In this document: in pieces, positions 1-64,000 of the stretch
Layout of the letters: every line of letters begins with the position of its first letter
Numbering within the stretch: position 1 is the first letter of the stretch
IMG/VR virus record: IMGVR_UViG_2849231242_000001
Length of the DNA stretch: 64,000 nt
From: a virus
Strand: one strand, 5' to 3'
Translations under genes and position numbers: made by a program
The notes under the pieces: model-generated
The model's database searches: none
Told to the model about the DNA's origin: nothing
The model's input: the letters and a program-made list of their open reading frames with translations, nothing else

Positions 1-3000
1 GCACGCGGTCGATCGACTTGGCAAAGAAGAAATCATGCAGCATGAAGCCATGCTTTTCGTAATCTGGATCGGCGAAAATCTGCGTTTGCGAGAACGGCGG
101 ATTGCCGATCGCCACGTCAAAGTAGTCTTTCGGGAATTTGCGCTTGATGAAGTCGTCATGCAGCATGTTTTGCTCAGGCGACAACAAGCGGGCGATCAGG
201 GCGGTCGGGCCGTCGAACTCCACGCCGGTATAGCGCGAGGTGTTGCGCACGTTCTCGGGCATGAGCATCGAGAACGAGCCGATGCCCATACCGGGCTCGA
301 ACACCTTGCCGCCGGTAAAGCCCAGGCGCTGCATGCCCTCCCACGTCGAACGGATGATGCCTTCGCTGGTGTAGTGGGCATATTGCGAGGACTGGAGCAC
401 CGAACGTTGCCACGCGGCCGGCAGGGCCTCCATGCGGCTGGCCAGGCTGCGCCAGTTTGCTTCTTGAATCAGGCTTGGCCAGATCAGGCGCGTCGGCTCC
501 TGCTGTTTGGAAGAGGCCGGCGGAATTGGGAACAGCTTGTTGCGAATGGTCGAGGCACCAAAGCCGACGTATTTCGCCAGTTGCGCCTGCTCGGCCGGGG
601 TGGCCGGGCGGTTTTCGCCCTCGATCTTGAGGGCCAGTTCGATCAGGTCGACATTGCGCTTGGCCGTGTCGAACCAGGAGCCTTCACGGGTCAGTCCGCC
701 AGGGCTGGGGCGGAAGTCGGCAGGAACTCGCTGGTCACTTCGCTCCACAGCGTCAGGCGATCGGTCGGGAACTGCGTCATTCCCTCGCTCGTGCCCCACG
801 TCTTGTCGCGCATCATCTTGGCCTTGAGCTCGTCCTCCTGACTCTCGAACGCTTCGAGCATTGTCTCGTCCAGCGCGAGCGCGCGGCTTTCCAGCGCCTC
901 GGACGATAGCGTCGCCGCTTGCGGGTCGCTGTCCTTCAGCCACCGGCGAATCGATCGCAGGCGTACTGGCTGTAGGGGTGGAATCATGGTGTTGCTCCTT
1001 CGTTGCCGCTGGCGCGGGAATGGTTTCAGTATCGTTGATTGTTGCCGGCACGGCAAGTGCTGAACGGGAAAGTGCGGTAGCATGCACGGCCTTGGCGGCA
1101 TGATCGGCCAGATCGACGGCCGGCAGGTCCACCGGCATCCAGCGGTTTTGACCCATGGCACCATGTTTGTCGGCTTGGTTGCCGACACGCATCATCAGCG
1201 CAATGCCGGACGGGGTGCTTGGCACCATGCCACGGATTGCTGTATCGCCGATATGCAGGAAAATGCCGCGCTCTTTCTCTGGATGGAACATAACAAGGCG
1301 CACGTCACCGGAACCGGCCACGCCGGACTCGTTGATGCTCACGGCCTTGATCAGCTTGCCCTTGTCGTCCCGGTAAGGTACGAACCCTTGGGCCTGCAGG
1401 GCGCCGGAGACGGCGCGCAGATAGGCTTGCGCATCCTTCAGGAAGGCGTCTTTCAAGCCGCCACGCAGGCCGTAATCGGTTTGCTCATTCTTGCCGCCGG
1501 CGATTGCCGCCCAGCCATCGATATGGCTCACGCCCCAGTCAGCACGCAGGACCTTATCGGTCGCCTGCTTGGCCTTGGGCGCGACCTTGACCGTTTCGCC
1601 GATCGTGGCGTTCTGCACGTTCGTAGGCTGGGTATGCGGCGCGGTACCGGCCTGCTCCATGGCATCGATGTCGCTCGTGGAGCTCATGCCCGTGGTGTCG
1701 AGGCCTGGGTAATGGCGCACGCCCTCGTAGAAGCTGCGCAGGAAGGGGCGCACGGCCTCTCCCAGGTCTTCGACCATCGCCTTCGAGAATGCGGAGAACG
1801 AACGCACACCGGCCTCGACATAGGCGCCGGCGATGGTAATGCCGTCCATCATGAGCTCGGGATCGATGCCGGCATTGATATTGCCCAGTTTCGCCTTCAG
1901 GCGCGCGCGCGCCTTCTCGACCGCGTCGGCGGTAAACAGCTTGTTGCCGGCAAAAGGCGCGGCGGCGGCCGGCGCCTGGGCTTTGGCCTCGAACTGGGCG
2001 ACCAGGGCGGTGCGCACGTTCCCGCCCAGCTGGTCCCATGCGCTGTACTGGCCCTGATCGGCGTCCTTACCGATGCCCAGGCCAAGATTCAACAGGGCGT
2101 GGTGACGTTCAGCCGGCTGCATATCGGCCCAGTGCTTGGCGCCGTGCTCGTCGGCCACCTGCGCGGCTGACTTCTCGGTCACCACCGGCATGCTGGACTT
2201 GTTGACCTTGTCGCCTTTGTTGTTGATATACCACATTGGGGCGTCGAAATCGCCATCCAACGCCTCGCGCACCAGCGCGTGCTCGCGCGGCGTCATGTCG
2301 TCCCACGCTTTCGCGGCCAGATCTGCCCGATCGACGCGGGCCATGAGCATACGGCGCTTGGCGTCGCGCGCATCCGCCCATTCAGCTTGCGCTTCCTGCG
2401 CCGAATGGCGCTTCATATCGTCCGGCGTGGCGCGCGCGGCGCTGTCCTTCTTGGCTGGCGGTGCGTTCTCAGCTGGTTTGTTGGCCGCTGTCTTGGGCTT
2501 GGTCGGCGCTGGGTCTGGGTCAAGGTCCGGGTCAATGTTGCCGGTCGTCAAATCACGGATGGCCTCATTCGCCGCGGCGTCGTCCATATCCATGTAGTAG
2601 TGGTCTTCAACGGCTTGGTTGATTTCGGCTTCGGTCACGCCGGCGGCCACCGCCTGCTCGATCACGGTGCGGTCCAGGCGATCGTATTTGTTGGCGATCG
2701 CCATGACAGGTTGATCATGGGCGTTATTGGCCATGAAGAAGCCGTAGGAAAAGCCTTCCGGGGTGACACTGCGCGCATTTTTGGTAGCCATGCTCTTGCC
2801 GCCATACAGCTTGTGCATCTTGCTGCCCTCGGTCGGCTCGACTGGCGCGACAGGCAGATCGCCGTTAAATCGGCCCCACAGCAAGGTTTTCTTCGTGTAC
2901 GGGTCGCCCAGGTGGTTCGGGTCGAACGACAGGCGCCATGGTGGCAAGCCGCCCAGGCGCTCGATGCGCCCGACGGGGTTTTCAACCGCCCATACGGCCG

Positions 3001-6000
3001 GCTTGAAGTATTCGATGGTATTGAGGGTCTGGTGCACCAGCTTGACGCTGGCCACCGTGCGGCCGTCCGCATCTTTCGCTGCGAAATGGCGGGCGCCGCT
3101 GACGGCGAAGTCAGTACATGGCGTCGCCGCCAGGATGGCGTAAATGTCCATGCCGTCGAAGTCGCCGAACCAGTCGCCGAAAAAGCCGGTCGAGAAATTG
3201 TTCACGTCGCCGACATTGGGGTCGGCCTGAATGTCGAAGCGGTAGACCTGATAGCCGGCCTCTTCCCATGGCTTCGACCATTCGCCGGATAGATCGAACA
3301 GCGACAGCACCACGCGCTGCGCGTTGGCGCTGCGGATGGTCTGGTCCTGCCCTTGCGCCTGAGCGTGGGCCTTCCATTCCGCGATTATGACTTTAGCCTC
3401 GGCGGGCGTCATCCAGCCGTGCTCTTTGTGATACACCTTGGACTTTTCAGCCAGGCGGACCACTTCCCCCTTCTTGGGCGGCTGGAACACGTTGGAGACG
3501 GGATGGTCGCCCGCCATCATTTCCGCCTGGGCGGTATTGAATTCTGTGGCAATCTGGCCCAGCTCGCGCTCGTCGACGCCGACATCGATGTGCTCAGGCG
3601 CCGTCGCCTTGGTGTGCATGCCAGCTTCCGCCGTATTGTCTGGCTGGACGGAGGTGGTAGCGGCCTGCGCTACCGGCGCCGCCGCCGGCGGATGAATGCC
3701 GCGCTTGGCGATTTCTTTCTCAATTTTCGGGCCGCGCGGGCCATCGGCAAAGACGGTGCGCGCCTGCAGCAGCTGCGCATCGCTCATTTCCGTGACCAGC
3801 ATCTTGTTCAACGCCTGCTTGCTCAGCGCCGGCGCGGTGTCAGCCGCTGGGGCGGCGGCCGGCGCCGGTGCAAGTGCGGGCGCGAGCTTGGCAAATGGCT
3901 TCTTGGTCTTGCCGCTGGCCAGCCAGTTCTTGAATTCGGCGACTGTGGTTTCGCTGACATTGCGCCCGCCCGCCCAGTTCGGAGCGTAGTTGGCCTGGTA
4001 GGCAGCGCGCGCCTGCTCGATCGAATCAAAGCCCAGCATGACCTTGTGTTCGTCAAACTTGCCGCTCTCGGGCTGCACCTGGTCGACCATGAACACTTTA
4101 TCGCTGGCGTGGTTCGGGCCGATAAACGTATCGATGTGGTCCTTGTCGGCGCCGACAGTGCCGCGAATGTAGCCATAGTGGTGCTGCATCGTGTTTTCCC
4201 ACGGCTGGCCAGCCTTATCGACGCCGGAACGGGTCGAACTCACGGGATTTTCGATCGAAATGTCCAGGCCATGCAGGCGCACATGCGCCTTTTTATAGTT
4301 GCCGGCTTCTTTCTGGGCATCCGTCGGTGGTGCCACGTCATTGAGCGGCGAGGTAGCGGCGGCATGCGCTGCCACGTCGAGCGGCGCGGCGCTGGCTAGT
4401 ACGCTGCGCGCGCCATTCGACGCCATGGGCGATACAAGCCCCTCGGCCTCCATGCTTTCCAGCATGCGGGCCGCACGGTTGTACCCGACGCGCAGGTGTT
4501 GTTGCAGCTTCGCAATACTGGCATTGCCCGTGGTCCGTACAAATTCACGGGATTGCGCCAGCAAGATATCGCTTTCCTGCTGCTGTTGCTGCACGGGAGC
4601 TGATGACGCTAGAGGGGCGGCGGCCTCGGTGGCTTGTGTGGCAACCGGCATCTGGGCGGTGGCAGGAACCAGCGCCGGCGTGATGGCAGGTTGGGCTTGC
4701 GTCTGCTTGGCCATGGCGGCCACGTAGTGGGATTTTTGCGCGGTGCTGAGCTTGAAAATCTTGGTTGAGCCCGGCTTGTGCAGCACCGTGCCGTTCGCGG
4801 TCTTGAGGCGCATGCCGGCGGCGATGGCGGCATCAACCGCTTGCGTATTGGGCGCACTGGGCGCGGGTACGGCTGGCTTGCGTTCCGGAACTGCCTCGAT
4901 CAGCTCATTTGGCGCGCTGGGCAGGGGGGCGGCGGCCAGGTTGGCAGCATCAATTTCCTGGTGGTCAATCTCGTTGAGCACAGGCACACGGTATCCTTCG
5001 CGCTTGAGCGCGGCGGCAAAGGCGTCTTTCTTCCCTTCCGCAGGGATGGCCTCATCGGCCAGTACGGTATCGCGCAGCGCCGCCCGGTTGGACAGGGACC
5101 GGGCCTGGGTATCGCGCTCCACGCGCGTATTCACGTCTTCCAGTACCTGCTGCTGGCGAACCAGGTCGTCTTGCTGACGCTGGTCTTCATCGGCTTGCAG
5201 CATTGCTTCGATTTCGGCGCGCTCGGCTGCATCGCGCTTCTGCGCGGCGGCTTGTTCCGCTGCCAGGCGGTTGGCTTCGGCCGCCTTGATGGCTGGTTGA
5301 AATTTGGCATCGCGCGCGGCCTGTTCCTCGGCCAGCAGGGCATCAAATTCGGCCTGCTGGTCTGCCGGCAGGGTGGTGCGCGCAACGCGCGCCTGCTTGA
5401 GCGAATCGAATTCGCTGACTTCTTCCGGCGTCAGGCGACGGCCAGGTGTCGCCGGCACGGTAATCTTGCCGCCGTCGGCATCGACATCGCGCTGGGCTGG
5501 CGTGCCGCGCCCGATCGTCAGCAGTTCGGCCATGCGTGCGTCAATGTCGGCGAGGGAAGGCAAATCAGCTGCCGGACGTGGATTGGCGGCCGCCTGTGCG
5601 GCCTTGGCATCCGCTGCGGCTTGCGCAGCAGCATTGGCCGCGCGCGACAAGGGGCCGGTATCCGGCAACGGCACCGGCGCCGGCACTGGGGTGGCCTCTG
5701 GCGCGCGATGCAACATGCCCATGCCGGCGCCCATCGTCGCGCCCGTCACCAAGCCCATACCGGCTGCGTTGGCCACGCCCTTGCCGATATCTTTCTCGCC
5801 CTGCGCCACGTTGGTCCACGCCTGTTCTTGGGCGGACTGCGGCATTTCTTCCAGCACGCCCTCGCTGAACAGTTCCTTGCCGACTTTGGCCGCCTTGCCG
5901 CCTGTCAGCGTGCGCGTGCCCGTGGCGATATCGGTGGCGGCGTCGCCCATTACCTTGCCGGCACCAAAACCGATGGCAGCAGTGCCCAAGCCGGCAGCGA

Positions 6001-6657
6001 CGGCCGCCGGCGCGTACTGGCCATAGCTGCGCCCGGCAGCTTGCGCATCGTCGGCGATTTGGCCAGCGCTTTGCGCGCCCTCGGTGGCGCCACTGACGGC
6101 GAGCAGCTTGGTGCCCGCCTTCTCGATGGCGGCCTTGGCGGCGGTGGCGCCTGCCTCGGTCCCCATGCCGCCGTAGGCTGCGGCCGCCCGTGCACCAATC
6201 CCGCGCGCGACCGCGCTGGTGGCACCCATGCCGGCGATCATGCCTGGCAGCGATTCCACGATACTACCCGCCAGAGCGCGCGGATGCGTGAGCATGGCGC
6301 CGGCTGCACCCATGAAAGTATCTTCCTTCTGTACGGCTGCATCTGACGCCTTCTGGTCGTCGCTCAGGTACTCGCCCAGGTACTCGTTCGTCGCCTTGGG
6401 GTCATAGCCGATTGCCCGCATGCCCTTGCCTACCAGGCCGCCTGTGGCCAAGCTACCCAAGCCGACGACCGCCTGTCCCAGCCCTACGACGCCCTGGGCG
6501 CCCTTGATGGCCATATCGCCCGTCGTGCGCATCACGCCGGCGTGCTGTACTTCTTTTTCTGGTGCCTGGGGTGCGACGAAAGTATCGAAGGCGTCCCAGT
6601 TTGGCTCATCGTCGGCGCGGGTCAGGTAGGCCGGCTGTGTTTTTTTGGTTGTGGTCA
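1..6657 (-). CDS. Giant multidomain (polyvalent-type) phage protein, partial (C-terminus beyond window start); >2200 aa in window. Contains a Gly/Ala-rich N-terminal region, coiled coils, an FtsK-gamma-like winged helix, an inorganic-pyrophosphatase-like domain, a C5-cytosine MTase-like domain and an N6-adenine MTase domain. Apparent frame disruption between ~690 and ~1090.
   Basis: No minus-strand frame in 1188-6657 gives a plausible listed ORF, and the real frame has no stop, so it is absent from the ORF table. Manual translation from ATG at 6657 (MTTTKKTQPAYL...) reads as continuous protein. FtsK-gamma-like segment: ESDILLAQSREFVRTTGNASIAKLQQHLRVGYNRAARMLESMEAEGLVSP. Family-I PPase-like signature: ISIENP...HHYGYIRGT..GADKDHIDTFIG. 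C5-MTase PC motif ATPCTDFAVSGA and ENV-like motif AVWAVENPVG. N6-MTase motif I FEPGMGIGSF and motif IV GNPPFS at coordinates 1-400. Third-codon-position GC is high except 690-1090. Confidence 0.75.
691..987 (-). other. Frame-B segment inside the giant gene region (98 codons, MIPPLQPVRL...APALAD*) with strong coding signal and an AAGGAG Shine-Dalgarno. Either a small embedded gene, or a frameshifted (sequencing error, pseudogene or programmed) part of the giant protein.
   Basis: Third-position GC is coding-like in this frame over 700-950, whereas the giant frame (A) has AT-rich third positions here. cgAAGGAGcaacaccATG start context. Frame B stops at 691 (TGA). The MTase-domain coding frame resumes immediately in frame A with no start codon. 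Confidence 0.4.
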
Positions 6658-6704
6658 TTGAATTGTATTTGTTATGAAATGGGATGGGTCTGGCGGAGCC
6701 GGTC

Positions 6705-8594
6705 CTACATGCGCGCCGCGCGGCGGGCCTTGCGTACCTGCGCCAATTGCAGATTGGACAGCGTGCCGGCCTGGCTTTGCTCGTCAATCCACGTGAGCAC
6801 GGCTTGCGCTTCCGCGCGCGGCATGTTCGGCCTGATGGCCGCCAGCTTGGCGTCGAAGTTCGCGGCTACGTCCTCCTGCCGCGCGGCCATGCCGGCGGCA
6901 AAGCGCGAGCGATCGGCTCCGCCGCCGACGGTCTTGTTGAACAAATCCATGCGCTTGTCACGTTCCGCGATAGACATGCCGCCGACAGTAAAAGAAGGCT
7001 TGCGGGCGTCGGTAGGCGCTGGGCCAGCGGTGCCGGCCGCGTCCTCGAATGGATTGGTGACCGTATCACCGCGCCCTTGCGATGGCGCAGACGCTGGACC
7101 CAGCGCGGCCAGCTCACGTTTCAGGGCCGCAATATTGCTGGGGTCCTTCTCCGTTGCCAGTTCTTGCATCAGGATTTGGCGACGTCCATCCTCGCGCGCC
7201 GGCGCGCCGGCGCGGCTGGTGGCGGTGCGCTCTGCCCATTCGGCATCGCCAGCTGCCGCGCGATTCGGCGAGGGTGCCGCCAGTTTTTGCAGGGCATCAC
7301 TGCGCAACTGGCGCAACTTGACCGGGTCACCCTTGGCCTGGGCTTTCAGATTGGCGTCGGCTGTCAGGGCGTAGGCGCTGGCCGTAGCGGCATCGCCACC
7401 ATTCGAGCGCGAGCGCGCCACGGCGACCTGTTTGGCAAACTGCATCCCTTCGCCATCAAAGGTTTTGTTGCCTGACAGCTCATCCTTGCTGGAATACTGT
7501 TCCTTGAGGAAAGTATCGTCTTCTTTTCCCCAGATTGGCGCGGTCCCGGCGGTGGTCTTGGCATCGATGCCCAAGCCCTGCAGGCGGCGTTGTTCCCGCA
7601 TATTGTCGGCCTGGTCGAGACGATAATTCTCGTTCGTATCCGCATTTTGCTGCTGTATCTTGCGGCCGGCTGTGGCATCGGCGCGGCGGTCTGCCATGTC
7701 CGTGCCTTTTTGGGCCTGCGTAATGAGATCCTCGATCTTCTGGTTTTGTACCAGCGCCTGTGCGGTATTGAGGGTACGGGTACTGCCGTCATCGGCCTTG
7801 ACCGTCACGATTTTGGTCGGCAACTTGGTGCCGGCGTGCTCGAATACCCCATCAACGGACGAAGCTACGCTCCAGCCCTTCATATCGCCGTTCTCGTTAA
7901 ACCTGCGCATCGCGCCATCATTGTCGCCCTGCGCGAGCAGCTGAATGGCCTCGTTCAAGCCTTCCTTTGCGGCACTGCTGCGCATCTTGTACAGCACGGC
8001 CATGCCGGGGCCATCGATTTTCCCGTGCTGCATGTCGATTTCCGCACGCCGGATAAAGTAGTCCATCGAGGAAGCCATGTTGGTCAGCTTGTGCGCCGGC
8101 GCTGGCGTCGTCATACCTGCCGGTTGCGGCACCACGGCGGGCGCACCAGGGACCGGCGCCGCCTGTGGCATGCCTTGGGCCTGTGCGGCGCTCAAGGTCG
8201 ATGCCTGGACAGCTGGAGCGCTTGCAGGCGCGGGCGCGCTGGCAGCGGCATTCGCAGGCGCCGGCATCGCTTCGGCAGGAGTCTCCGCAGCGGGCATATC
8301 GGTCTGTGGCACCGCGCTGGGGGCCTGGATGCCCAGTGCGGGAGCGGGCGCGGGCTTTTTTGCTGGTGGGAAGTAATCGGTGTTCAGCGCTTCTACATCA
8401 GCCTTGTACTGGTCTTCCTTCTTCCAGTCGGCCCGCTGGCGGCCCCGCGTTTCCTCTTGAAATGCGGCCGCCTGTTCGCGCCGCGCATCTTCCTTGGTGC
8501 GGCGCTCTTCATCCGCTCGACGGCTCTTCATATCAGCAACAAAACCGTAGCCCTGCTGCATGCCTCCTACAAACCCACCCAGTACAGACGTCAT
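6705..8594 (-). CDS. Putative internal virion/ejection protein (~630 aa) with a glycine-zipper N-terminus and a Pro/Ala-rich linker
   Basis: ORF 6705..8681, with a probable start at MTSVLGGFVGGMQQGYGF (GAGG SD upstream). Lies between the 305-aa protein and the giant gene at the distal end of the structural operon, where P22-like phages keep gp7/gp20/gp16. Confidence 0.55.
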   Translation of the reverse strand: MTSVLGGFVGGMQQGYGFVADMKSRRADEERRTKEDARREQAAAFQEETRGRQRADWKKEDQYKADVEALNTDYFPPAKKPAPAPALGIQAPSAVPQTDMPAAETPAEAMPAPANAAASAPAPASAPAVQASTLSAAQAQGMPQAAPVPGAPAVVPQPAGMTTPAPAHKLTNMASSMDYFIRRAEIDMQHGKIDGPGMAVLYKMRSSAAKEGLNEAIQLLAQGDNDGAMRRFNENGDMKGWSVASSVDGVFEHAGTKLPTKIVTVKADDGSTRTLNTAQALVQNQKIEDLITQAQKGTDMADRRADATAGRKIQQQNADTNENYRLDQADNMREQRRLQGLGIDAKTTAGTAPIWGKEDDTFLKEQYSSKDELSGNKTFDGEGMQFAKQVAVARSRSNGGDAATASAYALTADANLKAQAKGDPVKLRQLRSDALQKLAAPSPNRAAAGDAEWAERTATSRAGAPAREDGRRQILMQELATEKDPSNIAALKRELAALGPASAPSQGRGDTVTNPFEDAAGTAGPAPTDARKPSFTVGGMSIAERDKRMDLFNKTVGGGADRSRFAAGMAARQEDVAANFDAKLAAIRPNMPRAEAQAVLTWIDEQSQAGTLSNLQLAQVRKARRAARM

Positions 8595-8635
8595 AACTTC
8601 CTCATTTCTCAGTTCATTCAAGCGGTAGCACCGTA

Positions 8636-9553
8636 TTATTTCGACATCATCCCCATGCCCATACCACCCAGCTGCCCCCACGCAGCGGCCTGCGCCGCGC
8701 CAGAGGCAGTGGCCGCGTCAGCCACTTTGGTATAGGTGTTGCTGGCACTGGTGAACTGGGAACCGGCATTGCTATACAAGCCACCTACCGTGCTGGCGCC
8801 GCTGAGGGCCGAATTGTTCGTGGTAGCCGTGGCGTTGACAGCAGCGGAACCCGCCGTGATGCCCAGTCCCGCGCTGGTCGCCTGCGAGCTGGCGAGGTTG
8901 CGGCCCAAGCTGGCGGCGTCCATGCGCTTCGCCTGGCCTACTGTTTTGACGTTCTGGCGCGCCGTGTTTTCAGCGCTGGCTTCACCCAGGGCGCCAGTGA
9001 TCGCCGATTCGCTTTGTGTCACCAGGGCGCGGCCGGAATTCGGATTGACACCCATGCGCGCTTGCGCGCGGGCGGTGGACTCATTCGCCTGGGCAACGTT
9101 CTGCTTGACCGATGCCGACGCGGCGCCGGCAGCGCGCTCTTGCTCTTCCGGTGAATCATATTTCTTGGCATCTTCAACAATGCTCTGTTCCAAGGGACGG
9201 AACGTGCTCTTGTTGTAGGCGTCGTAATCCTTTGCCAAGGCTGCATTTGTATCCATTGCTTCGAGCTGCTTGTTGGTGACTTTTTCAGTCAGCGCATCGG
9301 CCTTGGCAAAGCGAATCTTGTTGTCAGCATCCTGTTGCTTGGCAAACTCCAGCTCGGCATTAGCGACACGCTCCGAGGCATCGGCAGTCCTGTTGGCCGA
9401 CGCGGCGGCTTTGCTTGATGCTGATTTGGCCGCGCTGGCCGATGAAATGGCACCTACGGCACCTACCGCCCCAACCACACCGGCGATCACGCAGTAGAAG
9501 CGCGGGCGGTCCTGAAAAGCGGTGCGCTTGCACCGCACCAGATAGCGTTTCAT
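8636..9553 (-). CDS. Putative virion/ejection protein (305 aa), N-terminal TM helix followed by coiled coil
   Basis: ORF 8636..9553. Hydrophobic segment FYCVIAGVVGAVGAVGAI, then Ala/Gln-rich coiled-coil. Confidence 0.5.
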   Translation of the reverse strand: MKRYLVRCKRTAFQDRPRFYCVIAGVVGAVGAVGAISSASAAKSASSKAAASANRTADASERVANAELEFAKQQDADNKIRFAKADALTEKVTNKQLEAMDTNAALAKDYDAYNKSTFRPLEQSIVEDAKKYDSPEEQERAAGAASASVKQNVAQANESTARAQARMGVNPNSGRALVTQSESAITGALGEASAENTARQNVKTVGQAKRMDAASLGRNLASSQATSAGLGITAGSAAVNATATTNNSALSGASTVGGLYSNAGSQFTSASNTYTKVADAATASGAAQAAAWGQLGGMGMGMMSK

Positions 9554-10012
9554 TTAATCTCCGATGTATTTGGTGTAGACCGTTTCGGTTGCCGCAAAAC
9601 CCAGGAAACGCAGCACCGCGCCGATATCCAGATGCAGCTTCGTACCCGTGATCAGTTTTTTTACTCCACGCTGCCGCATTTGCGACTCGATAAAGCGGAA
9701 CATGCGAATACCCGTGAACCCCAGGCGATACTTCGGCAGGATGAAGTAGACATCTGTGATGGCGTGCAAGGTGCTCTCGTAATGCAGGTGGCCGCTGATA
9801 ATCGCAACGTGGTAGCCCACCATGACGCCATCCTTGCGCGCGGTGACGACGTGCAACAAATCGTTATCACACAGGTGCTGATAGCGCTCACGCGCGATAT
9901 CCAGCGGAACCTTGTCGTGCCCCAGCGCAATTTCTCGCCAGTGCTTGACCAGGATGGGTTCCATTTCCGGCAGCGCATCACGCCATTTTTCAACCTGGAA
10001 GTGAACTGTCAT
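9554..10012 (-). CDS. GNAT-family N-acyl/acetyltransferase (moron gene)
   Basis: 152 aa. GNAT motif A-like KYRLGFTGIRMFRFIE. Local GC is lower than the surrounding phage genes. Overlaps the upstream gene by ATGA (10009-10012). Confidence 0.55.
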   Translation of the reverse strand: MTVHFQVEKWRDALPEMEPILVKHWREIALGHDKVPLDIARERYQHLCDNDLLHVVTARKDGVMVGYHVAIISGHLHYESTLHAITDVYFILPKYRLGFTGIRMFRFIESQMRQRGVKKLITGTKLHLDIGAVLRFLGFAATETVYTKYIGD

Positions 10013-10578
10013 CGTGCCGTCCGGATATCAACAACCAGGTGAATGCGGTCAGTGCTGCCGTGATTGATGACGTCGTGCACTTGTTTGTTGTCGAACCACC
10101 AAATGTCGCCGGATGCCATGTTGACCGTCTCTTCACCTGCGCGGAAACGCGATTCGGGATTCGACTGCAGCACGATATGGAAGCGGCTGTAATATTCGGC
10201 ATGCGCTGGCGTATCGGCATGGGGTGTAATTTTTCCACCCGGCTTTACTTTGTTGATCATGCAGCGACCCAGGCGTTCGCCGCCGACACGCGACATCAGC
10301 CACATAATCAGGGGTCGGGCTTCGCTCAAGATTTTGTAGGCGGGATAGTCGATGCTTTCGTGCTGGTCGATCTGACTCAGATGCGCATCCAGTTCTGCTT
10401 GGGTTTCTCGCACGCTTTTCACAGGAAAACGCAGCATGATGGACTCGACATCACCAAAGGGTCCCTGCGGGTAGTTTCGAAGGTAAGTATCTTCGCGCCA
10501 CAGGTGCGGCTTCATTTTGATCGCCAACAGCAGCGGTGTAACGTCCATGTCGGACGCGATAAGTTGGAAATTATTCAT
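10009..10578 (-). CDS. Aspartyl/asparaginyl beta-hydroxylase-like (LpxO/AspH family) Fe(II)/2OG-dependent oxygenase (moron gene)
   Basis: 189 aa. HxD...H cupin-like segment PHADTPAHAEYYSRFHIVL...VHDVINHGSTDRIHLVVD. Lower GC. Own transcription unit located after the tail-fiber terminator. Confidence 0.5.
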   Translation of the reverse strand: MNNFQLIASDMDVTPLLLAIKMKPHLWREDTYLRNYPQGPFGDVESIMLRFPVKSVRETQAELDAHLSQIDQHESIDYPAYKILSEARPLIMWLMSRVGGERLGRCMINKVKPGGKITPHADTPAHAEYYSRFHIVLQSNPESRFRAGEETVNMASGDIWWFDNKQVHDVINHGSTDRIHLVVDIRTAR

Positions 10579-10664
10579 GCTTTATAGCTCCGGTTTATCA
10601 AGGCGCGCGAACGATATCACCGGGTATCCGAAAACTTAGATTTTTCCGGATGATCCGATCGGGC

Positions 10665-10693
10665 AAAAAAAAACCGCCCTGTAAGAGGCGGTT
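10665..10693 (-). terminator. Rho-independent terminator downstream of the tail fiber gene (minus strand)
   Basis: Minus-strand reading: AACCGCC-tcttacag-GGCGGTT followed by a T9 run (forward A-run 10665-10673; stems 10672-10678 and 10687-10693). Confidence 0.75.
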
Positions 10694-10713
10694 AAAGGTG
10701 ATTATGGAAATTA

Positions 10714-13374
10714 TCAAACCCTTACTAGTTTCCATTTGATGGTTTCTGGCAAGATTTGACCAGTCCCCGTTGTAGGTGTCCAAGTGAACTTGATATAAAT
10801 TCGATTATCAATGGGGTAGGCATTCAAATTCCCAAGGCCATCCCCTGACACGATTTCAGCTTGAGTAAAGCCATTTATGCCTCCGTTATTGGACTTCCCT
10901 GTAGCAATTGTGGCTGTTGCCATATAGGCGATCGATGGCGCGTCGTACCACCCATCTGGATAGCCTACATTTGTATCGATGTAAACGGTGAACGGAATAT
11001 GCTCTCCCCCCATGTATCCCACCCAGCCTACATTTACCCCAGTGACTCCGCGCGAGATCACATTTGGTTCAGAAATTAACTCTCGGGAGAATTGACCAGA
11101 CCCGTTAGCGCGCAGAACAATGGCCCCGTTGCCGACCGAAAGAAACGGTTCGGCGCCGCTGGCGTTCAAGTTCATGTAACTGGTATTGGCCGTGTTCCTG
11201 AGCAGACCGGCCGTGATAACGCCAAGAGTACCGCTCGACGCGACGAGGTTTCCTGAAAATTCCCCGCTTGCCCCCATCAGCTTCCCCGAAAACTGCCCGC
11301 TGCCAGTGATGGTTAGGCTGGAGCCATCCCATTGCATGTAGTTGCCCATAGGATTGCCCACGCGAAATTTATAGACACCGTCCACCTGCCCCATCCAGAG
11401 CCCGGCGCCGACCGTAAACGACGAGACGCCTTGGGTACGCAAGTATCCGCCGGCATTGATCTCAATCTGCCCCAGGCTGGCGGCCAATGCCGATAAAGTG
11501 CTGAACTTGCCGATCAATGCCGTTACGATATTCGCTTGCATCCGCGTGGCAGCGATATCTCCAGCGGTGATCTTGCCCGCATTGAGGCTGGCGATCTTTG
11601 CATCATCGATGGCCGCATTACCAATTTTAGCGTTGGTAATGGTGCCATTTGCGATGAATCCATCGGCGATGTACACGCCGGCAGGGACGTTAACACCATT
11701 GATCACGCTGGCCGTAGTGCGCACGATAAATGGAGTTGATGGCGCGATTCCATTGCCGCTTGGCCCCGCAACAAAGAAGGTGCTTGCGCGCACCCCGAAA
11801 TCGATTGTAGAGGTGAGGCCGTCGCCACTGCCGATAATGCCAAAGCCGCCGGCAATGCCGTCCACATCAATATTGACCGTGTACTTCGCCTGGACTTTGC
11901 CCAGCGCCGTGACGGAAGCATCGGCCAGCACTTTCACTGCGGCATACTTGGCGACCAACCCAGTGCTGGGGTCGCTGACGATAGCCTGTAACTGCTTGAG
12001 TTCCGTGGCGGTGGCGCTGTCAGCTGTAGCGCGCACGGTTTGCTCGCTGACAATGGCGGCCTTGAGGCCAGCTGCAGTTTCCGCTACCAGCGACTCGATA
12101 CGCTGAGAGACGGCAGTGTCGGCCGTCACTTGCGCGGAATAGGCCACCTGGGAAGCGGCCAGGCTGGTCGCGGTTGCCGCGCTGAGGTACTGGGCCAATT
12201 CCGTCAGGGCGGTGTCCGCGTCTGCGCGGACCTTCTCTTCGCGGGTGATACTGGCAACGTTATCGTTTACCGTGGCTGTCAGACTGTCAATGCGCGTGCC
12301 CAGCGACGTATCGGCGGTAGTGCGTAAGTTTCGTTCCTCGAACAATAATCCGCTGGACAGGCTGGCGACGGCACCGACGGTCGCCGGGTCCGCCACGCCC
12401 AGCACCTTTGACGACAACACCTGTCGGGCGGCCACTTCTGCGCTATCGGCCTTGGTGCGCGCCGTCTCTTCCTTTTGAATAGCGGCGGTAATGTTGTCGG
12501 CCGTTTGCGCTGCCAGCGATTCGATACGGCTCGATAACGCTGAATCGCCCGTGGCAATGACGGTAACGACCTGTTTATAAGCAGCAAGGTTGGTATCACT
12601 CGCTGCTACCAAATACTGGATTTCCTGCGCCAGCGCGTTGTCCGCTTCCTGGCGCAAGGTGCTTTCCTGGCCGATCGCCGTGCCCCGGTCCTTGGCTTCG
12701 GCCAAAAAGGCAGCAATGCGCAAATTTGCTTCCGCTGCAATTGCCTTGTCGCGCGCCGTCGTCTCAGCCAGGATGCGTTGTGCGACACTGCCGGCGGTGC
12801 TTGCCGGCGCAGTGATCAACTCAATCTTATTTCCTAGGTCCGCATACAGCTGCGATTGGGTCACTTGGCCGGTCAACAATGACAGCAAGTAAGCGGGGTC
12901 TGCGCCAGTTTCGCCACGCGTGCCCAGCTGGGCGTTGAAGGGGCCGACAACATTGGCCTGCGACACATAACGAATCCAGTAAAAGCGCACCGCCGCACCG
13001 CCGACGTTGTCGACGTAAATGCGGCCATCGGAGCGCCCTACCATCTGGGCAAGACTGAAATCGTTGGACTGTGCGCGCCAGATTTCAGTATGCGACAGCT
13101 TGTCAAAGTTGGTCGCATCCCATGCCAGGATGATCGTTGCCAGCGCGCCGGACATGTTCAAGCCCGTCGGCTTGGGCGGCGTCGCGCCGAGGTCCGTGCC
13201 GCTGCCCTTCTCTCCGGGCAGTGGTAGGCCCAGGGCGCGCAGGTCCTTCAGTTTCGCTACTTGATGATCGCCAGCAGTAAATGCGTTGAGAATTTCACGC
13301 ATCGGGCGCAAGAGTGCGCTCACCTCGGTTGGAATTTTGGAGGAAATTGCTGGGATGCTGGGCAAATTAGCCAA
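10714..13374 (-). CDS. Tail fiber / host-specificity protein (886 aa)
   Basis: Repetitive coiled-coil modules (AAIQKEETARTKADSAEVAARQ / ASITREEKVRADADTALTELAQ / AAIVSEQTVRATADSATATELKQ). C-terminal beta-rich Gly/Asn/Thr region typical of fiber receptor-binding domains. Followed by a terminator. Confidence 0.75.
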   Translation of the reverse strand: MANLPSIPAISSKIPTEVSALLRPMREILNAFTAGDHQVAKLKDLRALGLPLPGEKGSGTDLGATPPKPTGLNMSGALATIILAWDATNFDKLSHTEIWRAQSNDFSLAQMVGRSDGRIYVDNVGGAAVRFYWIRYVSQANVVGPFNAQLGTRGETGADPAYLLSLLTGQVTQSQLYADLGNKIELITAPASTAGSVAQRILAETTARDKAIAAEANLRIAAFLAEAKDRGTAIGQESTLRQEADNALAQEIQYLVAASDTNLAAYKQVVTVIATGDSALSSRIESLAAQTADNITAAIQKEETARTKADSAEVAARQVLSSKVLGVADPATVGAVASLSSGLLFEERNLRTTADTSLGTRIDSLTATVNDNVASITREEKVRADADTALTELAQYLSAATATSLAASQVAYSAQVTADTAVSQRIESLVAETAAGLKAAIVSEQTVRATADSATATELKQLQAIVSDPSTGLVAKYAAVKVLADASVTALGKVQAKYTVNIDVDGIAGGFGIIGSGDGLTSTIDFGVRASTFFVAGPSGNGIAPSTPFIVRTTASVINGVNVPAGVYIADGFIANGTITNAKIGNAAIDDAKIASLNAGKITAGDIAATRMQANIVTALIGKFSTLSALAASLGQIEINAGGYLRTQGVSSFTVGAGLWMGQVDGVYKFRVGNPMGNYMQWDGSSLTITGSGQFSGKLMGASGEFSGNLVASSGTLGVITAGLLRNTANTSYMNLNASGAEPFLSVGNGAIVLRANGSGQFSRELISEPNVISRGVTGVNVGWVGYMGGEHIPFTVYIDTNVGYPDGWYDAPSIAYMATATIATGKSNNGGINGFTQAEIVSGDGLGNLNAYPIDNRIYIKFTWTPTTGTGQILPETIKWKLVRV

Positions 13375-14962
13375 TTTTCAGCTCCTTGGGACGGTCAGCG
13401 ACTGCGAGAAGGCGAATCCGCTGGGTGCCGATCAGTTCGAGCTCGATCTGGCGCGGACGGTAATCGCCTGGCAGGCGGAATACCTGCTCATCGAGCACTT
13501 GCCGGGAATGGATCATCTCCCCATCGGCATACAGGTTGAAGGTGACGGGATATGTGTCGGCATCGACGCGCGCGCAACCTGGGCCAGGGCTTGCCGCGAA
13601 CTGGAATTTCTTCGACCGCCAGGTGTACGTCAGGTTGGCGCCGGCATTGAATTTCTTGATTTCCCCGCCGATCACCAGGTACAAGGCATCGTTGACCGCA
13701 TCGACATGGCCCGCAGTGACGGTTTCATCGAACATGGTCAGACTGGCATCCTCCAGCGAATTGAGGATGAAGCCGCCGCCGGCATACAAAGCGACATACT
13801 TGCCATCATGGAAATACCCCTCGATGGTTTCAGGGACCAGTGCCTGCCATTCCTCGCGGGTGTACAGCGCCTGCGTGACAACACGCGAGCCACCGACACC
13901 GACATTGACCAGGCCATCGGGCGAGGCATACATCACGCCGCCGCCGATCGACACGATCGAGCGCTTGGAGACGCACGCCTGGTCGAGCTCGATGCGCTCC
14001 ATCGACATGCTGTCCGGATGCACGCCTGTCACCAGATAAGGGGAACCCTTGGTGCACACCAGGATGCTCGACCCGAAGACGCCCAGCCCGACGATCGGAT
14101 AATCGGCCGTCAGGCGGTACTTTTCGGGCCATGCATAGGGCAAGTTCGGTTCGCAAAAGTACAGATCGTGGCCCGAAAATCCCGCCATGATGCCGTTGGG
14201 CAAACCCACCAAACCCGTCAGCGTCGCCGGCGGCAGGGCATACGACAGGGTCGATAGCGGCTCGCCCAGCTCCGTGGGCAATAGCTTGTCCTCGAAAGTG
14301 GTGCTGGCATCGGCAATTTCCGTCACGAATTCGTAGACGGCCGATCCGCTGGCCGTTTGCTGGCTGCGATAGATACGCTTGGCAGCGATGTTGTAGTTGC
14401 CCGTCGGCGCTGTCGCCAGCAGGCCGAGTTTGACGGAGCCACCTTCCGTGACCGTTACCTTGGTGGGGGGGGAAGGCGCGCCCTCTTCCCCCCAGGCCGA
14501 GACGTAGGTATAGATGTAGACGCGGGTTTCCGCCGGCGCGGTCGAGGTACTGGCGACACAGGTTGGCGCCTGCAAGGGCGCCGGCACACCAAGGGCATAG
14601 GCATTGACGGGGTAGCTTGTGCCTCCCTGCGTTGCCATTTGCAAATTGGTCACTTTCGGCACGCCGTCGCCAGTATAGTAGGTGCGCTCGGTGGTGTCGC
14701 CCGCCACTATCCCGCGCGCCACGTCCACGTCGGTGGTCCACGTCAGCCAGTACTGGGTTTCTGGCAGGGACATGCCCATGCGGTAGATACTCTTGATCGC
14801 CTGCGCCAGCGGCACGGGTGTGACTACCGTTCTGGCGCTTTTCAACGAGCGCAAGTCGCCATGCCAGAGTGTGCAGTTGCGCGCGACCTGGGCGGCCGCG
14901 TTGGGAAGCATGGCGGCGTTCTGGCGCGGCATCATGCCGCCAAAATTGGAAATGGAAATCAT
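13367..14962 (-). CDS. Phage tail/structural protein (531 aa)
   Basis: Long ORF with coding GC3, located between the lysis cassette and the tail fiber. Overlaps the fiber start by 8 nt. Confidence 0.5.
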   Translation of the reverse strand: MISISNFGGMMPRQNAAMLPNAAAQVARNCTLWHGDLRSLKSARTVVTPVPLAQAIKSIYRMGMSLPETQYWLTWTTDVDVARGIVAGDTTERTYYTGDGVPKVTNLQMATQGGTSYPVNAYALGVPAPLQAPTCVASTSTAPAETRVYIYTYVSAWGEEGAPSPPTKVTVTEGGSVKLGLLATAPTGNYNIAAKRIYRSQQTASGSAVYEFVTEIADASTTFEDKLLPTELGEPLSTLSYALPPATLTGLVGLPNGIMAGFSGHDLYFCEPNLPYAWPEKYRLTADYPIVGLGVFGSSILVCTKGSPYLVTGVHPDSMSMERIELDQACVSKRSIVSIGGGVMYASPDGLVNVGVGGSRVVTQALYTREEWQALVPETIEGYFHDGKYVALYAGGGFILNSLEDASLTMFDETVTAGHVDAVNDALYLVIGGEIKKFNAGANLTYTWRSKKFQFAASPGPGCARVDADTYPVTFNLYADGEMIHSRQVLDEQVFRLPGDYRPRQIELELIGTQRIRLLAVADRPKELKIG

Positions 14963-15022
14963 GTGGTCCTGAAATAAAGAGAGCCCGCATATAGCGGGCT
15001 CTCGGGGTGGTGCTGGCAGTGA

Positions 15023-15511
15023 CTACGGGTTGACCGTGCGCCTCACGGCGTCGTACTTGGCAATGCAGGCGTTGAGATCCCGCACCGCGTCGTCTCCGTC
15101 AGCGGCGATGTCGATAAGCTCGATAGCAGCCTCTGGCATAAGTTCGGAGCGCGTTTCGATATACCCAGTGCCGGGATCTGGGCTGGCGGCGCCTGCACGA
15201 AGCGCACGGGTGGCGATTGACAGGCTGACAGCGCCGCTGCGCACGTCAGCGCGCAGAGTATCGATGGTAGTTTTTGCATCATGAATCTCTTGTAGGTGTA
15301 CCGCGTCAACGGCCTGGTGCTGCGCGGTCAGCTGCGCTGTGTCCTGCTTCGCCTTGGAGGTGGCCAGGTGTAGCTGCTCCCGTGCCAGGCCATCGGCTGC
15401 GTTCAGGCGCTCGGCGCAACTGCGCTGCGCCTCCCACTCCCCGACAAAGAAGGCCAGCGTGACCAGCAGCAGGCCTGCCAGCCATGGGCGCACATCGATC
15501 GCGCTCATCAT
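15023..15511 (-). CDS. Rz: Rz-like i-spanin (inner-membrane spanin subunit)
   Basis: Start ATGATGA overlaps the endolysin stop. N-terminal TM (WLAGLLLVTLAFFVG), then Gln/Ala-rich coiled coil. Contains the embedded +1-frame lipoprotein ORF. Confidence 0.7.
   Translation of the reverse strand: MMSAIDVRPWLAGLLLVTLAFFVGEWEAQRSCAERLNAADGLAREQLHLATSKAKQDTAQLTAQHQAVDAVHLQEIHDAKTTIDTLRADVRSGAVSLSIATRALRAGAASPDPGTGYIETRSELMPEAAIELIDIAADGDDAVRDLNACIAKYDAVRRTVNP
15043..15279 (-). CDS. Rz1: Rz1-like o-spanin (outer-membrane lipoprotein) embedded in Rz
   Basis: MQKLPSILCALTCAAALSAC lipobox (LSAC) followed by a Pro-rich mature peptide. Entirely inside Rz in another frame. Confidence 0.65.
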   Translation of the reverse strand: MQKLPSILCALTCAAALSACQSPPVRFVQAPPAQIPALGISKRAPNLCQRLLSSLSTSPLTETTRCGISTPALPSTTP

Positions 15512-16026
15512 GCAAGCACCCGCTGCGCCACTTCGAACAGACCAAGGCGCGCCGCCAGGCCGTTCGAGCCGCCGTTGATGCGCTGCGAAACTTTCACCTG
15601 GTTGCCCGTGTCCGCCAGCGCATTTAAGCCGCGCATCTGCCAGAACCAGCCGGCCGAACGGCAGGCAAGCACGACTTGCTCCAGCAGCTCGGGCTTGGCC
15701 AGCAGATCCAGACCAAGCGCCTTGCCGCATGCTGTGTAGTTGGCGCGGCCCGTCACTTGCAGCAGGCCGCGCCCCTTGAAGCGCACGCCGTCACCTGGTT
15801 GTGTATTGCCCAGGTCTGCGCGCCCTTCATAGGCCTGGCCGCTGGCCAGCTCCCGCACATAGAGCAGCTGCCCCGATTCATGACCCACTTGGGCCAGAAA
15901 TGAGGCTTGCCGCGCCGGGGTGTTGATGCCGAATTCCAGCATTGCTGCGTTCAGCGGTTGAAGGAAGACGGACGCGCGGGAGCGCGCATACGGCATGATT
16001 TGAACCAATTGTGCGAGCGTCATCAT
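15508..16026 (-). CDS. Endolysin, glycoside hydrolase family 19 (chitinase-like lysozyme)
   Basis: AQVGHESGQLLYVRE...RFKGRGLLQVTGRANY motifs typical of GH19 phage endolysins. Start taken at MMTLAQ (16026); the upstream part of ORF 15508..16167 looks non-coding. Confidence 0.75.
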   Translation of the reverse strand: MMTLAQLVQIMPYARSRASVFLQPLNAAMLEFGINTPARQASFLAQVGHESGQLLYVRELASGQAYEGRADLGNTQPGDGVRFKGRGLLQVTGRANYTACGKALGLDLLAKPELLEQVVLACRSAGWFWQMRGLNALADTGNQVKVSQRINGGSNGLAARLGLFEVAQRVLA

Positions 16027-16156
16027 AAGAAATTCACCAAAGCGAGAATGCCAATGAAGGAAAGCGTGGCCGTGCCGACGGTGCGCGTTTGCAGCCGGGG
16101 GTTGAGCACACAGAAAAGACAGCCGAGCAGCACGGCAAACGACAGCACTTTGATCG

Positions 16157-16504
16157 TCATTTATCACTCCCCAGGTAACGGCGCTTCAATGCGCCGATCA
16201 GGTCGGCCGAATTGATTTCCGTGAACACCTCGCGGCAGGTGGCCAGTGCGAAGAGCCCTACCAGGAACTCCACGCCGGAATGCACGCGGTCGCCGCCGAT
16301 GCTGAAGAAGTCGATCAGCGCCGGCGCGATGTAGATGGCGCAGGCAAAACCGATGAGGAAGGAGACAAATTTCTGTGATGCGCTCAAGCTGTCTCCTAGA
16401 AACTTGAGCGACACGGCGGCGCCGGCGGCGCCTGGAAGGGACGCCAGGGCGATTTTGAGCAGCGTGGCGGTAAGCGCGGCGAAGGTTGAGACTGGTTCTG
16501 CCAT
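16157..16504 (-). CDS. Putative holin (3 predicted TM helices, basic C-terminus)
   Basis: Start at MAEPVSTFAALTATLL. Hydrophobic helices. C-terminal KRRYLGSDK. Immediately upstream of the endolysin. Confidence 0.5.
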   Translation of the reverse strand: MAEPVSTFAALTATLLKIALASLPGAAGAAVSLKFLGDSLSASQKFVSFLIGFACAIYIAPALIDFFSIGGDRVHSGVEFLVGLFALATCREVFTEINSADLIGALKRRYLGSDK

Positions 16505-16690
16505 GAAGGCTCCTAAAATGGAAAACCCGCCGTAGCGGGTTCTTGTGAGGCTGTCCACGGCGTGATGGGCCGTGTTATGTGGCGCGACGGTCGGTGACGA
16601 CCATGCGGCGCGGTATGCACCGCAGACGCGGACCCTTGCCGCGCGCGCTACCCACCTGGCAAGCTCTCAGCCATGTATTTGGCCAGCTGC

Positions 16691-17005
16691 TCATCCTTTG
16701 GCGCGCTCCCATCCGACACGGATTACGCCGACGTTGTTATAAATGACCCATACATACAGGGCAATGAGGCCTGCAAGCGCCCAGTGGGGAATGCCTTGCT
16801 CCAGCACTGCCAGGTACAGAGCAACGAGCATGGCCGCCTTCGGCAGCAGCAGACCCGGCGCCAGGCCAAACTGGCGAATCAACCAGGCCATGAGCGGGTT
16901 TGCCTCCCGCCCGATCTGACGGGAAATGATGTAGTAGGTAGTGGCGACGTCCGCCAGCTGCAGCACGAACAGCGCGGTGAAGAGAAATGCCTGAATGTGG
17001 CTCAT
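16691..17005 (-). CDS. Small integral membrane protein (possible second holin/antiholin)
   Basis: 104 aa, 3-4 hydrophobic helices, adjacent to the lysis cassette. Confidence 0.4.
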   Translation of the reverse strand: MSHIQAFLFTALFVLQLADVATTYYIISRQIGREANPLMAWLIRQFGLAPGLLLPKAAMLVALYLAVLEQGIPHWALAGLIALYVWVIYNNVGVIRVGWERAKG

Positions 17006-17125
17006 GCTGGCACCTCATACGCCATCGATAGCAGGCTGGGACCGGCCGCCAGTGCGGCAAAGCCCAGAGCGCGGCGCGCTAGGGCGTGTTTAACTTTTCT
17101 AGGTAAATTCATGAAGATCCTTTCA

Positions 17126-17719
17126 TTATCGGAAGCGGCGGTGCTGAACGCGTGGGCTGTTTGCTGCCCGGCCGTGCTGCGTTTCAATCGCAGCGGTGCC
17201 GCATGCGCGGTTGAATTCCTGCTGGAAGGTGAGCCCCAGTACGGGATTTGACCAGGATTGCCCTGGCATGCACATCAGGCGGAACTTGGCGCCGGCCGCA
17301 ATCCCGTTCAGGAACCGCTCGACCAGGAAGTCGGGAAGATCACTGGTGGGCTGGCCGGCCGTGATGCGCGTGGGCACCATGCAAACAGTCGCGGTAAAGC
17401 CAGCCGCCTGTGCGGCCAGCTGCGGCTCGCGGAAGCTGAGCGTGTTCCAGTCGCCCGCGACGTCATAGGCGCTCTCAGGCAAGGCACTTGCAGCGGAACG
17501 CCACACTTCCTTGACCAGCATGACCCGCGCACCTGCCGGCAAGACCGGCGCGAACAGTCCGCCGTCCATGGCGGCCAGTGGCACATTGGCGGTCCAGACG
17601 CCGCTACGCTCACACAGTTCGATGGCCGCTTCAAGCAGATTCATGCGAATCGTGCTGTCCGGACAGCCCACGACAAACGGCACCACGTAGGGCGAAAAGA
17701 TTTCGAGGGAAATGGCCAT
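17126..17719 (-). CDS. Hypothetical phage structural protein (197 aa)
   Basis: ORF with coding GC3 in the head-tail joining region. Confidence 0.45.
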   Translation of the reverse strand: MAISLEIFSPYVVPFVVGCPDSTIRMNLLEAAIELCERSGVWTANVPLAAMDGGLFAPVLPAGARVMLVKEVWRSAASALPESAYDVAGDWNTLSFREPQLAAQAAGFTATVCMVPTRITAGQPTSDLPDFLVERFLNGIAAGAKFRLMCMPGQSWSNPVLGLTFQQEFNRACGTAAIETQHGRAANSPRVQHRRFR

Positions 17720-17722
17720 GGG

Positions 17723-18517
17723 TTAGTGCGCCGCCGCTGGAATCTGTGCCTGGGTGGCAAACGGCAAGGCGGCCAGATTCGGGTTGTTGCCGGTCAAAGC
17801 CTGCACCTGGGCATTAAGCGAACTGGTGAACATGCCGGAATAGGCAGACGCATTGGATTGGGAAGATGCAAAGTCGGCATCCTTCATGTAAGCGCGCGCC
17901 AGGACGTAATTCACCAGGTCATCGATGTATTTGTCATCGACGGAAATCACAGCTGGATTGACGCTGTCAACTCCGTACAGCGGCGCCGCCTTGGTTCCCG
18001 TGTTCGGAATCTCGGCTGGATTGGCCAGATACGACACTTCTACCCAAGTTGGCGTGTCATTGACGGCGGGCGTGACATAAAAAATCTTGGGTGCGCGCGG
18101 GTCGAATACGAATTGCTCAACCCGCCCGGCGCCCGTAATGGTGTGCCAGTCAGGATTCTGACTGTCGAGCACTTCACGCGATACAACGCGCACCGCACGA
18201 CCAGGGGTCAGGCCATCCGCCCCCATATTGCGCACCACGTCGTTGAGATAGTTCCCGTACACGGCAGTGGCAGGCGAGCCATCGCCCGGCAAGAGGTTGC
18301 CGGCGCCCAGCAGTTCGATGGATTGCTTGGTGCCAGGCTTGAGCTTGATCGCATCCACACGGGAGCACGATGCCGGCAAATACTTGGCAATGGCACGCTG
18401 ACCATCGTTGAGCCAGGTCACAAGCTCCTTTTCATTCCAGCGAGTGAACTGCGGAGCCATGTCCTGCAGCTGCGTTGACACGCGAAAGAGCGCGTCGACT
18501 ACTTTAGTTGAAGGCAT
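17723..18517 (-). CDS. Hypothetical phage structural protein (264 aa; head completion/adaptor position)
   Basis: ORF directly downstream of the coat-distal small gene, in the same strand and operon. Confidence 0.45.
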   Translation of the reverse strand: MPSTKVVDALFRVSTQLQDMAPQFTRWNEKELVTWLNDGQRAIAKYLPASCSRVDAIKLKPGTKQSIELLGAGNLLPGDGSPATAVYGNYLNDVVRNMGADGLTPGRAVRVVSREVLDSQNPDWHTITGAGRVEQFVFDPRAPKIFYVTPAVNDTPTWVEVSYLANPAEIPNTGTKAAPLYGVDSVNPAVISVDDKYIDDLVNYVLARAYMKDADFASSQSNASAYSGMFTSSLNAQVQALTGNNPNLAALPFATQAQIPAAAH

Positions 18518-18573
18518 TACGCTCTCCGGTGAATGGGTGGCCCGACTATGGGTATCGAGGTGTGGTGCTGGCC

Positions 18574-18939
18574 TTATGCCGCGCCGTGCACGTTGAAGTT
18601 AAAGCGGCGCAAGGAACGCTTCTTCATTTCGCCATTGGGCAGCGATTCGTGGATGTCCTGTACGCAGTTTTCGAGGGCGTGCAGGACTTCGACCGGAATG
18701 CTGGAGCGCACGTCGCGCGGAATCTGATAACCGACGCCATTGACGCTGACGAAAACGGCTTCGCGGCCCATCTCGCCTTCCTGCTCGTAAATGGTGATGC
18801 TCACTTTGTCGCCGCTCAGCGCGTCATCGTGCGCACTGCCTGTCACTGCCGTCGAGACTGCCTCTGCCTGGTCGAAGCCGCCCAGATCATCGAGTGTCGA
18901 TACTTGGGAGGTGCTGCTTTTTTTGGTGTTCGCGTTCAT
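18574..18939 (-). CDS. Hypothetical protein (121 aa) downstream of coat gene
   Basis: Start at MNANTKK (ATG 18937-18939). Preceded by a hairpin terminator/attenuator. Confidence 0.4.
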   Translation of the reverse strand: MNANTKKSSTSQVSTLDDLGGFDQAEAVSTAVTGSAHDDALSGDKVSITIYEQEGEMGREAVFVSVNGVGYQIPRDVRSSIPVEVLHALENCVQDIHESLPNGEMKKRSLRRFNFNVHGAA

Positions 18940-18968
18940 GCGTCTACTCCATAAATTCGGATGAAATG

Positions 18969-18993
18969 AAAAAGGCCCGCAACCATGCGGGCC
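18969..18993 (-). terminator. Hairpin plus T-run just after the major capsid gene (attenuator/terminator, minus strand)
   Basis: GGCCCGC-aaccat-GCGGGCC (18974-18993) followed on the minus strand by TTTTTCATTTCAT. Confidence 0.5.
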
Positions 18994-19016
18994 TTTCAAG
19001 GGGCGTACTGACGCCG

Positions 19017-19994
19017 TTATGCCGTTGCGCTAACTTCCACGCGCACCATCCACGCATCGTTCAGGATCACAGCCGTCTGCATGCTCTTCCACGCGGCGTG
19101 GCCGCGCTGGCCCAGCGGGTCAGAATCGCTAGGCTTCGGGTTGACGACCATCGGCGTCACCGCGTACATGCCTTTCAAGGCCACGATGCCATAGGCATTC
19201 GCTGCCAGGTACAGCACGGGGTACACATCGGCTTTGACGCCGCTGGCCGACAGCATGGCGCCCTTGTCGCCACCGGCGTCCGGGAAGGAATCGAAGATGG
19301 TCGACGTCAGATAGCGCACGTCTTCCACCTTGCCCAATTCATTCTCGAACGGCGTCATCGCGCCATATTTCTCAGCCGGCACGAAACCTGGCATGCCACG
19401 GATATCGCTTTCCAGGTCCGGGTGGGTCAGGCCGATGAAGCCAGGGGCAACAGCTTCCGTACCGAATGCCGGCGTGGACTTGACCACCGTGGTGATCGCG
19501 CGACCGTTCTGACGCTTCAGGGCGCGCGTCGCTTTACGCTGCACGGCAATGCTCAGCGCAGTATTGACCGCGCTACGCATGGCGCCGTTGCCGTACACGA
19601 CGTTGGTGCCCGCTTTCAGTACGCCGAAACGCATTTTCTCGATCATCTGCGCGGCCTGCTCACCCAGCAGGGTGATCGACTCGTTCAGCACCGGGTCTTC
19701 ATGGGTATCGAGGATCACATCGGTGATTTGGATACGGCTACCGTACTGCGTCAGGGTGGCAGTGACGTCGGTGATGGTCAGTTGCTGCGACGCAGGGGTG
19801 ATACCTTCGGCCAGCGCGGTCGGCGTGGCGTCCAGCGCGTTGTAACGACGGAACTTCATGGTCTTGCTCGAATTGCCCGGCAAGGGTTTCGACTGGCCGA
19901 ACTTCTCCAGGATCATGAATGGGATACCGCGCTTGAGCAGTTCTTTGGCCGCAAATGCTGCGGTACGTGGTTGAATATCGCCGAAAACGGACAT
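19017..19994 (-). CDS. Major capsid protein (HK97-fold, ~325 aa)
   Basis: Start at MSVFGDIQPRTAAF with GAGGAAA SD. Lies between the scaffold and downstream head genes. Typical size and composition of an HK97-like coat protein. Confidence 0.75.
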   Translation of the reverse strand: MSVFGDIQPRTAAFAAKELLKRGIPFMILEKFGQSKPLPGNSSKTMKFRRYNALDATPTALAEGITPASQQLTITDVTATLTQYGSRIQITDVILDTHEDPVLNESITLLGEQAAQMIEKMRFGVLKAGTNVVYGNGAMRSAVNTALSIAVQRKATRALKRQNGRAITTVVKSTPAFGTEAVAPGFIGLTHPDLESDIRGMPGFVPAEKYGAMTPFENELGKVEDVRYLTSTIFDSFPDAGGDKGAMLSASGVKADVYPVLYLAANAYGIVALKGMYAVTPMVVNPKPSDSDPLGQRGHAAWKSMQTAVILNDAWMVRVEVSATA

Positions 19995-20259
19995 TGAGAT
20001 TTCCTCTAAAATGGGTGCAAAATCGAATAGAAAAGTTGGGTACACAGTCGATTCAGCGCGGGAGCGGGGGCCAGCCGGCCTGTCCGTTCACACCATGAAA
20101 TTCGGAAACCAGTCGTATGCAGACGTGACCCATCAGCACGGCGCCATGGGCGGCCGCGCGATGAATGGTGTTTGCGCTATGGTTGCGTTCCTGTGAGCCC
20201 CGTCGATGACGCCGACGGGTTGACGACCTGCGAGCCTGCGCAGGTGCAGCTACTGCGGT

Positions 20260-21213
20260 TTAGTGCGCTTCCCAGGCCGTTTCGTAGTCCTTCGCGGCGG
20301 TTGGGGATTCCGGCAATTTCAAGCCGCCCGTACTGCGCACGCCTTCGGCCTGATCCATGGCCGTATCCATATCGGCGTCACCGTCCGACTTCGATGCTTT
20401 GTATTTTTTGAGCATGGCAATGATTTCCTTGGCCGTGCCAGCGCTGGCCACGCGCTCGGTTTCTTCCTTCTCGGCAGGTGCCAAACCGGCCAGCCATGCC
20501 TTGAATTCGTCGGAATTGGCGATGTCCATGAAGTCCGGATGCGCATCGGCGATTTTTTCGAAGTGCGCCCGCTCTTTCTCGCTGGTAATTTCGGCGATGA
20601 TCGCGTCGATGTCCTGGCGCACTGGACCGGCATGCTCGCCGGCGACTGTGGTGGCGCAACGCTTTGCGACTTTGTTGATGACTTTGAGCAAGAGCGCGAC
20701 GAATTCCGGGCCGAAATCGTCCGCCAGCGCCTTGAGGTCCGGATCGTCGCTGTCCACGCCTTCCTCATCCCCCTTGCCAGCGGCATCGCCCTTATCGTCT
20801 TGGTCGCCCTTATCGCCGGCGGCCGGCGTGCCGGCACCCGCTTTTTCACGATCCAGTTCCGCTTGCTGCGCCTTCAGGCGGCCTTCCCAGGAGCGCAAGC
20901 GCTGGTTTTCCTTCTCCACGTCGAGGGCCTGTGCCGCTCCGGCTTCCTGTGCTGCTGGATCGTCGCTTGCAGGACCTGCAGCTTCCTTACCTGCAGCTGC
21001 GGGCGCTGGCTCGCCTTCACCGCCATCGCGGCTCTTGTCCAGGTCAATCGAGACGGTGGGCGCAGTGCCGGTTGGCGTGGCCGTGCCGGGGGCTTCGTCC
21101 GGCGTCAGTCCGAATGCTTCATCTTCGGTCTGCTCCACCCGTTGCGGCTCTTCCGCGTAGGCGGCCGCATAGTCGGCCGCTGCCTTTTTGTTGCTCTCTT
21201 CAGTAATCGCCAT
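20260..21213 (-). CDS. Scaffolding protein (acidic, coiled-coil)
   Basis: Highly acidic, Ala/Glu/Asp-rich 317-aa protein between portal and coat. GGAG SD before MAITEES. Confidence 0.65.
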   Translation of the reverse strand: MAITEESNKKAAADYAAAYAEEPQRVEQTEDEAFGLTPDEAPGTATPTGTAPTVSIDLDKSRDGGEGEPAPAAAGKEAAGPASDDPAAQEAGAAQALDVEKENQRLRSWEGRLKAQQAELDREKAGAGTPAAGDKGDQDDKGDAAGKGDEEGVDSDDPDLKALADDFGPEFVALLLKVINKVAKRCATTVAGEHAGPVRQDIDAIIAEITSEKERAHFEKIADAHPDFMDIANSDEFKAWLAGLAPAEKEETERVASAGTAKEIIAMLKKYKASKSDGDADMDTAMDQAEGVRSTGGLKLPESPTAAKDYETAWEAH

Positions 21214-21308
21214 GTGCATCTCCGTGGTTGGCTTATAAAAAAAGCCACCCGGTCAGGAGTGGCTCTGGCTGTCCTGATTACTCAGGGGTCAAAGAATCGT
21301 GTCGGGAG

Positions 21309-21554
21309 TTACCCGATCGGGGAGTCGTGCTGATTGGTGCTCACCATGGCCTGGCGCAGCTTGCGTACCTGGGACAAGGCGCCTTGGGTCCTCGGCACCA
21401 CGTCCACTGGAGCGCTGGCAAGCGTTTCCAGGTGCAGTGCAGCTATGCTGTCGAGCAACTTGATCATCGCCATGTACAGATCGGTACCGCGATAGGCCCG
21501 CACCGTGACCAGCGCATCAACAGCGGCCGCATTCAGTTGCGTTTGGTCGGCCAT
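21309..21554 (-). CDS. Hypothetical small protein (81 aa) between portal and scaffold
   Basis: Coding GC3. Start overlaps the portal stop by 1 nt (ATGA). Confidence 0.4.
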   Translation of the reverse strand: MADQTQLNAAAVDALVTVRAYRGTDLYMAMIKLLDSIAALHLETLASAPVDVVPRTQGALSQVRKLRQAMVSTNQHDSPIG

Positions 21555-23932
21555 CAGTCGATCGCCTGCGTTTCGATACCCGCCTGCATGCCCTCGCCCG
21601 GCCCAGCCATGGCTGGTACGGCAGCATTCGGCGCTTCTGGCTCCGGCGCGTTGCCGGGCACTGGCGTCGGCAGATCGTTGCCGGGCGGCGGTGCCGCCGG
21701 CAAGGTATCCTGGGGCGCTTGCGGCATCTGTTGTGGCGCAGCAGCATCTTCCCAGCCGGACGACTTGAGGATATTGTCGGCGCCCGGCGCAATCGTCGGA
21801 TTGGTGGCGGCCACCCCGGCCGCTTGCGTGGCGGCATACACGGCGCCCACATTTTTCGCGGCGGCGTCGGCATTTTTCAGGCGTGCATTCGCCAGCACCT
21901 CTTGCACCTGGGCAGTCAGCTTGTCGAGGTTGGCCATTTTCAGTTTCATGTCCAGCTCCTGCTGCTGCTGGGCCAGTTGCTGCTGCTGTTTGGCCAATTC
22001 GTTGCTTTGTTCCGCAATGACTTCTTCTTCCGTTTTGACGACGTCGACCAGGTCGTGTGCTTCGGCACGCTGGCGCAACAGTTTTTCGCGTTTGATGAAC
22101 GGCGCATCGAGCGGATTGGCCGTCTGCGCGGAGAACGCATCGAGCTGCTGGGCGCGGATCTCCTTGGCTACCAGGGAGGCGCTGCCACGCGCCTTGATGT
22201 TGTAATCTCCCTTGATGTCGTTATCCTTATTGAACTGCATGTTCCAGCAATACAGCGCATTGATGAACGGGGTGGTAATGCCCTCGTCATAGCCGTTGAT
22301 CAGGTCCTTCATGACGACCGACGTATTGCCCATCAGCATGGATAGGCCCGAGGCAGTGCCGGCGGCGCCTTGGGTCGGATTTTCACCACCCATGTAGCGC
22401 GGTACGGCCGTGACCTCATCGGCATTGGTTTCGAACATGTTGACGATCGGATATAACTCTTCGAGCTTGCCCGGGATATTGAGCACGCGCACGGCCGGCG
22501 AGGCGGCATCCTTGCCATTGCGATACCACAACTTGAACGGATGCATGCGATCGGCTTTTTCCGTCGGTGACATCAAATCCATATTCACTTCAAACTGCGG
22601 ACCGGCGGTCAGGGCGGCGTTGTCCAAGATCATGCGCACACCCGCATTGATCATGGTTTGATCGTCGCGCATGATGGTGGCCAGGCCTTCGCCAAAGATC
22701 GATGTCTCATCCTTGTCGAAGTAGTACAGGTGGTAAGGCCAGGTCACGCCGTTGATGGGCTGCAGGGCGGCGCGCACCACCTCACCGTTCGGCAGCAGCC
22801 ACACGTTGGCGAAGAACGTTTCATGCATGCGCTCTTGCGGCACTTCAACCCCGCACGCCGCCAGCTGGACGGCATCGACCCATCCCCACCGCTCCAGAAT
22901 CTCGTACTGGCCGTCGGCGTTCTTGGTGGCGCCGCGCTCGCCGACTTGGCGCAGCTCTTCGTCGTAGGCCTTGCGCTGATGCGAGCCGTCTGGGTTCGAC
23001 AGCACGTATTCGCGTATCTTGTCGGCATCAAAACTCTTGCGCTCAGCCAGGGCCAGCGTGGCCGCCTTGCTCAGGACGTGGCGTTCATACACATAGCGGC
23101 AGTTTTCCAGCTCGGTCGCGCTCATGTCCGGGAAGAAGCGCCACAGCGGCACATAATCCACGAATGGCACGACATACGATTCCGTGATCGACTGCCACTT
23201 GCCATCCTTATGGATGAAGCGGGTCCGCACCTTGCGCTCGATCAGCGGCGCCTTCAAAATTCCCGTGCCGTACAGATGACCGGAATGGATTACGGCGCGG
23301 GCCGACTTCTTGTAGCGCGATTCGGTGAGCTGGTCATCGATCGTTTTCGACATGGCCTTGGCCGCAGCATCCACCATGTGCTTGATGGCGGCCTTGATCT
23401 CGTCCACCCCGGGCTTGCGCTGCAACACCTGGGTCAACTCGGCCGTGATCTTCGCCTCGGTTTCCGGCGCAACCGTCGGAACAGGCGTAGGCTCGATCGA
23501 CCAGTTGCGGTCAGCGTTGGCTGGGAACAGCAGATCAAATACACGCGAATCGACCGTCTTGACCTTTACGCGCGTCTTGCGCACGAAGGCCTTTGAACGG
23601 TCCGCGTCCATTTCGGCTTCAATATCGGGGTCATACTGGCCGCGATACTGGCGCAGGTCCTGTAACCACCGCAACTCTGTCTCGCGACGTTCTTGCTCTG
23701 CCTGGGCAAACTCAGCCAGCCACACTGCGCCCAAGCCCGCCAGCGTTTTAAATGCGGGCGCGCCGGGCTCTTCGGACATCAGCGCTTCCTGCGCGGCGCT
23801 TTCGTATTCCCGCCGCTCGGCTTCGCGCTGCGCTGCGGCCTGCGCGTTGAGCATGGCTTGGGCCATGGCGCCGAGCTGGCCTTGCTCAGGTACGGTGCTG
23901 TCTGTCATGGGGATGCTCATAAAAAAAGCCAC
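21554..23932 (-). CDS. Portal protein (792 aa, P22-like size with long C-terminal extension)
   Basis: Large ORF immediately downstream of TerL in the canonical position. Gln-rich C-terminal coiled region like long-barrel portals. Confidence 0.75.
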   Translation of the reverse strand: MAFFMSIPMTDSTVPEQGQLGAMAQAMLNAQAAAQREAERREYESAAQEALMSEEPGAPAFKTLAGLGAVWLAEFAQAEQERRETELRWLQDLRQYRGQYDPDIEAEMDADRSKAFVRKTRVKVKTVDSRVFDLLFPANADRNWSIEPTPVPTVAPETEAKITAELTQVLQRKPGVDEIKAAIKHMVDAAAKAMSKTIDDQLTESRYKKSARAVIHSGHLYGTGILKAPLIERKVRTRFIHKDGKWQSITESYVVPFVDYVPLWRFFPDMSATELENCRYVYERHVLSKAATLALAERKSFDADKIREYVLSNPDGSHQRKAYDEELRQVGERGATKNADGQYEILERWGWVDAVQLAACGVEVPQERMHETFFANVWLLPNGEVVRAALQPINGVTWPYHLYYFDKDETSIFGEGLATIMRDDQTMINAGVRMILDNAALTAGPQFEVNMDLMSPTEKADRMHPFKLWYRNGKDAASPAVRVLNIPGKLEELYPIVNMFETNADEVTAVPRYMGGENPTQGAAGTASGLSMLMGNTSVVMKDLINGYDEGITTPFINALYCWNMQFNKDNDIKGDYNIKARGSASLVAKEIRAQQLDAFSAQTANPLDAPFIKREKLLRQRAEAHDLVDVVKTEEEVIAEQSNELAKQQQQLAQQQQELDMKLKMANLDKLTAQVQEVLANARLKNADAAAKNVGAVYAATQAAGVAATNPTIAPGADNILKSSGWEDAAAPQQMPQAPQDTLPAAPPPGNDLPTPVPGNAPEPEAPNAAVPAMAGPGEGMQAGIETQAID

Positions 23933-23965
23933 CTCAAGGGTGGCTGTCTGTGAATGGGGCGCTGC

Positions 23966-25522
23966 TCAATACCCGGCGCTTGTGGGCGAGCGGTAATGCT
24001 GCTGGCCGCCTCGATGTTCGGATGCCGCGCTGATCGGCGCGATGTGCTCCGCAAAGGTGAGTGCGATTGCGTCGGCCAGATCGGGGGACCGGACCTGGCG
24101 CGCCTTCATTTCATCCTTCGATTCGACCAGCTTGCGACCGTTCGAGCTGGTTTTGTACTTGGGCGCCGACATATCGGCGACCAGTGCCGGGTTCGGCGGC
24201 AATGTGCAGGGTTGGTCTTCCACCCATTCCTTCATGCGATACCACATTTCCGCACGCTTATTCGCATAGGTTTCACTATCCTCGGCCTTCGATGCGCTGT
24301 TCACCCCAATGACAGGAATGTTCAACTCCTTGAGCCGGTCCACGATGCCGCTGCCAATGCCGATCTTGTCGACCAGCATGCCGTCAGGCTGATATTGCTT
24401 CCAGTGCGCCGCCAGGATGCCGGCTACTTCCATCGGCCCCTTTTTCTCGTACACCTCCAGGCGGAACACCACGCGGCCGCGCCTGAACGCGATCGCCGTG
24501 CGGTCCGGGCCGTATTCGGCTGGGTCGCAGCCGATGATCAGCGGACCCATCATCGCGCGGTAGTCGCTGGCGATGGCCGCCATGACGTCGGTGGGGTTGA
24601 TCAGCGGGTCGGTGGTGGCCGACTTGAACGCCAGCGCCGCCGTGGCGGGATACTCCTGATCGAACAGCCAGGCCATCGACTGGCCATAGGTGATGATCTT
24701 GTTAGCACGCCAGGCCATCTGAGCCATATCCAGGCCATAAGTCTCCATGTACTTCGTGTCGGCGGCCGACAGCTCGAAGTCTGCCGGCACGGCCGCGCGG
24801 TATTCGTCCTGCCAGAACCAGGGCACGAAAATGGCGATGTACTCGCCTATACCGGCTTCTGCGTCCTGCCACATCTGGTGGAAGGGGCCGCCGACACCAT
24901 TGGCCGTGGACTCGATAATGATTTCGGTGCCGTCCATGTCCGAAATCGCATTGCCCAGACCCGCCATGTGCATGATGGCGTTGTCCCAGAAGGCAAATTC
25001 CGAGGCGTGTAGCAGCTGGGCCGTGTTGGAGCGGCCCACGTCCTTGGAACCAGCCGTGGCGAGCTTGTAGCCGCCGTCGAGCCGGTTGAAGACCAGTTCC
25101 TTGCTGTTCGTCGCACTGGTGGACGGCGAGAAAACGTTGTGCTGGTGATACCGCTTCACCATCTTGAACAGGTTGTCAGTCGCCTTCTGCTCGTGGGCTA
25201 CGATGAACGCGTTGCGGCCGAAATTGATGCTGCTGATGCAGTAAAAGCGCGCGCCGATGTAAGTCGAAGCGCCCTGCTGACGGCCCTTGAGGATGATCGC
25301 GCGCACTTTGCCGGTGCGCTGGCGTTGTTCCTCGATCTTGGCGTGAATGTAGCGCTGCGCCCGATTGAAGCGCAACGGGACCTTCTTGCCCTCCTTGTCC
25401 TGCACGTACATACAGGTTTCGCAGTGCAATTCGATATCGTTTCGCAGCGCTTCAATCGTCCGATCGAATTCCGCCTGGCGGTTGCTACTCGCCATGCTTG
25501 GCCGCCACACGGCGGATGGCAT
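23966..25522 (-). CDS. terL: Terminase large subunit
   Basis: 518 aa. Walker-A-like ILKGRQQGAST. Nuclease-domain acidic residues in the C-terminal half. Overlaps the TerS end. Confidence 0.8.
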   Translation of the reverse strand: MPSAVWRPSMASSNRQAEFDRTIEALRNDIELHCETCMYVQDKEGKKVPLRFNRAQRYIHAKIEEQRQRTGKVRAIILKGRQQGASTYIGARFYCISSINFGRNAFIVAHEQKATDNLFKMVKRYHQHNVFSPSTSATNSKELVFNRLDGGYKLATAGSKDVGRSNTAQLLHASEFAFWDNAIMHMAGLGNAISDMDGTEIIIESTANGVGGPFHQMWQDAEAGIGEYIAIFVPWFWQDEYRAAVPADFELSAADTKYMETYGLDMAQMAWRANKIITYGQSMAWLFDQEYPATAALAFKSATTDPLINPTDVMAAIASDYRAMMGPLIIGCDPAEYGPDRTAIAFRRGRVVFRLEVYEKKGPMEVAGILAAHWKQYQPDGMLVDKIGIGSGIVDRLKELNIPVIGVNSASKAEDSETYANKRAEMWYRMKEWVEDQPCTLPPNPALVADMSAPKYKTSSNGRKLVESKDEMKARQVRSPDLADAIALTFAEHIAPISAASEHRGGQQHYRSPTSAGY

Positions 25523-26108
25523 CCTCTACGCCACTGCCGAGGTCTTCGTTATCCTTATCATCCATGCCGAACGCCTGGCGTTCCATTGCAACCAAGCTGC
25601 GCAGGGAGTCGGCCAGCGTCTTCATGGTGGAAGAGCGCGTGCTCAGCGAAATGACCTTCTCGAATAGCTCCAGGCGCTTGTTCTGGCCTTTCTCGTCGGG
25701 CTGGCACATGGCTTCCGCCAGCTGGTGCAGCAGGTCCCTGTTGTCCGTCTGGAATTCCAGCTCAGCAAGCAGACTGCTCGACAGCTTTCGGGCGCGCTGA
25801 ATGTCGGTGCGGTGCGCCAGGATAATCTGCGACTGCATCGCGGCATTGGCCTCGACAATATCGCGCTCTTGCGCCGGCGGCAGATCGGGTGCCGGGTCCG
25901 GCATCGCGGCATGCGCGATGATCGATTGCGTCTTGGCGCGTATCTTCTCGGTCAGGTTGCGCGTGATACCCAGCTTCGTGAAGCGCTTGTCCATGGCCGC
26001 GCGCGATACGCCGTACTGCACGGCCATCTGCTGCTTGGTCTTGACGCCGGCGCGCCAGTCCGCCTCGACCAGGTCCCAGTCGATCGCCTTTCTTTCTGCT
26101 GCTGCCAT
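25485..26108 (-). CDS. terS: Terminase small subunit (HTH DNA-binding)
   Basis: 207 aa. N-terminal HTH QQMAVQYGVSRAAMDKRFTKLGI. Directly upstream of TerL. Confidence 0.75.
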   Translation of the reverse strand: MAAAERKAIDWDLVEADWRAGVKTKQQMAVQYGVSRAAMDKRFTKLGITRNLTEKIRAKTQSIIAHAAMPDPAPDLPPAQERDIVEANAAMQSQIILAHRTDIQRARKLSSSLLAELEFQTDNRDLLHQLAEAMCQPDEKGQNKRLELFEKVISLSTRSSTMKTLADSLRSLVAMERQAFGMDDKDNEDLGSGVEDAIRRVAAKHGE

Positions 26109-26111
26109 GGA

Positions 26112-26432
26112 TTACTGCGCCTTCTTGTGTTGTTTCTGCCGTGGCCTCTCCGCAGTCGTGCTTGGCACCTGCAAGGTCCCGATCGAGGCGACTGGCGCAT
26201 GCGATCGCACCCAGCGGGCGGCGTACTCGACGTCCTCGTAGTCATCCGGCGCATCGTCAGCCGGCAACCAGGGCAACAACGGGTGGCGCGCCTCATCGAT
26301 CGTCAGCGGGCGCTCGTCCTGCCGCGCATCGGGCTGGTGGTGGCATTGACGGGTGGTTTTCACGGCAGTCCAAAATAGAAGGCCCCGCACGCATTGCTGC
26401 GCCGGGGCCAGTGCCTGAAGGATCAGACACAA
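26112..26432 (-). CDS. Hypothetical protein upstream of terS
   Basis: ORF of 106 aa with uncertain true start. Acidic C-terminal half. Confidence 0.35.
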   Translation of the reverse strand: MCLILQALAPAQQCVRGLLFWTAVKTTRQCHHQPDARQDERPLTIDEARHPLLPWLPADDAPDDYEDVEYAARWVRSHAPVASIGTLQVPSTTAERPRQKQHKKAQ

Positions 26433-26523
26433 CGGTGAAATGGTTGAATGGCAGATATGCCTGGTAAATAAATGCCCGGTCCTACCTGAGAAAATTTACC
26501 AATCGCCGTAAGTCGTTGATTAT

Positions 26524-26769
26524 TTAGCCTTTGGCTGGAAGATCAATTTCTTCCGTCGCATCGCCAAAGCCGGGAACGTCGCGCTCGACGCCATACACGC
26601 GCTGCTGGAGGAACACGATGGCCAGCAATACTGCAACCGTGCCCAACACGCCCCAAGCCCAGCCCGGCGCGGCCAGGCGGTCCAGTAGCAATCCCAGCAG
26701 GATGATGAAGCCGAGGGGCGACGCCATCGGCAAGGAAGACGGCTTGATGGTAACTTTGCTTTTCGACAT
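26524..26769 (-). CDS. Small membrane protein (2 TM), first gene of the late operon
   Basis: 81 aa with two hydrophobic helices (GFIILLGLLLDRLAAPGWAWGVLGTVAVLLAIVFL). Confidence 0.45.
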   Translation of the reverse strand: MSKSKVTIKPSSLPMASPLGFIILLGLLLDRLAAPGWAWGVLGTVAVLLAIVFLQQRVYGVERDVPGFGDATEEIDLPAKG

Positions 26770-26825
26770 GTACGTTTCCGCGTTGAATTCGGGGGAATGG
26801 GCGGCGCCTGTGTGGACCGACCATT

Positions 26826-26859
26826 AAAAAAGCCCAGGCGACTTGTCATCGACTGGGCT
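26826..26859 (-). terminator. Rho-independent terminator immediately upstream of the late operon (candidate tR-prime-like antitermination target)
   Basis: Minus-strand reading AGCCCAG-15 nt loop-CTGGGCT followed by TTTTTTAATGG. No minus-strand gene lies upstream of it. Confidence 0.55.
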
Positions 26860-27197
26860 TTCCGTGGCGGACTACCGCCATTTGATGATGGCCGATTGCT
26901 GATATCGGCTTGCAGCCTATAGAGCGGGAGTGGCCCGCCCCCGGAAGGGTAGTGTCCGTAACGCTCTGCGTCCCCTGCTCGCATATAGCATGCGACTCCC
27001 TGCCCCAGCTTGCGGGCAGCGATTCACCATCCTTCGACCCCTTGAAAGTGCCTATTTCAGGCCTCTTTACGCAAGAGACAGTTATTCAGACTATCGAATT
27101 GAGGCGAATTTTACGGCCATTTGTGCGGGTTTCGCCAGAACAAAATCGCGCGGATTTTCCCGCACAGGCTCCTTCCGGTATCCAAAGTAAACCGCTA

Positions 27198-27217
27198 TAC
27201 TGTATAAAAACACAGTA
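27198..27217 (+). promoter_or_regulatory. LexA (SOS) box overlapping the umuD promoter
   Basis: TACTGTATAAAAACACAGTA matches the CTGT-N8-ACAG consensus. Ends 13 nt before the umuD ATG. Confidence 0.8.
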
Positions 27218-27230
27218 TAAAGTAACCAAA

Positions 27231-27698
27231 ATGACCATCTTCCCCCCCATTCCGGCTAGTTCTGGCGTACTCCAGCCCGGCACGCCCGCCGCGCAACTCG
27301 CGCCGCTGGCATCACGGCCGCTGTTCTGCCAGAAAATTCCCGCTGGATTCCCGTCGCCGGCGGCCGACTATACGGAAAAGGGCCTGGACCTGAATACCTT
27401 CATGGTCCAGCACAAGGAAGCATCGTTCTTTTTCAAGGTGGTGGGCATGAGTTTGTCCGGGGTGGGCATCCTGGATGGCGACATCGTGCTGGTGGACCGT
27501 TCAGTTACAGCTGCGCACGGCCACTACGTGCTGGCCGTCATCGATGGCGAATATACGCTCAAGCGCCTGTACCGCCAGCACGGGGTCATCGAACTGCATC
27601 CTGAAAATCCCGCATTCAAGCCGATACGCTTGGTGGAAGGCAACGAACTGCAGGTGTGGGGTGTCGTCACTGGCGTGGTGCGCAAGTTGCGGGTCTAG
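27231..27698 (+). CDS. umuD: UmuD-like S24 peptidase (translesion polymerase V accessory subunit)
   Basis: LexA-like C-terminal domain with Ser (VGMSLSGVG) and Lys (TLKRL) catalytic dyad. Ala-Gly cleavage site IPAGF. Confidence 0.8.
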   Translation: MTIFPPIPASSGVLQPGTPAAQLAPLASRPLFCQKIPAGFPSPAADYTEKGLDLNTFMVQHKEASFFFKVVGMSLSGVGILDGDIVLVDRSVTAAHGHYVLAVIDGEYTLKRLYRQHGVIELHPENPAFKPIRLVEGNELQVWGVVTGVVRKLRV

Positions 27699-27700
27699 CC

Positions 27701-29002
27701 ATGGCTGATGCGCGCGCCCAGCTGTTCGCCCTGGTGGACGTCAATAATTGCTACGTGTCATGTGAGCGGGCGATGAATCCGCGGCTGCGTGATGTTCCGG
27801 TGGTGGTGCTGTCGAACAATGACGGATGCGCCGTGGCCAGGTCGAATGAGGTGAAGGCGCTCGGGGTGAGCATGGGGGAACCGTGGCATAAATTACAGGA
27901 CCTGGCGCGCCAGCACGGAATTGTGGCGTTGAGCAGTAATTACGCGCTCTATGCCGATTTTAGCAACCGCATCATGACGATCCTGCGCACCTACAGCCCG
28001 CACGTCGAGGTCTACAGCATCGATGAGGCCTTCCTGAGCCTGAACGGCATGGGCGGGCTGTGGGACACGCCTACGGCCATGGGCCAGGATATCCGCGCCA
28101 AGATACTCCAGTGGACCAGCCTGCCGGTGTGCGTGGGCGTGGGCGCATCGAAGACGCAAGCAAAGCTGGCCAACCACATCGCCAAGAAGTTTGCCCTGTT
28201 CAACAGCGTGTGCGATCTTTCCACGATGTCGGCCGCCCGCATGTTCTGGCTATTCTCCCGCATCGACGTCGGCGAGGTGTGGGGCGTGGGCCGGCGCATC
28301 GGCGACAAGCTGCGCGCCATGGGTATCAATTCGGTGCAGGACCTGAAAGAAGCCAGCCCGCGCGACATGCGTGCTAAGTTCGGGGTCGTGATGGAGCGCA
28401 CATGCAACGAGATTCGGGGCATTTCCTGCCTGGCCCTGGAAGAGGTGGCGCCACCACGCAAGGAAATCGTCAGCTCCAAGTCCTTCGGCGCCATGGTGGC
28501 CAGCATCGACGAACTGGGCCAGGCCGTGACGTCCTATGTCACGCGCGCCAGTGAGAAGCTGCGGTCGCAGGATTCGGTCTGTGGGGCCGTCCACGTCTTT
28601 ATACAGACCAACCCTTTTCGCAAAATGGACTTGCAGTACAGCAATGGCCTGACCGTGCCCTTGATTGTGCCGACGGACGATAGTCGCGTGCTGGCCGGCG
28701 CCGCCCTGCATGGCTTGGAACGGATATTCATCGAAGGCTTCCGCTACAAGAAGGCTGGCGTGATGCTGTTGGACCTGTCGCCCAAGAGCATGCTACAGGG
28801 CGTGCTGTTTGATGAAGCGCGCCCGCGCGAACCCGCTGTCAAGGTGATGGCGGCGCTCGATGCGCTGAACGATCGGTTCGGGCGGGACTCGGTGACGCTC
28901 GCGTCGGCAGGCCTGGCCCCGCGCTGGGCGATGCGCTCCGGCAATAAGACGCCCTGCTATACAACCAGGTGGGACGAGTTGCCAAAAGCCAATGCCAGAT
29001 GA
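27701..29002 (+). CDS. umuC: UmuC-like Y-family DNA polymerase
   Basis: N-terminus MADARAQLFALVDVNNCYVSCERAMNP matches the UmuC/DinB palm motif (FALxDVNxFYASCE). 434 aa. Confidence 0.85.
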   Translation: MADARAQLFALVDVNNCYVSCERAMNPRLRDVPVVVLSNNDGCAVARSNEVKALGVSMGEPWHKLQDLARQHGIVALSSNYALYADFSNRIMTILRTYSPHVEVYSIDEAFLSLNGMGGLWDTPTAMGQDIRAKILQWTSLPVCVGVGASKTQAKLANHIAKKFALFNSVCDLSTMSAARMFWLFSRIDVGEVWGVGRRIGDKLRAMGINSVQDLKEASPRDMRAKFGVVMERTCNEIRGISCLALEEVAPPRKEIVSSKSFGAMVASIDELGQAVTSYVTRASEKLRSQDSVCGAVHVFIQTNPFRKMDLQYSNGLTVPLIVPTDDSRVLAGAALHGLERIFIEGFRYKKAGVMLLDLSPKSMLQGVLFDEARPREPAVKVMAALDALNDRFGRDSVTLASAGLAPRWAMRSGNKTPCYTTRWDELPKANAR

Positions 29003-29033
29003 GTGGCCACCCAAACGGCACCAGAGTTCCCCA

Positions 29034-29276
29034 TCATTTCAACACCGGTACCATGCTGCTCTTCCCTAGCTGGCGGCGATACAAAATCTCGATCCGGTAA
29101 TCGCCATGCATCGCGCCGGCTATCTCGGTCGCGGTGGCCAGCTGTTCTCTGGCGCTTTCGAGCCTGTTCACCTGACGCATGACACTGGTTTGAAGCGAAT
29201 CCACGCCCACAAGTTTGTCAATTCGGGCTGACAGCATAGCCAAAGCGCTACCCATTGTAAAAGTAGCTGGAATCAT
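29034..29276 (-). CDS. Hypothetical protein (80 aa)
   Basis: ORF with coding GC3 at the end of the minus-strand accessory operon. Confidence 0.35.
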   Translation of the reverse strand: MIPATFTMGSALAMLSARIDKLVGVDSLQTSVMRQVNRLESAREQLATATEIAGAMHGDYRIEILYRRQLGKSSMVPVLK

Positions 29277-29545
29277 TTAAGGCCCAGCGCTTTCCTCGCC
29301 TCCTTGATGCCAGCCAGTGCCGGCGGCACCTGTGCACGGATAAGCGAAAACAGCTCCCGCATATCGCGCTCGAAGGGCTGCATGTAGGCCTTGCCCAGCT
29401 TCACGTAGAAGGCCTTGAAGAAATTGTCAGGCCCGTAGCCGGCCAAGGCATCCAGTGCGCGCAGCTGGCCCTCGGTGAGCTCGATGCTGGCCGTGATACT
29501 GACGCTGGTATTGATCTTGATGTCGCTCACAATGTTCCTTCGCAT
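29273..29545 (-). CDS. Hypothetical protein (90 aa)
   Basis: C-terminal coding part of ORF 29273..29911 starting at MRRNIVSDIK. The N-terminal part of that ORF is an out-of-frame artefact. Confidence 0.4.
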   Translation of the reverse strand: MRRNIVSDIKINTSVSITASIELTEGQLRALDALAGYGPDNFFKAFYVKLGKAYMQPFERDMRELFSLIRAQVPPALAGIKEARKALGLK

Positions 29546-29898
29546 GCTGGGACGTTCTCGCCCAAGGTTGACTGGGCCACATCCGGCACGTCGGCGCCGA
29601 AGACGGCCGCCACGTAGGCCCGCATGGCCGCTTCCAGCCCGGTTGCGCCGGCCTGCCATCCGCAGTAGGTCGCTTCCCAGCCGCCCAGGTAGGGGCCGAT
29701 GCGCACGCCAATGCGGTCGATGATGGGCCAGCTGACGGCCGGGTTGGTCGATGGGTCGAACCGCTGCTTGCCGCCGCGCACGCAGATCAGCATATCGGTG
29801 CGCGGCACCAGCTGGATGCGCAGCTGGTCGGCCGGGATGCCCTCGGCACGCCCTACCCAGTAATCGAGCAACGCATCGGTAAGCAGGGATACCCTCAT
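29527..29898 (-). CDS. Hypothetical phage protein (123 aa)
   Basis: ORF MRVSLLTDALLDYWVGRAEG... with coding GC3. Confidence 0.4.
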   Translation of the reverse strand: MRVSLLTDALLDYWVGRAEGIPADQLRIQLVPRTDMLICVRGGKQRFDPSTNPAVSWPIIDRIGVRIGPYLGGWEATYCGWQAGATGLEAAMRAYVAAVFGADVPDVAQSTLGENVPACEGTL

Positions 29899-30530
29899 GC
29901 TTGCACCCCACGTTTCAGCATCTTGTCGATGTCAGCGATGATTTCGGCCTGCGTTCCGCGCGGTCCGAAGTCCACAATCGTGTCGCGCGCCTCCCGCAAC
30001 AAGTTAAGCGCCGGGTCTGTCCACACGGACGGATGAATACTCAGCGCGCTCGATGCCGGGCATGGTGATATGGAGTCTCGCCGCAGTTTGAGGAGAGCCC
30101 GTGCAATGTTCTCGCCTTCGTCCACCATCCGATCCCGCACGCCACGGCCAGCCAGCAGCGCATCAAGGGGGATGCCGGTCATTTTGATGACCAGACGAGA
30201 TGCCACCTGCATTGCCTCACTCCATACCTGGTCAATAGAGGTCTGCAGGACATCGACAGCGTTAATGAGTGCTGGCGGCTCGAATGGCCCCACAGCGCAG
30301 TCCTCACGCAGTGGACTACCCTGTAGTGCGTTCATCACTTTCATCAGGGCAGCATATGCGGCGCCGGCGTCCTCCACCAGCTCGCCCTGGTACATCATGC
30401 CCTTTGCGGTGAGGCGCAGTTCGTTCGGACCCGGATGAAACACGAAGTCGTGGATGATGGGCTGTCCCATCGTAATCGAACCGGCGGCAAGAACGTCCGT
30501 GGGTATGCCGATACGGTACTGGCTGCTCAT
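29895..30530 (-). CDS. Hypothetical protein (211 aa)
   Basis: ORF, translationally coupled (ATGA-type overlaps) with its neighbours. Confidence 0.4.
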   Translation of the reverse strand: MSSQYRIGIPTDVLAAGSITMGQPIIHDFVFHPGPNELRLTAKGMMYQGELVEDAGAAYAALMKVMNALQGSPLREDCAVGPFEPPALINAVDVLQTSIDQVWSEAMQVASRLVIKMTGIPLDALLAGRGVRDRMVDEGENIARALLKLRRDSISPCPASSALSIHPSVWTDPALNLLREARDTIVDFGPRGTQAEIIADIDKMLKRGVQA

Positions 30531-31246
30531 GCGGCGACTTCTGCACGGCGTGCCTTGGCGCGCTTGCGTGCACCGCCATGGCCTTGCCGCTTACTGGGAA
30601 CAGTTCGGAGGTCAAGAACATGGCCTTGCCGATCGATCTTGACAGTTGCCGAGTGATCGCCGCCCACCTTCCCCAGGTCCGTGCCGATAATTACCGCTTT
30701 AGACGGAATTGCCAGGTTTATTGATTCGCTGTCAGGCCGCTGGAGCTCCGCCCACAATCGGGCCTGTCCGTGCGCAAGGGCGATAAATTCGGCAGCGGTA
30801 CTCGTATCGCATTTGCTTGTGGGTGTTACATCCGCTTGCTTGAAGAGATCCTTGATCGCAACGTTGTCGATAGCGACCATTCCCCCAGGAGAGATAGTCA
30901 CCTTGCGGACGGACAGGCCATAAGCCAGTGCGTCGCGCATGTGGTTCGCATCCGTGCGCTCGGCGCGCTCCATCATCGCCTTACCAATGGCTATCAGTTC
31001 CGGGTCAACCGCACAGGTTGCCAAAGGTTTGATCAGGGCGCCTTGAGTCTTTTTTGCTTTCGTTTTCACCAGCAAGTAGGCATGCACCATCAATGCTACG
31101 GCGGGGAGGATAAAGATCGCCAGGTTGAGGTAGCTGAACACGGGCAACTGGTGAGCTGCTTGCATGGAACTTACCGCCGCATGAAGAACGGTCAGGACGA
31201 GTAAGGCGGTGGTAATGCCGAAGTGAGTGAGGCGCATGATTATCAA
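30527..31246 (-). CDS. Membrane protein (2 N-terminal TM helices plus a soluble C-terminal domain)
   Basis: 239 aa. Hydrophobic N-terminal helices. Same operon as the SPFH gene. Confidence 0.45.
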   Translation of the reverse strand: MIIMRLTHFGITTALLVLTVLHAAVSSMQAAHQLPVFSYLNLAIFILPAVALMVHAYLLVKTKAKKTQGALIKPLATCAVDPELIAIGKAMMERAERTDANHMRDALAYGLSVRKVTISPGGMVAIDNVAIKDLFKQADVTPTSKCDTSTAAEFIALAHGQARLWAELQRPDSESINLAIPSKAVIIGTDLGKVGGDHSATVKIDRQGHVLDLRTVPSKRQGHGGARKRAKARRAEVAA

Positions 31247-31255
31247 TCCAGGGGG

Positions 31256-31516
31256 TTAGGCGAAGGGGAATGCTTGGCGCACGGCTGTGGTGCTGCGCTT
31301 GAGGTAACAAGGCAGGCGCAGGCCGCGCCAATCGATGAAGGTCTGCCCGTGGCACGCCAAGCCGGACAGGGCCTTGGCGAAGTAGCTATGGAAGCCCTGA
31401 CGGGTGAAGATCGCCGGCGACGGGCGGGCGTAGATCATCGCGTGCGGCCAGACGAATGGGAAGGATGCGGATTTGGTCATGGAGTTATCTTTCGACGTGC
31501 CGCGCACAATGCGCAC
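31256..31516 (-). CDS. Hypothetical small protein
   Basis: 86-aa ORF (a 74-aa version starts at MTKSASF). Confidence 0.3.
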   Translation of the reverse strand: MRIVRGTSKDNSMTKSASFPFVWPHAMIYARPSPAIFTRQGFHSYFAKALSGLACHGQTFIDWRGLRLPCYLKRSTTAVRQAFPFA

Positions 31517-31526
31517 GGCACTGTTT

Positions 31527-32468
31527 TTACTTGCTCATGTTGAGGAAAGGGATCGGAGCGCCCGAATACATGTTCTGTGGCAAGGCGCCGTCCCAGCGCT
31601 CGGCCTTGACCTTCTCGACTTCAATGCGGCGCAGTTCGAGCACATCCTTGCTTTGGGCCAGAGCGGAGTTCTGGATACGCAGGGCATCGGCTTGGGCGGT
31701 TGCTACCTTCAAGTTCGCATACGCTTCGCCATCCGCCTTGGCCTTGAGCGCGCTCGCTTCGGCTTCGGCAATCGCCACCTTCTGCTTCTGTTCCGATTCC
31801 ACGGTGCGCAACTTGTTTTCGGCGCCCAGACGCAGCTGTTCCTGGGTAACTTTTTCGCTGATCGCCTTCATGTAATCGCCGCCGAACGAGAAATTGCGCA
31901 TATCGATGTTGATCACCTGGGCGCCGTACATTTCCAACTTGACCGACAGCGCGGTTGCGATATCAGCCGATACTTGCGCGCGCTTGGCGATCAGGTCAGG
32001 CGCGTTGTAGCGGGCCGTCACGGCCTTAAACGCTTCCTGCGTGGCAGTTTGAACGTAGGAAGACAGATCGCCGTCATGGCTATACTTCTCGTAGACCTCG
32101 GCCACCTTCGCTACCTTGATGCTGTAGCGCACGGTCATGCTGACCTTGACCGGCTGGGTATCTGACGTATTGCCATCCGCGTTCTCGATGCTGGCCGTCT
32201 CGGCACGCACGCTGAACAGTGCGAGCTTTTCCCATGGCGCCAAAATGACCAGGCCTTCGTTCTGGATACCTTTGATGGCGCCGAACTGGGTGACAACGCC
32301 GCGCGAGCCGGTAGGCACGGTGCGGAATGGCCAATAAGCCAGCAGCATCACCAGGATGAGCAGCGCGCCGATAACGTCGCGCGCGATGGCAAAGGAGTTG
32401 AGAGCTTTATGGGCTGGCGTGTAGTCGCCGGCAGGAACATCCTTGGTATAGCGTTGTGCAAATTTCAT
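31527..32468 (-). CDS. SPFH/band-7 (HflK/prohibitin-like) membrane protein
   Basis: 313 aa. N-terminal TM (IGALLILVMLLAYWPF), SPFH core, C-terminal Ala/Glu/Lys coiled coil (VAIAEAEASALKAKADGEAYANLKVATAQADALRIQ). Confidence 0.7.
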   Translation of the reverse strand: MKFAQRYTKDVPAGDYTPAHKALNSFAIARDVIGALLILVMLLAYWPFRTVPTGSRGVVTQFGAIKGIQNEGLVILAPWEKLALFSVRAETASIENADGNTSDTQPVKVSMTVRYSIKVAKVAEVYEKYSHDGDLSSYVQTATQEAFKAVTARYNAPDLIAKRAQVSADIATALSVKLEMYGAQVINIDMRNFSFGGDYMKAISEKVTQEQLRLGAENKLRTVESEQKQKVAIAEAEASALKAKADGEAYANLKVATAQADALRIQNSALAQSKDVLELRRIEVEKVKAERWDGALPQNMYSGAPIPFLNMSK

Positions 32469-32515
32469 TAATTACTTTCTTTTGATGCCGCGCAGATCGG
32501 GGCGCGGCTTCCCGT

Positions 32516-32836
32516 TTAGCGCATGGCACCTTCGAAAGCTGCCTGAGCTGCTTTGTACTCATCGGAATCCGGTAGCGCGCCCTCGTAGGGCAGATACACC
32601 CGCGCGGTGTAGTCCATCCTGGTGAACAGCACATCGACAGGGTCGTGGCCGTTGCATTCTTTGTTGAATGGTGCAAACAGGTGCGTCCACGGCCCAGGCT
32701 GGCCATCAATTATGTCGAGCTTGAGGTGATCGAGCTTGTTCGCCCAACGTGGCATACGCAGCCGATTGATGCCGCGCGCGGCGGCCTCATCGATGGAGAT
32801 AAGGATGGTCGTGGCGGTCACAGGGATTCCTTCCAT
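32516..32836 (-). CDS. Hypothetical protein (106 aa)
   Basis: ORF with coding GC3. Confidence 0.35.
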   Translation of the reverse strand: MEGIPVTATTILISIDEAAARGINRLRMPRWANKLDHLKLDIIDGQPGPWTHLFAPFNKECNGHDPVDVLFTRMDYTARVYLPYEGALPDSDEYKAAQAAFEGAMR

Positions 32837-33063
32837 GCGAGGAATGGCGCGCGCACCAGGGTATGGAAGCGCTGGCCAGCCGCTTCATTGGTGTCGAGTT
32901 CCACGCGCGACTTCACCTGGCAGGTGGTGGTGATGAAGTCTTTGGCGGCATCGGCGGAAGCGATCACGGCAGGGCTGTTGAAGTCGGCCCACTGCCAGAA
33001 TTGCGGGTCGCGGCAGAACACGCACGCGATGATGCACAGGTCGCGGGGATTGGCGGCCGTCAT
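32818..33063 (-). CDS. Hypothetical protein (81 aa, Cys-rich)
   Basis: Start at MTAANPRDLCIIACVFCRDPQFWQW. Confidence 0.35.
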   Translation of the reverse strand: MTAANPRDLCIIACVFCRDPQFWQWADFNSPAVIASADAAKDFITTTCQVKSRVELDTNEAAGQRFHTLVRAPFLAWKESL

Positions 33064-33635
33064 GCGCTGGCCCCCTTCGCCGTTGCTGTGCTGCTGTCGA
33101 GAACGCGGCGAGGTATAGGGCGTGCGTTCCAGCCCTGCCAAGCACATTCAACGTCCCTATTGCGATACCGTCCCCCTGGATGCCGATCAACGGAACCATG
33201 GCCGCCATAGAGGATGGTTTGCTCAAACAGCCCACGCGGGCCGTGGTCATTTACCGCCAGTTTGATTTGCAGCTCCGCGCGTGGGAAGCGGGACATGCAC
33301 GGCCCAAGTTCCCATTGGTCAATGTTTTGCTTGGCGAAGTAGCGGTCGACCAGGTGAGCGGCGGCGATGACATCGGCTGGCGGCATTGGGTGAAATTGCG
33401 GGCGCAGGTCAGGGTCGCACACCTCGTAACGGCGCTCAAAATCATGCTTGCTCATCAGTTCTGTTTCGCCGCCCGGGTGTTCGAGGAAGAAGTCGCCAGG
33501 AGATGCACTACCGTACTTGAGACGGCCCCGCCCATCGGCGAATTGAACGTAGACCGACCCGCCGCTCTGGTAGTTGACCCAAGTGATGGGCGTCGCCATG
33601 ACCCCCGCCGGCTTTAGGTGGTGGGTTACTTGCAT
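33060..33635 (-). CDS. Hypothetical protein (~191 aa)
   Basis: Start at MQVTHH with AGGAAG SD. Overlaps the upstream gene end by 10 nt. Confidence 0.4.
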   Translation of the reverse strand: MQVTHHLKPAGVMATPITWVNYQSGGSVYVQFADGRGRLKYGSASPGDFFLEHPGGETELMSKHDFERRYEVCDPDLRPQFHPMPPADVIAAAHLVDRYFAKQNIDQWELGPCMSRFPRAELQIKLAVNDHGPRGLFEQTILYGGHGSVDRHPGGRYRNRDVECAWQGWNARPIPRRVLDSSTATAKGASA

Positions 33636-33898
33636 GGCGGCCGCTTCCTGTGGGTGGTGCGCGCTTTGATGACCGGGTTGCATTCCTCATAGGCGAGGTC
33701 AAACGCTTCCTTGGTCATGGTGAAGCTGCCGCCCAAGTTGGGCGAGACAGCAATGTCGCCAACAGTAGGCTTGTCGGCCGAGGCGAGCATGCCCCCGTCG
33801 GCAAGTGCGGAAAAGAAGCGGCGAGGCGCGCCCTCTTCTACGCGGACAATCGCCGAGGCATGAACGCCGTCAGGGTCCGGTTGCGGGTTTGGTTGCAT
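33626..33898 (-). CDS. Hypothetical protein (90 aa), first gene after the attP-like region
   Basis: Starts MQPNPQPDPDGVHASAIVRVEEG. Confidence 0.4.
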   Translation of the reverse strand: MQPNPQPDPDGVHASAIVRVEEGAPRRFFSALADGGMLASADKPTVGDIAVSPNLGGSFTMTKEAFDLAYEECNPVIKARTTHRKRPPCK

Positions 33899-33899
33899 T

Positions 33900-34296
33900 A
33901 TTGTTATCTCCTGTCGAAGGGGGTTGGTGAAGTGGGCAGGTTGCACAGTTCGCGCTTGTGCAACTTTTTGTGTAACCGTGGTTTGTGTAACTTTTAGAGG
34001 GTCTTCCAACAGGTCCGATTTTTCGATGAAGACGGCGCCGCGCGGCCTGCCCTGCAGCTGTTCTGCATGAACCCCTGGCGCAGAGCTAACCCATTGATAT
34101 TGCTTATGATTCGTGCTTTTCGATGCAAGCATTCGTGCGCGGTCGCCGGGCCGTGGAACAATTGCCTTCGCATCAACTTGATGGTTGCGATTTTGGTTGC
34201 GCAACCGCTGTGCAACCAGCGGCGCAACTGCCGAATTTCCCAGGAGCGGCGCGCAACCGGGAAATTGACACTGATGATTTCGTATTGTCGGGTTCT
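33900..34296. repeat. Repeat-dense intergenic region downstream of the integrase gene (candidate attP/arm-type sites and promoter)
   Basis: At least 7 copies of a TGYGCAAC / GCGCAACC motif in both orientations, including the inverted repeat GTTGCACA-N9-TGTGCAAC, the direct repeat TTGTGTAAC x2 and the palindrome TTGCGCAA. Confidence 0.5.
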
Positions 34297-35364
34297 TCAT
34301 GTGGCTACAGGCTCTCCGGGAAGGTCCGCGCCCGATTCGCGCCCACCGAAACGTATCTTCGATTCAATGCGGTCCTGTGCGGCCCCAGCGGTGTCCATGT
34401 TGATTTCCAGATAACGCATGGTGGTGGCCGAATCCTTGTGCCGCATCATTGCCTGGATGGTTTGAATGGGCGTGCCTTCCTCGGACAACAGGGTTGCGCA
34501 CGTCCCGCGCAGCCGGTGCGGTGTGATACCGGTGAGCCCGGTGATCGCATTGGCCTTGCGCATCGCGTGACGCGCATATCCCTCTGGAAGTTGTCCGCGT
34601 CGACGAGATGGCGCTACCAGCCCTTCTACCTTGCGGCGAGCCTGTAAGTACTCCGCCAGCCAGCCAGGCATACGGATCGGCACTGCTTCCTTGCCCTTGG
34701 TGATACCGGGCGTGTAGGTGCCACGCTCCCAATCCACCCACTCCCAGCGCGCGCTGGCCGCTTCCGATTCGCGCAGGCCCAGTCCGTACATGAGCCGCAC
34801 GGCAATGCCGACGGAGGAATTGCGGCCGGTGGCGGTATCCAAGGCGCTGAACCATGCATCGGTCAGCGCCAGGGGCAGAATCTTGCGGGGCGTTTTTTGC
34901 TCAGGCAGCATCGCTATATCCCATGGCAAGGACGGCAACACATTGCGCTTGACGGCCCAGTTCACCAGCAGCCGCAAAATGCGCAGCCAGTGGTTGCCAG
35001 ATGCGGGCTTGCGCGTGGCCAGGTGCTTATTGCGGGCTACCTCGACCCGAAGCGTATTGAGCTGGTCGATCGGCAGCGGGCCCATGCCGTACAGGTGGTT
35101 GCGCTTGAACGTGCTGATTCCCCGCCGATGTGATGCGCTGGCCACAGGGCCGCGTATCTCTTCCCACTCGGCGATCAGCGCATCGAGCGTGGGCATGATG
35201 TGCCCTCCGTTCACACGGATCAGCGCAGCAGCGTAGGCCAGATTGGCGATGGCCTGCGCGCGCCGCTTATCTCGCTCGCGGGTGCTGCGTTGGACGCGGG
35301 GCAATGGCGCGAGACGGAACCGATAGTGGTACAGGCGGCCGCGCAGGAAGACGGTGCAGGTCAT
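34297..35364 (-). CDS. int: Tyrosine recombinase / phage integrase
   Basis: 355 aa. C-terminal catalytic motifs HRLRGTCAT and MRHKDSATTMRYL (R..H..R..Y). Confidence 0.85.
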   Translation of the reverse strand: MTCTVFLRGRLYHYRFRLAPLPRVQRSTRERDKRRAQAIANLAYAAALIRVNGGHIMPTLDALIAEWEEIRGPVASASHRRGISTFKRNHLYGMGPLPIDQLNTLRVEVARNKHLATRKPASGNHWLRILRLLVNWAVKRNVLPSLPWDIAMLPEQKTPRKILPLALTDAWFSALDTATGRNSSVGIAVRLMYGLGLRESEAASARWEWVDWERGTYTPGITKGKEAVPIRMPGWLAEYLQARRKVEGLVAPSRRRGQLPEGYARHAMRKANAITGLTGITPHRLRGTCATLLSEEGTPIQTIQAMMRHKDSATTMRYLEINMDTAGAAQDRIESKIRFGGRESGADLPGEPVAT

Positions 35365-35409
35365 GGTTGGCGATTGGCGTGGATGAGATGGTGGCCGGGC
35401 ATGACGCGG

Positions 35410-35841
35410 TCAGTCCTCGTCAGCGATGGCAAGGGCAACGTGCTTGGCGGTGCTCGCTTGCATATCCTGGTGCGCCCGCTTGAGGCTGGGGTAGAGCTTG
35501 AATGCACGGTGGCCGAAGCGCCGCACCAGGTCGTAATAGGTACGCAAGCCGACGCCCAGCTGGTCCGCCGTGCGTTTCACCACCTGATGTGGCTTGAGGT
35601 AGAAGCATTCGAAGGCCAGCCACTCGCGCTGGTACTTCGCCACGTCGCGCAGCGTGTGCACGGCCATGTTGAAATATTGCATGTCAGGGTCATTGCGGGC
35701 GTTTGGCTCACGACCGGAGCCGCCGCCTGAAGCGACAGCACCCAGCACGCCATGGCTCACGGACTTGATGTAGAAGTGGCGCGTCTCGCACCAGCGCACC
35801 CAATCCCAGCAATGTTGTACAACCGGATCCTTCGATTTCAT
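35410..35841 (-). CDS. Hypothetical protein (143 aa), possible late-gene regulator
   Basis: ORF at the end of the nin-like early operon. No motif recognised. Confidence 0.35.
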   Translation of the reverse strand: MKSKDPVVQHCWDWVRWCETRHFYIKSVSHGVLGAVASGGGSGREPNARNDPDMQYFNMAVHTLRDVAKYQREWLAFECFYLKPHQVVKRTADQLGVGLRTYYDLVRRFGHRAFKLYPSLKRAHQDMQASTAKHVALAIADED

Positions 35842-35910
35842 TCAGCCCGCCTCCATTATCAACGGAGGGCAGTCTAAATGCGGTTCTTGAAAAACTTAGA
35901 TTATCGGCAG

Positions 35911-36270
35911 CTACAGGCTGATTCGCCATGGGAACATGGGGGAATAGCCGAGGAACAGGGGCTTGGCAAAGAAATTGCGCACGCGCGCCGGCACGATCGA
36001 ACTTGGTGCTTGTGGTTCGCGCAGCTTCTGCTCGAGCAACGAGCGGGCAAGGTCGGTGATCCGGTACATGATCCCCTCCTTCACCAGGCAACCTTTCGTC
36101 ACTAGGCTGGTGTACAGCTCGACCATCTTAGCGTGGTTGATCCCCATCGGCAGGGTGCGGTTGGGAAACTCGCCATGGGCTTCGGCGCCCTGGTAAATCG
36201 TCATCGGCCCTCGGCGCAAGAAGGCGATCAGGATGGCCTCGCCGCGCGAATTGGATTCCGGCAGCTTCAT
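35911..36270 (-). CDS. Winged-helix DNA-binding protein (119 aa)
   Basis: LVTKGCLVKEGIMYRITDLARSLL wHTH-like segment. Confidence 0.4.
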   Translation of the reverse strand: MKLPESNSRGEAILIAFLRRGPMTIYQGAEAHGEFPNRTLPMGINHAKMVELYTSLVTKGCLVKEGIMYRITDLARSLLEQKLREPQAPSSIVPARVRNFFAKPLFLGYSPMFPWRISL

Positions 36271-36578
36271 CGTGGTGGACCCATGCGGTGTAGTGCTTGC
36301 TCCAGTTCGTCCATCACTGGGCTTAGGTGGGCGAGCGCCTGGGCCAGCTGCGCCCTGTGCGGCGGATAAGTCATGCGCGATTCAGCGTCAACACGATCAA
36401 AGTGCCGCAGCAACTCATCCAAGTCACGCCGGCGAACAATGCAGGCGTCAGGGTGGGAGTGATGGCGATGGCGGCCATCCACAGGATGTTCCTGGGCCGC
36501 TTCACGTAATCGTTTCAAACTCTCGTCAAATGCCATGTTGTGCTTGTGAGGTGAAATGGTCTGTCGGTCAAGCCGCAA
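36267..36578 (-). CDS. Hypothetical protein (start uncertain: 36578 or 36536)
   Basis: ORF 36267..36578. The alternative start MAFDESLKRL lies 42 nt inside. Confidence 0.35.
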   Translation of the reverse strand: MRLDRQTISPHKHNMAFDESLKRLREAAQEHPVDGRHRHHSHPDACIVRRRDLDELLRHFDRVDAESRMTYPPHRAQLAQALAHLSPVMDELEQALHRMGPPR

Positions 36579-37107
36579 GGGGCGCGGCTTTGAAAAAGTT
36601 GCCTTCGTTGATGCGTTCTATCATGGTGCGCTCTGCCCGCGCTAAATCACCGCGGAGTGCCACCTCAAGCTGGGCGTCAGCCACCACAAGAGCTTGCGGT
36701 ATCGTGGCGATGGCAGGGCCATCAAGCCGGAAAGTGCCAAGACGGAAGCCTCGCGCGGACGCCCGGAATATGGCCTCTTGAGCTTCGATGAACAGCTCTT
36801 GGTACTCGGCCCCAATCCCGTCCTCACACAGCAGCAGCCCAATGTTGATGGCCTCGCACAACGGCGACCATGCCTCATGTGGTGCCTGGTGGCACTTGAT
36901 CTGCACAAAGGCCGTCCAGTAGCGCAGGCATGATTCGATGCGGTGCAAGTCGGTCAGCGGCTGGCGCATCGCGTGGTCAATTTCCTCTTGCACGGCGGCT
37001 GATTTCGACAAAATGCTGACGACGTTACACGCAAGGCCATGGCGGACCCGTTTCTTCGGCGCCGGCGGCGGCGCCGGTGGCGCGATGGCACGCGCACGCA
37101 TAGCCAT
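36568..37107 (-). CDS. Hypothetical protein (~179 aa)
   Basis: Real coding part starts at MAMRARAIAPP and overlaps the upstream stop as TGATG. The N-terminal portion of ORF 36568..37404 is an artefact. Confidence 0.4.
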   Translation of the reverse strand: MAMRARAIAPPAPPPAPKKRVRHGLACNVVSILSKSAAVQEEIDHAMRQPLTDLHRIESCLRYWTAFVQIKCHQAPHEAWSPLCEAINIGLLLCEDGIGAEYQELFIEAQEAIFRASARGFRLGTFRLDGPAIATIPQALVVADAQLEVALRGDLARAERTMIERINEGNFFKAAPLAA

Positions 37108-37457
37108 TAAGCAAACTCCTTGGGGGCCTGGTTGGCGCCGTGGTGCTGGGGCGTAGATGGCTTCATGTTCATTTCCTTGATTTTCTTGAGCAGGGCCGCC
37201 GATTCCTCGCGTCCCTTCGCTTTTACCTGGTCGTGCTGCTGCTGGGCAATTCGAGCTTTGTAAGCCAGCTGCCGCTGGTACTCGGCCCGAACCTGTTGCT
37301 TGAGTTCTGCCAATGCTGCTTCCCCCTCCGCATTTCGGACCCGGTCGTACACTGCTTGACGGGCATGCGCTGGCGCGCCGGCCAGAAGTCGTCGCTGGCA
37401 GCACTCCCGATGGGCGTCAAAGCGCCCGGTCAGGAAGAGGCAGAACTCGCAGTTCAC
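37107..37457 (-). CDS. Hypothetical protein (116 aa), Cys-rich N-terminus
   Basis: ORF with coding GC3. Confidence 0.35.
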   Translation of the reverse strand: MNCEFCLFLTGRFDAHRECCQRRLLAGAPAHARQAVYDRVRNAEGEAALAELKQQVRAEYQRQLAYKARIAQQQHDQVKAKGREESAALLKKIKEMNMKPSTPQHHGANQAPKEFA

Positions 37458-37702
37458 TTCGCTTCCAAGCCCAGCAGGGCAAAGATTTCAGCGATCGACA
37501 GGCCGGAGCGAAAGTGCATGCGGATCATCATGCGCGATGTCACCTGCAGCTTGCCGTGACGAATCTTGCTGATGACAGCCGGCGCCACCTCCAAGGCGCG
37601 GCACAGGGCCGCATCGTTTTTCACGCCCATGCGTTCGCGGACGCAGTCGAGCAGTTGGTTAGCTCCGGTGGTGTCCGGCAGATCCTGTGATGTGGTGCTC
37701 AT
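37454..37702 (-). CDS. HTH DNA-binding protein (XRE/Cro-like fold)
   Basis: 82 aa. LLDCVRERMGVKNDAALCRALEVAPAVISKIRHGK helix-turn-helix. Confidence 0.5.
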   Translation of the reverse strand: MSTTSQDLPDTTGANQLLDCVRERMGVKNDAALCRALEVAPAVISKIRHGKLQVTSRMMIRMHFRSGLSIAEIFALLGLEAK

Positions 37703-38664
37703 GCTGTTCGTTCCTCCTCAGTGGTTGGTTTTGCTTCTCGTTTTACAGGTCCTGCTTTACCCGTCAGCGAGCGCAGCTGGGCGCGCACGTCATCGGGAAG
37801 TGTGCCGGCCGGTGGCAGTGCTTCGGCAGCAATCCCTACCCTGCTCATGCGCGGCGGCGCGGGCGGCACGCCGCCGTTGTCGATCGCCGCGTACAGTCGT
37901 TGCTCGAATGCATACATCGACTCGCCCACCAGCGGGGCCATGTTCAATTCCCGGCCCTTGGCCAGCTTCATTTCGTCCGTTGCACGCCAAGCCTGATCGC
38001 CCCGCTTGCTGCCGGACTTCGGGCCGCCTTCGTTACGGCACCAGTTGCGCCAGGTGCCATCCCAGTTGGTCTTGGCTCCCTTCTGTCCTCCGACACCGCT
38101 CCAGTGGTCGCGGAATTTTTCGCCCACTTCCCGGATGTACTCGACGCTCCAGTCCGGATACTTGGCCTGCGCCCATTCCCCCCATGACTTGGGAAGAACG
38201 AAGGTGGGGGGGAGGCGCGTAGCGCGGACTGCCTTCGCTGCGATGTTCCCCTCTGCGCGCCCACCATCTGCGTTTACATCTTTGTTTACATCTGTATCTA
38301 GTGATTTGCCACGTTTGGCAGTTCCATTTGCCAATTTCGGCAAATGCAGTTGCCCCGGAAGGAATTTGCATTCGTCAAAAAAGGCATACCATTTCGTGCG
38401 GTCGACAGCACGCTCGTTGTAGTTGCCTGTCACCAATACTTCCAGCTTGGTGAGCTTTTCCAGGGAGTACCGAATCTGCTTGTTTGTCAGGTACGGGAAC
38501 AGCTGCGAGAACGCCTCCACGCTGTTGTAGGTCCAGGTCCGGTCGTCACGGAAATTGACGCCGTTCGCCTTATTTTTCGCAATCCAGAATTGGAAGTTGC
38601 CGATCAAAATAGCCTCGATAACCCCGTAGCTTGAAGCATGTTCAATATCGAAACTATGATTCAT
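37699..38664 (-). CDS. Phage replication initiation/organiser protein (O-like)
   Basis: 321 aa. N-terminal winged-helix-like region. Early-operon position downstream of cro and the CII-like gene. Confidence 0.5.
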   Translation of the reverse strand: MNHSFDIEHASSYGVIEAILIGNFQFWIAKNKANGVNFRDDRTWTYNSVEAFSQLFPYLTNKQIRYSLEKLTKLEVLVTGNYNERAVDRTKWYAFFDECKFLPGQLHLPKLANGTAKRGKSLDTDVNKDVNADGGRAEGNIAAKAVRATRLPPTFVLPKSWGEWAQAKYPDWSVEYIREVGEKFRDHWSGVGGQKGAKTNWDGTWRNWCRNEGGPKSGSKRGDQAWRATDEMKLAKGRELNMAPLVGESMYAFEQRLYAAIDNGGVPPAPPRMSRVGIAAEALPPAGTLPDDVRAQLRSLTGKAGPVKREAKPTTEEERTA

Positions 38665-38697
38665 CGTCGCCCATCCTTACGGCAATGGGCGCTATTT

Positions 38698-39246
38698 CTA
38701 CTTGCTATACTCATCTGCAATCAATCCTTTGTGCTTCAAAATCGGCCGGCTTTTTGCCCGCGCTACTTCAAAATGATCCTGGACCAGGTCATAGGTCCAA
38801 TCTGGGAAAGACGCCCAGCCGCCATCGAGGAACGCGTGGCATTGCGCGCAGCCATAGCACCCGGCCTCGTCCTTTGCTTTGATGCCCATCCCCTTCCCGT
38901 CGATCAGCCGGTTGGAATGGCACCAGACCGTTGTGTCGGTGTTGTTCCGGCAGATGCCGGCGAAATTCAGTGTGCAATCCTCGCCCTTGGCTGAACGCCT
39001 GATGGGTGTCATTTTTGGACCGCGCGTGCGCATCCGTCGCATGCGCGGCGCCGTTGCCGTGCCGTCGGTCTTTAACCAGCTCATGGCGCTCGTGCGGGCC
39101 AGCTGGCCGCCCGTCGATGGGAAGGGGGAACGCACGAGGGGGGTTGAACTGGCGACCATCGCGGTACGCTTGAGGGGAGTATTGCGGGAGGGCATCGGCG
39201 AACGGGTCAGGCCGGTCGTGCCGAGCGCCATGGAAGAACGCTTCAT
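38698..39246 (-). CDS. YbcO-like (DUF1364, nin-region) putative nuclease with N-terminal TPL-repeat extension
   Basis: C-terminal 100 aa CTLNFAGICRNNTDTTVWCHSNR...GCYGCAQCHAFLDGG resembles E. coli YbcO (CQVRIPGVCNGN...ACSACHDEID). Start ATG overlaps the upstream stop (GGAGGCGTATGA). Confidence 0.5.
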   Translation of the reverse strand: MKRSSMALGTTGLTRSPMPSRNTPLKRTAMVASSTPLVRSPFPSTGGQLARTSAMSWLKTDGTATAPRMRRMRTRGPKMTPIRRSAKGEDCTLNFAGICRNNTDTTVWCHSNRLIDGKGMGIKAKDEAGCYGCAQCHAFLDGGWASFPDWTYDLVQDHFEVARAKSRPILKHKGLIADEYSK

Positions 39247-39425
39247 ACGCCTCCCGCAGCTGCTGTTGGGCGGCGCGCGCACACCACGCACTTGCCGTAC
39301 TGGTGCAATTGCTTTGCCGGCGCCTCTTTCCCGCAGGCACATTTCTGCTTACTTCTAACGGACGGGCGCATGGCAGCGGTGCGCTCCCGATACCTGTCCG
39401 TGGTACTCACGTATCCCATGCGCAT
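39243..39425 (-). CDS. Small zinc-ribbon protein
   Basis: KCACGKEAPAKQLHQYGKCVVCARRP (CxC...CxxC). Confidence 0.45.
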   Translation of the reverse strand: MRMGYVSTTDRYRERTAAMRPSVRSKQKCACGKEAPAKQLHQYGKCVVCARRPTAAAGGV

Positions 39426-39712
39426 TACACCGCCCTCCACTTGTTTCCGCGCGTGCACCGACCAGCAGAGACGATTTTTCCACTACGGCGCAGCCGCTGC
39501 AGTACGGGATAGAGCGATTCGGATTCAACGCCAAGGGCAGTGGCAATATCGCCGACGGCAATATCGGGATTTTCCTTGACCAGCTCCAGGGCGGAAACCT
39601 CCGTTGAAGAGTCCGCACGGACACCAGTAAAGACGGCGGCGCGCTTCGGCCTGCCTCCACCGCGTGCTGCCATGACATCCTGCTGAGCAATGAAATGTTC
39701 AAACGCGTTCAT
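39425..39712 (-). CDS. Winged-helix DNA-binding protein (96 aa)
   Basis: Start at MNAFEH. PDIAVGDIATALGVESESLYPVLQRLRRSGKI. Confidence 0.45.
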   Translation of the reverse strand: MNAFEHFIAQQDVMAARGGGRPKRAAVFTGVRADSSTEVSALELVKENPDIAVGDIATALGVESESLYPVLQRLRRSGKIVSAGRCTRGNKWRAV

Positions 39713-40041
39713 GCCGCCACTCCCAAGTCCGAAAACCAGGTACGAACTGGCATGCCGATTGGCGGCGCCTGGGTGGCGGGAATAACGGAGCAGCACGACG
39801 GTGGCCGGCCTGCAATAAAAAAGACGATCGACCGTGCGCCTGGCGACAGGTCACTGGCAATGTGGCCAGTTTCCTCCAAAGCCTGCAGGGCCCCGCGAAT
39901 CTCCATCGCCTTGAAAGCATGCGACGCGCGGACGGCATTGCCGATTTGCGCGGCCGTCAGCGGGGTAGCCACTTCCAGTAGTTGATCAAGGACGAGTTTC
40001 TGGCACCGATCAACGGGCTGTGGTAAAGTTCTTTTTGTCAT
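39709..40041 (-). CDS. Winged-helix DNA-binding protein (110 aa)
   Basis: LTAAQIGNAVRASHAFKAMEIRGALQALEETGHI. Confidence 0.45.
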   Translation of the reverse strand: MTKRTLPQPVDRCQKLVLDQLLEVATPLTAAQIGNAVRASHAFKAMEIRGALQALEETGHIASDLSPGARSIVFFIAGRPPSCCSVIPATQAPPIGMPVRTWFSDLGVAA

Positions 40042-40063
40042 GGTAGTTAAGAAATGTAAGAAG

Positions 40064-40091
40064 AAGCCCGGTTGCCGCCGGGCTTTTTTTT
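40064..40091. terminator. Hairpin plus T8 (intrinsic terminator, plus-strand polarity; possibly bidirectional, within the early operon)
   Basis: AGCCCGG-ttgc-CCGGGCT followed by TTTTTTTT (40083-40090). Confidence 0.55.
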
Positions 40092-40140
40092 GTCCAGCGT
40101 TTACGCACGCTGTAGAGCGGGCAGTCTTCCTGCCGATGTT

Positions 40141-40446
40141 TTATTTGTACTGCTCTGGCTGTAGGTAGACGATCGCTTCCGCCGGCACCACCTTCATCCC
40201 CGCACATGCCATCGCCAAACACACCAGCGACAGGGTTCCGCTCGACTTGAGGCGCGATATGGTGGATTCATGAACCCCCATCATTTCGGCGATGGCCACC
40301 GCTGTTGTTTTGTCGATGGCCTGCAAGAAATGGGCGTTATTCTTGCGTGACTGCTCCAGAATTTCCGGCGATACTGAGCACGAGTTGAAGTTGAGCACCC
40401 GGCTGAATGCCAAATCGGCGTCGCTTGTTTCGCTTTGGTCTATCAT
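40141..40446 (-). CDS. HTH transcriptional regulator (CII-like position)
   Basis: 101 aa. IAEMMGVHESTISRLK HTH. Second gene of the rightward early operon. Confidence 0.5.
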   Translation of the reverse strand: MIDQSETSDADLAFSRVLNFNSCSVSPEILEQSRKNNAHFLQAIDKTTAVAIAEMMGVHESTISRLKSSGTLSLVCLAMACAGMKVVPAEAIVYLQPEQYK

Positions 40447-40485
40447 TGCGTCCCTATTTAATGCGTAGTAGTGATATCTGTGAAA

Positions 40486-40743
40486 TTAAGCGAGTTTCAA
40501 ATCGCCGAAAATGGCCGGGTTGAGTTGAGCCAGCGTGACGCGCCCATCGAGTACCTTCACGATGTCTTTGCAGCGCTTCGGCGTGGCAAAACCTTGCTCT
40601 ACCCATCGCTGCACACACTGCGGCGTGCAGCCCAACAATCGCGCCAGCGCAGACTGCCCCTTGTCTAACGCCGACACGCCTTTTTCCTGGGCCGACTGCG
40701 CCTTGGCCAGTCTTGCCGCTGTTGCTATCCCAGATTCAAGCAT
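40486..40743 (-). CDS. cro: Cro-like repressor
   Basis: Start at MLESG. HTH SALARLLGCTPQCVQRWVEQGF. Divergent from the CI-like gene across an operator array. Confidence 0.65.
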   Translation of the reverse strand: MLESGIATAARLAKAQSAQEKGVSALDKGQSALARLLGCTPQCVQRWVEQGFATPKRCKDIVKVLDGRVTLAQLNPAIFGDLKLA

Positions 40744-40798
40744 TGTTTCCCTATGTAAATGAGTTAACCGAAATATTACAGTTATACCCATGAAACTG

Positions 40799-40841
40799 CA
40801 ACGAATTGTTGTAGCGTAAACTGACAACTATCGTTGTAAAC
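40799..40841. promoter_or_regulatory. Operator array between cro and cI (GTTGT/ACAAC half-sites)
   Basis: CAACgaattGTTG (40799-40811), GTTGTagcgtaaactgACAAC (40808-40828), GTTGTAAAC (40833-40841). Confidence 0.55.
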
Positions 40842-40849
40842 TATCCATA

Positions 40850-41263
40850 ATGACTAAGTATGAAAATGACTCGACCGTCGAGTTCTCGAAAAGACTTGCA
40901 GCTGCCTTAGAACGCAAGAACGGAGGTAATCAATCCGATCTCGCGCGCAATGTCAATTGCACACCGCAAGCAGTAAATAAATGGCTCGCAGGCAGTCAGT
41001 TTCCCCGCGACCGTATCCTGCGTGTTGTCGCCGATTACTTAGGGGTAACGCCAGAGTATTTGAAATTTGGCACCCCCAATGAACCACCGCCGCCGCCTCC
41101 ACCCAAGTTTTTTCTTATGTACCTTCAAGCCGATGAGGCTGAGTTCATCACTCATGTCCGCGAACTGAGTGAAACGGGCCGCAAGCAATTGCGCGCCTCT
41201 CTGATAAATGCCGAGAAACTACCCCCGGAAGCCCTGCCACACAAGGCCAATGGCACGCACTAA
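40850..41263 (+). CDS. cI: CI-like repressor (HTH_XRE; no S24 peptidase domain)
   Basis: 137 aa. HTH QSDLARNVNCTPQAVNKWLAG. Poly-Pro linker PPPPPPP. Short C-terminal dimerisation-like domain. Confidence 0.65.
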   Translation: MTKYENDSTVEFSKRLAAALERKNGGNQSDLARNVNCTPQAVNKWLAGSQFPRDRILRVVADYLGVTPEYLKFGTPNEPPPPPPPKFFLMYLQADEAEFITHVRELSETGRKQLRASLINAEKLPPEALPHKANGTH

Positions 41264-41265
41264 CG

Positions 41266-41499
41266 CTAGACCAGGCGCAGCTTTGGCGTTGCGCTCTTCG
41301 CAATAATTTCCCGTACTGGCGCCGCCGGCGCCGCCTCGTCGCCAGCGTTCAGCGTCAATGCCACGTTGACCAGGTACAACCTCGATGACAGTGATGCTTT
41401 GTCAAAAGCACCAAGCAGAGTAGCCCGTGCTTCTGCAACTGTCATACGAGAAATATCGATGGCACCGTGGCTGTGCCCATTCAAAATACTGCGCCGCAT
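41266..41499 (-). CDS. Hypothetical small protein convergent with cI
   Basis: 77-aa ORF. Confidence 0.3.
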   Translation of the reverse strand: MRRSILNGHSHGAIDISRMTVAEARATLLGAFDKASLSSRLYLVNVALTLNAGDEAAPAAPVREIIAKSATPKLRLV

Positions 41500-41724
41500 A
41501 GTCTTGCCTTTTCTACAAAATAGTTAATACAAAGAAACGGGCGCTTACTTTGCACTATCCAATCGTTTCCATCAAGACCTATTCCAAGTCGTTGTAAAAC
41601 CTGATCCGCAGAGCGTGATTATTGGTGAGAATTGCAATATTTTATTGCTAAACGCTTGCGTCATTGTAATTTTTAATTGTAGTATCCTGCTGGCAATAAA
41701 TTGCTCTGGCCACCTCTTTTTGAG

Positions 41725-41827
41725 GGCCAACAGTCAAGGCAGCTCACCACGTAGTGGCGGTCAGGCATTCCGCTTGCCGCTTTACTTGCCAGGGAAGCAT
41801 GGGGACGTTGCCTTGACTGTTGGTGCC
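41725..41827. ncRNA. Long-range inverted repeat (15-17 bp arms) enclosing the perfect palindrome CCACGTAGTGG; candidate structured regulatory RNA or site
   Basis: GGCCAACAGTCAAGGCAGC (41725-41743) versus GTTGCCTTGACTGTTGGTGCC (41807-41827). AT-rich surroundings. No convincing ORF. Confidence 0.3.
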
Positions 41828-41953
41828 ATGGGCCGCGCCCAGCCGCCGGCCAGGCGCTCAACACTTTAGGCAAAGCCAATGACCGTACAGCATTTCCCAT
41901 CCCCCGACGCGGGGAAACCCACCCTACCCAGCGCTCAACCAATGGAACCCGCA

Positions 41954-42067
41954 ATGAAACGCCTCTACACCCAGGTGCTGCTTGTCGTCGGCATCGCCCT
42001 CGTCGGCCTGAATATCATGTATCCGTACCCAGCACCTCTAGGCTGCCGCAGCGATATGCTGGCTTAG
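41954..42067 (+). CDS. Small hydrophobic peptide (37 aa, one TM)
   Basis: MKRLYTQVLLVVGIALVGLNIMYPYPAPLGCRSDMLA. Could start earlier (41879 or 41942). Confidence 0.3.
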   Translation: MKRLYTQVLLVVGIALVGLNIMYPYPAPLGCRSDMLA

Positions 42068-42070
42068 CGC

Positions 42071-42274
42071 ATGCCAGCAACAGCAAGCGTGCGCGGCAAA
42101 GTGCCGCGCACCAGGCCACGCACCCCGCCTGACAACCCCGCCCTTAATGCCCTCCTGGAACTGCGCGAGCTGGTCGCCAGTGAAGGCTACGCCATGACGG
42201 CGCTCACGCTGGCCGGCTACCGCCGCGACTTGCTCGCCACCTTCGACAACTACCTCAAAGACTGCACTTCATGA
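42071..42274 (+). CDS. Hypothetical protein (67 aa)
   Basis: ORF with coding GC3. Confidence 0.35.
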   Translation: MPATASVRGKVPRTRPRTPPDNPALNALLELRELVASEGYAMTALTLAGYRRDLLATFDNYLKDCTS

Positions 42275-42813
42275 CAAATCTCATCGAACTGCTGCGGGCC
42301 GGCCACTTGCCGCCTGCAACCGAAATCATCCGTCACCTGGAGCAGGCAGAAGAGCGCAACCGGCTCCAACAGTCCATCATGGATAAGGCGGCCTCCATCC
42401 TTTTGGAAGGGACCGTGTCGGAAGACGGCATTGACCCGGTACAGGCCGATGCCTGCATCGACCAGATCCGCGGCATATTTAACGACATTGGACAAACGAC
42501 GGTAGAGCACAACCTGGGGCTGGTATATGCCAAGGTGGCAGAAATCGCCGGCATCCCGCCGGAAGATGAATTCAATATTTTGGCCGTGCTCGACACATTG
42601 CAGGCAGGGCCAGGAACGGACGAGGCGCCGGCAAGTCGGGAGGATTCGTCTCGCCTGGATCCGCTTGAGCACGCCGGCGGCTTTATGCGCGGCACGGATG
42701 GTGGCGCGCCTGCGTTTCGGATTTTCGGCCGTGATACCTGGCATGACTCTCTTCGCTCCGCGATAGATAAGGGGCAACAGGCCAACGCAGTTGCCACAGT
42801 GGGCGCACAGTAA
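42271..42813 (+). CDS. Hypothetical protein (180 aa)
   Basis: ORF overlapping the upstream gene by ATGA. Confidence 0.4.
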   Translation: MTNLIELLRAGHLPPATEIIRHLEQAEERNRLQQSIMDKAASILLEGTVSEDGIDPVQADACIDQIRGIFNDIGQTTVEHNLGLVYAKVAEIAGIPPEDEFNILAVLDTLQAGPGTDEAPASREDSSRLDPLEHAGGFMRGTDGGAPAFRIFGRDTWHDSLRSAIDKGQQANAVATVGAQ

Positions 42814-43099
42814 AAAACCTTGGCTCACTCTTCCTTATTCGCAAGCCTGCTTTTGCGTTTAACCCCCTTCCCTGCTTGCGGGAAACCAGGGGAACACTTG
42901 CTCTATGGGGGCAAGTTCTTCCACTCCAGGTGGGCATGCCAACCTCGTCAAGGCCGGCTGGACGAATCATCCGAAGGCGCCCCAATTCCACAACATTGAC
43001 CCAAAATTGTAAGTTTTGCCTAATTTTCTGGAATTTCAGTTGCAATTAGGCACTGCGACGAATAATATGCTGAAACAATAGTTTTTTTGAAAGCGGAAA

Positions 43100-44185
43100 A
43101 TGCCCCCTGAGAATGTTTTGCGCCCCTTCCACGGGGTTCGCCTGAAGCTGGCCAAGGAATTCATTGGCTTCATCGGCCCAGACAAAAAATTCCGCGAGCT
43201 TGCAAAAGAAGCAATCGGCGATCTCATTCCGGTGGGCTCGACCAGTGCTCACAAAACATATCACGCCCTTGAGATTCGACGCATCCGTCAAAAAATCTTA
43301 CCGGGCCTGGTAGCAGAAGCGTTCCGAGAGCTGCCGCCAATTATCAACTTCCGCATGTCAAAGGGCGGGACGGGTAAAACGACAGTCAGCGCTAACGTAG
43401 CCACTTGCTTTGCCCAGTGCGGCTACAAGACTTTGGTGATCGACGGCGATCCCCAAGGGTCCTTGAGCATGCAACTAGGATTTGATATCAATCGTTCGCT
43501 GACCCATATTGGCACCCTGTTAGAGCGCCTATCTAAAGCTCAGCCGACACAAATCCATGACGCGGTCGTTCCTGTATATTCCGGCGGAATGCTTGACCTT
43601 ATCCCAGCTGACATTACGCTTGCAAATGATTCATGGATGATTTCGACCATGGGCCGCGAAGCACTTTTACAGCGACTAATGGAGCAAGAATCGGGATTCT
43701 TTAAACAGTATGAAGTGATCATTATTGACTCCGCCCCGGGCGCCTCCTTGCTGACGACTACCTTTATGGCAGCGAGCAATATTATTACGGCCGTGGTCAT
43801 TCCAGAAGCTCAGTCAGTGCTTGCGCTCGAAGTGCTTGAAGGCAACATTGAGGAAATTAATCAATCGATCCGCCGCACCGGGCCCAAACTGGGCCTTCAT
43901 ATTATTGCAAATCGATACCGCCAAACTTATAAATCACACAATGATGCACTTGAGAAATTGGGCTCAAAATATGCCCCCTATCTCAACGACACCATTATCC
44001 GCGACTTTGCTGGGTTTTTACGTGAAACGGATATGAGCGACTTCTCTAAGTCAGCCCCAGTCCTTGAAAAAGAACCAAACAGCGTAGGCGCCCGTGACAT
44101 TATCGATGTGACAAAAGCGCTGATCAAACTCTACAATGTAAAAATGAGTGCAGCCCCATCGGCGGAATTGGCAGCAGCAGCATGA
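43100..44185 (+). CDS. parA: Type Ia partition ATPase ParA (SopA-like, with N-terminal regulatory extension)
   Basis: LPPIINFRMSKGGTGKTTVSANVA...LVIDGDPQGSLSM closely parallels F SopA FPPVIGVAAHKGGVYKTSVSVHLA...LLVEGNDPQGTASM. Deviant Walker A. Confidence 0.85.
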   Translation: MPPENVLRPFHGVRLKLAKEFIGFIGPDKKFRELAKEAIGDLIPVGSTSAHKTYHALEIRRIRQKILPGLVAEAFRELPPIINFRMSKGGTGKTTVSANVATCFAQCGYKTLVIDGDPQGSLSMQLGFDINRSLTHIGTLLERLSKAQPTQIHDAVVPVYSGGMLDLIPADITLANDSWMISTMGREALLQRLMEQESGFFKQYEVIIIDSAPGASLLTTTFMAASNIITAVVIPEAQSVLALEVLEGNIEEINQSIRRTGPKLGLHIIANRYRQTYKSHNDALEKLGSKYAPYLNDTIIRDFAGFLRETDMSDFSKSAPVLEKEPNSVGARDIIDVTKALIKLYNVKMSAAPSAELAAAA

Positions 44186-45282
44186 CAGGCAACACCCCCC
44201 TGACTCCAGATACGGCGCAAGATGCTGAAAAACCACCTGCAAGCGCGCGCAGGCAGGTCAAGTTTTCCGGCCTGGTCAATGCCGGCGTGATATCCCCCAC
44301 GCCGGACATCAATAGCCCCCCTCATTTTGCTAACACATTATCTGGGGCGGCCGCGCCCCAACAGTTGCAGCCATTAGCGGATAGGCCTGTGGCTGCTTTA
44401 ACCATTGACGCTACCCAGAAGGCAGAATGGGAGCTTGTTGAAAATGAAAGCGTTCGCCTGATCGATGTTGACATGGTTGATGACAGCCCATTTCAACCAG
44501 AGGATGAAGCTCGCGATCGCTATAACAGCGAAGGAATTGATGACCTGGCGCATACGATGGCCAGTGCAGGTCAAAAAGAAAACATTATTGTTCGAGTGGT
44601 CAATGGTCGCTTTGAACTGATCGCGGGCCATCGTCGCATCCGTGCCGCTCGCTCACTTGGCTGGGCGAAAATTAAAGCACTCGTTGTCGGAATGAAAGAC
44701 GACCTTGAAGCCGAAAAATCGGTAATGGTCCACAACGAGGGTACTCAAGGCAACAGTGATTATGCCAAAGCTAAACTTTATCAGCGCGCAAAACAGAGAG
44801 GTTTCGCCAAGACCCAAGCCGATATCGCCCATATGTTTGCGACGAAACAGGCGTCAGTTTCTAAACGGCTTGCGATGCTTGAGTTACCAACTCCAATCCT
44901 AAATTTACTTGAATCGCAATTCGACCTTTTCGGCATGAATGCATCTGCTGCGATTCATGAATTGTTAGCTGAGCTCCCATCGGAGACGGATTTAATTACC
45001 AAGGCGGTTGCTCGCATCAAGCACGAAAACGCGAAAGAGAACTCAATTCGCGGGTGGGTTTTGCAGATGGTTCAGTCACGCACCAAACTACTATCTGGTA
45101 AGCCAGGCAAAACCAAGCCCAAGGTAATTACAGACCCAGCAGGGCGCCAGCTGTACACAGCAAAACTTGAAGGCCGTGTTATTACCTTCCGCGTCAGTGC
45201 GGCAGAGCTGGACCCGAGCGTCACCCTCGATGCCATGGTCGAGTATTTCCAGGCCGCAGCAAAAGGAAAAAGCAAAGAATGA
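44182..45282 (+). CDS. parB: Partition protein ParB (SopB-like)
   Basis: ParB N-terminal motif ELIAGHRRIRAARSLGW. Downstream HTH. ATGA overlap with parA. Confidence 0.8.
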   Translation: MTGNTPLTPDTAQDAEKPPASARRQVKFSGLVNAGVISPTPDINSPPHFANTLSGAAAPQQLQPLADRPVAALTIDATQKAEWELVENESVRLIDVDMVDDSPFQPEDEARDRYNSEGIDDLAHTMASAGQKENIIVRVVNGRFELIAGHRRIRAARSLGWAKIKALVVGMKDDLEAEKSVMVHNEGTQGNSDYAKAKLYQRAKQRGFAKTQADIAHMFATKQASVSKRLAMLELPTPILNLLESQFDLFGMNASAAIHELLAELPSETDLITKAVARIKHENAKENSIRGWVLQMVQSRTKLLSGKPGKTKPKVITDPAGRQLYTAKLEGRVITFRVSAAELDPSVTLDAMVEYFQAAAKGKSKE

Positions 45283-45318
45283 AATACTTAAAATATCCAT
45301 TAAAATCAATGACTTATA

Positions 45319-45339
45319 AATTATTCTACTGGAATAATT
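45319..45339. promoter_or_regulatory. Candidate parS centromere palindrome
   Basis: AATTATTC-tactg-GAATAATT, perfect 8-bp arms, 37 nt after the parB stop. Confidence 0.45.
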
Positions 45340-45392
45340 CTCAGATGATTGAGTTTAAGGAGGCGCGGCTATGAAAACCTAGCCCCCTAATG

Positions 45393-45430
45393 AAAAAACC
45401 CCAGCTTGCAGGCCGGGGTTTTTTGCTTTT
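45393..45430 (+). terminator. Rho-independent terminator after the parAB operon
   Basis: CCCCAGC-ttgca-GGCCGGGG hairpin (45399-45418) followed by TTTTTTGCTTTTT. Confidence 0.6.
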
Positions 45431-45492
45431 TGGACTACGAATTTCGTACTTCAAGGTGACAAGGTGATGCCTGAGAACTTCATCTTATCCCC

Positions 45493-46503
45493 ATGTGGTA
45501 CGACCGTCAAACACTTTGTGGCATCTATGCCCATGTGGAGATACTTGTGCGCGCTCAAACCCTAGATGATGTTATTAAACCATACTTGCACCTCCCAACA
45601 GCCATTCAAACGGCCCTGGTCCGTGTTGAAACGCACCCTACTTTTCGCTCGATCACCAAAAGCACCCTGCTGGTACTGAAGGCGCTTGTGTCCCGCGCAT
45701 CGGCAACCAACGGCACGCGCATCATCCATGCACGCCTCGATCGACTGGCCGAGGAAGCGAACGTCAGCTACAAAACGGTGCAACGTGCACTGCGCCAGTT
45801 TCATGAATTCAAATGGGCCAGCCCTGCGAGTGAAGGTCGATCCGAATGGGGCGTGTTCGAGGCAAAGCGCTATCGCCTCTCCCCCGACTTGTGCGCCCTG
45901 GTGCATCTGCCGACCAAGGAAAAGACCGCCTCCGAACTGGAGCAAGAGACAGAATTGTCCGACGGTGCTATATACGTTGATCTTAGTTTGAAAAAAGATC
46001 TCCGGAAGATTTCGATTGAGAATCGAAACGGCGAACCCCCAAAGCTACCCGCTGCCGTTGAACACGTCCCAGGCGAAACAGGCATCAGCCCAACCGGCAT
46101 TTGCAAGCTGCTGGGCATTGCCCGCAAAGCCGGCTACCAGCTCGAACACGTCATTCTGGTTGCCAAGCCCTACCTGGCCAAGATCGGTACAGCCAGCCCG
46201 GGTCGAGCATTCCGCTACCTGCAGGCGATGCTGACGAATCCGAAGAAGGTTGATTACGCGGGTCGCGCTGCCCAGCTGGAGCGTGGTGACGAACCAGATC
46301 CAGCGAAGGCAATGCTCGCCATCGCCAAGCAGTGCCGCCACAAGAAATTCGTCCACGCTACCAAACCCGGCCTGCTGGTCCGCTTCTTCGATGGGGTGGC
46401 TGAGGTATCATGCGCCGGCCAGGTTGAAACGCTCGCAGGGCGCCAGTTGGAGGTGCTGTACGCGGACGTGGCCAAGGGCAAGTTGACGGAGGTAATCGAA
46501 TAA
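45493..46503 (+). CDS. rep: Plasmid/phage replication initiator (Rep, winged-helix)
   Basis: 336 aa. TKSTLLVLKALVSRA...SYKTVQRALRQF wHTH. Follows parAB, as in plasmid replicons. Confidence 0.55.
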   Translation: MWYDRQTLCGIYAHVEILVRAQTLDDVIKPYLHLPTAIQTALVRVETHPTFRSITKSTLLVLKALVSRASATNGTRIIHARLDRLAEEANVSYKTVQRALRQFHEFKWASPASEGRSEWGVFEAKRYRLSPDLCALVHLPTKEKTASELEQETELSDGAIYVDLSLKKDLRKISIENRNGEPPKLPAAVEHVPGETGISPTGICKLLGIARKAGYQLEHVILVAKPYLAKIGTASPGRAFRYLQAMLTNPKKVDYAGRAAQLERGDEPDPAKAMLAIAKQCRHKKFVHATKPGLLVRFFDGVAEVSCAGQVETLAGRQLEVLYADVAKGKLTEVIE

Positions 46504-46985
46504 TGGACCGCGAACGCCAGCTACATCAGCAAGGCTACTGGCGCTTCACGCCCGCCGGCATGGCCATCCCGGGACTGTTCGATGCGATCGACTGGAGCGC
46601 GCGTGAACAGCGCCGATTCTGGCAGTCGCACCAGGTGCGTTTTGCCCAAGTGCCCTTGCCGCTGCAAGCCGCCTTTCTGTTCGCCTACGAGGCAGAACAC
46701 CGGCACACGCCGATCACGAGCATGGAAGCGGCCTATGCGGCGCTGGTGCGCATTTCGGCATTCGGCTACGATACCGGCCCGGGCCTGGCAATCAAGGCAG
46801 CCATGGAAGCTGCCGGCGCCCAGTTGCAGCGCGAAGCGGCGACGGCAATGGAAGCGCGCCAGCGCGCATCGAGCGAAAGGAAGTGGCAGGCGGAACTGGC
46901 GAGCAAGCAGTTGCCGCGCGGGCCGGCGGCGAACCTGGCGCTGATACGCGCGGCGCTCAAGATGCCGGCAAGGGCACTATCGTGA
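46503..46985 (+). CDS. Hypothetical protein (160 aa)
   Basis: ORF, ATGA-coupled to rep. Confidence 0.4.
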   Translation: MDRERQLHQQGYWRFTPAGMAIPGLFDAIDWSAREQRRFWQSHQVRFAQVPLPLQAAFLFAYEAEHRHTPITSMEAAYAALVRISAFGYDTGPGLAIKAAMEAAGAQLQREAATAMEARQRASSERKWQAELASKQLPRGPAANLALIRAALKMPARALS

Positions 46986-48120
46986 TGGCGGCCGCAGTCT
47001 CGGCGTGCCGGGTGGCGTCTTCCTTGTGCAAGTAGCGCCCGGTCGTGCCGATGTTCGCATGGCGCCCGTTCAGTTGGACCGTCTTGAGCGGCACGCCACG
47101 GTCGAGCTGGTGCGTCAGCGATGAATGGCGCAGCCAGTGCGTCGAAGCCTGACCCAGCCGGTGCGCGACTTCATGCTGGCCGTGTTCGTTCGCCAGCTGC
47201 ACCGCGCGGCGCATGATGACCTTCATGGCGGCGGCCACGGCGTTGTGACTGGCGCGCCGCAGCGAACCGCGCGACGACAGTACCAGGGGGACAGTGTCGC
47301 CAGGCGCCGGCATGGCGGCCAGGCCATAAGCCAGCCGATAGCAACGGTACTCATCGAGCAACGCCGCCGGCACCGGCACCTTGCCGTGGCGGCGCCCTTT
47401 GCCCAGAACGTGCAGCCACCAGGCGCCGGCATCATCGCATCGCACGCTGCGCATGTCGGCGCCGGCCAGCTCGGACAAGCGCACGGCCGTGAGGTAAAAC
47501 GCCTGCACCAGGAAGCGCGCCCGCGCGCGGCGCAATGCCGCTGACGGCGTCGACGCTGGCATGTGCTCGGCGGCCAGCAGCATGAAGGCGATGGCCGCCG
47601 GCGGCAGGAAGCGCTCGATGGCTTCATTCGACACCACACGCATGCTGCCCAGCAGCTTGGCCGGGTTGGTTGGGAGATACTGCGCCGCGCGCGCCCAGCT
47701 GAATAAACCCTTGAGCACGGTCAGCGCCTGGACCTGCGACGCCGGCGACAGCGGACCGCAGAAAGGGCGCCAGCGCGGATCGCTGCGCGGATAGCGCTCG
47801 GCCCTGATCCAGTCGTCCGCCGGCGCCGGGTCGGCAAGAAAGGCGGCATAGGCGAGCAGGTCCTCGTAGGCCGTGGTGCGCAAACTCAGGCCGTGCGCAC
47901 GCAACCACAGCACGAAGCGCTCGGCTTCCTTGCGGGCGTTGCGCACGGTACGCGGGGAAAGGTTGGGGCGGCGCAGCCACAAGGCAACGATGCCATCATC
48001 GTCGGCCGCGCGCGTCAGGGCACCAGGGGGGAGGGCAGGGGGAGCTGGCTCCGATGTGACAAGGCGGGTTCCAGACTGGTCCTGCGACGTTGTCAGTTCG
48101 GTAGCCATAGCCCTCCCCAA
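46957..48120 (-). CDS. Second tyrosine recombinase (XerD-like; resolvase or integrase)
   Basis: 387 aa. N-terminal SAM-like domain. Catalytic HWLRHSSLTHQL and HANIGTTGRYLH. Confidence 0.8.
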   Translation of the reverse strand: MGRAMATELTTSQDQSGTRLVTSEPAPPALPPGALTRAADDDGIVALWLRRPNLSPRTVRNARKEAERFVLWLRAHGLSLRTTAYEDLLAYAAFLADPAPADDWIRAERYPRSDPRWRPFCGPLSPASQVQALTVLKGLFSWARAAQYLPTNPAKLLGSMRVVSNEAIERFLPPAAIAFMLLAAEHMPASTPSAALRRARARFLVQAFYLTAVRLSELAGADMRSVRCDDAGAWWLHVLGKGRRHGKVPVPAALLDEYRCYRLAYGLAAMPAPGDTVPLVLSSRGSLRRASHNAVAAAMKVIMRRAVQLANEHGQHEVAHRLGQASTHWLRHSSLTHQLDRGVPLKTVQLNGRHANIGTTGRYLHKEDATRHAETAAAITIVPLPAS

Positions 48121-48130
48121 GGTAGGTCAG

Positions 48131-49081
48131 TTAGGTTTTAGCATCGCCCTGGGCGAGTACCTTGGCCAACTGGGCGCGCACGTCGGCCAGGGCAGTACGA
48201 TCGCTGAGCAGCATGCCGCGCAGTTCGGCCGCCTCTTCCGTCGCCTTGCGCTCATTGGCGCGCGCGTCTGCCGACAGCTTGCGCGACGACTCCAGTTCAC
48301 GCGAGGCACTTTCCAGCCGGGCCTGACAGCCTTGCACCGACAAGTTGGCGTTGGCCAGCTCGCGCGTGGCGCCGCTCAATTGCCGCTCCAGCTCAACGAT
48401 GCGGGCGAGGGCGGTTTTCTCGCGCGCCTCGATGTCGCCGGCGCGCGTGTCAGCGGCATCGAGGCGCGCGGTCAATACCGCTGCCTGCTGTTCGGCCGCC
48501 ACCCGGCCGGCGTGCTCGCTGGCCGCCTCATTGCGCAGCGCCACCAGTTCGGCCTCGATGCGCGGCACCACTTCCAACTGGTGACGCGCCTTCGTCAACT
48601 CGGCACGCACCGCCTCGGCCGCGCGGCGCTCGTTGTCCAATTGCGTCTGCGTCGTCAGCGACTCGGCTTCGACCTGGAGTATGCGCCCCTGCAAGATGGC
48701 CAGTTCATTACGCGCGGCGTGCAGCGCTTCTGCATTCGCATCGAGCTCCTTCGCCTGGGCCTCGTTCTCCGTGGCCAGGTCGGCGGCTTCCTGCAATTGG
48801 TCCACCAGCTCGGCCTCGATCGTGGCTGTACTAGCGGCCAGTTCTTGCGCGAGGAATTCGAGGATGGCGCGCTGCAATGGCGCCGGCAGGGTGAGGGAGG
48901 CGTTGACCGCATGCTCTTCACCCGTTTTCCAGGTCTGCAACAATTTATTGATGGTGCCCATGCTGCCGATGTTGCCCAGCCGTTCACGCACGGCGCGCGA
49001 GGTGGGATTGGCACCGGCCGCTTTCATGGCGTCGGCGATGGCGGCGACTTGTACATAGGTGATGCTCGATTCCCGGCCCAT
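48131..49081 (-). CDS. kfrA: KfrA-like DNA-binding protein (N-terminal HTH plus long alpha-helical coiled coil)
   Basis: ITYVQVAAIADAMKAAGANPTSRAVRERLGNIGSMGTINKLLQTWK N-domain. Roughly 250 aa of Ala/Glu/Arg/Leu heptads. Confidence 0.7.
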   Translation of the reverse strand: MGRESSITYVQVAAIADAMKAAGANPTSRAVRERLGNIGSMGTINKLLQTWKTGEEHAVNASLTLPAPLQRAILEFLAQELAASTATIEAELVDQLQEAADLATENEAQAKELDANAEALHAARNELAILQGRILQVEAESLTTQTQLDNERRAAEAVRAELTKARHQLEVVPRIEAELVALRNEAASEHAGRVAAEQQAAVLTARLDAADTRAGDIEAREKTALARIVELERQLSGATRELANANLSVQGCQARLESASRELESSRKLSADARANERKATEEAAELRGMLLSDRTALADVRAQLAKVLAQGDAKT

Positions 49082-49100
49082 ACCATTCCTTGAAGGTGAT

Positions 49101-49140
49101 TGTTACGTTATGTTATGTTATTTTTTGTTATGTTACGTTA
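49101..49140. repeat. Four tandem 10-bp iteron-like repeats (TGTTAYGTTA) upstream of kfrA
   Basis: TGTTACGTTA TGTTATGTTA TTTTTTGTTA TGTTACGTTA, one per helical turn. Plausibly the KfrA operator and/or an origin element. Confidence 0.6.
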
Positions 49141-49477
49141 TGGAATGGTGCGGGGCAAGGGCGAAGGGAAGTTTCCATGCGGTCAATTTTACGCAGTTTT
49201 CCGGCCCGATGGTAAACAGGTGATTAGGAGAGTAATCACCCGTTAAGCCAAATTCGGCCGCCAGATGGCCGGCCGATATGCTGTGAGCAGGGGAGGGCAC
49301 AGCGTCCACGTACATCAGGCCTCGCCGCCTGGCACGCGTCGCCCGCCGCCTCAACTAGCCGCGCGTGGCGCCAACGCATCGCCCTGACTATGCGCCAGCA
49401 CTATTAAATTGCACATTTTTTGAACATGTTGTCGATTAGGGCTACAATGGACATCAGTACACAGGAGGACAACCACT

Positions 49478-49696
49478 ATGAATACCGCTACTTTGCGCCG
49501 CCCAACCGGCGACGAACTGGAACGCGAAATTGAAGATATCGAATCGCGTATCCATGACGAGAACATCCGCACCACAATTCAAGAACGCATGGCGCGCGCG
49601 CGTCAGCCAGGCGCCGCCCGCGTATCGCACGGCGAAGCCTTCGCGCAATCGCGTGCCCGCCTGATGGACATGCTGACTGCGCCTGTCGATGGCTGA
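49478..49696 (+). CDS. Putative antitoxin (addiction-module component)
   Basis: 72 aa, acidic/basic helical. Overlaps the toxin gene by 8 nt. Preceded by the inverted repeat GGTGATTA-N6-TAATCACC (49219-49240). Confidence 0.5.
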   Translation: MNTATLRRPTGDELEREIEDIESRIHDENIRTTIQERMARARQPGAARVSHGEAFAQSRARLMDMLTAPVDG

Positions 49697-49997
49697 TTGG
49701 GCCATCGAATGGCTCGATGAGGCTGTCGAAGACAAAAACAAAATTGTCTTCTACATCGCTCGGCGCGACCCCGTTGCCGCGTTCGGCATCGATGAGGAAT
49801 TCGACAAGCAAGTCGGCGCGCTGGCGAGCTTTCCCGGCATGGGAAGAGTCGGCCGCATTCCTGGCAGCCGTGAGCTGTTGATGAATCCTTTGCATTACAT
49901 CGTCGTCTACGAGCTCAATACGGTCGATGAGATCGTGACCATTTTGCATATCTACGACGACAGGCAATCCGGACCACGCTTCATCCGCATTCGTTAA
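49689..49997 (+). CDS. ParE/RelE-family toxin
   Basis: 102 aa. KIVFYIARRDPVAA...LLMNPLHYIVVYELNTVDEIVTILHIYDDRQ is a typical ParE/RelE fold sequence. Confidence 0.65.
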   Translation: MADWAIEWLDEAVEDKNKIVFYIARRDPVAAFGIDEEFDKQVGALASFPGMGRVGRIPGSRELLMNPLHYIVVYELNTVDEIVTILHIYDDRQSGPRFIRIR

Positions 49998-50180
49998 TGC
50001 CAGCGGCGCGCACGCCGCACTATTTATGATCCTCTTCAGATCGCTGCACGCAGCCGCCGTGCAGCGATCTGCTGTGCCCGCACCCATCTAGCAGGCAAGC
50101 CCTTTCGCCAGCCTGACTCCCACCTTCCTACCCAAGACGCCCCCATGGCGGGTTTATCGCGCATTTTTACGCGCAAAGCA

Positions 50181-50220
50181 TTACAACTTTGTATTGCACA
50201 TTACAATAAATTGTTACAAT
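50181..50220 (+). promoter_or_regulatory. Copy 1 of a duplicated ~40-bp promoter/operator element
   Basis: TTACAACTTTGTATTGCACATTACAATAAATTGTTACAAT. 38/40 identical to the element at 52761-52800. Contains three TTACAA(T) hexamers. Confidence 0.5.
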
Positions 50221-50255
50221 CGGCTCCCTATTATTGCGCGCAAGCCGGAGCCACC

Positions 50256-52154
50256 ATGTCCCTCGAAGAAGACGTCAGTAAACTGACACAAGCCACCACG
50301 GAGCTAATCAAAGCCGTCAACGTTCAAAAATCCTACCTCGACGCGGCGGCAAAAGCGGCCATCGCCGGCGTCACCGTCCAGGGCGCGATCGTGCCGACAC
50401 CCGGGAAATCGCCCGTCGGGAATGCAAATGGTTTATTTGACCCAGCCTGGCTTGATCCGAGCTTGCCGCTTGCCTCACCTCTTTCGGTGGGAGCAGTCAA
50501 CAAGTATGGATACACCTTCATGCAAGGTGGCCAAGGCCAGCGTCTGTTCAAGCTCGCAACGATGCTGGGGAATGGCCTCAGTACATATGCATCCTTACGT
50601 ATCGACGCCATGATCGGTAATTGGCTGGGCTCGGAACTTACAGCCATGACTATTGTTCTGGGTAGCCGTAACGATGCTACTGGTTTGTCGGTAGACTGGA
50701 ACACTACTCGTTTTGTGGCGAGCAACGTCCGTTTTGTTGCTTACAAGGAAGCCAATGGTGAAATTTCAGTGTATCTCTTCTTTTTAGCGGGATCTTATGC
50801 ACAGGCATCATTACAAATGATGGGCATGCAGACCGTGACTTACGCTGCACCAGCAGCTGTCAGTTCTGTTACAGGTACGCTAATCTGGGATAGCTCGGTT
50901 GGGCCAGAAGTTAGCAGCGCCTACCGTTCGCCGCGCTCCCGTGGCACGGGCCCTGCTTCAGTTCCAGGGGTACTGAATGGCACCAGTTTTGATAGTCTTG
51001 TCGAAGTGCGTGCGCAGGACGGTATCACTTCTTCTGTGTCGTACCTTGCAGGTGCGCCAAAAGCGGACTCAATGGCAGCGAAACAAGAGGCAGAAGCCCT
51101 GCGTATTGGGGTGTCGGGAAATACGGGAATATCTTATGCTGGTTTCTTCCAAGGCTTGGTATCCGTGGCTGAAAATAACAGCCCATTCGCATTGGGGTAC
51201 AAACTGTCGTTTAAGGCACGAGATGTAGGTTCTGGCAACTTCACCCCGACACTGTTCTCCATTACCGGCAATGGCCAAGTCTACATGCCTGTTATCAAAG
51301 TCGGGACAAATGACACCTCGGCAATCAATGTCATAGCCGTAGCCGGTGTTGAAGGAACCGATATATTAACGATTGTCGACGCTACCGGCTATCGCAAGTG
51401 TAATGGCGAATGGGGCAATCTCACAAATGCCGCTCAGATTGTGAAGGCGAACTCAGTTACCGGCCGCAGTAGCAATAACCGGGGCACTGTCAACACGATG
51501 GGTAACGATTATGCCGAGTACATTTTCAAAAGCCCATCATGCGGGAACGTCGCGCCAGGTCAAATTGTCGGCATCAGCGCGGACAATAAAATCACCGATC
51601 AATGGGCTGGCACCGTATTGTTTTCGATTAAATCAACTGCCCCATCATTTGTCGGCGGCGATTCTTGGGCCGACAATGTAGGACGCCGTCCAGATCCCCT
51701 AGCTGGCGCAGCACCCATCCAGCCCATGCGCCGTGAAACAACAACCGCGCAGCAGCCTGTTCCAGGCACCAATCCCCCGGAATACGAGGATGTGGTCACC
51801 GAGGCTGGCGACAGCGATGACGAATGGGCCGCCAAGCAGGCGGTCTACGCAGATACTCTAGCGGCCTACACTGCGGCTGTGCAGCAGGATGCTGACGCCA
51901 TGGCGGCCTTCGATGCTTTGCTGGAAGCGGAGCGCGAGAAGGTAGATCGCATCGCCATCGCGGGCCGGGTACCGGTCAATGTGCTGGACGCCCAGCCTGG
52001 CGATTACATCGTGCCGGTGCAAGACGGCGCAGGCATCAAGGGCATTCCTGTGCACGAGGATAATCTCACCATGAAACAGTACCTGAGTGCAGTCGGGCGC
52101 GTGATCTCGATCGAGCCGGACGGCCGGGCCTACGTGATGGTCAAGGTCGTGTAG
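50256..52154 (+). CDS. Large fiber-like/adhesin-like protein (633 aa) of unknown function
   Basis: Start at MSLEEDVSKLTQATTELIKAVN. Beta-rich Ser/Gly/Thr/Asn composition. Acidic C-terminal region. Confidence 0.5.
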   Translation: MSLEEDVSKLTQATTELIKAVNVQKSYLDAAAKAAIAGVTVQGAIVPTPGKSPVGNANGLFDPAWLDPSLPLASPLSVGAVNKYGYTFMQGGQGQRLFKLATMLGNGLSTYASLRIDAMIGNWLGSELTAMTIVLGSRNDATGLSVDWNTTRFVASNVRFVAYKEANGEISVYLFFLAGSYAQASLQMMGMQTVTYAAPAAVSSVTGTLIWDSSVGPEVSSAYRSPRSRGTGPASVPGVLNGTSFDSLVEVRAQDGITSSVSYLAGAPKADSMAAKQEAEALRIGVSGNTGISYAGFFQGLVSVAENNSPFALGYKLSFKARDVGSGNFTPTLFSITGNGQVYMPVIKVGTNDTSAINVIAVAGVEGTDILTIVDATGYRKCNGEWGNLTNAAQIVKANSVTGRSSNNRGTVNTMGNDYAEYIFKSPSCGNVAPGQIVGISADNKITDQWAGTVLFSIKSTAPSFVGGDSWADNVGRRPDPLAGAAPIQPMRRETTTAQQPVPGTNPPEYEDVVTEAGDSDDEWAAKQAVYADTLAAYTAAVQQDADAMAAFDALLEAEREKVDRIAIAGRVPVNVLDAQPGDYIVPVQDGAGIKGIPVHEDNLTMKQYLSAVGRVISIEPDGRAYVMVKVV

Positions 52155-52234
52155 GACAGCAGTATTCTCCCCTGGCTATTCCCTGCCGGCGGCACGTATA
52201 AGTAAACGCCGCAGAGGATAGCCAGTCATTCAGA

Positions 52235-52594
52235 TTAAGCCGCGCCGCCTAGTTCCAGTATTTTCAGGCTTTCGTCTTCACCGGAATGCGCCAAGCTGGC
52301 GCCAGTAATCAAGACGAACATCTGCAAGGTGCTAAAGTGAGCCGGTGATGGAACAGTTAATGGCGAAGGAATCCGGCCCAGATCATGATACGCATTCACT
52401 AGCGCTTGAATGGACGGCCTGGCAGCGGCTGTTCCGCTAAGGGCAATGACAGAAGCAATTCCACCGACATAATTGTCAAATTCATTTTCAAAACGCTCGA
52501 CGTAAGATTCTGCCGAAGTTCGCTTCAAATGTTCGGAAAGCGTAGTGCATTCCTCGTGCACGCAATGGTGCCTGGTGCCATTTTCGATATTCAT
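52235..52594 (-). CDS. Hypothetical protein (119 aa)
   Basis: ORF convergent with the 633-aa gene. Confidence 0.35.
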   Translation of the reverse strand: MNIENGTRHHCVHEECTTLSEHLKRTSAESYVERFENEFDNYVGGIASVIALSGTAAARPSIQALVNAYHDLGRIPSPLTVPSPAHFSTLQMFVLITGASLAHSGEDESLKILELGGAA

Positions 52595-52760
52595 CGCAGT
52601 CTTTCAAAAAATAGAAAAAACAGGGACGCAGATCGTATTGGAATGAACACGCTCTACGTGTGAGGTGGTGCCTATCATACCGCCTAATCGAAGGCTGACG
52701 CCCATATTGGCCATGCGGGTCACTCGCCTGCAAACGCATCCCTGCGCGCATGCATGCGGG

Positions 52761-52800
52761 CTACAATTTTGTATTGCACATTACAATTTATTGTTACAAT
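52761..52800 (+). promoter_or_regulatory. Copy 2 of the duplicated ~40-bp promoter/operator element
   Basis: CTACAATTTTGTATTGCACATTACAATTTATTGTTACAAT, 12 nt upstream of the ATG at 52812. Confidence 0.5.
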
Positions 52801-52811
52801 TCTGGTTCACA

Positions 52812-53045
52812 ATGGATTGCACAATACAAATCATGATCCCCATCTACATCGGCCTGCTGCATGCGGGCCTGGAAGTTATGCGTTCGCAGCAGGCTGCGGC
52901 TATGCTGCAAGCCAAGTATCGCCGCCAGGCGCAAGAACTTGCAGAGATGATGGCGCGCGCCAGCGGCGATGTGATCGACGTCGACGCGCGCTTCATCGAT
53001 GAGCCGTTGGCATTGCCGCTGGACGACCAGCTGGGCCAGCCATGA
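52812..53045 (+). CDS. Hypothetical small protein (77 aa)
   Basis: MDCTIQIMIPIYIGLLHAGLEV.... First gene after repeat copy 2. ATGA overlap with the SprT-like gene. Confidence 0.4.
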   Translation: MDCTIQIMIPIYIGLLHAGLEVMRSQQAAAMLQAKYRRQAQELAEMMARASGDVIDVDARFIDEPLALPLDDQLGQP

Positions 53046-53773
53046 AGCAAACGGCCGTCGTCTATGGCGAATTACAGCTGGTGTACGACACGTTCAATGC
53101 AGCGTTGTTCGATTCAAGCCTGGCGGACTGCCTGCTGACGTTGCAGCGCAAAGACCGTACCATGGGCTATTTTTCGCCGGGGCGCTTCGGCAACCACCAG
53201 GGCGACAAGCTGCATGAAATTGCGCTGAACCCCGATTGCTTCGCCGTCGTGCCGCTGATCGAGATCATGGCCACCATTGCCCACGAAATGGCGCACCTGT
53301 GGCAGCACCAGCACGGCACGCCAGGACGCGGGCGCTACCACGACAAGGAGTGGGGCGACAAGATGGAGGCGATAGGCCTCATGCCGTCCTCGACGGGCCT
53401 GCCAGGGGGCAAGAAGACCGGCGACAAGGTGGCCGACTACCCGATCGCCGGCGGGCGCTTCCTGGCCGTGTGCGACCAGCTGCTCACCAATGATTTCAAA
53501 ATATCCTGGTACGACAGGTTCAGTACCGTGCGCCCGTACACCGCCGGCGCCGCCGCGCCCGGCCTCGGCCTGAACCTGCCGCCGGCGGCCGTGGCCGTGG
53601 CCGCTGAGAGCGGCGTGCAGATGGCGCCGCCGGCGCTGACCGCCTCGGGCGCCGTGGCCAACAAGAGCAACCGTTCGAAATACCGCTGCCAGTGCAACCA
53701 ACAGGTATGGGGCAAGCCAGGCCTGAAACTGCGCTGCGAGACGTGCGAGCACCTGTTCGAGGAACAGGCTTAG
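53042..53773 (+). CDS. SprT-like zinc metalloprotease with C-terminal zinc ribbon
   Basis: HEMAHLWQHQHG (HExxH). C-terminal YRCQCNQQVWGKPGLKLRCETCEH zinc-ribbon. Confidence 0.65.
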   Translation: MKQTAVVYGELQLVYDTFNAALFDSSLADCLLTLQRKDRTMGYFSPGRFGNHQGDKLHEIALNPDCFAVVPLIEIMATIAHEMAHLWQHQHGTPGRGRYHDKEWGDKMEAIGLMPSSTGLPGGKKTGDKVADYPIAGGRFLAVCDQLLTNDFKISWYDRFSTVRPYTAGAAAPGLGLNLPPAAVAVAAESGVQMAPPALTASGAVANKSNRSKYRCQCNQQVWGKPGLKLRCETCEHLFEEQA

Positions 53774-53877
53774 CAGGGGCAGGAGGGACCGTCAGGGGCG
53801 CGCCAAATAATCTAAGTTTGGCGCCAAGCGCTCCTATACTCGGCCGCGCACCACCTCCCTCCACTCTGAAAGCCATT

Positions 53878-54420
53878 ATGCAACGCACGTATCGCTCGAT
53901 GTCCTTGATGTTGGCGGCCGCCCTGGCCCTGACCGCCTGCGGCCACGACGCGCCGCCGGCGCAAACCACCCACCCCAACGCCGCGACAGCGCCGGCAGCG
54001 GCCCCCGTCATCGTCAATGCCGCGCCGGCCCAGTCGGGCATGACCGACTTGCTGACGGGCGGCGCCCTGGGCTACCTTCTGGGCAAGTCGAGCAGCGGTG
54101 GTGGCCATGCCGCGCCCGCGCCGTCCAGCGCCACCGTGCACAAGACCATCGTGCACCAAACCGTGGTGCAGGCGGCCCCGGTGGCGCGCCCGGCGGCGCC
54201 TGTTGCCGTGCTGCCGTCCGCCACGCCCAAGCCGGCCAGCACCACGGCCGTGACGTTGGCCAAGCCAGCCCCCAGCTACGCCCCGCGCAGCGCCTATGCC
54301 AGCACGACGGGCAGCAGCGCATACCGCGCCGCCGCCGCGCCGGCGCGCGCAGTAACGACCACGGCGCCTTCCTACGCCCGTAGCTACTCGCCGCCGGCCA
54401 CCTACAGCGGGCGCCGCTGA
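53878..54420 (+). CDS. Pro/Ala-rich lipoprotein
   Basis: Signal peptide plus lipobox MSLMLAAALALTAC. Low-complexity A/P/T-rich mature region. Confidence 0.55.
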   Translation: MQRTYRSMSLMLAAALALTACGHDAPPAQTTHPNAATAPAAAPVIVNAAPAQSGMTDLLTGGALGYLLGKSSSGGGHAAPAPSSATVHKTIVHQTVVQAAPVARPAAPVAVLPSATPKPASTTAVTLAKPAPSYAPRSAYASTTGSSAYRAAAAPARAVTTTAPSYARSYSPPATYSGRR

Positions 54421-54515
54421 TCGCGCGCACCATGCTGGGCCCGCCTGCCATCCATGTATTGCACCTCCAGGCGCCACGCAGTCGCCTGCCCCAACCTACC
54501 CACCAGGAGAACACC

Positions 54516-54701
54516 ATGATCGATGTCAAAAAGCTGATGAAAGAAGCCACCAAGGAAGTGGGCGAAGAACGCCGTACCAAGGCCAAGAATGCGCTGGTGG
54601 CGGCACTGCGCCGGCGCGAAAGCGCGCTGCAGGTCGTGCGTAACTGCGAGGCGGAAATTACGGATCTGCAAGCGAGCATCGAAGATGGCTCGTTTAACTG
54701 A
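54516..54701 (+). CDS. Hypothetical small helical protein (61 aa)
   Basis: AGGAGA SD. MIDVKKLMKEATKEVGEERR... Confidence 0.4.
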   Translation: MIDVKKLMKEATKEVGEERRTKAKNALVAALRRRESALQVVRNCEAEITDLQASIEDGSFN

Positions 54702-55368
54702 TCGCATCCCCCTGGTGCAGTCCGAGCCCGTTCCGGTCCAGTTGTGCGGGTTCTTCTCGAACACGTACCTCCTGGGCCGGCAGGGCTGGAAGCTGGCCCT
54801 GGACGAAAACTACATGGACCCCTATGCCTCGCGAGCGATGCTGCACCACGAACGCCTGGAGCTGACGTTGTTCGGCCAGCTGCGGGGCGGCACGCTCTTG
54901 CGCAGAACGCGCATGGACCGGGGCTATGGTGGCGGGCCAAACAGCGCGCATTTCGGCAACTACTCCAACTTTGAACGCCAGGAACGGGCCTGGTATGCCG
55001 CAGTGGATGAAGACAGCCCCCATATTGAGTTACAGCGCGCCGGTGGGCGTAGCACCCATGTGCTCCAGATGCCATCGTTGAAGGAAATGAGCTGGCGCGA
55101 TACGCAACCTGAATTATGCGAGGCGGCGACCAGCAGCGAGCTGTACCGTTTACCTCTCTTTGCCGAGCTCCACGCGGCGCGCCCGGACACGCAGGAATTG
55201 ATCGTGGAGCCGGCCGACGTGCAATGCCTGCTCGATCAGATCCTGGCGGCGCAGGGGCCGATGCGGCGCGAGATTCGCGCCCGCGACAAACGCCGCGATG
55301 CCGATAGCAGCGCAGCTGCTGCACCACGCCAGGTGCATGCCCAGATCGTCTCGCTACACGCGGCCTAA
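54685..55368 (+). CDS. Hypothetical protein (227 aa)
   Basis: Start at MARLTDRIPLVQSEP, inside ORF 54589..55368. Confidence 0.4.
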   Translation: MARLTDRIPLVQSEPVPVQLCGFFSNTYLLGRQGWKLALDENYMDPYASRAMLHHERLELTLFGQLRGGTLLRRTRMDRGYGGGPNSAHFGNYSNFERQERAWYAAVDEDSPHIELQRAGGRSTHVLQMPSLKEMSWRDTQPELCEAATSSELYRLPLFAELHAARPDTQELIVEPADVQCLLDQILAAQGPMRREIRARDKRRDADSSAAAAPRQVHAQIVSLHAA

Positions 55369-55599
55369 TCCACCTCCCTTCCTCACCCACCCTGCGTCGC
55401 CACGGCGCAGGGTTATTCCCAGAAATTGCCCTGCCATCGTGCGTTTTAGCATGCCGTTTTAAAACGTCTACATGCCCGCTTAAAAACGCTTTTTAAATGA
55501 ATTGTGCCAATTTGTTTAAATTTTCGTTGTCTTCGTGGATAGTTTGCCCCTATCATTACAACAGTTTGTTGTAACTCGCACTTTAACCACGGAGAAAGC

Positions 55600-55914
55600 A
55601 TGAACACAGTTGATATATCCACCCTGACGATTCCTGAATTAAAAGGCCTGCAATCGGACGTTGCCAAGCTCATCGAGAAACGCAATACCGATGCAATCAG
55701 CAACGCCCGCGCGCAAATCGCCGAGATTGCCAAGAATGCAGGCATCAACCTGAAAGACCTGGTGGCCAAGGGCGACAAGGGCGACGTAAAAAAAGCCCCG
55801 ATCAAATTCCGCGACCCGACTGACGCGAATAACACCTGGAGTGGACGCGGGCGCCTGCCGAACTGGGCGCTGAAAATGAAAGAGGCCGGCACGCTCGACA
55901 GCGCGCGCGTTTAA
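55600..55914 (+). CDS. H-NS/MvaT-family nucleoid-associated protein (xenogeneic silencer-like)
   Basis: C-terminal DNA-binding motif TWSGRGRLPNWAL. N-terminal coiled-coil. AT-rich promoter with TTTAAAA repeats upstream. Confidence 0.7.
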   Translation: MNTVDISTLTIPELKGLQSDVAKLIEKRNTDAISNARAQIAEIAKNAGINLKDLVAKGDKGDVKKAPIKFRDPTDANNTWSGRGRLPNWALKMKEAGTLDSARV

Positions 55915-55929
55915 TTCACACAGGACACC

Positions 55930-56490
55930 ATGACAATGATCCACCAGAAACAAATCACCCGTTATTCCATGCGTACCACCGATGGGCAGCATGCAACGAT
56001 CGCGCTCGATATCGGCGCCGATTCCGTGACCTTCATGGCCGATAGCTCCTTCGGCCCGTTTTGCCACCGCTGGAATGGGACGGGCGGCAACCCGATCCCC
56101 TTCTTGCGGGGCCTGCGCTTTGATGACGTCATGCAGCAGCTGCGTGGCGACGCCAGCCGCATCTTCGACCGCGAAGCGCAAGAAAAGGTGCTGCAAGCGC
56201 GTACTATCACCCTGCGCCGCCAGCGCAAGTTCGATGCCGAGCAGGCGCGCTGGTGCTTCGAAGAAGTCGGCCATGTGTGCGACGCGCGCAACCTCGACCA
56301 GTTCTGGGCCAACCTGTTTCATAGCGACCTGTCGCTGCACCTGTTCAATAATTGCATTGCGGGCTTTTCCGCTGAAACGCGCGCGCACCCCCATTGCGTC
56401 GATTTCTGGGACTTGATGTGGGTCCCGTTGATGGCCCAGCTGGCGCGCGACACGGCGCTGGCGACCGCACGCGGCGAGGTGGCGGCATGA
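55930..56490 (+). CDS. Hypothetical protein (186 aa), gene 1 of a five-gene coupled operon
   Basis: ORF. The downstream gene start overlaps it by ATGA. Confidence 0.45.
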   Translation: MTMIHQKQITRYSMRTTDGQHATIALDIGADSVTFMADSSFGPFCHRWNGTGGNPIPFLRGLRFDDVMQQLRGDASRIFDREAQEKVLQARTITLRRQRKFDAEQARWCFEEVGHVCDARNLDQFWANLFHSDLSLHLFNNCIAGFSAETRAHPHCVDFWDLMWVPLMAQLARDTALATARGEVAA

Positions 56491-56792
56491 CGAAGATCAC
56501 CAAAGAAGCGCAATTCATCGCTGATATGATCCGCTGCCGTGGCATGGAGTGGGTGCGCCTGGGCATGCAGGTGGAAGTGGCGGGCAGCATGGGCACCATC
56601 GTTGGCATGAATTCTAGCGCCAACCTGGACGTCGTATTTGCCAATCGCCTCAAGTACGGCAAGGGGCCGAGCAACTGCCATCCCTGGTGGGAAACGCGCT
56701 ATTTCGATCGGGACGGGACGGTGATCAAGGACTACCGCCGTCAGCCAACGGCGATATCCCTGGACCTGACGCCTGCGGCGGTGGTTGCATGA
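56487..56792 (+). CDS. Hypothetical protein (101 aa), gene 2 of the operon
   Basis: MTKITKEAQFIADMIRCRGMEWV.... ATGA overlaps at both ends. Confidence 0.45.
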   Translation: MTKITKEAQFIADMIRCRGMEWVRLGMQVEVAGSMGTIVGMNSSANLDVVFANRLKYGKGPSNCHPWWETRYFDRDGTVIKDYRRQPTAISLDLTPAAVVA

Positions 56793-57478
56793 GTTACCGC
56801 CTCACCGAAGCGCAGTTCTTCAAGGATATTGCTAAACATGACATGATCGTGATTCGTGACGAAGGGAACAACCGCCATATCCGCTTCAAGCAACCTGGCA
56901 CCAACAACGCCCATTTCGACCTGATCACCTGGCCGGGCCACCTCTGCTATACCGGAGACATGGGCACCTATGTGTTTCAACGCGTGCCTGATATGTTTGC
57001 GTTCTTTCGCACCTCCAGCGTCGAAGGTGGCGATGCGGATACGCTGCATATCAACGTGGAATACTGGACGGAGAAACTGATTGCTGTCGATGGCAACCGT
57101 GACGGTGGCAAGGTCAAGGCATTCGTCGAGGACAAGTTCAAACGCGTCATCAATGAATACCGCGTGCAGTGGATGCGCGATGCCAAGGCAACGGGCGCGC
57201 TCGACAAGGACAGCCGGCGCCAGTTGTGGGAAGCGGTAGACGACGAGGTGCTGTACCGGCTGGGGGACGGCGCAGATCGCGCAGAACTCGCCGCCTATGA
57301 CTTCTGTTATAACCCGCACCCGAAAAAGGAATATAGCTGGCAGTTCGAGGAACTGTTCGAGCACGACTTCACCGAATTTACGACCAGCATCCGCTGGTGT
57401 TGCTATGCACTGGCCTGGGGCATCAAGAAATACGACGCCTCCAAAGTCACCGCCCTTCCCGAAGGAGCCGCAGCATGA
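56789..57478 (+). CDS. Hypothetical protein (229 aa), gene 3 of the operon
   Basis: MSYRLTEAQFFKDIAKHDMIVIRDEG.... ATGA overlap with the methyltransferase gene. Confidence 0.45.
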   Translation: MSYRLTEAQFFKDIAKHDMIVIRDEGNNRHIRFKQPGTNNAHFDLITWPGHLCYTGDMGTYVFQRVPDMFAFFRTSSVEGGDADTLHINVEYWTEKLIAVDGNRDGGKVKAFVEDKFKRVINEYRVQWMRDAKATGALDKDSRRQLWEAVDDEVLYRLGDGADRAELAAYDFCYNPHPKKEYSWQFEELFEHDFTEFTTSIRWCCYALAWGIKKYDASKVTALPEGAAA

Positions 57479-59496
57479 AGCGCGACAACTTCACCATGTC
57501 GCTCGACTTGGGCCATGAACTGATCGTGGACAACTTTGCCGGCGGCGGCGGCGCCAGCACGGCGCTGGCCATCGCGCTGGGCCGCGAACCCGACATCGCC
57601 ATCAATCATGATGGCGAGGCGCTGTGCATGCACGCAGCCAACCACCCGACAACGGCGCACTACACCGAAGACGTCTTCATGGTCCACCCGGGCTTCGTGA
57701 CGAAACAACGGCCCATTGGCGCTGCGTGGTTTTCACCCACCTGCACCCACTTTTCCAAGGCGAAGGGCGGTAACCTGCTAGACCAAAAAGTGCGCGGCCT
57801 GGCTTGGGTGACGGTCAAGTGGGGCGCCATGCAAATGCCGCGCCTCATGTTCCTGGAGAACGTGGAGGAATTCTTGGGATGGGGGCCGCTCGATGCCGCT
57901 GGGCGGCCGATCAAAGCCCTCAAGGGGCGCACGTTTGAAGCCTTTGTGCAGGTGCTCACCACCGGCATCGAGCGTGGCCACCCTGATCTCGAAGAGATCT
58001 ACGCCACGCTGGGCGCTGACTTCCCCGTCGAGCGGCTGCATACAGGCTTGGGCTACAAAGTGGAATGGCGCGTGCTCAAAGCGTGTGACTTTGGCGCCCC
58101 TACCATTCGCAAACGCCTGTTCATGGTCATGCGCCGTGACGGCTTGCCGATTGTGTGGCCCGAGCCGACGCATGGCCCACGCGGTTCTGCAGCCGTGAAG
58201 GCTGGCCGACTACTGCCATACCTGAGCGCAGCCAGCTGCATTGACTGGTCGATCCCATGTCCGTCCATTTTTGGCCGAAAAAGGGAATTGAAGCCACCCA
58301 CCAAGAGCCGCATCGGAAAAGGCTTCGAGCGCTATACGAAGGACGCGGCCAATCCCTACATTGTTGAATGCGCCCATGGAGAAACATCACCTTCCGGCGC
58401 CAAACGTTGGGGCTCAGGCGTACGAGATATTACCGAACCGCTGCAAACAGTGCTGGCAGGCGGGAATGGCGCAGCGCTGGTATCGCCTGTCCTTGTGCCG
58501 CTGACGCACCAAGGGAGCGACCGTATCAGCGGGCCACTTGAGCCCATGCCTACGGTCACATGCGCCAACCGCGGCGAATTGGCACTTGCGGCCGTATCGA
58601 TGGTGCAAATGGGGTATGGCGAAGCGCCGGGCCAGGCCCCGCGCGCACTGGATATCGAAAATCCGCTCGGCACGATCGTTGCAGGTGGCGGCAAGCATGC
58701 TGTCGTGGCCGCTTCGCTCGTACAATATTATTCGAACGGCAGCCAGAACCGCAGCCTGGAAGACCCTATGCCGGCCATCGTGACAAAGGACCGCATCGGC
58801 ATCACATGCGCCTACCTGGCCAAGCATTACAAAGGTGTGGTTGGCGCCAGTGTCGAGCAGCCGATGCCGACCGTGACCACGTCGGATCATACGTCGCTGG
58901 TAACCGCGCATCTGGTGGGCATCGACAACCAGAGGAACGGCGACCGCGATACCTGGTCTGTCGATAATCCCTTGGGTACCATCGTGACTGAAAATCGCCA
59001 TGCTCTGGTCACGAGCAATTTAATTCGGCTGCATGGAACCAGCACGGCCGCTGATGTTGCCGATCCGCTGGGCACCGTCACGGCCGGCGGCCAACACCAT
59101 GCCGAGGTGCGCACGACATTGGCCGCGCCCATCGAACGCAGCGCCTATGAGGCAAGGCGGCAGGAGATCCGTGATTTCCTTTGGGAATTCTGCCCGAGCT
59201 TGAAAGGGGAGGAATTTCCAGAGTTGGTCATAATCCATGGCGTCATGATGGAAGTGGTCGATATTGGCTTGCGCATGCTCAAGCCGCGCGAGCTGGCCAA
59301 CGCCCAAGGCTTCCCAGCGGATTACATCCTCGATCCTCTCTATACCCAAGTCAACAAACGTGGCAAGACCGTGACGAAGGCGCTTTCCGGCAGTGCGCAG
59401 GTGCGCATGATCGGTAATAGCGTGTCGCCACCACCTGCAATTGCTGTTATTCGGGCTAATTGCAAACATGAAGCAATGATGGCGAGGGCAGCATGA
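57475..59496 (+). CDS. C5-cytosine DNA methyltransferase, orphan and probably multispecific (673 aa, with five tandem TRD-like repeats)
   Basis: Motif I DNFAGGGGAS, PC motif SPTCTHFSKAKGG, ENV motif LENVEEF, motif IX-like QGFPADY, motif X IGNSVSPP. Between them are five PMPTVT/PLGTIV-headed repeats of ~30-45 aa each. Confidence 0.85.
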   Translation: MKRDNFTMSLDLGHELIVDNFAGGGGASTALAIALGREPDIAINHDGEALCMHAANHPTTAHYTEDVFMVHPGFVTKQRPIGAAWFSPTCTHFSKAKGGNLLDQKVRGLAWVTVKWGAMQMPRLMFLENVEEFLGWGPLDAAGRPIKALKGRTFEAFVQVLTTGIERGHPDLEEIYATLGADFPVERLHTGLGYKVEWRVLKACDFGAPTIRKRLFMVMRRDGLPIVWPEPTHGPRGSAAVKAGRLLPYLSAASCIDWSIPCPSIFGRKRELKPPTKSRIGKGFERYTKDAANPYIVECAHGETSPSGAKRWGSGVRDITEPLQTVLAGGNGAALVSPVLVPLTHQGSDRISGPLEPMPTVTCANRGELALAAVSMVQMGYGEAPGQAPRALDIENPLGTIVAGGGKHAVVAASLVQYYSNGSQNRSLEDPMPAIVTKDRIGITCAYLAKHYKGVVGASVEQPMPTVTTSDHTSLVTAHLVGIDNQRNGDRDTWSVDNPLGTIVTENRHALVTSNLIRLHGTSTAADVADPLGTVTAGGQHHAEVRTTLAAPIERSAYEARRQEIRDFLWEFCPSLKGEEFPELVIIHGVMMEVVDIGLRMLKPRELANAQGFPADYILDPLYTQVNKRGKTVTKALSGSAQVRMIGNSVSPPPAIAVIRANCKHEAMMARAA

Positions 59497-59582
59497 ACGT
59501 CACCATCGCTCGTGCGGCCATGGTCGTTATCTGTATTTTCGTGGCGGCCACACTGGCGGGCGCGGCCTACACATTGGCCTGA
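59493..59582 (+). CDS. Possible 29-aa hydrophobic micropeptide ATGA-coupled to the methyltransferase stop
   Basis: MNVTIARAAMVVICIFVAATLAGAAYTLA. A single TM helix. Very short, so speculative. Confidence 0.25.
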   Translation: MNVTIARAAMVVICIFVAATLAGAAYTLA

Positions 59583-59687
59583 ATAGCGAATACGACAATG
59601 CGAATTGAATGCAGGCCTGTCGTGCGCGATGCTGGGCGACGCGATACCACCGCTTCCCAGCAGAATTTATCTTATGGAGTAACATTT

Positions 59688-60593
59688 ATGATCGACATCG
59701 ATAACATTGAAGTACTGGCGCGCTCAGCAACGCCGGGGCCGTGGTTCTTCTCTCCCATGACCGAGACGGTCGACCCGGAGATCAGTGCGGCCAATGGCAC
59801 CCGCGTTGCCACCTTGGCTGCTGCCGACATTACCAAAGCTAACTGCGCGTACATCGCTGCGGCTAACCCTGCGGCCGTGCTGGCGTTAATCAAGGAGCTG
59901 AAGAGCAACACTCGTATGTTTATGGCGGCCTGCGAAGAGCTGGGGGCAGTAAACGAGAAACTGGGCCTGGACCCGAATGACGGTGGCGCCGAGCCGATAC
60001 TGAATGCCATCGAGGAACTACAAGCTGCCGCCCGCGCAAGCGCCACTTTGCTGCCGCAAGAACCGGAAAGCATGGATACCGAACAGTCACGCGAATATCT
60101 GGTGCAGTTCATGGAGAAGCATTTCTCGGATACAACTTACCATCGCTATATTCGCGCCGAAGGTGGCAGCAACGGCCTTGCTGGCGACTTTGCCTGGCAG
60201 TTGGCGCGGGCCTTGCGTATGCGTTCATGCCAAGAGCAGGACGTGCCCGCTTCCGTTGAGCATCTGTCGATAGTGCTGGAACAGGCTGCGAATCTCGCAA
60301 TCAAATTTACAGCGGCCCCGCGCGATTACCTCGGGCCGGTGCCTCACGCGATGAAGATGCAAGCCGAACTGGGTGAAAAGATTGCCGCAGCCATCCGCGC
60401 CCTGCACATAACGGCCGCTCCTATCGCCCCAGCAGTGCAGGGCTATGCCAAAGAAATGACGGATGAGCGCATTTATGACATCGCCGCATCTTGCGAAATA
60501 GGAATAGGCCACGACGACCACGAAACTAGCCTGCGCGTTGAGTTTGCCCGTGCCATCGTCGCCACTATCGCTGCCAGTAAGGCAGCTTCATGA
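59688..60593 (+). CDS. Hypothetical protein (301 aa)
   Basis: GGAG SD. MIDIDNIEVLARSATPGPWFF... Confidence 0.45.
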   Translation: MIDIDNIEVLARSATPGPWFFSPMTETVDPEISAANGTRVATLAAADITKANCAYIAAANPAAVLALIKELKSNTRMFMAACEELGAVNEKLGLDPNDGGAEPILNAIEELQAAARASATLLPQEPESMDTEQSREYLVQFMEKHFSDTTYHRYIRAEGGSNGLAGDFAWQLARALRMRSCQEQDVPASVEHLSIVLEQAANLAIKFTAAPRDYLGPVPHAMKMQAELGEKIAAAIRALHITAAPIAPAVQGYAKEMTDERIYDIAASCEIGIGHDDHETSLRVEFARAIVATIAASKAAS

Positions 60594-60856
60594 ACGCCCA
60601 GCAGCGCCGCAAATATCGGCGCTCTAAACCAAGGCCAACAAGCTGCTTCTTGCAAGGCTATAGCGGCGGCACCAGCTATCCAGACCTGATGTGCCAGGAT
60701 GGCTACATGCGCGACATGGATGATGATGGCTACGATCCATCGACTTGGGCTCCACCATGCAAGAACTGCAATACAGTCGAGTATGCTGAATGGCTCAAGG
60801 AACTGGATGATGACGAAGTCGATTTCTCAGCGTCCGTGGATGAAAGTAAGAAATAG
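60590..60856 (+). CDS. Hypothetical acidic protein with CxxC pair (88 aa)
   Basis: ATGA overlap. PPCKNCNTVEY. Acidic C-terminus. Confidence 0.4.
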   Translation: MNAQQRRKYRRSKPRPTSCFLQGYSGGTSYPDLMCQDGYMRDMDDDGYDPSTWAPPCKNCNTVEYAEWLKELDDDEVDFSASVDESKK

Positions 60857-60868
60857 CCTTATATAAAA

Positions 60869-60896
60869 ATCCCCGGGTTTGCCCGGGGATTTTTTC
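60869..60896. terminator. Bidirectional rho-independent terminator between convergent genes
   Basis: AAAAATCCCCGGG-tttg-CCCGGGGATTTTTT, with a 9-bp GC-rich stem flanked by an A-run and a T-run. Confidence 0.8.
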
Positions 60897-60905
60897 ATTC
60901 AGGGC

Positions 60906-63900
60906 TTAATCCCTGACACTGGCCAGCTCGGCGCGCACTGTTTGTTTCAGCGCGGCTGGCGCGGTCTTCTGCGTGCGGGCCAGCGCATCCTGGCGCATCG
61001 CGCGCACCCGGCGGATGATGCCCGGCAAACTGACACGAATCGGTGCCTCTGGATTTTTCTCGTTCCAGTCGTCACGCATGGCGCGCGCCTCCTGCACCAT
61101 TCCCGGCTTGCCGTTGGCCAGGCCCTGCGCCCAGTGCTCGGCGATTTCGCTGGATCGCATCCGGTTCTGGCTGATCATATCCAGGGCCTGGCCCTTCTGC
61201 CCTTGAATGTCGGCCGTGCTGTTGGGCTGGAAGCCGATCATCTTCATCACCGCTTCCGTCGGCGATGTCTCGTTGACCGTATAGCCACGGGTATCGCGGT
61301 AGGCGCCCGTGACGAGCATATCGCCGCCCTTGGCCAGATTGCGCACGGCCGCCGGCGACATTTCCAGTGCGCCACCCAGCAGATCACCGCCGAGAGCCTT
61401 GCCGGTACCCGTAAAGACGCGCTTGACGAAGTCGCCGGCAGGGCCGGCCAGTTCGCCCAGGTCGCGGGTGTACGAATCCTTCTTCGTCAGCAGGCCAGTG
61501 CCGGGAATCAGGTTGCCCATGCCGAAGCGGCCGGCGACGTCGATGGGCATGCCCGGCATGGCCGACAAACCCTTCAGGGCAAAATCGGCGCCGCCCTGGC
61601 CCAGCACGTCGGTCAGGAACTCTTGCTTCTTGCGCTTGGTCGAGAAGTTATAGCCGAGCCGCTGCAAGATGCCATCGAGCGCATCCTCCAGGTCCTGCTC
61701 GAACGGCAGGCCATCGGCGCCGCCCATCAGGAACAGCACGGCGACCATGTACAGTGCCGCGCGGCGGCCCGCTGCACGTTCTTTCGAGCCAGGTTCACCC
61801 GCGAAGGCCATGCGCGACAGCAGCTCCAGGTAGGCGATGGAATACTGCTTGAACGTCATCAGCAGCCCGCCAATGGTGCTACGCGCCCATTTTGGCTTGT
61901 TGCCGGCGTTGTACATGCCCTGCGTTTGCGTGACCGCCTGCTGCGCAAAGCGCTCCGGATTGGGCATCCCCTCTTCCACGGCCGTGCGATAGGCCGCGAT
62001 GAAGGTAATGCGGCGGTTGGCCAGCTCGGCCATGGCAAACAGCTTACCCCAGCCCAGCGACACCTTGGACAAAGCGTTGTTGATGTGCGCACGCGTATTT
62101 CCGGCGCGCGTGCCGTCACCGGAGCGCAAGCCGCCTTTGCCCTGCGCCTGCGCTTGCAGGTAATGGACCTCCTGCGGCGCCACGATCCCCTCTTCCGCCG
62201 CCCACTTCATTGCGGCGTCGAGGCGGGCGTCGCCCGTCGTATCCTTGGCCGCGTCACGAATGGCGGCAGTGAGGCGCTTGCCAGCCTTGCCAAGGCCACC
62301 CCACTGCGACAGGTACGGCATCGTCATGGCGAAGGGCTGGGTCAAGTTGACCATGGCCGATGCGACGGAGCCGCCCAGGAATTGAGCGAACATCAGGCCG
62401 CCCAGCTTGCTGCCGCCGCCTTCCGGATTGCGGATGTGCTCGCGTAGCTGCATGGCCGCATCGGTCAATTCGCCTTGCTGCTTCGGAATTTCCGTGACCG
62501 CCTCATCGATCTTGCCCAGGTGGGCATTGCCGGCCGTCAGGCGGGCGTTGCTGTAGATGAAGCCGGCCAGTACGCGGCCCGCGTCTTCGGAGAAGCCAGC
62601 GATGCCCTTGCGCTGAATCAGGCGCTTCATGGAACTGCGGTTGTTCTTCGCCAGTTTCAGGTAGGTCTGGTACACCTCGTTGTGCTTCGGGTCATCCTGG
62701 TCATCGAGCCCGACCATGGAGCCGAACAGCTCGATCGTCTCTGGTGATACGCCGGCGAACAGCTTGTAAGCGTCTTCCGAGATCGTGCCTTGCGAGACGT
62801 CGGCATTTGGGTGCTCGGCGGCCATGTCGCGCGCCATTTTCGACGCCTCGTACTGCGTCTCGAACATGCCGAAATACAGCTGCTCGCCATCCTTCTGGAC
62901 GTAGACCGTATGCTTGCCGAAACGCGACAGGGGCGCATAGCCCCGGTCCATCAGGTCTTCTCCCTTGTCGGCCAGGTCCATGATCTGCTTGGCCGTGTCC
63001 AGGTGGATATCGAGCTTTTCGGGATGCAGCTTGCCCAAGGCGATGAAATGATCGCGCAGCAGTTCGCCGGCGCTGGCCAGATCCGGCGCCGCAACAGCTC
63101 GCTCAAGCATGCCGCTGGCATCTTTGCCGCCCAGCTTCACCATTTCGGAAATGGTGAGATTGGTCAGGCTCTTGTCCAGCGCGTCACGGAACTCGCGGTA
63201 CAGGCCGATCTGCTCATCGTTCAGGCGGAACATGCTGCGCAGCTCGGCATCACTCCATACAAGACCGGCCTTGAGCTGGGTATCGGCAAACTTGCTGTTG
63301 ATGATGCGCTCGTAGAAGTCGAGCGGGTTGCGCATCCAGGCCTGATTCTGGCCGTCATCGATGACGCCCTTGCTCAGCAGGACCTGGGCCTTTTGTTCCG
63401 TCGTCATCTGCTCGAACTTCGCTTCCAGCACGGCAATCCGAACCGGCTTGTCGTGTTCGTCGCGTGCCCAGGCCAAGGTGCCCTCGAAAATTGGCGCGCC
63501 AATGGCCTTGGTGTCGGCCGCTGTCAGCGCTTTCTTGCGGTTCCTGCCGATCACGTCCGCCATGTCCTCCAACTTGGGCAGCAGACGTGGCGCCAGGTCG
63601 GCCGACACGACCGCGTAGCGCGACACGTCGCCGATGAAGCTTTGCACGGCCTCATAGACCCGGGCGAACGCGGGTTCGCGCTTGGCCAGGTTGTCCATGG
63701 TGCCGATGGTCTTGTGCCACCAGCTGATCTTGCCCGACTGGTTGAATAGGTCGCCTACGCGGTAGTTCGCGGGCAGGCGGACCGCATTGATGCTGTTGGT
63801 CGCATTTTTCAAGGCCTCGCCGATGCCGGCGCGGCTGAAAGCGATATTAGCGTTGCCGCGATCTTGGTTGCCCTTGTTGACCTTCGAAGCGCCGCGCGTG

Positions 63901-64000
63901 GCGGAGCGTTGTGCAGCGGCGCCGCCGCCCGCCCACGGATCCGCCGGCGGCAGATCGTGCTCGATCTTCTGGAAAATCTGCTGGATCAGCGTGCGGGCCT
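60906..64000 (-). CDS. Second giant ORF, partial (N-terminus beyond the window end; >1030 aa in window), PLxRFG-domain polyvalent-type protein
   Basis: The frame is open to position 64000. The listed start at 63812 is only a TTG. PLxRFG motif in YAPLSRFGKHTVYV. Long helical/Gly-rich segments. Confidence 0.7.
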   Translation of the reverse strand, partial: ARTLIQQIFQKIEHDLPPADPWAGGGAAAQRSATRGASKVNKGNQDRGNANIAFSRAGIGEALKNATNSINAVRLPANYRVGDLFNQSGKISWWHKTIGTMDNLAKREPAFARVYEAVQSFIGDVSRYAVVSADLAPRLLPKLEDMADVIGRNRKKALTAADTKAIGAPIFEGTLAWARDEHDKPVRIAVLEAKFEQMTTEQKAQVLLSKGVIDDGQNQAWMRNPLDFYERIINSKFADTQLKAGLVWSDAELRSMFRLNDEQIGLYREFRDALDKSLTNLTISEMVKLGGKDASGMLERAVAAPDLASAGELLRDHFIALGKLHPEKLDIHLDTAKQIMDLADKGEDLMDRGYAPLSRFGKHTVYVQKDGEQLYFGMFETQYEASKMARDMAAEHPNADVSQGTISEDAYKLFAGVSPETIELFGSMVGLDDQDDPKHNEVYQTYLKLAKNNRSSMKRLIQRKGIAGFSEDAGRVLAGFIYSNARLTAGNAHLGKIDEAVTEIPKQQGELTDAAMQLREHIRNPEGGGSKLGGLMFAQFLGGSVASAMVNLTQPFAMTMPYLSQWGGLGKAGKRLTAAIRDAAKDTTGDARLDAAMKWAAEEGIVAPQEVHYLQAQAQGKGGLRSGDGTRAGNTRAHINNALSKVSLGWGKLFAMAELANRRITFIAAYRTAVEEGMPNPERFAQQAVTQTQGMYNAGNKPKWARSTIGGLLMTFKQYSIAYLELLSRMAFAGEPGSKERAAGRRAALYMVAVLFLMGGADGLPFEQDLEDALDGILQRLGYNFSTKRKKQEFLTDVLGQGGADFALKGLSAMPGMPIDVAGRFGMGNLIPGTGLLTKKDSYTRDLGELAGPAGDFVKRVFTGTGKALGGDLLGGALEMSPAAVRNLAKGGDMLVTGAYRDTRGYTVNETSPTEAVMKMIGFQPNSTADIQGQKGQALDMISQNRMRSSEIAEHWAQGLANGKPGMVQEARAMRDDWNEKNPEAPIRVSLPGIIRRVRAMRQDALARTQKTAPAALKQTVRAELASVRD

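Follow-up and report, generated by a model that had tools for sequence, protein, structure and literature searches.

The window, as the whole 64,000-nucleotide stretch of DNA analysed here is called, carries a virion module on its minus strand. The first part of this module comprises TerS, TerL, portal, major capsid protein and lysis genes, and the remainder an internal virion protein, a tail fibre, an acetyltransferase, virion proteins and a giant gene. The giant gene is the last of this TerS-to-tail-fibre module, and an earlier note on this DNA had rightly placed it at the close of the structural operon. The element is a ~70.7-kb circular Bcep22/F116-like podovirus genome with plasmid partition genes (parA and parB), 23% of which is taken up by the giant gene; the circularity could equally be that of circularly permuted, terminally redundant virion DNA. 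A canonical C5 MTase is encoded separately at 57475-59496 (Pfam E=2e-16).

The partition genes and the closest DNA matches, which are in the plasmid collection, would suit a polyvalent protein of the conjugative-element type, delivered by a type IV secretion system, instead of a phage protein. Such an origin is hardly credible here. Outside the giant gene, the element lies wholly within the 64-kb window, and among the ORFs examined there neither a relaxase nor a T4SS gene was found; what was found is a full set of phage virion and lysis genes. The Massilia 'plasmid' that matches has phage structural genes and is itself non-mobilizable.

As a circular permutation of the element, the window has a part of the giant gene at each end. 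At the left end, a stop-free minus-strand frame of 2,219 codons runs from ATG 6658 to window base 2. Upstream of this ATG the same frame is open for 69 further codons; the same start was chosen independently in the annotation of Logan contig SRR12364938_96 (70,765 nt), which is identical to the window wherever stretches were compared. At the right end, the codons from 63998 to 60909 are followed by a stop codon at 60906-60908. The ORF thus has the length first noted (more than 2200 codons), but it does terminate in the window, at the opposite end. Joining two overlapping loci of the Logan contig gave the full gene, 16,488 nt coding for 5,495 amino acids (594.6 kDa) without an internal stop. 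The 2,219 residues in the left part of the window, the first 40% of the protein, are 100% identical to the start of the 5,495-aa product on SRR12364938_96, and the 1,030-codon part agrees at 100% identity with the reconstructed protein's C-terminus; the 6,735 bases of the element absent from the window are all internal to the giant gene. The features in the window are as follows:

2..6658, minus strand: giant gene, N-terminal 2,219 codons, continuous frame from ATG 6658
60906..63998, minus strand: giant gene, C-terminal 1,030 codons and stop, frame open at the right window end
5489..6571, minus strand: conserved Gly/Ala-rich N-terminal region, about aa 30-390 (homologs, phrog_30335)
4394..4576, minus strand: FtsK-gamma winged helix, aa 695-755 (Pfam PF09397)
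3920..4321, minus strand: InPase, family-I pyrophosphatase-like OB fold, aa 780-913 (Pfam PF18823)
2534..3574, minus strand: C5-cytosine-MTase-like module, aa ~1029-1375, corresponding to a whole stand-alone plasmid/phage gene
2..2572, minus strand: start of the DarB-like block, aa 1363-2219 (phrog_10089, P1 DarB BLASTP)
551-565, minus strand: LPD36-like GxGU motif (GxGU definition from PMC5512222)
272-301, minus strand: N6-adenine MTase motif I, FEPGMGIGSF, aa 2120-2129 (motif position)
92-103, minus strand: N6-adenine MTase NPPF, aa 2186-2189 (motif position)
60954..62942, minus strand: PLxRFG / 'tail-700' domain, aa 4818-5480 of the full-length protein (NCBIfam NF032893, E=1.2e-186)
62916-62933, minus strand: PLSRFG motif, within the PLxRFG region
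61701-61757, minus strand: one strongly hydrophobic segment, within the PLxRFG region

The extreme length and mosaic domain content could point to several independent genes or to an assembly chimera of unrelated genes, the more so as the protein is divided in F116 into two genes (59 and 60, products p59 and p60), whereas it is one ORF here. This is nevertheless very improbable. The 5,495 codons contain no stop, the window and the independent Logan contig agree base for base in every compared stretch, and colinear single-ORF orthologs occur on a finished Massilia plasmid (5,555 aa) and in phage 8P (5,145 aa, annotated 'structural protein'). Such colinear single ORFs are also present in Bcep22 (4,602 aa) and in a Burkholderiaceae MAG (4,376-aa open frame), and the Logan contig shows one 5,495-aa gene, not several. 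The order of the domains is N-terminal region, FtsK-gamma wHTH, InPase, C5-MTase-like module, spacer with the LPD36-like motif, N6-adenine MTase, SNF2/ResIII helicase, LPD37, two HExxH motifs and PLxRFG region. The four domains called in the earlier note (FtsK-gamma, PPase-like, C5-like and N6) all survive profile or fold tests, and the motifs quoted there were found at their exact positions, with the sole exception of 'ENV'. Among the homologs retrieved, these four domains occur together in the giant protein only; each pair of them is also present in other proteins.

The N-terminal 690 amino acids have matches in 69 of 120 homologs, mostly at about aa 30-180. The region matches phrog_30335, a family with no assigned function (E=2e-64), is colinear with the N-terminus of the Massilia ortholog, and is possibly a virion-incorporation module. 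The FtsK-gamma winged helix was recognized by PF09397 well above the cutoff (E=8.1e-19, 67.5 bits vs 30.6, profile positions 2-62 of 63), as first proposed from its motif LRVGYNRAARMLESMEAEGLVSP (aa 722-744, nt 4427-4495).

The segment taken for PPase-like by its motifs IENP (aa 802-805), HHYGYIRGT (aa 826-834) and GADKDHIDTFIG (aa 836-847) matches nearly the whole of PF18823 (E=5.4e-57, 191.8 bits vs a cutoff of 26.8, profile positions 1-134 of 135). In a Foldseek search of the PDB with the AlphaFold model (pLDDT 95.5), the top 50 matches were all family-I PPases (probability 1.00, E from 2e-4), with a TM of about 0.42-0.45; the kinship is therefore distant. The fold class is shared with the soluble family-I enzymes (E. 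coli Ppa, M. tuberculosis Rv3628), as are the IE.P, YGYI and D.D..D motifs, at only ~14-18% identity. The region from the IE.P strand to YGYI is 9 residues shorter than in the M. tuberculosis PPase, which is consistent with the missing beta-hairpin by which the polyvalent InPase clade is defined (PMC5512222). Family-I PPase is a free oligomeric enzyme, whereas InPase is a domain of the giant protein. The acidic D.D..D motif (D838, D840, D843) is present, as is a later D869 with K872. Conservation of the metal-binding Asp residues, which had been proposed as a check, is borne out in 52 sequences, where E803, R810, Y828, D843, D869 and K872 are invariant and D838 nearly so, the correspondence with PPase residues being by sequence alignment only.

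The earlier note's supposition that no PPase-like domain had been described in proteins of this kind proved incorrect: the Pfam family 'InPase' (PF18823) is exactly this domain, and Iyer et al. (2017) treated type-I InPase domains of virion-packaged polyvalent phage proteins in a section of their own (PMC5512222). The domain is also present in the portal gp19 of PDB entry 9b41 (E=3e-46), and its profile retrieves, at E<=1e-10, representatives of 11,572 clusters, most of them giant proteins. A literature search for the domain found no experimental paper beyond the 2017 prediction.

The C5-MTase-like module scores 18.7 bits against Pfam PF00145, below the cutoff of 22, and the corresponding part of the Massilia ortholog 23.5 bits, just above it. 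Motif IV is TPCTDFAVSGA (aa 1179-1189, with TPC at aa 1179-1181). The PC motif and degenerate motif I first read from the translation are confirmed, but the supposed 'ENV' of motif VI is in fact ENP (aa 1226-1228, in AVENPVG, i.e. E-N-P-V). P-C and E-N-P are invariant in 51 homologs. Motif I reads FDLSGEW instead of the FxGxG SAM loop, and its residues F, D, G and W are invariant across the family. With motifs assigned by eye, TKKT is found where QxRxR is expected, and the spacing from YTKKTLLWG to RSVTPEGF is ~40 residues. No significant alignment with the canonical Dcm of the window was obtained with hhalign, and no C5 MTase was found by the family profile among PDB sequences. By fold, C5 MTases rank above all other Rossmann folds, and the top matches include a C5-carboxymethyltransferase. 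The module may not be an ordinary m5C methylase.

Over nearly the whole protein, the module shares 56-87% amino acid identity (~78% nucleotide identity) with stand-alone 'DNA cytosine methyltransferase' genes on plasmids of Pseudomonas, Cupriavidus and Pandoraea, e.g. WP_015272388.1 on pPC9. Unlike these, it is an entire gene equivalent embedded in-frame in a giant protein, which at such identity shows that plasmids and virion proteins have recently exchanged modules. No experimental characterization of the stand-alone family was found in the literature, and cytosine, Dcm and 5mC methylases did not come up in a text search of PMC5512222.

Some of the enzyme modules, chiefly the C5-like one, might be catalytically dead and serve as DNA-binding, decoy or spacer parts of a mainly structural ejection protein. 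The degenerate motif I, the ENP of motif VI, the lysines apparently in place of the motif VIII arginines, the PF00145 score under the cutoff and the failure of the family profile to recover a C5 MTase from the PDB are all in keeping with this. It is regarded as unlikely, however, since the unusual residues are invariant in the 51 homologs together with the catalytic-type P-C and E-N-P, a pattern that speaks for an active site under selection; by fold, C5 MTases come ahead of all other Rossmann folds; and the stand-alone versions are widespread on plasmids (792 matches), where a pure spacer role would make no sense. A module with activity remains the preferred reading, and the family is of interest for its non-canonical yet invariant cofactor loop.

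The DarB-like block matches phrog_10089 'DarB-like antirestriction' (E=3.5e-197 for the window part; E=0 in another search) and includes a conserved spacer with no assigned function. The call of a canonical N6-adenine MTase holds, and the enzyme is of the gamma class with an NPP(Y/F) motif: FEPGMGIGSF and NPPF are present and colinear with P1 DarB. The Eco57I profile reaches only E=0.05 in the window because the MTase domain is cut short at the window end; the Massilia ortholog is above the Pfam cutoffs for both Eco57I and N6_Mtase. In the helicase part, which lies outside the window, GSGKT is found at aa 2819 and DEAH at aa 2980; the ResIII and SNF2 Pfam matches are weak and below cutoff, and the Logan annotation of the gene lists PF28555 Helicase_dom. 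LPD37, also outside the window in the same gene, was identified by Pfam at aa 3669-3877 of the full-length protein (E=6.1e-60). No Pfam peptidase model matched the regions of the two HExxH motifs. The suggested likeness to DarB is one of direct homology, with three colinear BLASTP HSPs against P1 DarB (E=2e-19, 2e-21 and 6e-11), the first pairing aa 2095-2299 with DarB 91-293 (E=2e-19), and 45% identity over 1,752 aa to the 'DarB-like antirestriction' protein gp75 of Bcep22 (Lessievirus).

F116 p60 and H66 gp60 share about 50% identity with the C-terminal ~990 amino acids (window 60909-63998), which also match the C-terminal end of phrog_10089 (E=1.4e-31); no PHROG internal-virion family matched the C-terminus at E<=1. 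F116 p60 and H66 gp60 were reported by Hardies et al. to be homologs of the T7 IVP-D (gp16), with an HMM-HMM E=8e-19, fused to intracellularly acting domains, with N4 gp50 placed beside them by analogy (PMC4819975). By way of this published link, the PLxRFG region is probably homologous to a T7 IVP-D-type ejection protein. The position after putative ejection proteins that had been noted for the gene is accordingly right in that it is last in the module, but incomplete in that its own C-terminus is homologous to F116 p60, a protein classified as an ejection-protein homolog.

On this evidence the gene encodes, with a probability of about 0.85, a single 5,495-aa (595 kDa) DarB-class phage-type polyvalent protein that ends the virion module. 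Packaging is predicted from homology and gene position, and ejection and all enzymatic activities are likewise predictions. The protein would be made late, become part of the capsid core as an internal virion/ejection protein and leave the virion together with the DNA, its enzyme cargo being active at the very start of infection. The FtsK-gamma wHTH would keep it on dsDNA, where the DarB-like methylase-translocase dyad would act in cis on the incoming DNA, modifying or shielding it against type I restriction. The C5-like module might add or mimic a second protective modification, and InPase might hydrolyse pyrophosphate or a nucleotide-derived phosphoanhydride.

The protein might instead stay unpackaged, as a late cytoplasmic complex methylating progeny or prophage DNA before packaging, like orphan methylases. 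Packaging in this element is argued from homology and gene position, and the separate C5 MTase gene at 57475-59496 makes cytoplasmic self-methylation part of the biology of the element. The cytoplasmic reading is still improbable, given the place of the gene at the end of a virion operon, the homology of the C-terminus to two proteins classed as structural/IVP-D (F116 p60 and H66 gp60), the 45% identity of the core to Bcep22 gp75, whose JC1 homolog gp69 was detected in virions, and the fact that P1 DarB is a head protein.

For a packaged protein, a further reading is speculative and rather doubtful, namely that InPase is a counter-defence hydrolase of a phosphoanhydride immune signal or of the nucleotide pool and, relatedly, that the C5-like module installs a non-methyl group. 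InPase may then be delivered by the virion and act in the first moments of infection, not as a housekeeping pyrophosphate scavenger. Since action on a nucleotide signal was already hypothesized by Iyer et al. (2017; PMC5512222), the novelty would be in the demonstration, not in the concept. With ~11,600 clusters recovered by the InPase profile, a proven anti-defence activity would, if true, be a very widespread phage strategy.

Among known systems, P1 DarB (YP_006479.1, 2,255 aa) is an antirestriction protein that is packaged into the head and has a capsid-targeting signal at its N-terminus (PMC9024508). Its N6-adenine MTase and SF2 helicase are homologous to and colinear with those of the giant protein, which is 2.4x as long, with ~2,000 extra residues of modules at either terminus, and which belongs to a podovirus, whereas P1 is of the myovirus type. 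Bcep22 gp75 likewise ends its virion module, and Bcep22 gp67 and gp70 are syntenic homologs of the neighbouring internal virion/structural proteins. JC1 gp69, described by its authors as most similar to Bcep22 gp75, was detected by mass spectrometry in CsCl-purified virions with 51 unique peptides (PMC9144972). By BLASTP, no counterparts of InPase, FtsK-gamma or the C5-like module were found in Bcep22 gp75; gp75 and JC1 gp69 differ from the giant protein in N-terminal cargo and share its C-terminal end at the HMM level.

The colinear RefSeq ortholog is the Massilia violaceinigra plasmid protein WP_099883082.1 ('PLxRFG domain-containing protein', 5,555 aa), with 52% identity overall, 64-75% from InPase to the N6 MTase, and 79% between its aa 4566-5553 and the C-terminus of the giant protein. 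InPase, C5-like module, N6 MTase, helicase, LPD37 and PLxRFG follow in the same order; FtsK-gamma is absent and an ART-PolyVal ADP-ribosyltransferase domain is additionally present.

Phage polyvalent proteins, as defined by Iyer, Burroughs, Anand, de Souza and Aravind (2017), combine 2-15 unrelated effector domains in one polypeptide, are encoded with late/packaging or conjugation genes, contain class-specific LPD domains and enter the host together with the DNA; the FtsK wHTH domain is also on their list (PMC5512222). For the giant protein such entry is predicted by homology to JC1 gp69 and P1 DarB. The giant protein combines its domains, from FtsK-gamma to PLxRFG, in one 5,495-codon ORF, is encoded at the end of the TerS-to-tail-fibre module and contains LPD37; it shares with these proteins InPase, the FtsK wHTH, the adenine-MTase/SNF2 dyad, the LPD36-like GxGU motif and LPD37. 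It is thus another case of an already described class and introduces no new principle, but it offers a clean and complete example of what would be an essential ejection protein carrying an exchangeable cassette of putative anti-defence enzymes.

The stop-free minus-strand frame of the giant gene extends from window position 6865 down to base 2. Its earliest plausible start, ATG 6658, the same one that was called independently on a public contig of identical sequence, gives 2,219 codons up to the window edge and confirms an ORF of more than 2200 codons that runs out of the window. At the right end of the window a further open minus-strand frame covers 63998-60909, with its stop at 60906-60908. 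Its product includes the PLxRFG motif and shares 79% identity with the C-terminal end of the Massilia violaceinigra plasmid ortholog (WP_099883082.1). When the right-hand portion of the window was searched by megablast, it led to the 5' end of the Massilia gene already matched by the left part. A single called product of 5,495 aa was found on Logan contig SRR12364938_96 (70,765 nt), which was matched via the exact sequence of two neighbouring window proteins, one of them the 301-aa product starting at 59688, and the full gene was rebuilt from two overlapping loci of that contig. The rebuilt gene has 16,488 nt with its sole stop at the end; its product agrees without a difference with both window pieces, over the N-terminal 2,219 and the C-terminal 1,030 residues, and only 6,735 nt, all inside the gene, are missing from the window.

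Window positions 1-18594 and 52428-64000 match the Logan contig base for base. By coordinate arithmetic the contig ends overlap by 30 nt, at window 52428-52457, and since the window reads straight across this overlap without interruption the element is circular, with about 70,735 bp, or else its circularly permuted equivalent. Relative to it the window is circularly permuted, both window ends (1 and 64000) lying inside the giant gene, which occupies 23.3% of the element and encodes a protein of 594.6 kDa. A division of the region into several independent genes, raised in the earlier note, was rejected on account of colinear relatives that are single ORFs: the 5,555-aa ortholog on the finished plasmid of Massilia violaceinigra, Bcep22 (4,602 aa), a Burkholderiaceae MAG (65% identical, the sole return of the genome-contig scan) and Pseudomonas phage 8P (5,145 aa, annotated 'structural protein'), for which a literature search turned up no paper. 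Megablast of window 1-20000 against phages and an Rfam scan of the whole window gave no match, and an exact 50-mer taken at the window start was absent from the viral contigs searched.

The element also carries genes for a ParA-type ATPase (43100-44185, plus strand), ParB (44182-45282, plus strand) and an HTH protein (45493-46503, plus strand) that is a possible replication initiator. This par region (43100-46503) lies within a low-GC stretch at 40-46 kb (50-54% GC vs about 60% elsewhere), and a repeat scan of 39300-46600 for iterons returned short two-copy matches only. By analogy with the non-mobilizable 87-kb 'plasmid' of Massilia violaceinigra, which has phage structural genes, the par genes suggest a plasmid-prophage lifestyle; a reading as a conjugative element was considered and rejected, the ORFs examined across the window including a full virion and lysis module but neither a relaxase nor a T4SS gene. 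A UmuC-like Y-family DNA polymerase (IMS, IMS_C, DUF4113; 27656-29002, plus strand) is located between the terminase genes and an integrase-family gene (34297-35364, minus strand). The early/accessory region includes genes for a SprT-like metalloprotease (53042-53773, plus strand) and an H-NS-like protein (about 55600-55914, plus strand). On the Massilia plasmid an H-NS family gene adjoins the giant gene.

A complete podovirus-type late module, with genes from the small terminase to a 629-aa protein, lies upstream of the giant gene on the same strand. The description of the giant gene as the last of the structural/ejection operon is therefore correct.

Late-module genes upstream of the giant gene, assigned with PHROGs
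25485-26108, minus strand, small terminase
23966-25522, minus strand, large terminase
21554-23932, minus strand, portal
19017-20045, minus strand, major capsid protein
15023-16167, minus strand, endolysin and spanin
13367-14962, minus strand, internal virion protein (phrog_511, E=8e-163)
10714-13374, minus strand, tail fibre
9554-10012, minus strand, acetyltransferase
8636-9553, minus strand, virion structural protein
6705-8594, minus strand, 629-aa protein with no assigned function

Synteny with Bcep22 extends to the neighbours: the counterpart of the 531-aa protein is the internal virion protein gp67, and that of the 305-aa protein is gp70. The small acetyltransferase gene in the ejection-protein cluster is placed like Bcep22 gp69 and like the acetyltransferase-family IVP-A that Hardies et al. 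note in T7-like podoviruses. NCBIfam gave no family for the N-terminal 2,219 aa of the giant protein or for the upstream 658-aa ORF (GTG 8681; called product 629 aa). Directly after the tail-fibre gene follows an Asp/Asn beta-hydroxylase-like gene (10009-10578, minus strand; PF05118 in the public contig annotation), and a gene of this type occurs in the corresponding neighbourhood of the Massilia plasmid; the substrate of the encoded protein may be a tail protein or one for host recognition. GC falls to 53% at window 10001-12000, in the distal tail-fibre gene, as is typical where a receptor-binding module has been exchanged horizontally.

Every motif quoted in the earlier note was located at its exact position, with the one correction that 'ENV' reads A-V-E-N-P-V-G. 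The FtsK-gamma winged helix (aa 695-755) was recovered by Pfam far over the cutoff (E=8.1e-19). For KOPS-guided loading by this domain, a test of the canonical E. coli-type motif, the one 8-mer covered, gave no support: GGGNAGGG occurs 13 times vs 8.7 +/- 3.0 expected (plus strand 5, minus strand 8) and is neither enriched nor polar. The pyrophosphatase-like segment (InPase, aa 780-913) matches the entire Pfam profile PF18823 (E=5.4e-57). Among 52 aligned InPase segments E803, R810, Y828, G829, D843, D869 and K872 are invariant, and D838, D859 and the E-H pair preceding K872 nearly so. AlphaFold modelled the domain with high confidence (pLDDT 95.5), and all 50 best Foldseek matches in the PDB are family-I inorganic pyrophosphatases, at modest TM scores of about 0.42-0.45. 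With the InPase profile a phage portal of solved structure (9b41 gp19) was also matched in its C-terminal domain (E=3e-46), as were, weakly, classical PPases via the YGYI...D.D..D stretch. On these results the pyrophosphatase-like reading of the segment is right.

The C5-cytosine-MTase-like segment (aa ~1029-1375) scored under the Pfam cutoff (18.7 vs 22 bits). It is the counterpart of a whole stand-alone family of 290-460 aa, named 'DNA cytosine methyltransferase' by NCBI, to which it is 56-75% identical in the alignment (best BLASTP 87%; 792 hits), and nucleotide identity to genes of conjugative Pseudomonas plasmids is ~78%. P-C and E-N-P are invariant in the family, as is motif I in a non-canonical form, F-D-x-x-G-x-W. 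A phmmer and profile search of PDB sequences returned only chance hits and did not reach solved C5 MTases, and the question was decided by fold search. The C5-MTase core proposed earlier stands as to fold and the PC and ENP motifs, with a Pfam score under cutoff and a non-canonical motif I; the segment is a C5-MTase-fold module of putative activity. Since a second, separate C5 cytosine methyltransferase gene is present (57475-59496, plus strand; 673 aa as called; PF00145, E=2e-16), the element has a canonical Dcm-type enzyme plus the divergent module. Comparison of the divergent family with that canonical enzyme by hhalign was not significant (probability 0.9%).

Both motif I and NPPF of the N6-adenine MTase are present, and the region aligns to P1 DarB residues 91-293 (E=2e-19), which bears out that assignment. 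In the part of the gene outside the window two more HSPs, in the helicase, are colinear with P1 DarB, and a Walker A motif, DEAH, weak ResIII/SNF2 matches and LPD37 (E=6e-60) were found. For aa 1363-2219 the PHROG match is phrog_10089 ('DarB-like antirestriction', E=3.5e-197), a family that also covers the 1,410 residues after them (E=0) and recurs at the C-terminal end, and Bcep22 gp75 is 45% identical across 1,752 aa. The NCBIfam 'tail-700' PLxRFG domain was matched at E=1e-186. Two HExxH motifs outside the window, at aa 4126 (HETLH) and 4350 (HEMLH), correspond to HETLH and HEMMH in the Massilia protein; no Pfam model matched these regions, which may represent the self-processing metallopeptidase described for polyvalent proteins by Iyer et al.

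Over its last ~990 residues the giant protein shares ~50% identity with F116 gene 60 and H66 gp60, which Hardies et al. (PMC4819975) class as T7 internal virion protein D homologs with intracellularly acting domains fused to them and compare with N4 gp50. Because of this resemblance the giant protein is best read, from its sequence, as an ejection protein with enzymatic cargo rather than as the product of an accessory gene that follows those for the ejection proteins. P1 DarB belongs to the head proteins and carries a signal at its N-terminus that targets it to the capsid (PMC9024508). In purified JC1 virions the homolog gp69 ranked second by score, with 51 unique peptides (PMC9144972).

The giant gene is one ORF with defined domain identities and homology to DarB, gp75 and p60, and occupies a virion-module position on a circular element. 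The protein would be assembled into the core of the capsid and be ejected along with the DNA. The methylase-translocase dyad would then shield this DNA in cis as it enters, a second modification would come from the C5-like module, the wHTH would tether the protein to dsDNA and InPase would clear PPi or a nucleotide-derived signal. We assign a probability of roughly 0.85 to the classification and general mechanism, and a lower one to each individual activity. The putative activities of InPase and of the non-canonical C5-like family concern more than this locus; a literature search on InPase function found no paper after 2017.

The 'polyvalent proteins' of Iyer et al. 2017 (PMC5512222) are exactly the class of the giant protein. 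That paper devotes a section to type-I InPase domains without the beta-hairpin. The anatomy and observation of the earlier note hold; its claim of novelty for a PPase-like domain in such a protein does not. The paper also lists the FtsK wHTH among rarer DNA-binding domains and describes LPD36, with its GxGU motif, ahead of an adenine-MTase/SNF2 dyad; the giant protein has G-F-G-A at the site expected for that motif. A text search of the same paper found no mention of cytosine methylases. The InPase profile retrieved 12,279 cluster representatives at E<=0.001 (11,572 at E<=1e-10), and the best 150 matches are mostly proteins of 1,000-6,000 aa. A Massilia antarctica RefSeq protein combines FtsK_gamma, InPase and DarB-type families, another retrieved homolog has PF00145 and InPase, and the Massilia violaceinigra ortholog has InPase, the C5-like module, N6 MTase, helicase, LPD37, ART and PLxRFG. 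Among the homologs retrieved, the exact four-domain combination seems particular to the giant protein, which is unsurprising in a family defined by domain shuffling.

Follow-up and report, generated by a model that had tools for sequence, protein, structure and literature searches.

The arrangement of a LexA box followed by umuD and umuC is already common in phages, plasmids and conjugative elements. Mobile, LexA-regulated operons of the UmuDC type include mucAB on pKM101, rumAB on R391/SXT, rulAB, and umuD-dinB on Acidovorax citrulli pACM6. The rumAB operon of the R391 ICE is regulated by LexA (PMC8460599, PMC9262582), and repressors that R391 itself encodes allow very little Pol V to be made, even once SOS has been induced (PMC8460599); carrying umuDC therefore need not mean more mutagenesis. 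The plasmid pACM6, from another member of the Burkholderiales, has just one CTGT-N8-ACAG box along its entire length, at umuD, and this motif is the one used by most Betaproteobacteria (PMC6595937, which cites Sanchez-Alberola 2015 for the motif). In Acinetobacter baumannii, DNA damage induces prophage umuDC alleles, whose repressor there is UmuDAb, since this genus has no LexA (PMC3978071). Deposited temperate phages with umuD-umuC include Salmonella phage vB_SosS_Oslo, Cronobacter phage ENT39118, Enterobacter phage CobraSix and Escherichia phage PHB10, together with Klebsiella and Acinetobacter phages.

In the window studied here (the whole 64-kb stretch of viral DNA), a putative LexA operator, umuD and umuC together span 27198-29002, exactly the coordinates given in the initial annotation, with both genes on the plus strand. 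We consider it highly probable that this is a self-contained, LexA-repressed Pol V operon, carried as cargo by a temperate phage-plasmid of about 70.7 kb from the Oxalobacteraceae, most likely Janthinobacterium. The first gene, umuD (27231-27698), encodes the S24 autoproteolytic subunit of Pol V (155 aa), and umuC (27701-29002) encodes the Y-family catalytic subunit (433 aa). With the last base of the umuD stop codon at 27698 and the umuC ATG at 27701, the two genes are 2 nt apart, and gene calls on public contigs concur; umuD lies directly 5' of umuC in a single transcription unit, as in a Pol V operon. No obvious Shine-Dalgarno sequence precedes the umuD ATG. At its other end, umuC runs head-on into a convergent ORF (29034-29276), and a terminator scan of the interval between 29002 and 29034 found no intrinsic terminator, and so none of the operon's own of the kind expected of a cargo gene.

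The putative LexA (SOS) operator, TACTGTATAAAAACACAGTA at 27198-27217, is a perfect CTGT-N8-ACAG palindrome extended to TACTGT/ACAGTA, and it ends 13 nt before the umuD ATG. The claim of a perfect box immediately upstream of a umuD-umuC operon was thus borne out. The bare CTGT-N8-ACAG motif occurs once in the window (27200-27215) and is not significant alone, with 0.67 occurrences expected and at least one found in 56 of 100 shuffled sequences. The extended form, TACTGT-N8-ACAGTA, is significant: 0.01 are expected per window, and one shuffle in 100 contained it. Under a 20-bp weight matrix trained on 19 LexA sites of E. coli, the box reaches 28.7 bits and exceeds 16 of these training sites. 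The maxima of the shuffled sequences averaged 11.9 bits and peaked at 20.1, and the next site in the window scored 12.6. A chance match can be rejected as the origin of the box from this score, the shuffles and the conservation of the operator across copies. Two weaker sites, at 25398 (12.6 bits) and at 45327 (11.6 bits, between parB and a rep-like gene), score at chance level and were rejected as operators.

The operator is shared well beyond this element. It is identical in 18 of 20 bases to the umuDC operator of E. coli K-12 (NC_000913.3). The identical 20-mer lies 5' of umuD in L036, L038, L080, L159, L162 and L163, and L161 differs by one base; in L036, L038, L161, L162 and L163 the operator has been retained, together with the promoter described below, despite unrelated flanks. 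Across viral contigs carrying the exact 20-mer, umuD adjoins it in 17 of 120. The predicted umuDC promoter (27173-27201, plus strand) consists of a -35-like TTCCGG (27173-27178), a 17-nt spacer and a candidate -10 element, TATACT (27196-27201), which overlaps the left arm of the LexA box, placing the operator over the promoter. A generic sigma-70 scan called no promoter upstream of umuD, since the -35 element is weak. The promoter assignment draws on conservation: upstream of umuD, TTCC(G/T)G-N17-TATACT is shared by the window, L036 and three copies from Janthinobacterium genomes (L038, L161 and L162), which lie in different genomic contexts. Since the window does not include the host's LexA and RecA, the pairing of this operator with the host repressor is judged from taxonomy and conservation; host LexA would be predicted to bind at 27198-27217, and umuDC to be induced by DNA damage.

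Both proteins have the features expected of Pol V subunits. UmuD matches Pfam Peptidase_S24 (E = 9e-28) and passes the NCBIfam UmuD model NF007621 (140.5 bits against a cut-off of 110), while it falls below the cut-off of the LexA model (92 against 111 bits). Its best PDB match is E. coli UmuD (8gmt, 4e-32). The Ala-Gly cleavage site A38-G39 and the Ser-Lys dyad S74 and K111 align with C24-G25, S60 and K97 of E. coli UmuD, with G39, S74 and K111 invariant, and there is no HTH or other DNA-binding domain. The catalytic serine stands in the context GMSL, where GDSM is usual, and the N-terminal arm is 14 residues longer than that of E. coli UmuD and poorly conserved among relatives. UmuC contains the Pfam domains IMS, IMS_C, IMS_HHH and DUF4113 and passes NCBIfam NF002955 (468 bits against a cut-off of 431), with the DinB models far under their cut-offs. 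A sequence search of the PDB with UmuC gave no match at E <= 1e-20. In a comparison that took the E. coli K-12 genome record as reference, D13, the steric-gate Y18, D108-E109 and the clamp motif Q366..L369-F370 are invariant. The active sites are intact and umuDC is under purifying selection, with dN/dS of 0.11-0.27 against copies 73-84% identical. The predicted activities are RecA*-dependent cleavage of UmuD and mutagenic translesion synthesis by UmuD and UmuC together.

The operon occupies a variable slot in a conserved phage backbone. As the initial annotation had stated, umuDC is transcribed opposite to the late operon of terS (25485-26108), terL (23966-25522) and portal (21554-23932), all on the minus strand, and it lies between these late genes (21554-26108) and the early/accessory region (29034-40446), which is likewise on the minus strand. 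The left boundary of the cassette is a conserved non-coding block of the phage backbone upstream of the late operon (27032-27167, minus strand), made up of a terminator-like hairpin (27166-27147) and then a strongly conserved core, CCGTAAAATTCGCCTCAATTCGATAGTCTGAA.AACTG. A 9-mer at 27114-27122, which is shared with the immunity region, falls between this core and the hairpin. Relatives lacking umuDC (L014-L018 and L023) share this block at 78-93% identity, and a Massilia violaceinigra plasmid shares it at 90%; the similarity to the relatives is lost beyond 27167, some 30 nt short of the LexA box. Near terL, umuDC is missing from 22 IMG/VR relatives and from Massilia contigs, including M. frigida, while the same slot holds umuDC in L036 (UmuC 84% identical) and L163 (DNA about 98% identical). 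The cassette is found in elements from at least four samples, 84-100% identical. Its presence or absence among syntenic relatives, its independent orientation and its own predicted promoter identify umuDC as cargo (a 'moron') in this slot.

In some relatives the slot is filled by a LexA box and a small uncharacterised protein, sometimes accompanied by SRAP. The window contains no homologue of this small protein and no SRAP gene. An exhaustive search among 1.8 billion cluster representatives found 44 representatives of the small protein, and a word-indexed homologue search returned only the protein itself. It is an all-beta protein. Its AlphaFold model (pLDDT 84) had no significant fold match in the PDB, the best E being 0.27 with TM no higher than 0.44.

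The carrier is a temperate, circular phage-plasmid of about 70.7 kb, and to call it an integrated prophage would be too simple. Two assemblies of 70,765 bp, broken at different points, show a 30-nt overlap at their ends, giving a circle of 70,735 bp. The element encodes virion and packaging functions (terS, terL, portal, capsid and tail) together with the plasmid partition and maintenance genes ParA, ParB, KfrA and ParE, the combination that characterises phage-plasmids, and a relative with a 74% identical TerL is a complete circular 87-kb plasmid of Massilia violaceinigra B2. Circular assembly would be expected of a circularly permuted virion genome too, so the main grounds for the plasmid state are the partition genes and the Massilia relative. 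The host belongs to the Oxalobacteraceae and is most likely Janthinobacterium. Megablast of 20000-44000 against deposited phages returned nothing; among cultured phages the backbone has no near relative. Searches of the window for tRNA genes, and for Rfam families at gathering score, were both negative. The immunity region contains cI-like, Cro-like and CII-like genes, and the repressor candidate (40850-41263, 137 aa) has an HTH domain only, in agreement with the earlier description of a CI-like repressor without an S24 domain. The window leaves out about 6.7 kb of the element, a part that lies inside a giant ORF.

These features suggest how the operon may work. In an undamaged lysogen, host LexA would sit on the operator, over the predicted -10 element and transcription start, and block transcription. 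After DNA damage, RecA* would stimulate self-cleavage of LexA, and umuDC would be transcribed against the direction of the phage lytic genes. UmuD dimers would then be cut on RecA* at Ala38-Gly39 by their own Ser74/Lys111 dyad, and UmuD'2 would combine with UmuC as Pol V, which may bypass lesions in both the host chromosome and the element's DNA at the cost of mutations. The initial annotation regarded the LexA box as the only direct SOS-sensing element. This holds for LexA-type operators: there is no second site above chance within the 64-kb window. It does not hold for the element's SOS sensing as a whole, since UmuD is itself an S24 protein that senses RecA*. The further suggestion that the operon raises SOS mutagenesis of host and element alike is a reasonable one by analogy with mucAB, rumAB and prophage umuDC (PMC9262582, PMC3978071).

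Cleavage of UmuD, translesion activity and any effect of umuDC on fitness or mutagenesis are predictions, and several other readings have to be weighed. One is that the LexA-controlled operon mainly benefits the element, allowing the phage-plasmid to complete replication of its own damaged DNA by Weigle-type reactivation, with Pol V used in plasmid maintenance or after induction and host mutagenesis a side effect. Weigle reactivation of lambda depends on umuDC. Purifying selection maintains the cassette on phage genomes, it turns up repeatedly as phage cargo within the clade, and in relatives the slot is filled behind LexA boxes by other damage-tolerance genes (SRAP). However, Pol V works in trans, on whatever DNA the cell contains, umuDC points against lytic transcription as genes expressed in the lysogen usually do, and sequence cannot separate benefit to the element from benefit to the host; we regard this reading as a serious but somewhat unlikely one. 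It is also conceivable that the element's own regulators repress umuDC in addition to LexA, as SetR/CroS do on rumAB of R391, so that little Pol V is made and there is no noticeable rise in mutagenesis. That precedent comes from a mobile element with a lambda-like switch (PMC8460599), and the cI-like, Cro-like and CII-like genes here could provide such regulators. We found no element-specific second operator like the R391 SetR/CroS site at the window's umuD (PMC8460599), and the region 27030-27240 shares no words of 9 nt or longer with the immunity region (40401-40900) except one, at 27114-27122, which lies clear of the predicted promoter, 84 nt 5' of the LexA box. The promoter/operator segment is moreover the same in copies on unrelated phages, which argues against element-specific operators and makes this added layer of repression improbable.

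It seems very improbable that the cassette lacks a present function and is only carried along, silent or in decay. Copies do decay, since on a 440-kb replicon of Janthinobacterium lividum umuD is missing and umuC is a truncated remnant of 92% identity, and the lack of a visible Shine-Dalgarno sequence or terminator would fit a passenger. Yet in the window both frames are intact with every key residue, the dN/dS values are low, the operator is perfectly conserved, and nearly identical to somewhat diverged copies recur across samples. Hardly credible to us is the proposal that UmuD serves mainly as a phage regulator or SOS sensor (compare UmuDAb), or as an anti-repressor replacing the S24 domain missing from the repressor, and not as a polymerase subunit. 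It takes some encouragement from UmuD being the sole S24-like ORF in the 64-kb window, beside a repressor candidate without that domain, and from the longer N-terminal arm. But the arm is poorly conserved among relatives, the protein is without a DNA-binding domain, and at 155 aa it is short beside UmuDAb, which has a length of about 200 aa. The UmuD subfamily model, not the LexA model, recognises it, and its gene is translationally adjacent to a complete umuC. The Pol V operon reading, with host LexA as the repressor, is therefore the one we prefer.

The window copy is real but ordinary, and the understanding of Pol V or SOS regulation is unchanged by it. In Janthinobacterium genomes, the copies of umuDC adjoin phage genes in all three cases examined, which suggests that Janthinobacterium Pol V genes travel mostly with phages. 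Tentatively, and as an idea with somewhat less than an even chance of being right, we propose that Pol V of Janthinobacterium and its relatives in the Oxalobacteraceae is essentially phage-supplied and that the phage-plasmid family keeps a LexA-controlled 'damage-tolerance' cargo slot by its late promoter. Pol V would then have no place among the core chromosomal functions of these bacteria, and its suppliers would be temperate phages, namely the phage-plasmid family and P2-like and siphovirus-like prophages, while the slot would alternate between umuDC and the module of the small all-beta protein with or without SRAP. If this is true, SOS mutagenic capacity is a phage-conferred, horizontally swapped trait. 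Mobile error-prone polymerases can spread stress-induced mutagenesis and so speed adaptation, for example to drugs as resistance, and phage-borne Pol V in Janthinobacterium would be useful to know of for annotation and for studies of adaptation to UV or cold environments.

Compared with E. coli chromosomal umuDC, the window operon has the same order of operator, umuD and umuC, with 43% identity in UmuD and 48% in UmuC. Features conserved between the two are the cleavage site, the Ser/Lys dyad, the catalytic D/DE, the steric-gate Tyr and the clamp motif. The window operon differs in its location on a phage-plasmid rather than a chromosome, in an Ala-Gly cleavage site where E. coli has Cys-Gly, in the distance from box to ATG (13 nt against about 21 nt) and in the 2-nt gap between genes that overlap by 1 nt in E. 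coli. The UmuC proteins of the deposited phages are 40-48% identical to that of the window, and the three phages inspected, Oslo, ENT39118 and CobraSix, have a canonical LexA box about 20-40 nt upstream of umuD (TACTGTATATAAAAACAGTA, TACTGTATAAATACACAGTA and TACTGTATTAATATACAGTG). Those umuDC phages are gammaproteobacterial siphoviruses that integrate, and their cassette adjoins genes for tail fibre and integrase, whereas the window cassette, on a phage-plasmid of Betaproteobacteria, is placed between early genes and late promoter region.

Also comparable are the SRAP-umuD-umuC cassettes of Janthinobacterium (sp. P210006, J. violaceinigrum and J. lividum), from the same host family, in which UmuC is 73% identical, the operator is identical or one base off and the promoter is conserved. 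These cassettes have the SRAP gene upstream and lie at the ends of integrated prophages, P2-like or by tail/lysis modules, while the window copy has no SRAP gene and is on a plasmid-like phage. The plasmid and ICE Pol V operons differ in that the window carrier also encodes a full virion. The Bacillus phage-plasmid RBClin15 is also a phage-plasmid with a Y-family polymerase module (PMC11526630), but its host is Gram-positive, its accessory protein is YolD where the window has UmuD, and the LexA motif it would use is another one. The window operon extends the known list of mobile Pol V operons to a phage-plasmid of environmental Betaproteobacteria.

The initial annotation placed a canonical LexA box just upstream of a umuD-umuC operon (27198-29002, plus strand), and this observation is confirmed. 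Within the 64-kb window, the motif CTGT-N8-ACAG has a single match (27200-27215). As 0.67 chance matches are expected per window, the bare motif is by itself weak proof. The extended palindrome, TACTGTATAAAAACACAGTA (27198-27217), contains TACTGT/ACAGTA, whose 12 specified bases have an expectation of 0.01 per window. Scored with a 20-bp weight matrix trained on 19 E. coli LexA operators, it reached 28.7 bits, a higher value than 16 of these operators; the maxima of 200 shuffled windows averaged 11.9 bits with none above 20.1, and the runner-up site in the real window scored 12.6 bits. The scan covered the window, the element's other ~6.7 kb lying inside a 5,495-aa ORF. The E. coli K-12 umuDC operator, TACTGTATATAAAAACAGTA (from NC_000913.3), has 18 of 20 positions in common with the operator found here, whose end is 13 nt from the umuD ATG (27231).

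A generic sigma-70 scan upstream of umuD called no promoter. The window, the umuDC-bearing phage relative L036 and three Janthinobacterium genome copies all share the segment TTCC(G/T)G-N17-TATACT ahead of the operator. As these copies have otherwise unrelated flanks, we place candidate -35 and -10 elements at 27173-27178 and 27196-27201, respectively. From this placement we infer that the LexA box would cover the -10 and start site of the predicted promoter, the same logic as in R391 rumAB, where the LexA site overlaps the -10 (PMC8460599). No clear Shine-Dalgarno sequence was seen before umuD and no terminator downstream of umuC. An 80-aa ORF (29034-29276, minus strand) converges on the umuC stop, 31 nt off, with no terminator between. 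Pfam and PHROG gave no match to this ORF, which is found in L163, a ~98% identical phage relative with umuDC, and missing in the more distant L036.

Both genes look functional from their sequences. UmuD (27231-27698, 155 codons) matches Pfam Peptidase_S24 (E = 9e-28) and NCBIfam NF007621, the model for the autoproteolytic subunit of Pol V (140.5 bits, cut-off 110), is under the cut-off of the LexA family model, and has E. coli UmuD as its closest solved structure (4e-32). Its cleavage site, Ala38-Gly39, aligns with E. coli Cys24-Gly25, and Ser74 and Lys111 with Ser60 and Lys97. UmuC (27701-29002, 433 codons) starts 2 nt after umuD and carries IMS, IMS_C, IMS_HHH and DUF4113 domains; its score on the UmuC model NF002955 is 468 bits (cut-off 431), and all DinB/Pol IV models give scores far under their cut-offs. 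Aligned with the E. coli protein it retains Asp13, the steric-gate Tyr18 and Asp108-Glu109, and it keeps a QxxLF clamp motif at 366-370. In comparisons with copies 73-84% identical, umuC has a dN/dS of 0.11-0.15 and umuD one of 0.17-0.27, which indicates purifying selection on both.

The initial annotation also regarded the box as the only direct SOS-sensing element. This holds for LexA sites, as no other site in the window exceeds 12.6 bits, but UmuD adds a second component that senses RecA*. The window has no other S24-like ORF, and the candidate CI-like repressor (40850-41263, plus strand, 137 aa) has, as suggested, an HTH domain alone. The sequence supports the interpretation of umuDC as being under LexA, and we infer that the element's umuDC would raise SOS mutagenesis.

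The operon is cargo, and the slot that it occupies is variable. At 27167, ~30 nt left of the LexA box, the resemblance to the phage backbone ends. The 10 kb around terL lack umuDC in all 22 TerL relatives in IMG/VR and also in the Massilia contigs. L036 has umuDC in the same slot, with an identical operator and a UmuC 84% identical. Four relatives without umuDC (L015, L016, L017 and L023) have strong LexA boxes of 25-28 bits in the same region, followed ~10-35 nt downstream by small homologous proteins (L015 3264-3920, minus; L016 4257-4631, plus; L017 6356-6694, minus; L023 3611-4225, minus). An SRAP gene directly follows the small protein in L015 and L016, and L023 has an SRAP-like match ~2 kb from its LexA box. 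The slot thus holds SOS-controlled damage-tolerance cargo time and again; the phages of this family may maintain it under LexA control, with an uncharacterised small protein as another of its occupants. That protein's ~100-aa domain, sometimes duplicated, has the motifs EDGGRP..W and G.E.DeL..K.taQsW. The family, not present in the window, accounts for only 44 of 1.84 billion cluster representatives and matches nothing in Pfam; an AlphaFold model (pLDDT 84) gives an all-beta fold with no significant match in the PDB.

Beside the slot lies a non-coding block (27032-27167, minus strand) that is 78-93% conserved among the phages of this family. A terminator-like hairpin (27166-27147, with a T-run) precedes its near-invariant core, CCGTAAAATTCGCCTCAATTCGATAGTCTGAAAAACTG, and the late operon lies downstream of the core; the block's equivalent in L016, L017 and L023 is followed by a tRNA-like sequence. 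The block has no Rfam match and may serve as late promoter, leader or packaging site.

The gene map bears out the operon's described position, opposite to the late genes and between these and the accessory genes, with minus-strand genes on both sides. To its left, on the minus strand, are terS (25485-26108), terL (23966-25522), an SU10-type portal (21554-23932) and the capsid and tail genes. To its right, minus-strand genes reach as far as a lambdoid switch; among them are a NinX-like gene, an early-region tyrosine recombinase conserved in relatives (34297-35364), a replication initiator (37699-38664), a CII-like gene (40141-40446) and a probable Cro-like ORF (40486-40827). Past the switch and the repressor are ParA (43100-44185), ParB (44182-45282), a second tyrosine recombinase (46957-48120, minus) between a rep-like gene and KfrA (48131-49081, minus), and a ParE toxin (49689-49997). 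Dimer resolution or integration are candidate roles for the two recombinases. The accessory arm encodes, on the plus strand, an SprT-like metalloprotease (53042-53773), an H-NS-like protein (55600-55914) and a C5 cytosine methylase (57397-59496). SprT-like proteins act on DNA-protein crosslinks, and this gene, which has no LexA box, may be a second DNA-damage-related function of the element. The 5,495-aa ORF, ~23% of the element, runs on the minus strand from its ATG at 6658 (1-6658) through the ~6.7 kb outside the window to its stop at 60906 (60906-64000); its Pfam matches are FtsK_gamma, InPase, Eco57I, a helicase domain and LPD37.

The carrier had been described as a phage, and virion genes are indeed present, but it is better called a phage-plasmid. 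Two public assemblies 100% identical to the window (SRR12364938_96 and SRR12364930_43), both of 70,765 bp, have different break points and a 30-nt end overlap, indicating a circle of 70,735 bp; ERR3440445 holds a ~98% identical version of 70,884 bp. The complete, circular 87-kb 'plasmid unnamed' of Massilia violaceinigra B2 (NZ_CP024609.1), with a TerL 74% identical, also encodes capsid and tail fibre. It is these circular assemblies, the partition and maintenance genes (ParA, ParB, KfrA, ParE) and the Massilia plasmid that argue for the term.

The host is most likely Janthinobacterium, since the element's UmuC has its nearest named homologues in Janthinobacterium (73%), Massilia (71%) and Undibacterium (64-66%), and a 92% identical umuC remnant sits on a J. 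lividum replicon. This truncated remnant (L040 15001-16182; 440-kb replicon of HAMBI_1919, NZ_CP139977.1) matches residues 40-433, is split in two annotated ORFs, lacks umuD and a LexA box, and adjoins NRPS/PKS genes; it is apparently a copy from the same lineage that has decayed. All three Janthinobacterium genome copies examined are SRAP-umuD-umuC cassettes adjoining phage genes (L038 6771-9302; L161 and L162, both 7771-10302), the neighbours being a P2-like capsid and terminase module in one and tail-fibre and lysis genes in two. Each has a LexA box between SRAP and umuD, identical to the window operator or one base off. Pol V may be mostly phage-borne in Janthinobacterium, and phages may be essentially its only suppliers in the host's clade.

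Several deposited temperate phages carry umuDC, with UmuC 40-48% identical, and in all three inspected (Salmonella phage Oslo, Cronobacter phage ENT39118 and Enterobacter phage CobraSix) a canonical LexA box adjoins umuD upstream. More than 120 IMG/VR contigs, of 36% to 67% GC, contain TACTGTATAAAAACACAGTA as an exact 20-nt match. In 17 of 120 retrieved, umuD or umuDC is directly downstream; anti-repressors are one possibility for the genes regulated by the other ~100. Damage-induced umuDC alleles lie on Acinetobacter baumannii prophages (PMC3978071), a Burkholderiales plasmid has a single SOS box, at umuD (PMC6595937), and a Bacillus phage-plasmid carries YolD and UmuC (PMC11526630). RumA'2B and other Pol V enzymes of mobile elements have been studied in depth (PMC9262582, PMC8460599), and the box-umuD-umuC arrangement described here is a further case of a well-known kind.

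Follow-up and report, generated by a model that had tools for sequence, protein, structure and literature searches.

A circular temperate podovirus-like phage of Janthinobacterium with a plasmid-type partition and replication module

Does a temperate phage that carries a lambda-type integrase together with plasmid-type partition and replication genes persist in its lysogenic host as an integrated prophage or as a plasmid? This question is raised by a stretch of viral DNA of 64,000 nucleotides (IMG/VR record IMGVR_UViG_2849231242_000001; hereafter the window), for which an initial annotation had proposed an extrachromosomal phage-plasmid. The genes listed in that proposal (ParA, ParB, a Rep candidate, a tyrosine recombinase, KfrA, a ParE pair and a CI/Cro/CII-like switch) were all recovered at the same positions. 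Phage-plasmids as a class are already known; the Janthinobacterium element described here is a previously undescribed member, and its lysogenic state is very likely that of a low-copy plasmid, not of an integrated prophage.

Circular topology, virion genes and lysogeny switch

The Janthinobacterium phage is podovirus-like and temperate, and its circular genome measures 70,735 bp, of which the window covers 90%. Contig SRR12364938_96 (L006) is 100% identical to window positions 52428-64000, continues for 6,735 further bases past the window end and then returns to identity with positions 1-121, while its own break point is bridged at 100% identity by contig SRR12364930_43 (L003). The end of the window is thus joined to its start via 6,735 bp in independent assemblies, which gives the separate circular assembly that the initial annotation had suggested looking for. 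Six contigs of 70.3-71.0 kb from separate samples are linearised at six different points (window positions of about 12.6, 40.2, 46.0, 52.4, 54.5 and 62.1 kb), so that they share no att end. The same ParA, Int or Rep was found on about 30 contigs, whose maximum length is 72.5 kb; none of them has host flanks or the attL/attR junctions with host genes that had been named as a check, and they include two NCBI Janthinobacterium isolate genomes in which the element is a separate 70,830-bp contig. Near-identical copies recur across many samples with arbitrary break points, and the window itself contains no host DNA. A sibling lineage is carried on a 72.6-kb contig, and in each of the four places displayed (24 contigs read) its int gene is surrounded by genes of the element. 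It should be noted that a circular assembly by itself could also stem from packaged or replicating phage DNA.

Both window ends fall within one phage gene for a 5,495-aa PLxRFG polyvalent protein, whose C-terminal part lies at 60906..64000 and whose N-terminal part lies at 1..6658 (both minus strand; open minus-strand frame 2-6865); the 6,735 bp absent from the window are the middle of this single open reading frame. The reconstructed gene is a 5,564-aa open frame in which a Met at residue 70 yields the 5,495-aa product, and FtsK_gamma, InPase, Helicase_dom and LPD37 were called in it. Over its C-terminal 968 aa, the protein shares 50% identity with F116-like Pseudomonas phages and 80% with a protein of the Massilia plasmid described below. 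Plus-strand ORFs within 1..6658 match no family and were rejected as antisense artefacts.

A podovirus-type virion, lysis and packaging module (6705..26108, minus strand), recognised through PHROG and Pfam matches, encodes TerS, TerL, portal, a scaffold-like protein, an N4-gp56-type capsid protein and structural proteins, together with a GH19 endolysin, an Rz spanin, an internal virion protein and a tail fibre. These proteins share 25-74% amino acid identity with those of the Massilia plasmid, and the best isolated-phage matches of TerL and the capsid protein reach only 42-43%. The CI-like repressor gene (40850..41263, plus strand; HTH_3, 1.3e-7; weak DicA/RstR repressor match; 54% identity to the Massilia plasmid) is divergent from a Cro-like gene of the YdaS-type HTH family (40486..40743, minus strand; YdaS_toxin, 4.7e-11), which has a predicted length of 85 aa in every related contig and is the first gene of a leftward operon. 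The second gene of this operon encodes a CII-like HTH protein (40141..40446, minus strand; Phage_CII, 7e-4, under the Pfam cutoff) with 52% identity to its Massilia counterpart, and a phage-type, O/DnaD-like replication initiator follows further on (37699..38664, minus strand; PHROG 11233 replication initiation protein, 8e-48). We suggest that the CI-like repressor would silence this lytic operon, including its further genes, and that it would itself be transcribed codirectionally with the repABC-like cassette parA-parB-rep, with which it shares a strand.

Predicted partition, replication and resolution functions

The maintenance block had been described as lying on one strand, which holds for parA, parB and rep (plus strand) but not for the recombinase and kfrA genes (minus strand). 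Upstream of parA, a gene for a conserved 180-aa protein without a family match (42271..42813, plus strand) keeps its position in L007, L011 and L017. The partition ATPase ParA (43100..44185, plus strand; AAA_31, 3.4e-28; CbiA, 3e-18; PHROG 164 ParA-like, 2.7e-34) is extended at its N-terminus by about 80 aa, and no relative of it was found in IMG/VR. A specific likeness to SopA, as initially proposed, was not borne out: the SopA model gives 37.6 bits against a cutoff of 725 and the RepA model of repABC replicons (TIGR03453) scores slightly better with 65 bits, both being far under cutoff. The parB gene (44182..45282, plus strand) overlaps parA by 4 nt and encodes a ParB of the large HTH type (ParB_N, 5.6e-14; TIGR00180, 8.4e-25; RepB TIGR03454, 1e-12). 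The parS-like palindrome of the initial annotation is present directly after parB. This parS candidate (45300..45339) consists of an IHF consensus, AATCAATGACTTA (45304-45316), followed by the palindrome AATTATTC-TACTG-GAATAATT (45319-45339), which occurs once in the window (0 expected by chance); the IHF consensus has five matches in the 64 kb versus 0.9 expected. The site lies where the module is richest in AT (GC 0.30), and the same layout is found 3' of parB in L001, L007, L009, L011, L017 and L018. L007 contains two parS-like copies, one with a compensatory change, and the palindrome sequence varies between lineages. ParA and ParB would partition the plasmid copies through this putative centromere, which could instead form part of oriV.

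The Rep candidate (ORF 45493..46503, plus strand) is a winged-helix protein whose only family match is HTH_36 (5e-4); its true start is likely the GTG at 45547, and the resulting 318 aa is the length found in several cluster members. It is assigned to an uncharacterised family whose known members come mainly from Oxalobacteraceae, has no significant match among curated initiator families and solved initiator folds, and only four of its 50 remote relatives match PF03428, weakly. The ORF labelled Rep in the initial annotation is real, while its label as an initiator is unsupported by homology or fold. We infer that Rep would start plasmid replication; neither iterons nor DnaA boxes were found, and the origin was therefore not located.

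Between parB and rep, a GC-rich hairpin with an A-run on one side and a T-run on the other (45390..45432) forms a predicted bidirectional intrinsic terminator that is kept in ten of ten related loci; six of its 13 base pairs show compensatory changes, and a simple terminator scan missed it because the stem-loop lies outside the rules of that scan. No sense-strand rep promoter was detected between this terminator and the start codon. Opposite the rep leader, a promoter and the terminator predict an 80-90-nt antisense (counter-transcribed) RNA (45393..45475, minus strand), with a sigma-70-type promoter, TTGACG-17-TAAGAT, at 45482-45510 (minus strand). The arrangement TTGACN, 17-18 nt, TAAGAT/TAGGAT/TATGAT and a terminator 80-90 nt further on recurs in all ten loci, which span 38-100% Rep identity (the length in L009 was read by eye, as the script stopped at 46 nt). 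Across these loci the 5' stretch of the predicted RNA is conserved and its middle stem-loop is variable; no Rfam family matches it. By opposing the rep leader, this predicted RNA (about 83 nt) would probably govern copy number and incompatibility. The start of a further gene, for a 160-aa protein without a family match (46503..46985, plus strand), overlaps the rep stop, and tblastn found no match to it in relatives more distant than the 94-95% variants.

Convergent with rep lies a gene for an XerC/D-like tyrosine recombinase (46957..48120, minus strand; called as 383 aa, 46957-48108; Phage_integrase, 9e-13; XerC TIGR02224, 2e-20, under cutoff), which, in agreement with the initial XerD-like label, aligns to XerD (1a0p) through the R, K, HxxR, H and Y residues. 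Orthologues with 53-78% identity adjoin rep in L007, L008, L011-L014 and L017. We regard this enzyme as a candidate multimer resolvase, and its candidate core site is a lox/dif-like sequence at 49213..49242 (AACAGGTGATTA-GGAGAG-TAATCACCCGTT) with 12-bp inverted arms and a 6-bp spacer. Such a 12-6-12 site is found in single copy 130-500 bp upstream of the recombinase gene or operon in eight of eight distinct lineages with a recombinase orthologue (the window group L001-L004 plus L007, L008, L011, L012, L013, L014 and L017), and it is absent from all three loci without one (L009, L018, L019). Changes in one arm are mirrored in the other, and the spacers differ.

The kfrA gene (48131..49081, minus strand; KfrA_N, 1.3e-17; weak SMC coiled-coil match) lies upstream of the recombinase gene on the same strand and encodes a KfrA-like DNA-binding coiled-coil protein with 56-57% identity in L007, L008 and L011. 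Four direct repeats TGTTAYGTTA (49101..49142; equivalent to eight YGTTA pentamers) are located 20-60 bp upstream of its start; the four 10-bp units fill 49101-49140 and occur nowhere else in the 70,735 bp. The KfrA-bearing relatives L007, L008 and L011 have TGATACGATA-type repeats in the same place, and L002 has retained the repeats following an insertion; KfrA is not universal in this family, and L017 and L012, which possess Rep, lack both KfrA and the repeats. The four 10-bp repeats reported initially are real; their reading as iterons is not supported, and as they occur only where KfrA is present, they are probably the KfrA operator. KfrA, produced from the recombinase operon, would bind these repeats in its own promoter.

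At the edge of the block, a gene for a ParE/RelE-fold toxin (49689..49997, plus strand; ParE_toxin, 1.5e-11; PHROG 2455, 1.9e-13) confirms the ParE half of the proposed toxin-antitoxin pair; the upstream 72-aa ORF (49478..49696, plus strand) matches no family and is a putative antitoxin by its size and its 8-nt overlap with parE. The pair is variable cargo, missing from the 94%-identical variants L001 and L004, and would add post-segregational killing in some variants only.

Evidence for plasmid maintenance and its alternatives

The architecture of the element is conserved in the closed, circular 'plasmid unnamed' (87,120 bp; NZ_CP024609.1) of Massilia violaceinigra B2, whose annotation says no more than non-mobilizable plasmid and hypothetical proteins. 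The two replicons are syntenic and have in common, at 50-80% amino acid identity, phage proteins (TerS, TerL, portal, N4-gp56-type capsid, giant PLxRFG protein, Int) as well as switch and maintenance proteins (CI switch, ParA, ParB, Rep, recombinase, KfrA, H-NS); the par, rep, resolution and KfrA module retains 50-66% across genera. Their cis sites are alike (parS-like site, antisense promoter, repeats and, in Massilia, a 13-6-13 site). The Massilia plasmid differs by its genus, by being 16 kb larger, and by two-component sensors, RHS toxins and IS elements, and its nucleotide identity to the element is below the reach of megablast except in rep. At the nucleotide level, no record of the phage collection showed similarity to the element, and the plasmid collection yielded a single match (73% identical, 900 bp).

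The lambda-type integrase, the second tyrosine recombinase (34297..35364, minus strand; PHROG 1 integrase, 3.9e-42), is 63% identical in the Massilia plasmid, and relatives with at least 58% identity lie mostly on contigs of 65-80 kb. An attP-like non-coding region 3' of int (33899..34296) contains the densest GTTGCRC/GYGYAAC cluster of the window (six in one 450-bp bin versus a mean of 0.29) and an IHF consensus (34087-34099); the same arrangement recurs in L021 and L007, and the region was unrecombined in every case seen. Given this conserved int-attP module, which may permit integration in some hosts, the lineage may not be strictly extrachromosomal. The internal position of the integrase had been used to argue for an extrachromosomal lifestyle; this argument carries little weight of its own, since on a circle no gene lies at an end, yet the conclusion still stands on the closed circle, the varying cut points, the lack of host flanks and the syntenic Massilia plasmid.

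An ordinary integrating prophage, with accessory par/rep genes and with circles that reflect induced, excised or packaged (circularly permuted, terminally redundant) DNA, would account for the conserved integrase and attP-like region, for the chromosomal integrases of Janthinobacterium, Duganella and Massilia that share about 55% identity, and for the circular contigs, since headful-packaging phages also assemble as circles. We nevertheless consider it improbable: host junctions are absent from the roughly 30 contigs and from the displayed places of the sibling lineage, mixed integrated and excised forms would break assemblies at att whereas the six break points differ, the element is a separate replicon in two isolate genomes and in the closed Massilia genome, and the full maintenance module is conserved across genera. 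A prophage beside a separate integrated plasmid-like island is the reading that the initial annotation had named as its refutation. For it, the GC content of about 0.50 over parAB versus about 0.60 elsewhere could be cited, as could the presence of the parAB-rep trio on a non-phage 131-kb contig, which marks the trio as a portable replicon. Both features point to a mosaic origin; the block is flanked by the switch (40-41 kb) and by a fibre-like gene, SprT, a methylase and the giant virion gene (50-64 kb), one circle closes without host DNA with the missing 6,735 bp in mid-ORF, and the gene order is kept in the Massilia plasmid, so that two neighbouring elements are a negligible prospect.

It is also unlikely, in our view, that the element is a plasmid with a defective or domesticated phage that no longer forms infectious particles. 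Virion production is predicted here from gene content, close isolated-phage matches are lacking (TerL and capsid at most 43%), ParA has no IMG/VR relative, and the Massilia relative bears IS elements and RHS cargo, all of which would fit domestication; however, the packaging, head, tail-fibre, lysis and switch genes are all intact open frames that are conserved between genera (25-80% amino acid identity), and near-identical copies with arbitrary break points are present in many samples.

Relationship to known phage-plasmids and plasmid replicons

As a temperate phage that is probably maintained as a plasmid, the element resembles the phage-plasmids of the P1, N15, SSU5 and F116 communities, which likewise combine phage genes with partition and replication functions, exist as separate replicons and commonly fall into the 50-100 kb size range (Pfeifer et al. 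2021, PMC7969092); N15-type members are linear, whereas the Janthinobacterium element is circular. Oxalobacteraceae were not found as a host family in those parts of the phage-plasmid texts and supplements covered by our search. P1 offers functional parallels: a type Ia ParAB-parS system with an IHF site as counterpart of the partition genes and their centromere candidate with its IHF consensus, Cre-loxP as counterpart of the tyrosine recombinase and its candidate inverted-repeat core site, and Phd-Doc as counterpart of the toxin-antitoxin pair. No sequence relationship to P1 was detected, however, and P1 is a myovirus; the podovirus-like element has a Rep that is not RepA-like, no iterons were found in it, its toxin-antitoxin pair is ParE-type and dispensable, and the int-attP module is additional.

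Pseudomonas phage F116 and its relatives (H66, LKA5, phiC725A) are temperate podoviruses of about 65 kb; F116 has been reported as extrachromosomal in lysogens and phiC725A as both integrated and free (PMC7969092, PMC5217972). No genes for partition or plasmid replication are recognisable in F116 (PMC7969092), in contrast to the full set in the Janthinobacterium element. Among the best capsid matches listed there are no F116-like phages, the only Pseudomonas match being phage Rollin, and the detected F116 similarity is therefore confined to the giant-protein gene.

The repABC replicons of Alphaproteobacteria have the same order of partition ATPase, ParB and initiator on one strand, and among plasmid partition models the ParA and ParB of the element score best, though under cutoff, against the RepA/RepB type. 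A predicted small antisense RNA gene between parB and the initiator gene and an adjoining palindromic centromere candidate extend this likeness. The element differs in its initiator, which has no RepC match (PF03428/PF11800), in its betaproteobacterial host, in the embedding of the cassette in a phage, and in the strong bidirectional terminator that separates parB from rep and thereby makes a single operon doubtful. KfrA of the IncP-1 plasmid RK2 has the same N-terminal KfrA_N domain followed by a long coiled coil, adjoins the replication region and has repeats in its own promoter region; the kfrA gene of the element differs in being phage-borne and, by its arrangement, co-transcribed with a tyrosine recombinase gene.

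Circular closure and gene content

In an index of public assemblies, 41 blocks contain the exact ParA sequence of the element, and the longest contig ranges between 50 and 200 kb in 25 of these and is larger in none. In five contigs of 70.3-71.0 kb, each recovered from a different sample, the ParA gene resides at differing positions. One contig, SRR12364938_96 (70,765 bp), is 100% identical to window positions 52428-64000, continues for 6,735 bases and then re-enters the window at 1-121, while a second contig, SRR12364930_43, bridges the break of the first with 100% identity. From this join and the contig spanning its break, a circle of 70,735 bp (64,000 + 6,735) therefore results; the 30-bp surplus of the Logan contigs is the k-1 overlap expected of a circular contig, if k is 31. 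In window coordinates, the breaks of six contigs are at about 12.6, 40.2, 46.0, 52.4, 54.5 and 62.1 kb; a common end, as expected of an att junction, a cos site or a telomere, is not seen. A linear plasmid prophage of the N15 type was rejected because the contig ends are permuted. No tRNA gene marking an att site was found in the window. About 30 contigs, with a maximum length of 72,549 bp, make up the clusters of Rep, ParA and Int at 90% identity, in which two NCBI genomes assigned to unclassified Janthinobacterium are represented by a 70,830-bp contig. In a sibling lineage (Int 83% identical), the element resides on a 72.6-kb contig, and its int gene has element genes on both flanks in all four places displayed (24 contigs read). 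Assembly as a separate circle, which the initial annotation had proposed to check, is thus borne out by the closing 70,735-bp circle with its permuted ends, and the computational evidence for a separate replicon consists of this closure, the six break points, the lack of any contig longer than 72.5 kb and a closed circular relative.

According to Pfam and PHROGs, the virion, packaging and lysis genes are located on the minus strand between 6.7 and 26.1 kb; they encode TerS, TerL, a portal, a scaffold-like protein, an N4-gp56-type major capsid protein, structural proteins, a GH19 endolysin, an Rz spanin, an internal virion protein and a tail fibre, and so provide the packaging, capsid, tail and lysis functions by which a phage-plasmid is recognised. 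To the right of this module follow an umuC-type polymerase and an SPFH protein, a lambda-type integrase (34297-35364), a phage replication initiator (37699-38664) and a YbcO nuclease. A lambdoid switch, with a CI-like repressor (40850-41263, plus strand), a Cro/YdaS-like protein (40486-40743, minus strand) and a weakly matching CII-like protein (40141-40446, minus strand), lies directly to the left of the plasmid block, beyond which a fibre-like gene and genes for SprT, an H-NS-like protein and a C5 methyltransferase are found. As the element showed no gene for a tail tube, a sheath or a tape measure and its best matches are podoviruses, the gene content points to a podovirus; among the matches listed, TerL and the capsid protein reach at most 42-43% amino acid identity to any isolated phage.

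Both ends of the window fall within a giant gene for a "polyvalent" PLxRFG protein on the minus strand (start 6658, stop 60906; 5,495 aa), which is composed of positions 60906-64000 and 1-6658 plus 6,735 bp beyond the window (11574-18308 of contig SRR12364938_96). Pfam matches on record for the giant protein are FtsK_gamma, InPase, Eco57I (weak), WH_1, DUF8437, Helicase_dom and LPD37; its relatives attain 5,555 aa in Massilia and 6,288 aa, with an ART-PolyVal domain, in the metagenomic contig L017. Five plus-strand open reading frames (268-522 aa) at 35-6346 lie opposite the giant gene and have no family match; they were rejected as genes and are antisense artefacts of high GC content.

Several accessory genes accompany the phage functions. 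A umuDC-like pair (26910-29002, plus strand), typical SOS-mutagenesis cargo of plasmids and phages, includes a Y-family polymerase (27656-29002, plus strand; IMS 5e-36, IMS_C, DUF4113); in the sibling lineage (L021), the gene call directly upstream of the polymerase is a UmuD-like Peptidase_S24. Roles in lysogenic conversion or exclusion are possible for two further genes, which encode an acetyltransferase (PHROG 1249; 9554-10012, minus strand) within the tail region and an SPFH/Band_7 protein (31527-32468, minus strand) located between the polymerase gene and int. The H-NS-like protein (55600-55914, plus strand), which is kept in the related elements L007 (the Massilia plasmid), L009, L017 and L018, may silence genes of the element or of its host. 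The large C5 cytosine DNA methyltransferase (57397-59496, plus strand; 673 aa as called in SRR12364938_96) is replaced in the early operon of L017 by a Dam-like MethyltransfD12 protein and a 722-aa methylase. An exact-sequence look-up of a 331-aa open reading frame (59598-60593) returned no match, and its true start probably differs.

When the plasmid block was used as a megablast query, the phage collection yielded no match and the plasmid collection a single one, namely a 73%-identical stretch in rep of NZ_CP024609.1, the "plasmid unnamed" of Massilia violaceinigra B2 (87,120 bp, circular, typed as non-mobilizable). The proteins of the element were compared with this plasmid by tblastn, and amino acid identities amount to 67% for TerS, 74% for TerL, 59% for the portal, 67% for the capsid protein, 79-80% for the giant protein, 63% for Int, 54% for CI, 50% for ParA, 56% for ParB, 63% for Rep, 66% for the recombinase, 57% for KfrA and 47% for the H-NS-like protein. 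Gene order is common to both, and the phage and plasmid halves have therefore been conserved together across genera. NZ_CP024609.1 is a separate replicon in a finished genome; the same architecture recurs in the 75.6-kb contig L017. A scan for ParA in the GTDB species representatives and IMG/VR gave no match. Together, the circular closure and the Massilia plasmid with its jointly conserved halves uphold the initial reading of the element as a phage-plasmid, which is solidly supported.

Partition genes, replicon and a predicted antisense RNA

The genes listed for the plasmid block by the initial annotation are all present according to Pfam, PHROGs and NCBIfam; its statement that they occupy one strand does not hold, as the recombinase gene and kfrA are on the minus strand and parA, parB and rep on the plus strand. 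ParA (43100-44185, plus strand; AAA_31 3e-28) and ParB (44182-45282, plus strand; ParB_N 6e-14, TIGR00180 8e-25) score above the Pfam cutoffs, and ParB also above that of TIGR00180, in line with plasmid partition functions. The 361-aa ParA is a Walker-type ATPase whose core begins near residue 80, and the 366-aa ParB combines ParB_N with a weak HTH_ParB match; an N-terminally extended ParA and a large HTH-containing ParB correspond to the type Ia layout, and no HTH was detected in the N-terminal extension of ParA. The likeness to SopA claimed previously could not be sustained: ParA attains 37.6 bits with the SopA model NF010259 (cutoff 725), slightly less than the 65 bits with the RepA model of repABC, and ParB attains 18.8 bits with the closest plasmid ParB model of the SopB kind (cutoff 274). 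With scores so far below the cutoffs, assignment of the two proteins as SopA/SopB equivalogs was rejected.

Just 3' of parB, a perfect IHF consensus (AATCAATGACTTA; 45304-45316) is found, one of five matches in the window where 0.9 are expected, and it is immediately followed by the parS-like palindrome of the earlier description, which is unique (45319-45339). The IHF box beside parB is kept in every relative, the sequence of the palindrome differs by lineage, and the Massilia plasmid possesses two copies of the latter, one with a compensatory change. The parS site of phage P1 includes an IHF site, and by analogy the IHF box and the palindrome fit a candidate parS. With a GC content of 0.30, the lowest in the module, this site could alternatively belong to the origin.

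The label "Rep initiator" for the winged-helix protein (45493-46503, plus strand) is not established by homology, since its only match is HTH_36 (5e-4) and it resembles neither a curated Rep family nor any initiator fold that has been solved; it is a candidate by its genomic context. The 160-aa open reading frame that follows (46503-46985, plus strand) matches no family. Named homologues of the Rep candidate stem from Janthinobacterium, Massilia, Undibacterium, unclassified Oxalobacteraceae and two metagenome bins labelled Bdellovibrionales, and many are carried by 59-88 kb contigs; a genome scan with a Rep profile detected five loci, all in Oxalobacteraceae and all on contigs of at most 46 kb. 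The Rep candidate is always located 3' of parA-parB, and the trio is also present on a 131-kb contig with no phage genes in its flanks, as well as on one of 73.9 kb whose flanks are plasmid-like. Therefore, parA-parB-rep behaves as a portable replicon.

The order of parA (43100), parB (44182) and rep (45547), all on the plus strand and likewise in 10 related loci, is that of repABC, and the parB-rep spacer was examined for this reason. On the strand opposite rep, it contains a sigma-70-type promoter (TTGACG-17-TAAGAT, 45510-45482) and, about 83 nt downstream, a GC-rich hairpin followed by a T-run. Promoter and terminator are 80-90 nt apart in all 10 related loci (38-100% Rep identity; in L009, one of these loci, the length was read by eye, as the script had stopped at an earlier T-run). 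Across the loci, the predicted RNA has a conserved 5' stretch and a variable middle stem-loop, and six of the 13 pairs of the terminator stem exhibit compensatory changes. Rfam returned no family for the spacer, with only terminator-like matches below threshold, and nothing at the gathering threshold for the whole window. With these features, the predicted antisense RNA looks like a counter-transcribed copy-control RNA. Its promoter sits within the first 18 codons of the listed rep frame, a stretch that is disordered in the model and missing from most homologues, and on these grounds the true rep start is probably the GTG at 45547. By analogy with repC, rep was examined for an internal AT-rich origin, and only a mild and unconvincing dip at 45920-46039 (GC 0.46) was seen. 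The Rep candidate does not match the RepC family (PF03428/PF11800); PF03428 matches occur in four of 50 remote relatives (best E 7.6e-6). The replicon is accordingly repABC-like in layout without belonging to that group at the sequence level, just as the element shares a like set of functions with P1 without sequence-level membership.

Candidate recombinase site, KfrA and the toxin locus

The description of the tyrosine recombinase (46957-48120, minus strand; Phage_integrase 9e-13) as XerD-like is confirmed by its alignment to XerD (1a0p) through the catalytic R, K, HxxR, H and Y residues (LRVSEL/VRLSEL, GKG, HxLRH, GH and the final Y). A candidate core site, AACAGGTGATTA-GGAGAG-TAATCACCCGTT, is present at 49213-49242. 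One copy of such a 12/13-6-12/13 site lies upstream of the recombinase gene or its operon in all eight distinct lineages with an orthologue, and it is missing from all three loci without the recombinase; its arms co-vary symmetrically around seven different spacers. We infer that the recombinase acts on this site. Inverted arms around a 6-8 bp spacer are the core architecture of Cre-loxP and XerCD-dif sites, and this architecture supports a role of the recombinase in dimer resolution.

KfrA (48131-49081, minus strand) matches KfrA_N at residues 8-122 (1.3e-17) and, weakly, SMC coiled-coils at residues 79-309. The 10-bp TGTTAYGTTA repeats, described at the outset as iterons, are real and confined to 49101-49140, at a distance of 20-60 bp from the kfrA start on its upstream side. 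In KfrA-encoding relatives, different repeats, of the TGATACGATA type, take the same place, and relatives with Rep but without KfrA have none. The role as Rep iterons was therefore rejected, because the repeats track KfrA and not Rep, and they are better read as a candidate KfrA operator.

Of the proposed toxin-antitoxin pair, the ParE toxin (49689-49997, plus strand; ParE_toxin 1.5e-11) stands, whereas the 72-aa open reading frame upstream (49478-49696, plus strand; 8-nt overlap with parE) matches no antitoxin or other family. The pair is absent from two 94-95%-identical variants (L001, L004) and counts as accessory rather than as part of the core maintenance functions. The interval from kfrA to SprT (49083-52154) is a variable hotspot, as comparison with L001, L002 and L004 shows; in L002, 386 bp separate kfrA from its repeats, where the window has 88 bp. 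The fibre-like gene near the ParE pair (PHROG 34132) encodes 632 aa in SRR12364930_43 and 622 or 218 aa in near-identical variants.

Putative integration module and related elements

Downstream of int, 400 non-coding bases (33899-34296) hold the densest GTTGCRC/GYGYAAC cluster of the window, with motifs on both sides of an IHF consensus (34087-34099). This attP-like layout is kept in the sibling lineage and the Massilia plasmid, and every copy sampled is unrecombined. Relatives of Int with at least 58% identity are mostly found on 65-80 kb contigs; those with about 55% identity are found on Janthinobacterium, Duganella and Massilia chromosomes. Integration may occasionally occur, as the int-attP module looks functional, and its conservation suggests that the element keeps an integration option. 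A more far-reaching interpretation, which we regard as rather unlikely at present, is that these elements form an undescribed family of dual-mode temperate podoviruses of Janthinobacterium, Massilia and other Oxalobacteraceae with two conserved lysogeny routes, a repABC-like replicon with a new initiator family and antisense-RNA control, and an intact lambda-type int-attP. If this were true, the same phage could choose between the plasmid and the integrated state according to its host.

Phage-plasmids are now recognised as common, and their curated groups come mostly from enterobacteria, Vibrio, Acinetobacter, Bacillus and mycobacteria. The element is not surprising in kind, but its detail is useful and testable: it is a well-resolved example from soil and freshwater Betaproteobacteria, and nearly all of its maintenance region can be deduced by sequence comparison (partition, candidate centromere, candidate copy-control RNA, putative new initiator family, candidate resolution site and probable KfrA operator). 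Janthinobacterium and Massilia have few genetic tools, and the parAB-RNA-rep cassette is a small candidate shuttle vector for both. A plasmid replicon beside a conserved int-attP furthermore offers a testable case of the choice between episomal and integrated lysogeny. In the literature searched, we found no description of this family, of phage-plasmids from Janthinobacterium or Massilia, or of NZ_CP024609.1 as a phage-plasmid; the supplements of large screens may list NZ_CP024609. F116-like phages (Hollowayvirus) do not share the virion and packaging module: only the C-terminus of the giant protein (last 968 aa) matches them, with 50% identity, and the top listed TerL and capsid matches are other phages (at most 43%). 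F116 has been reported to be extrachromosomal, yet without recognisable maintenance genes (PMC7969092), whereas the element possesses a full set.

Oxalobacteraceae bacterium GrIS 1.11 harbours, in one genome and on three contigs (L012, L013, L014), three different parA-parB-rep-recombinase cassettes, which differ in the palindrome, the antisense-RNA stem-loop, and the arms or spacers of the recombinase site, as would be expected if these elements determine incompatibility. Janthinobacterium sp. CG23_2 (L008; FAOS01000002.1, 152,974 bp) carries Rep, the recombinase, KfrA, repeats and a 13-6-13 site at 9884-13220 with no adjoining parAB and with IS, resolvase and HD-domain genes around, and this locus may be what decay or recombination has left on a larger replicon. 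A 46%-identical N4-gp56-type capsid protein is encoded at 24552-25499 of the 54,159-bp Endozoicomonas gorgoniicola plasmid NZ_CP103299.1, which is probably another unrecognised phage-plasmid, from a different bacterial order.
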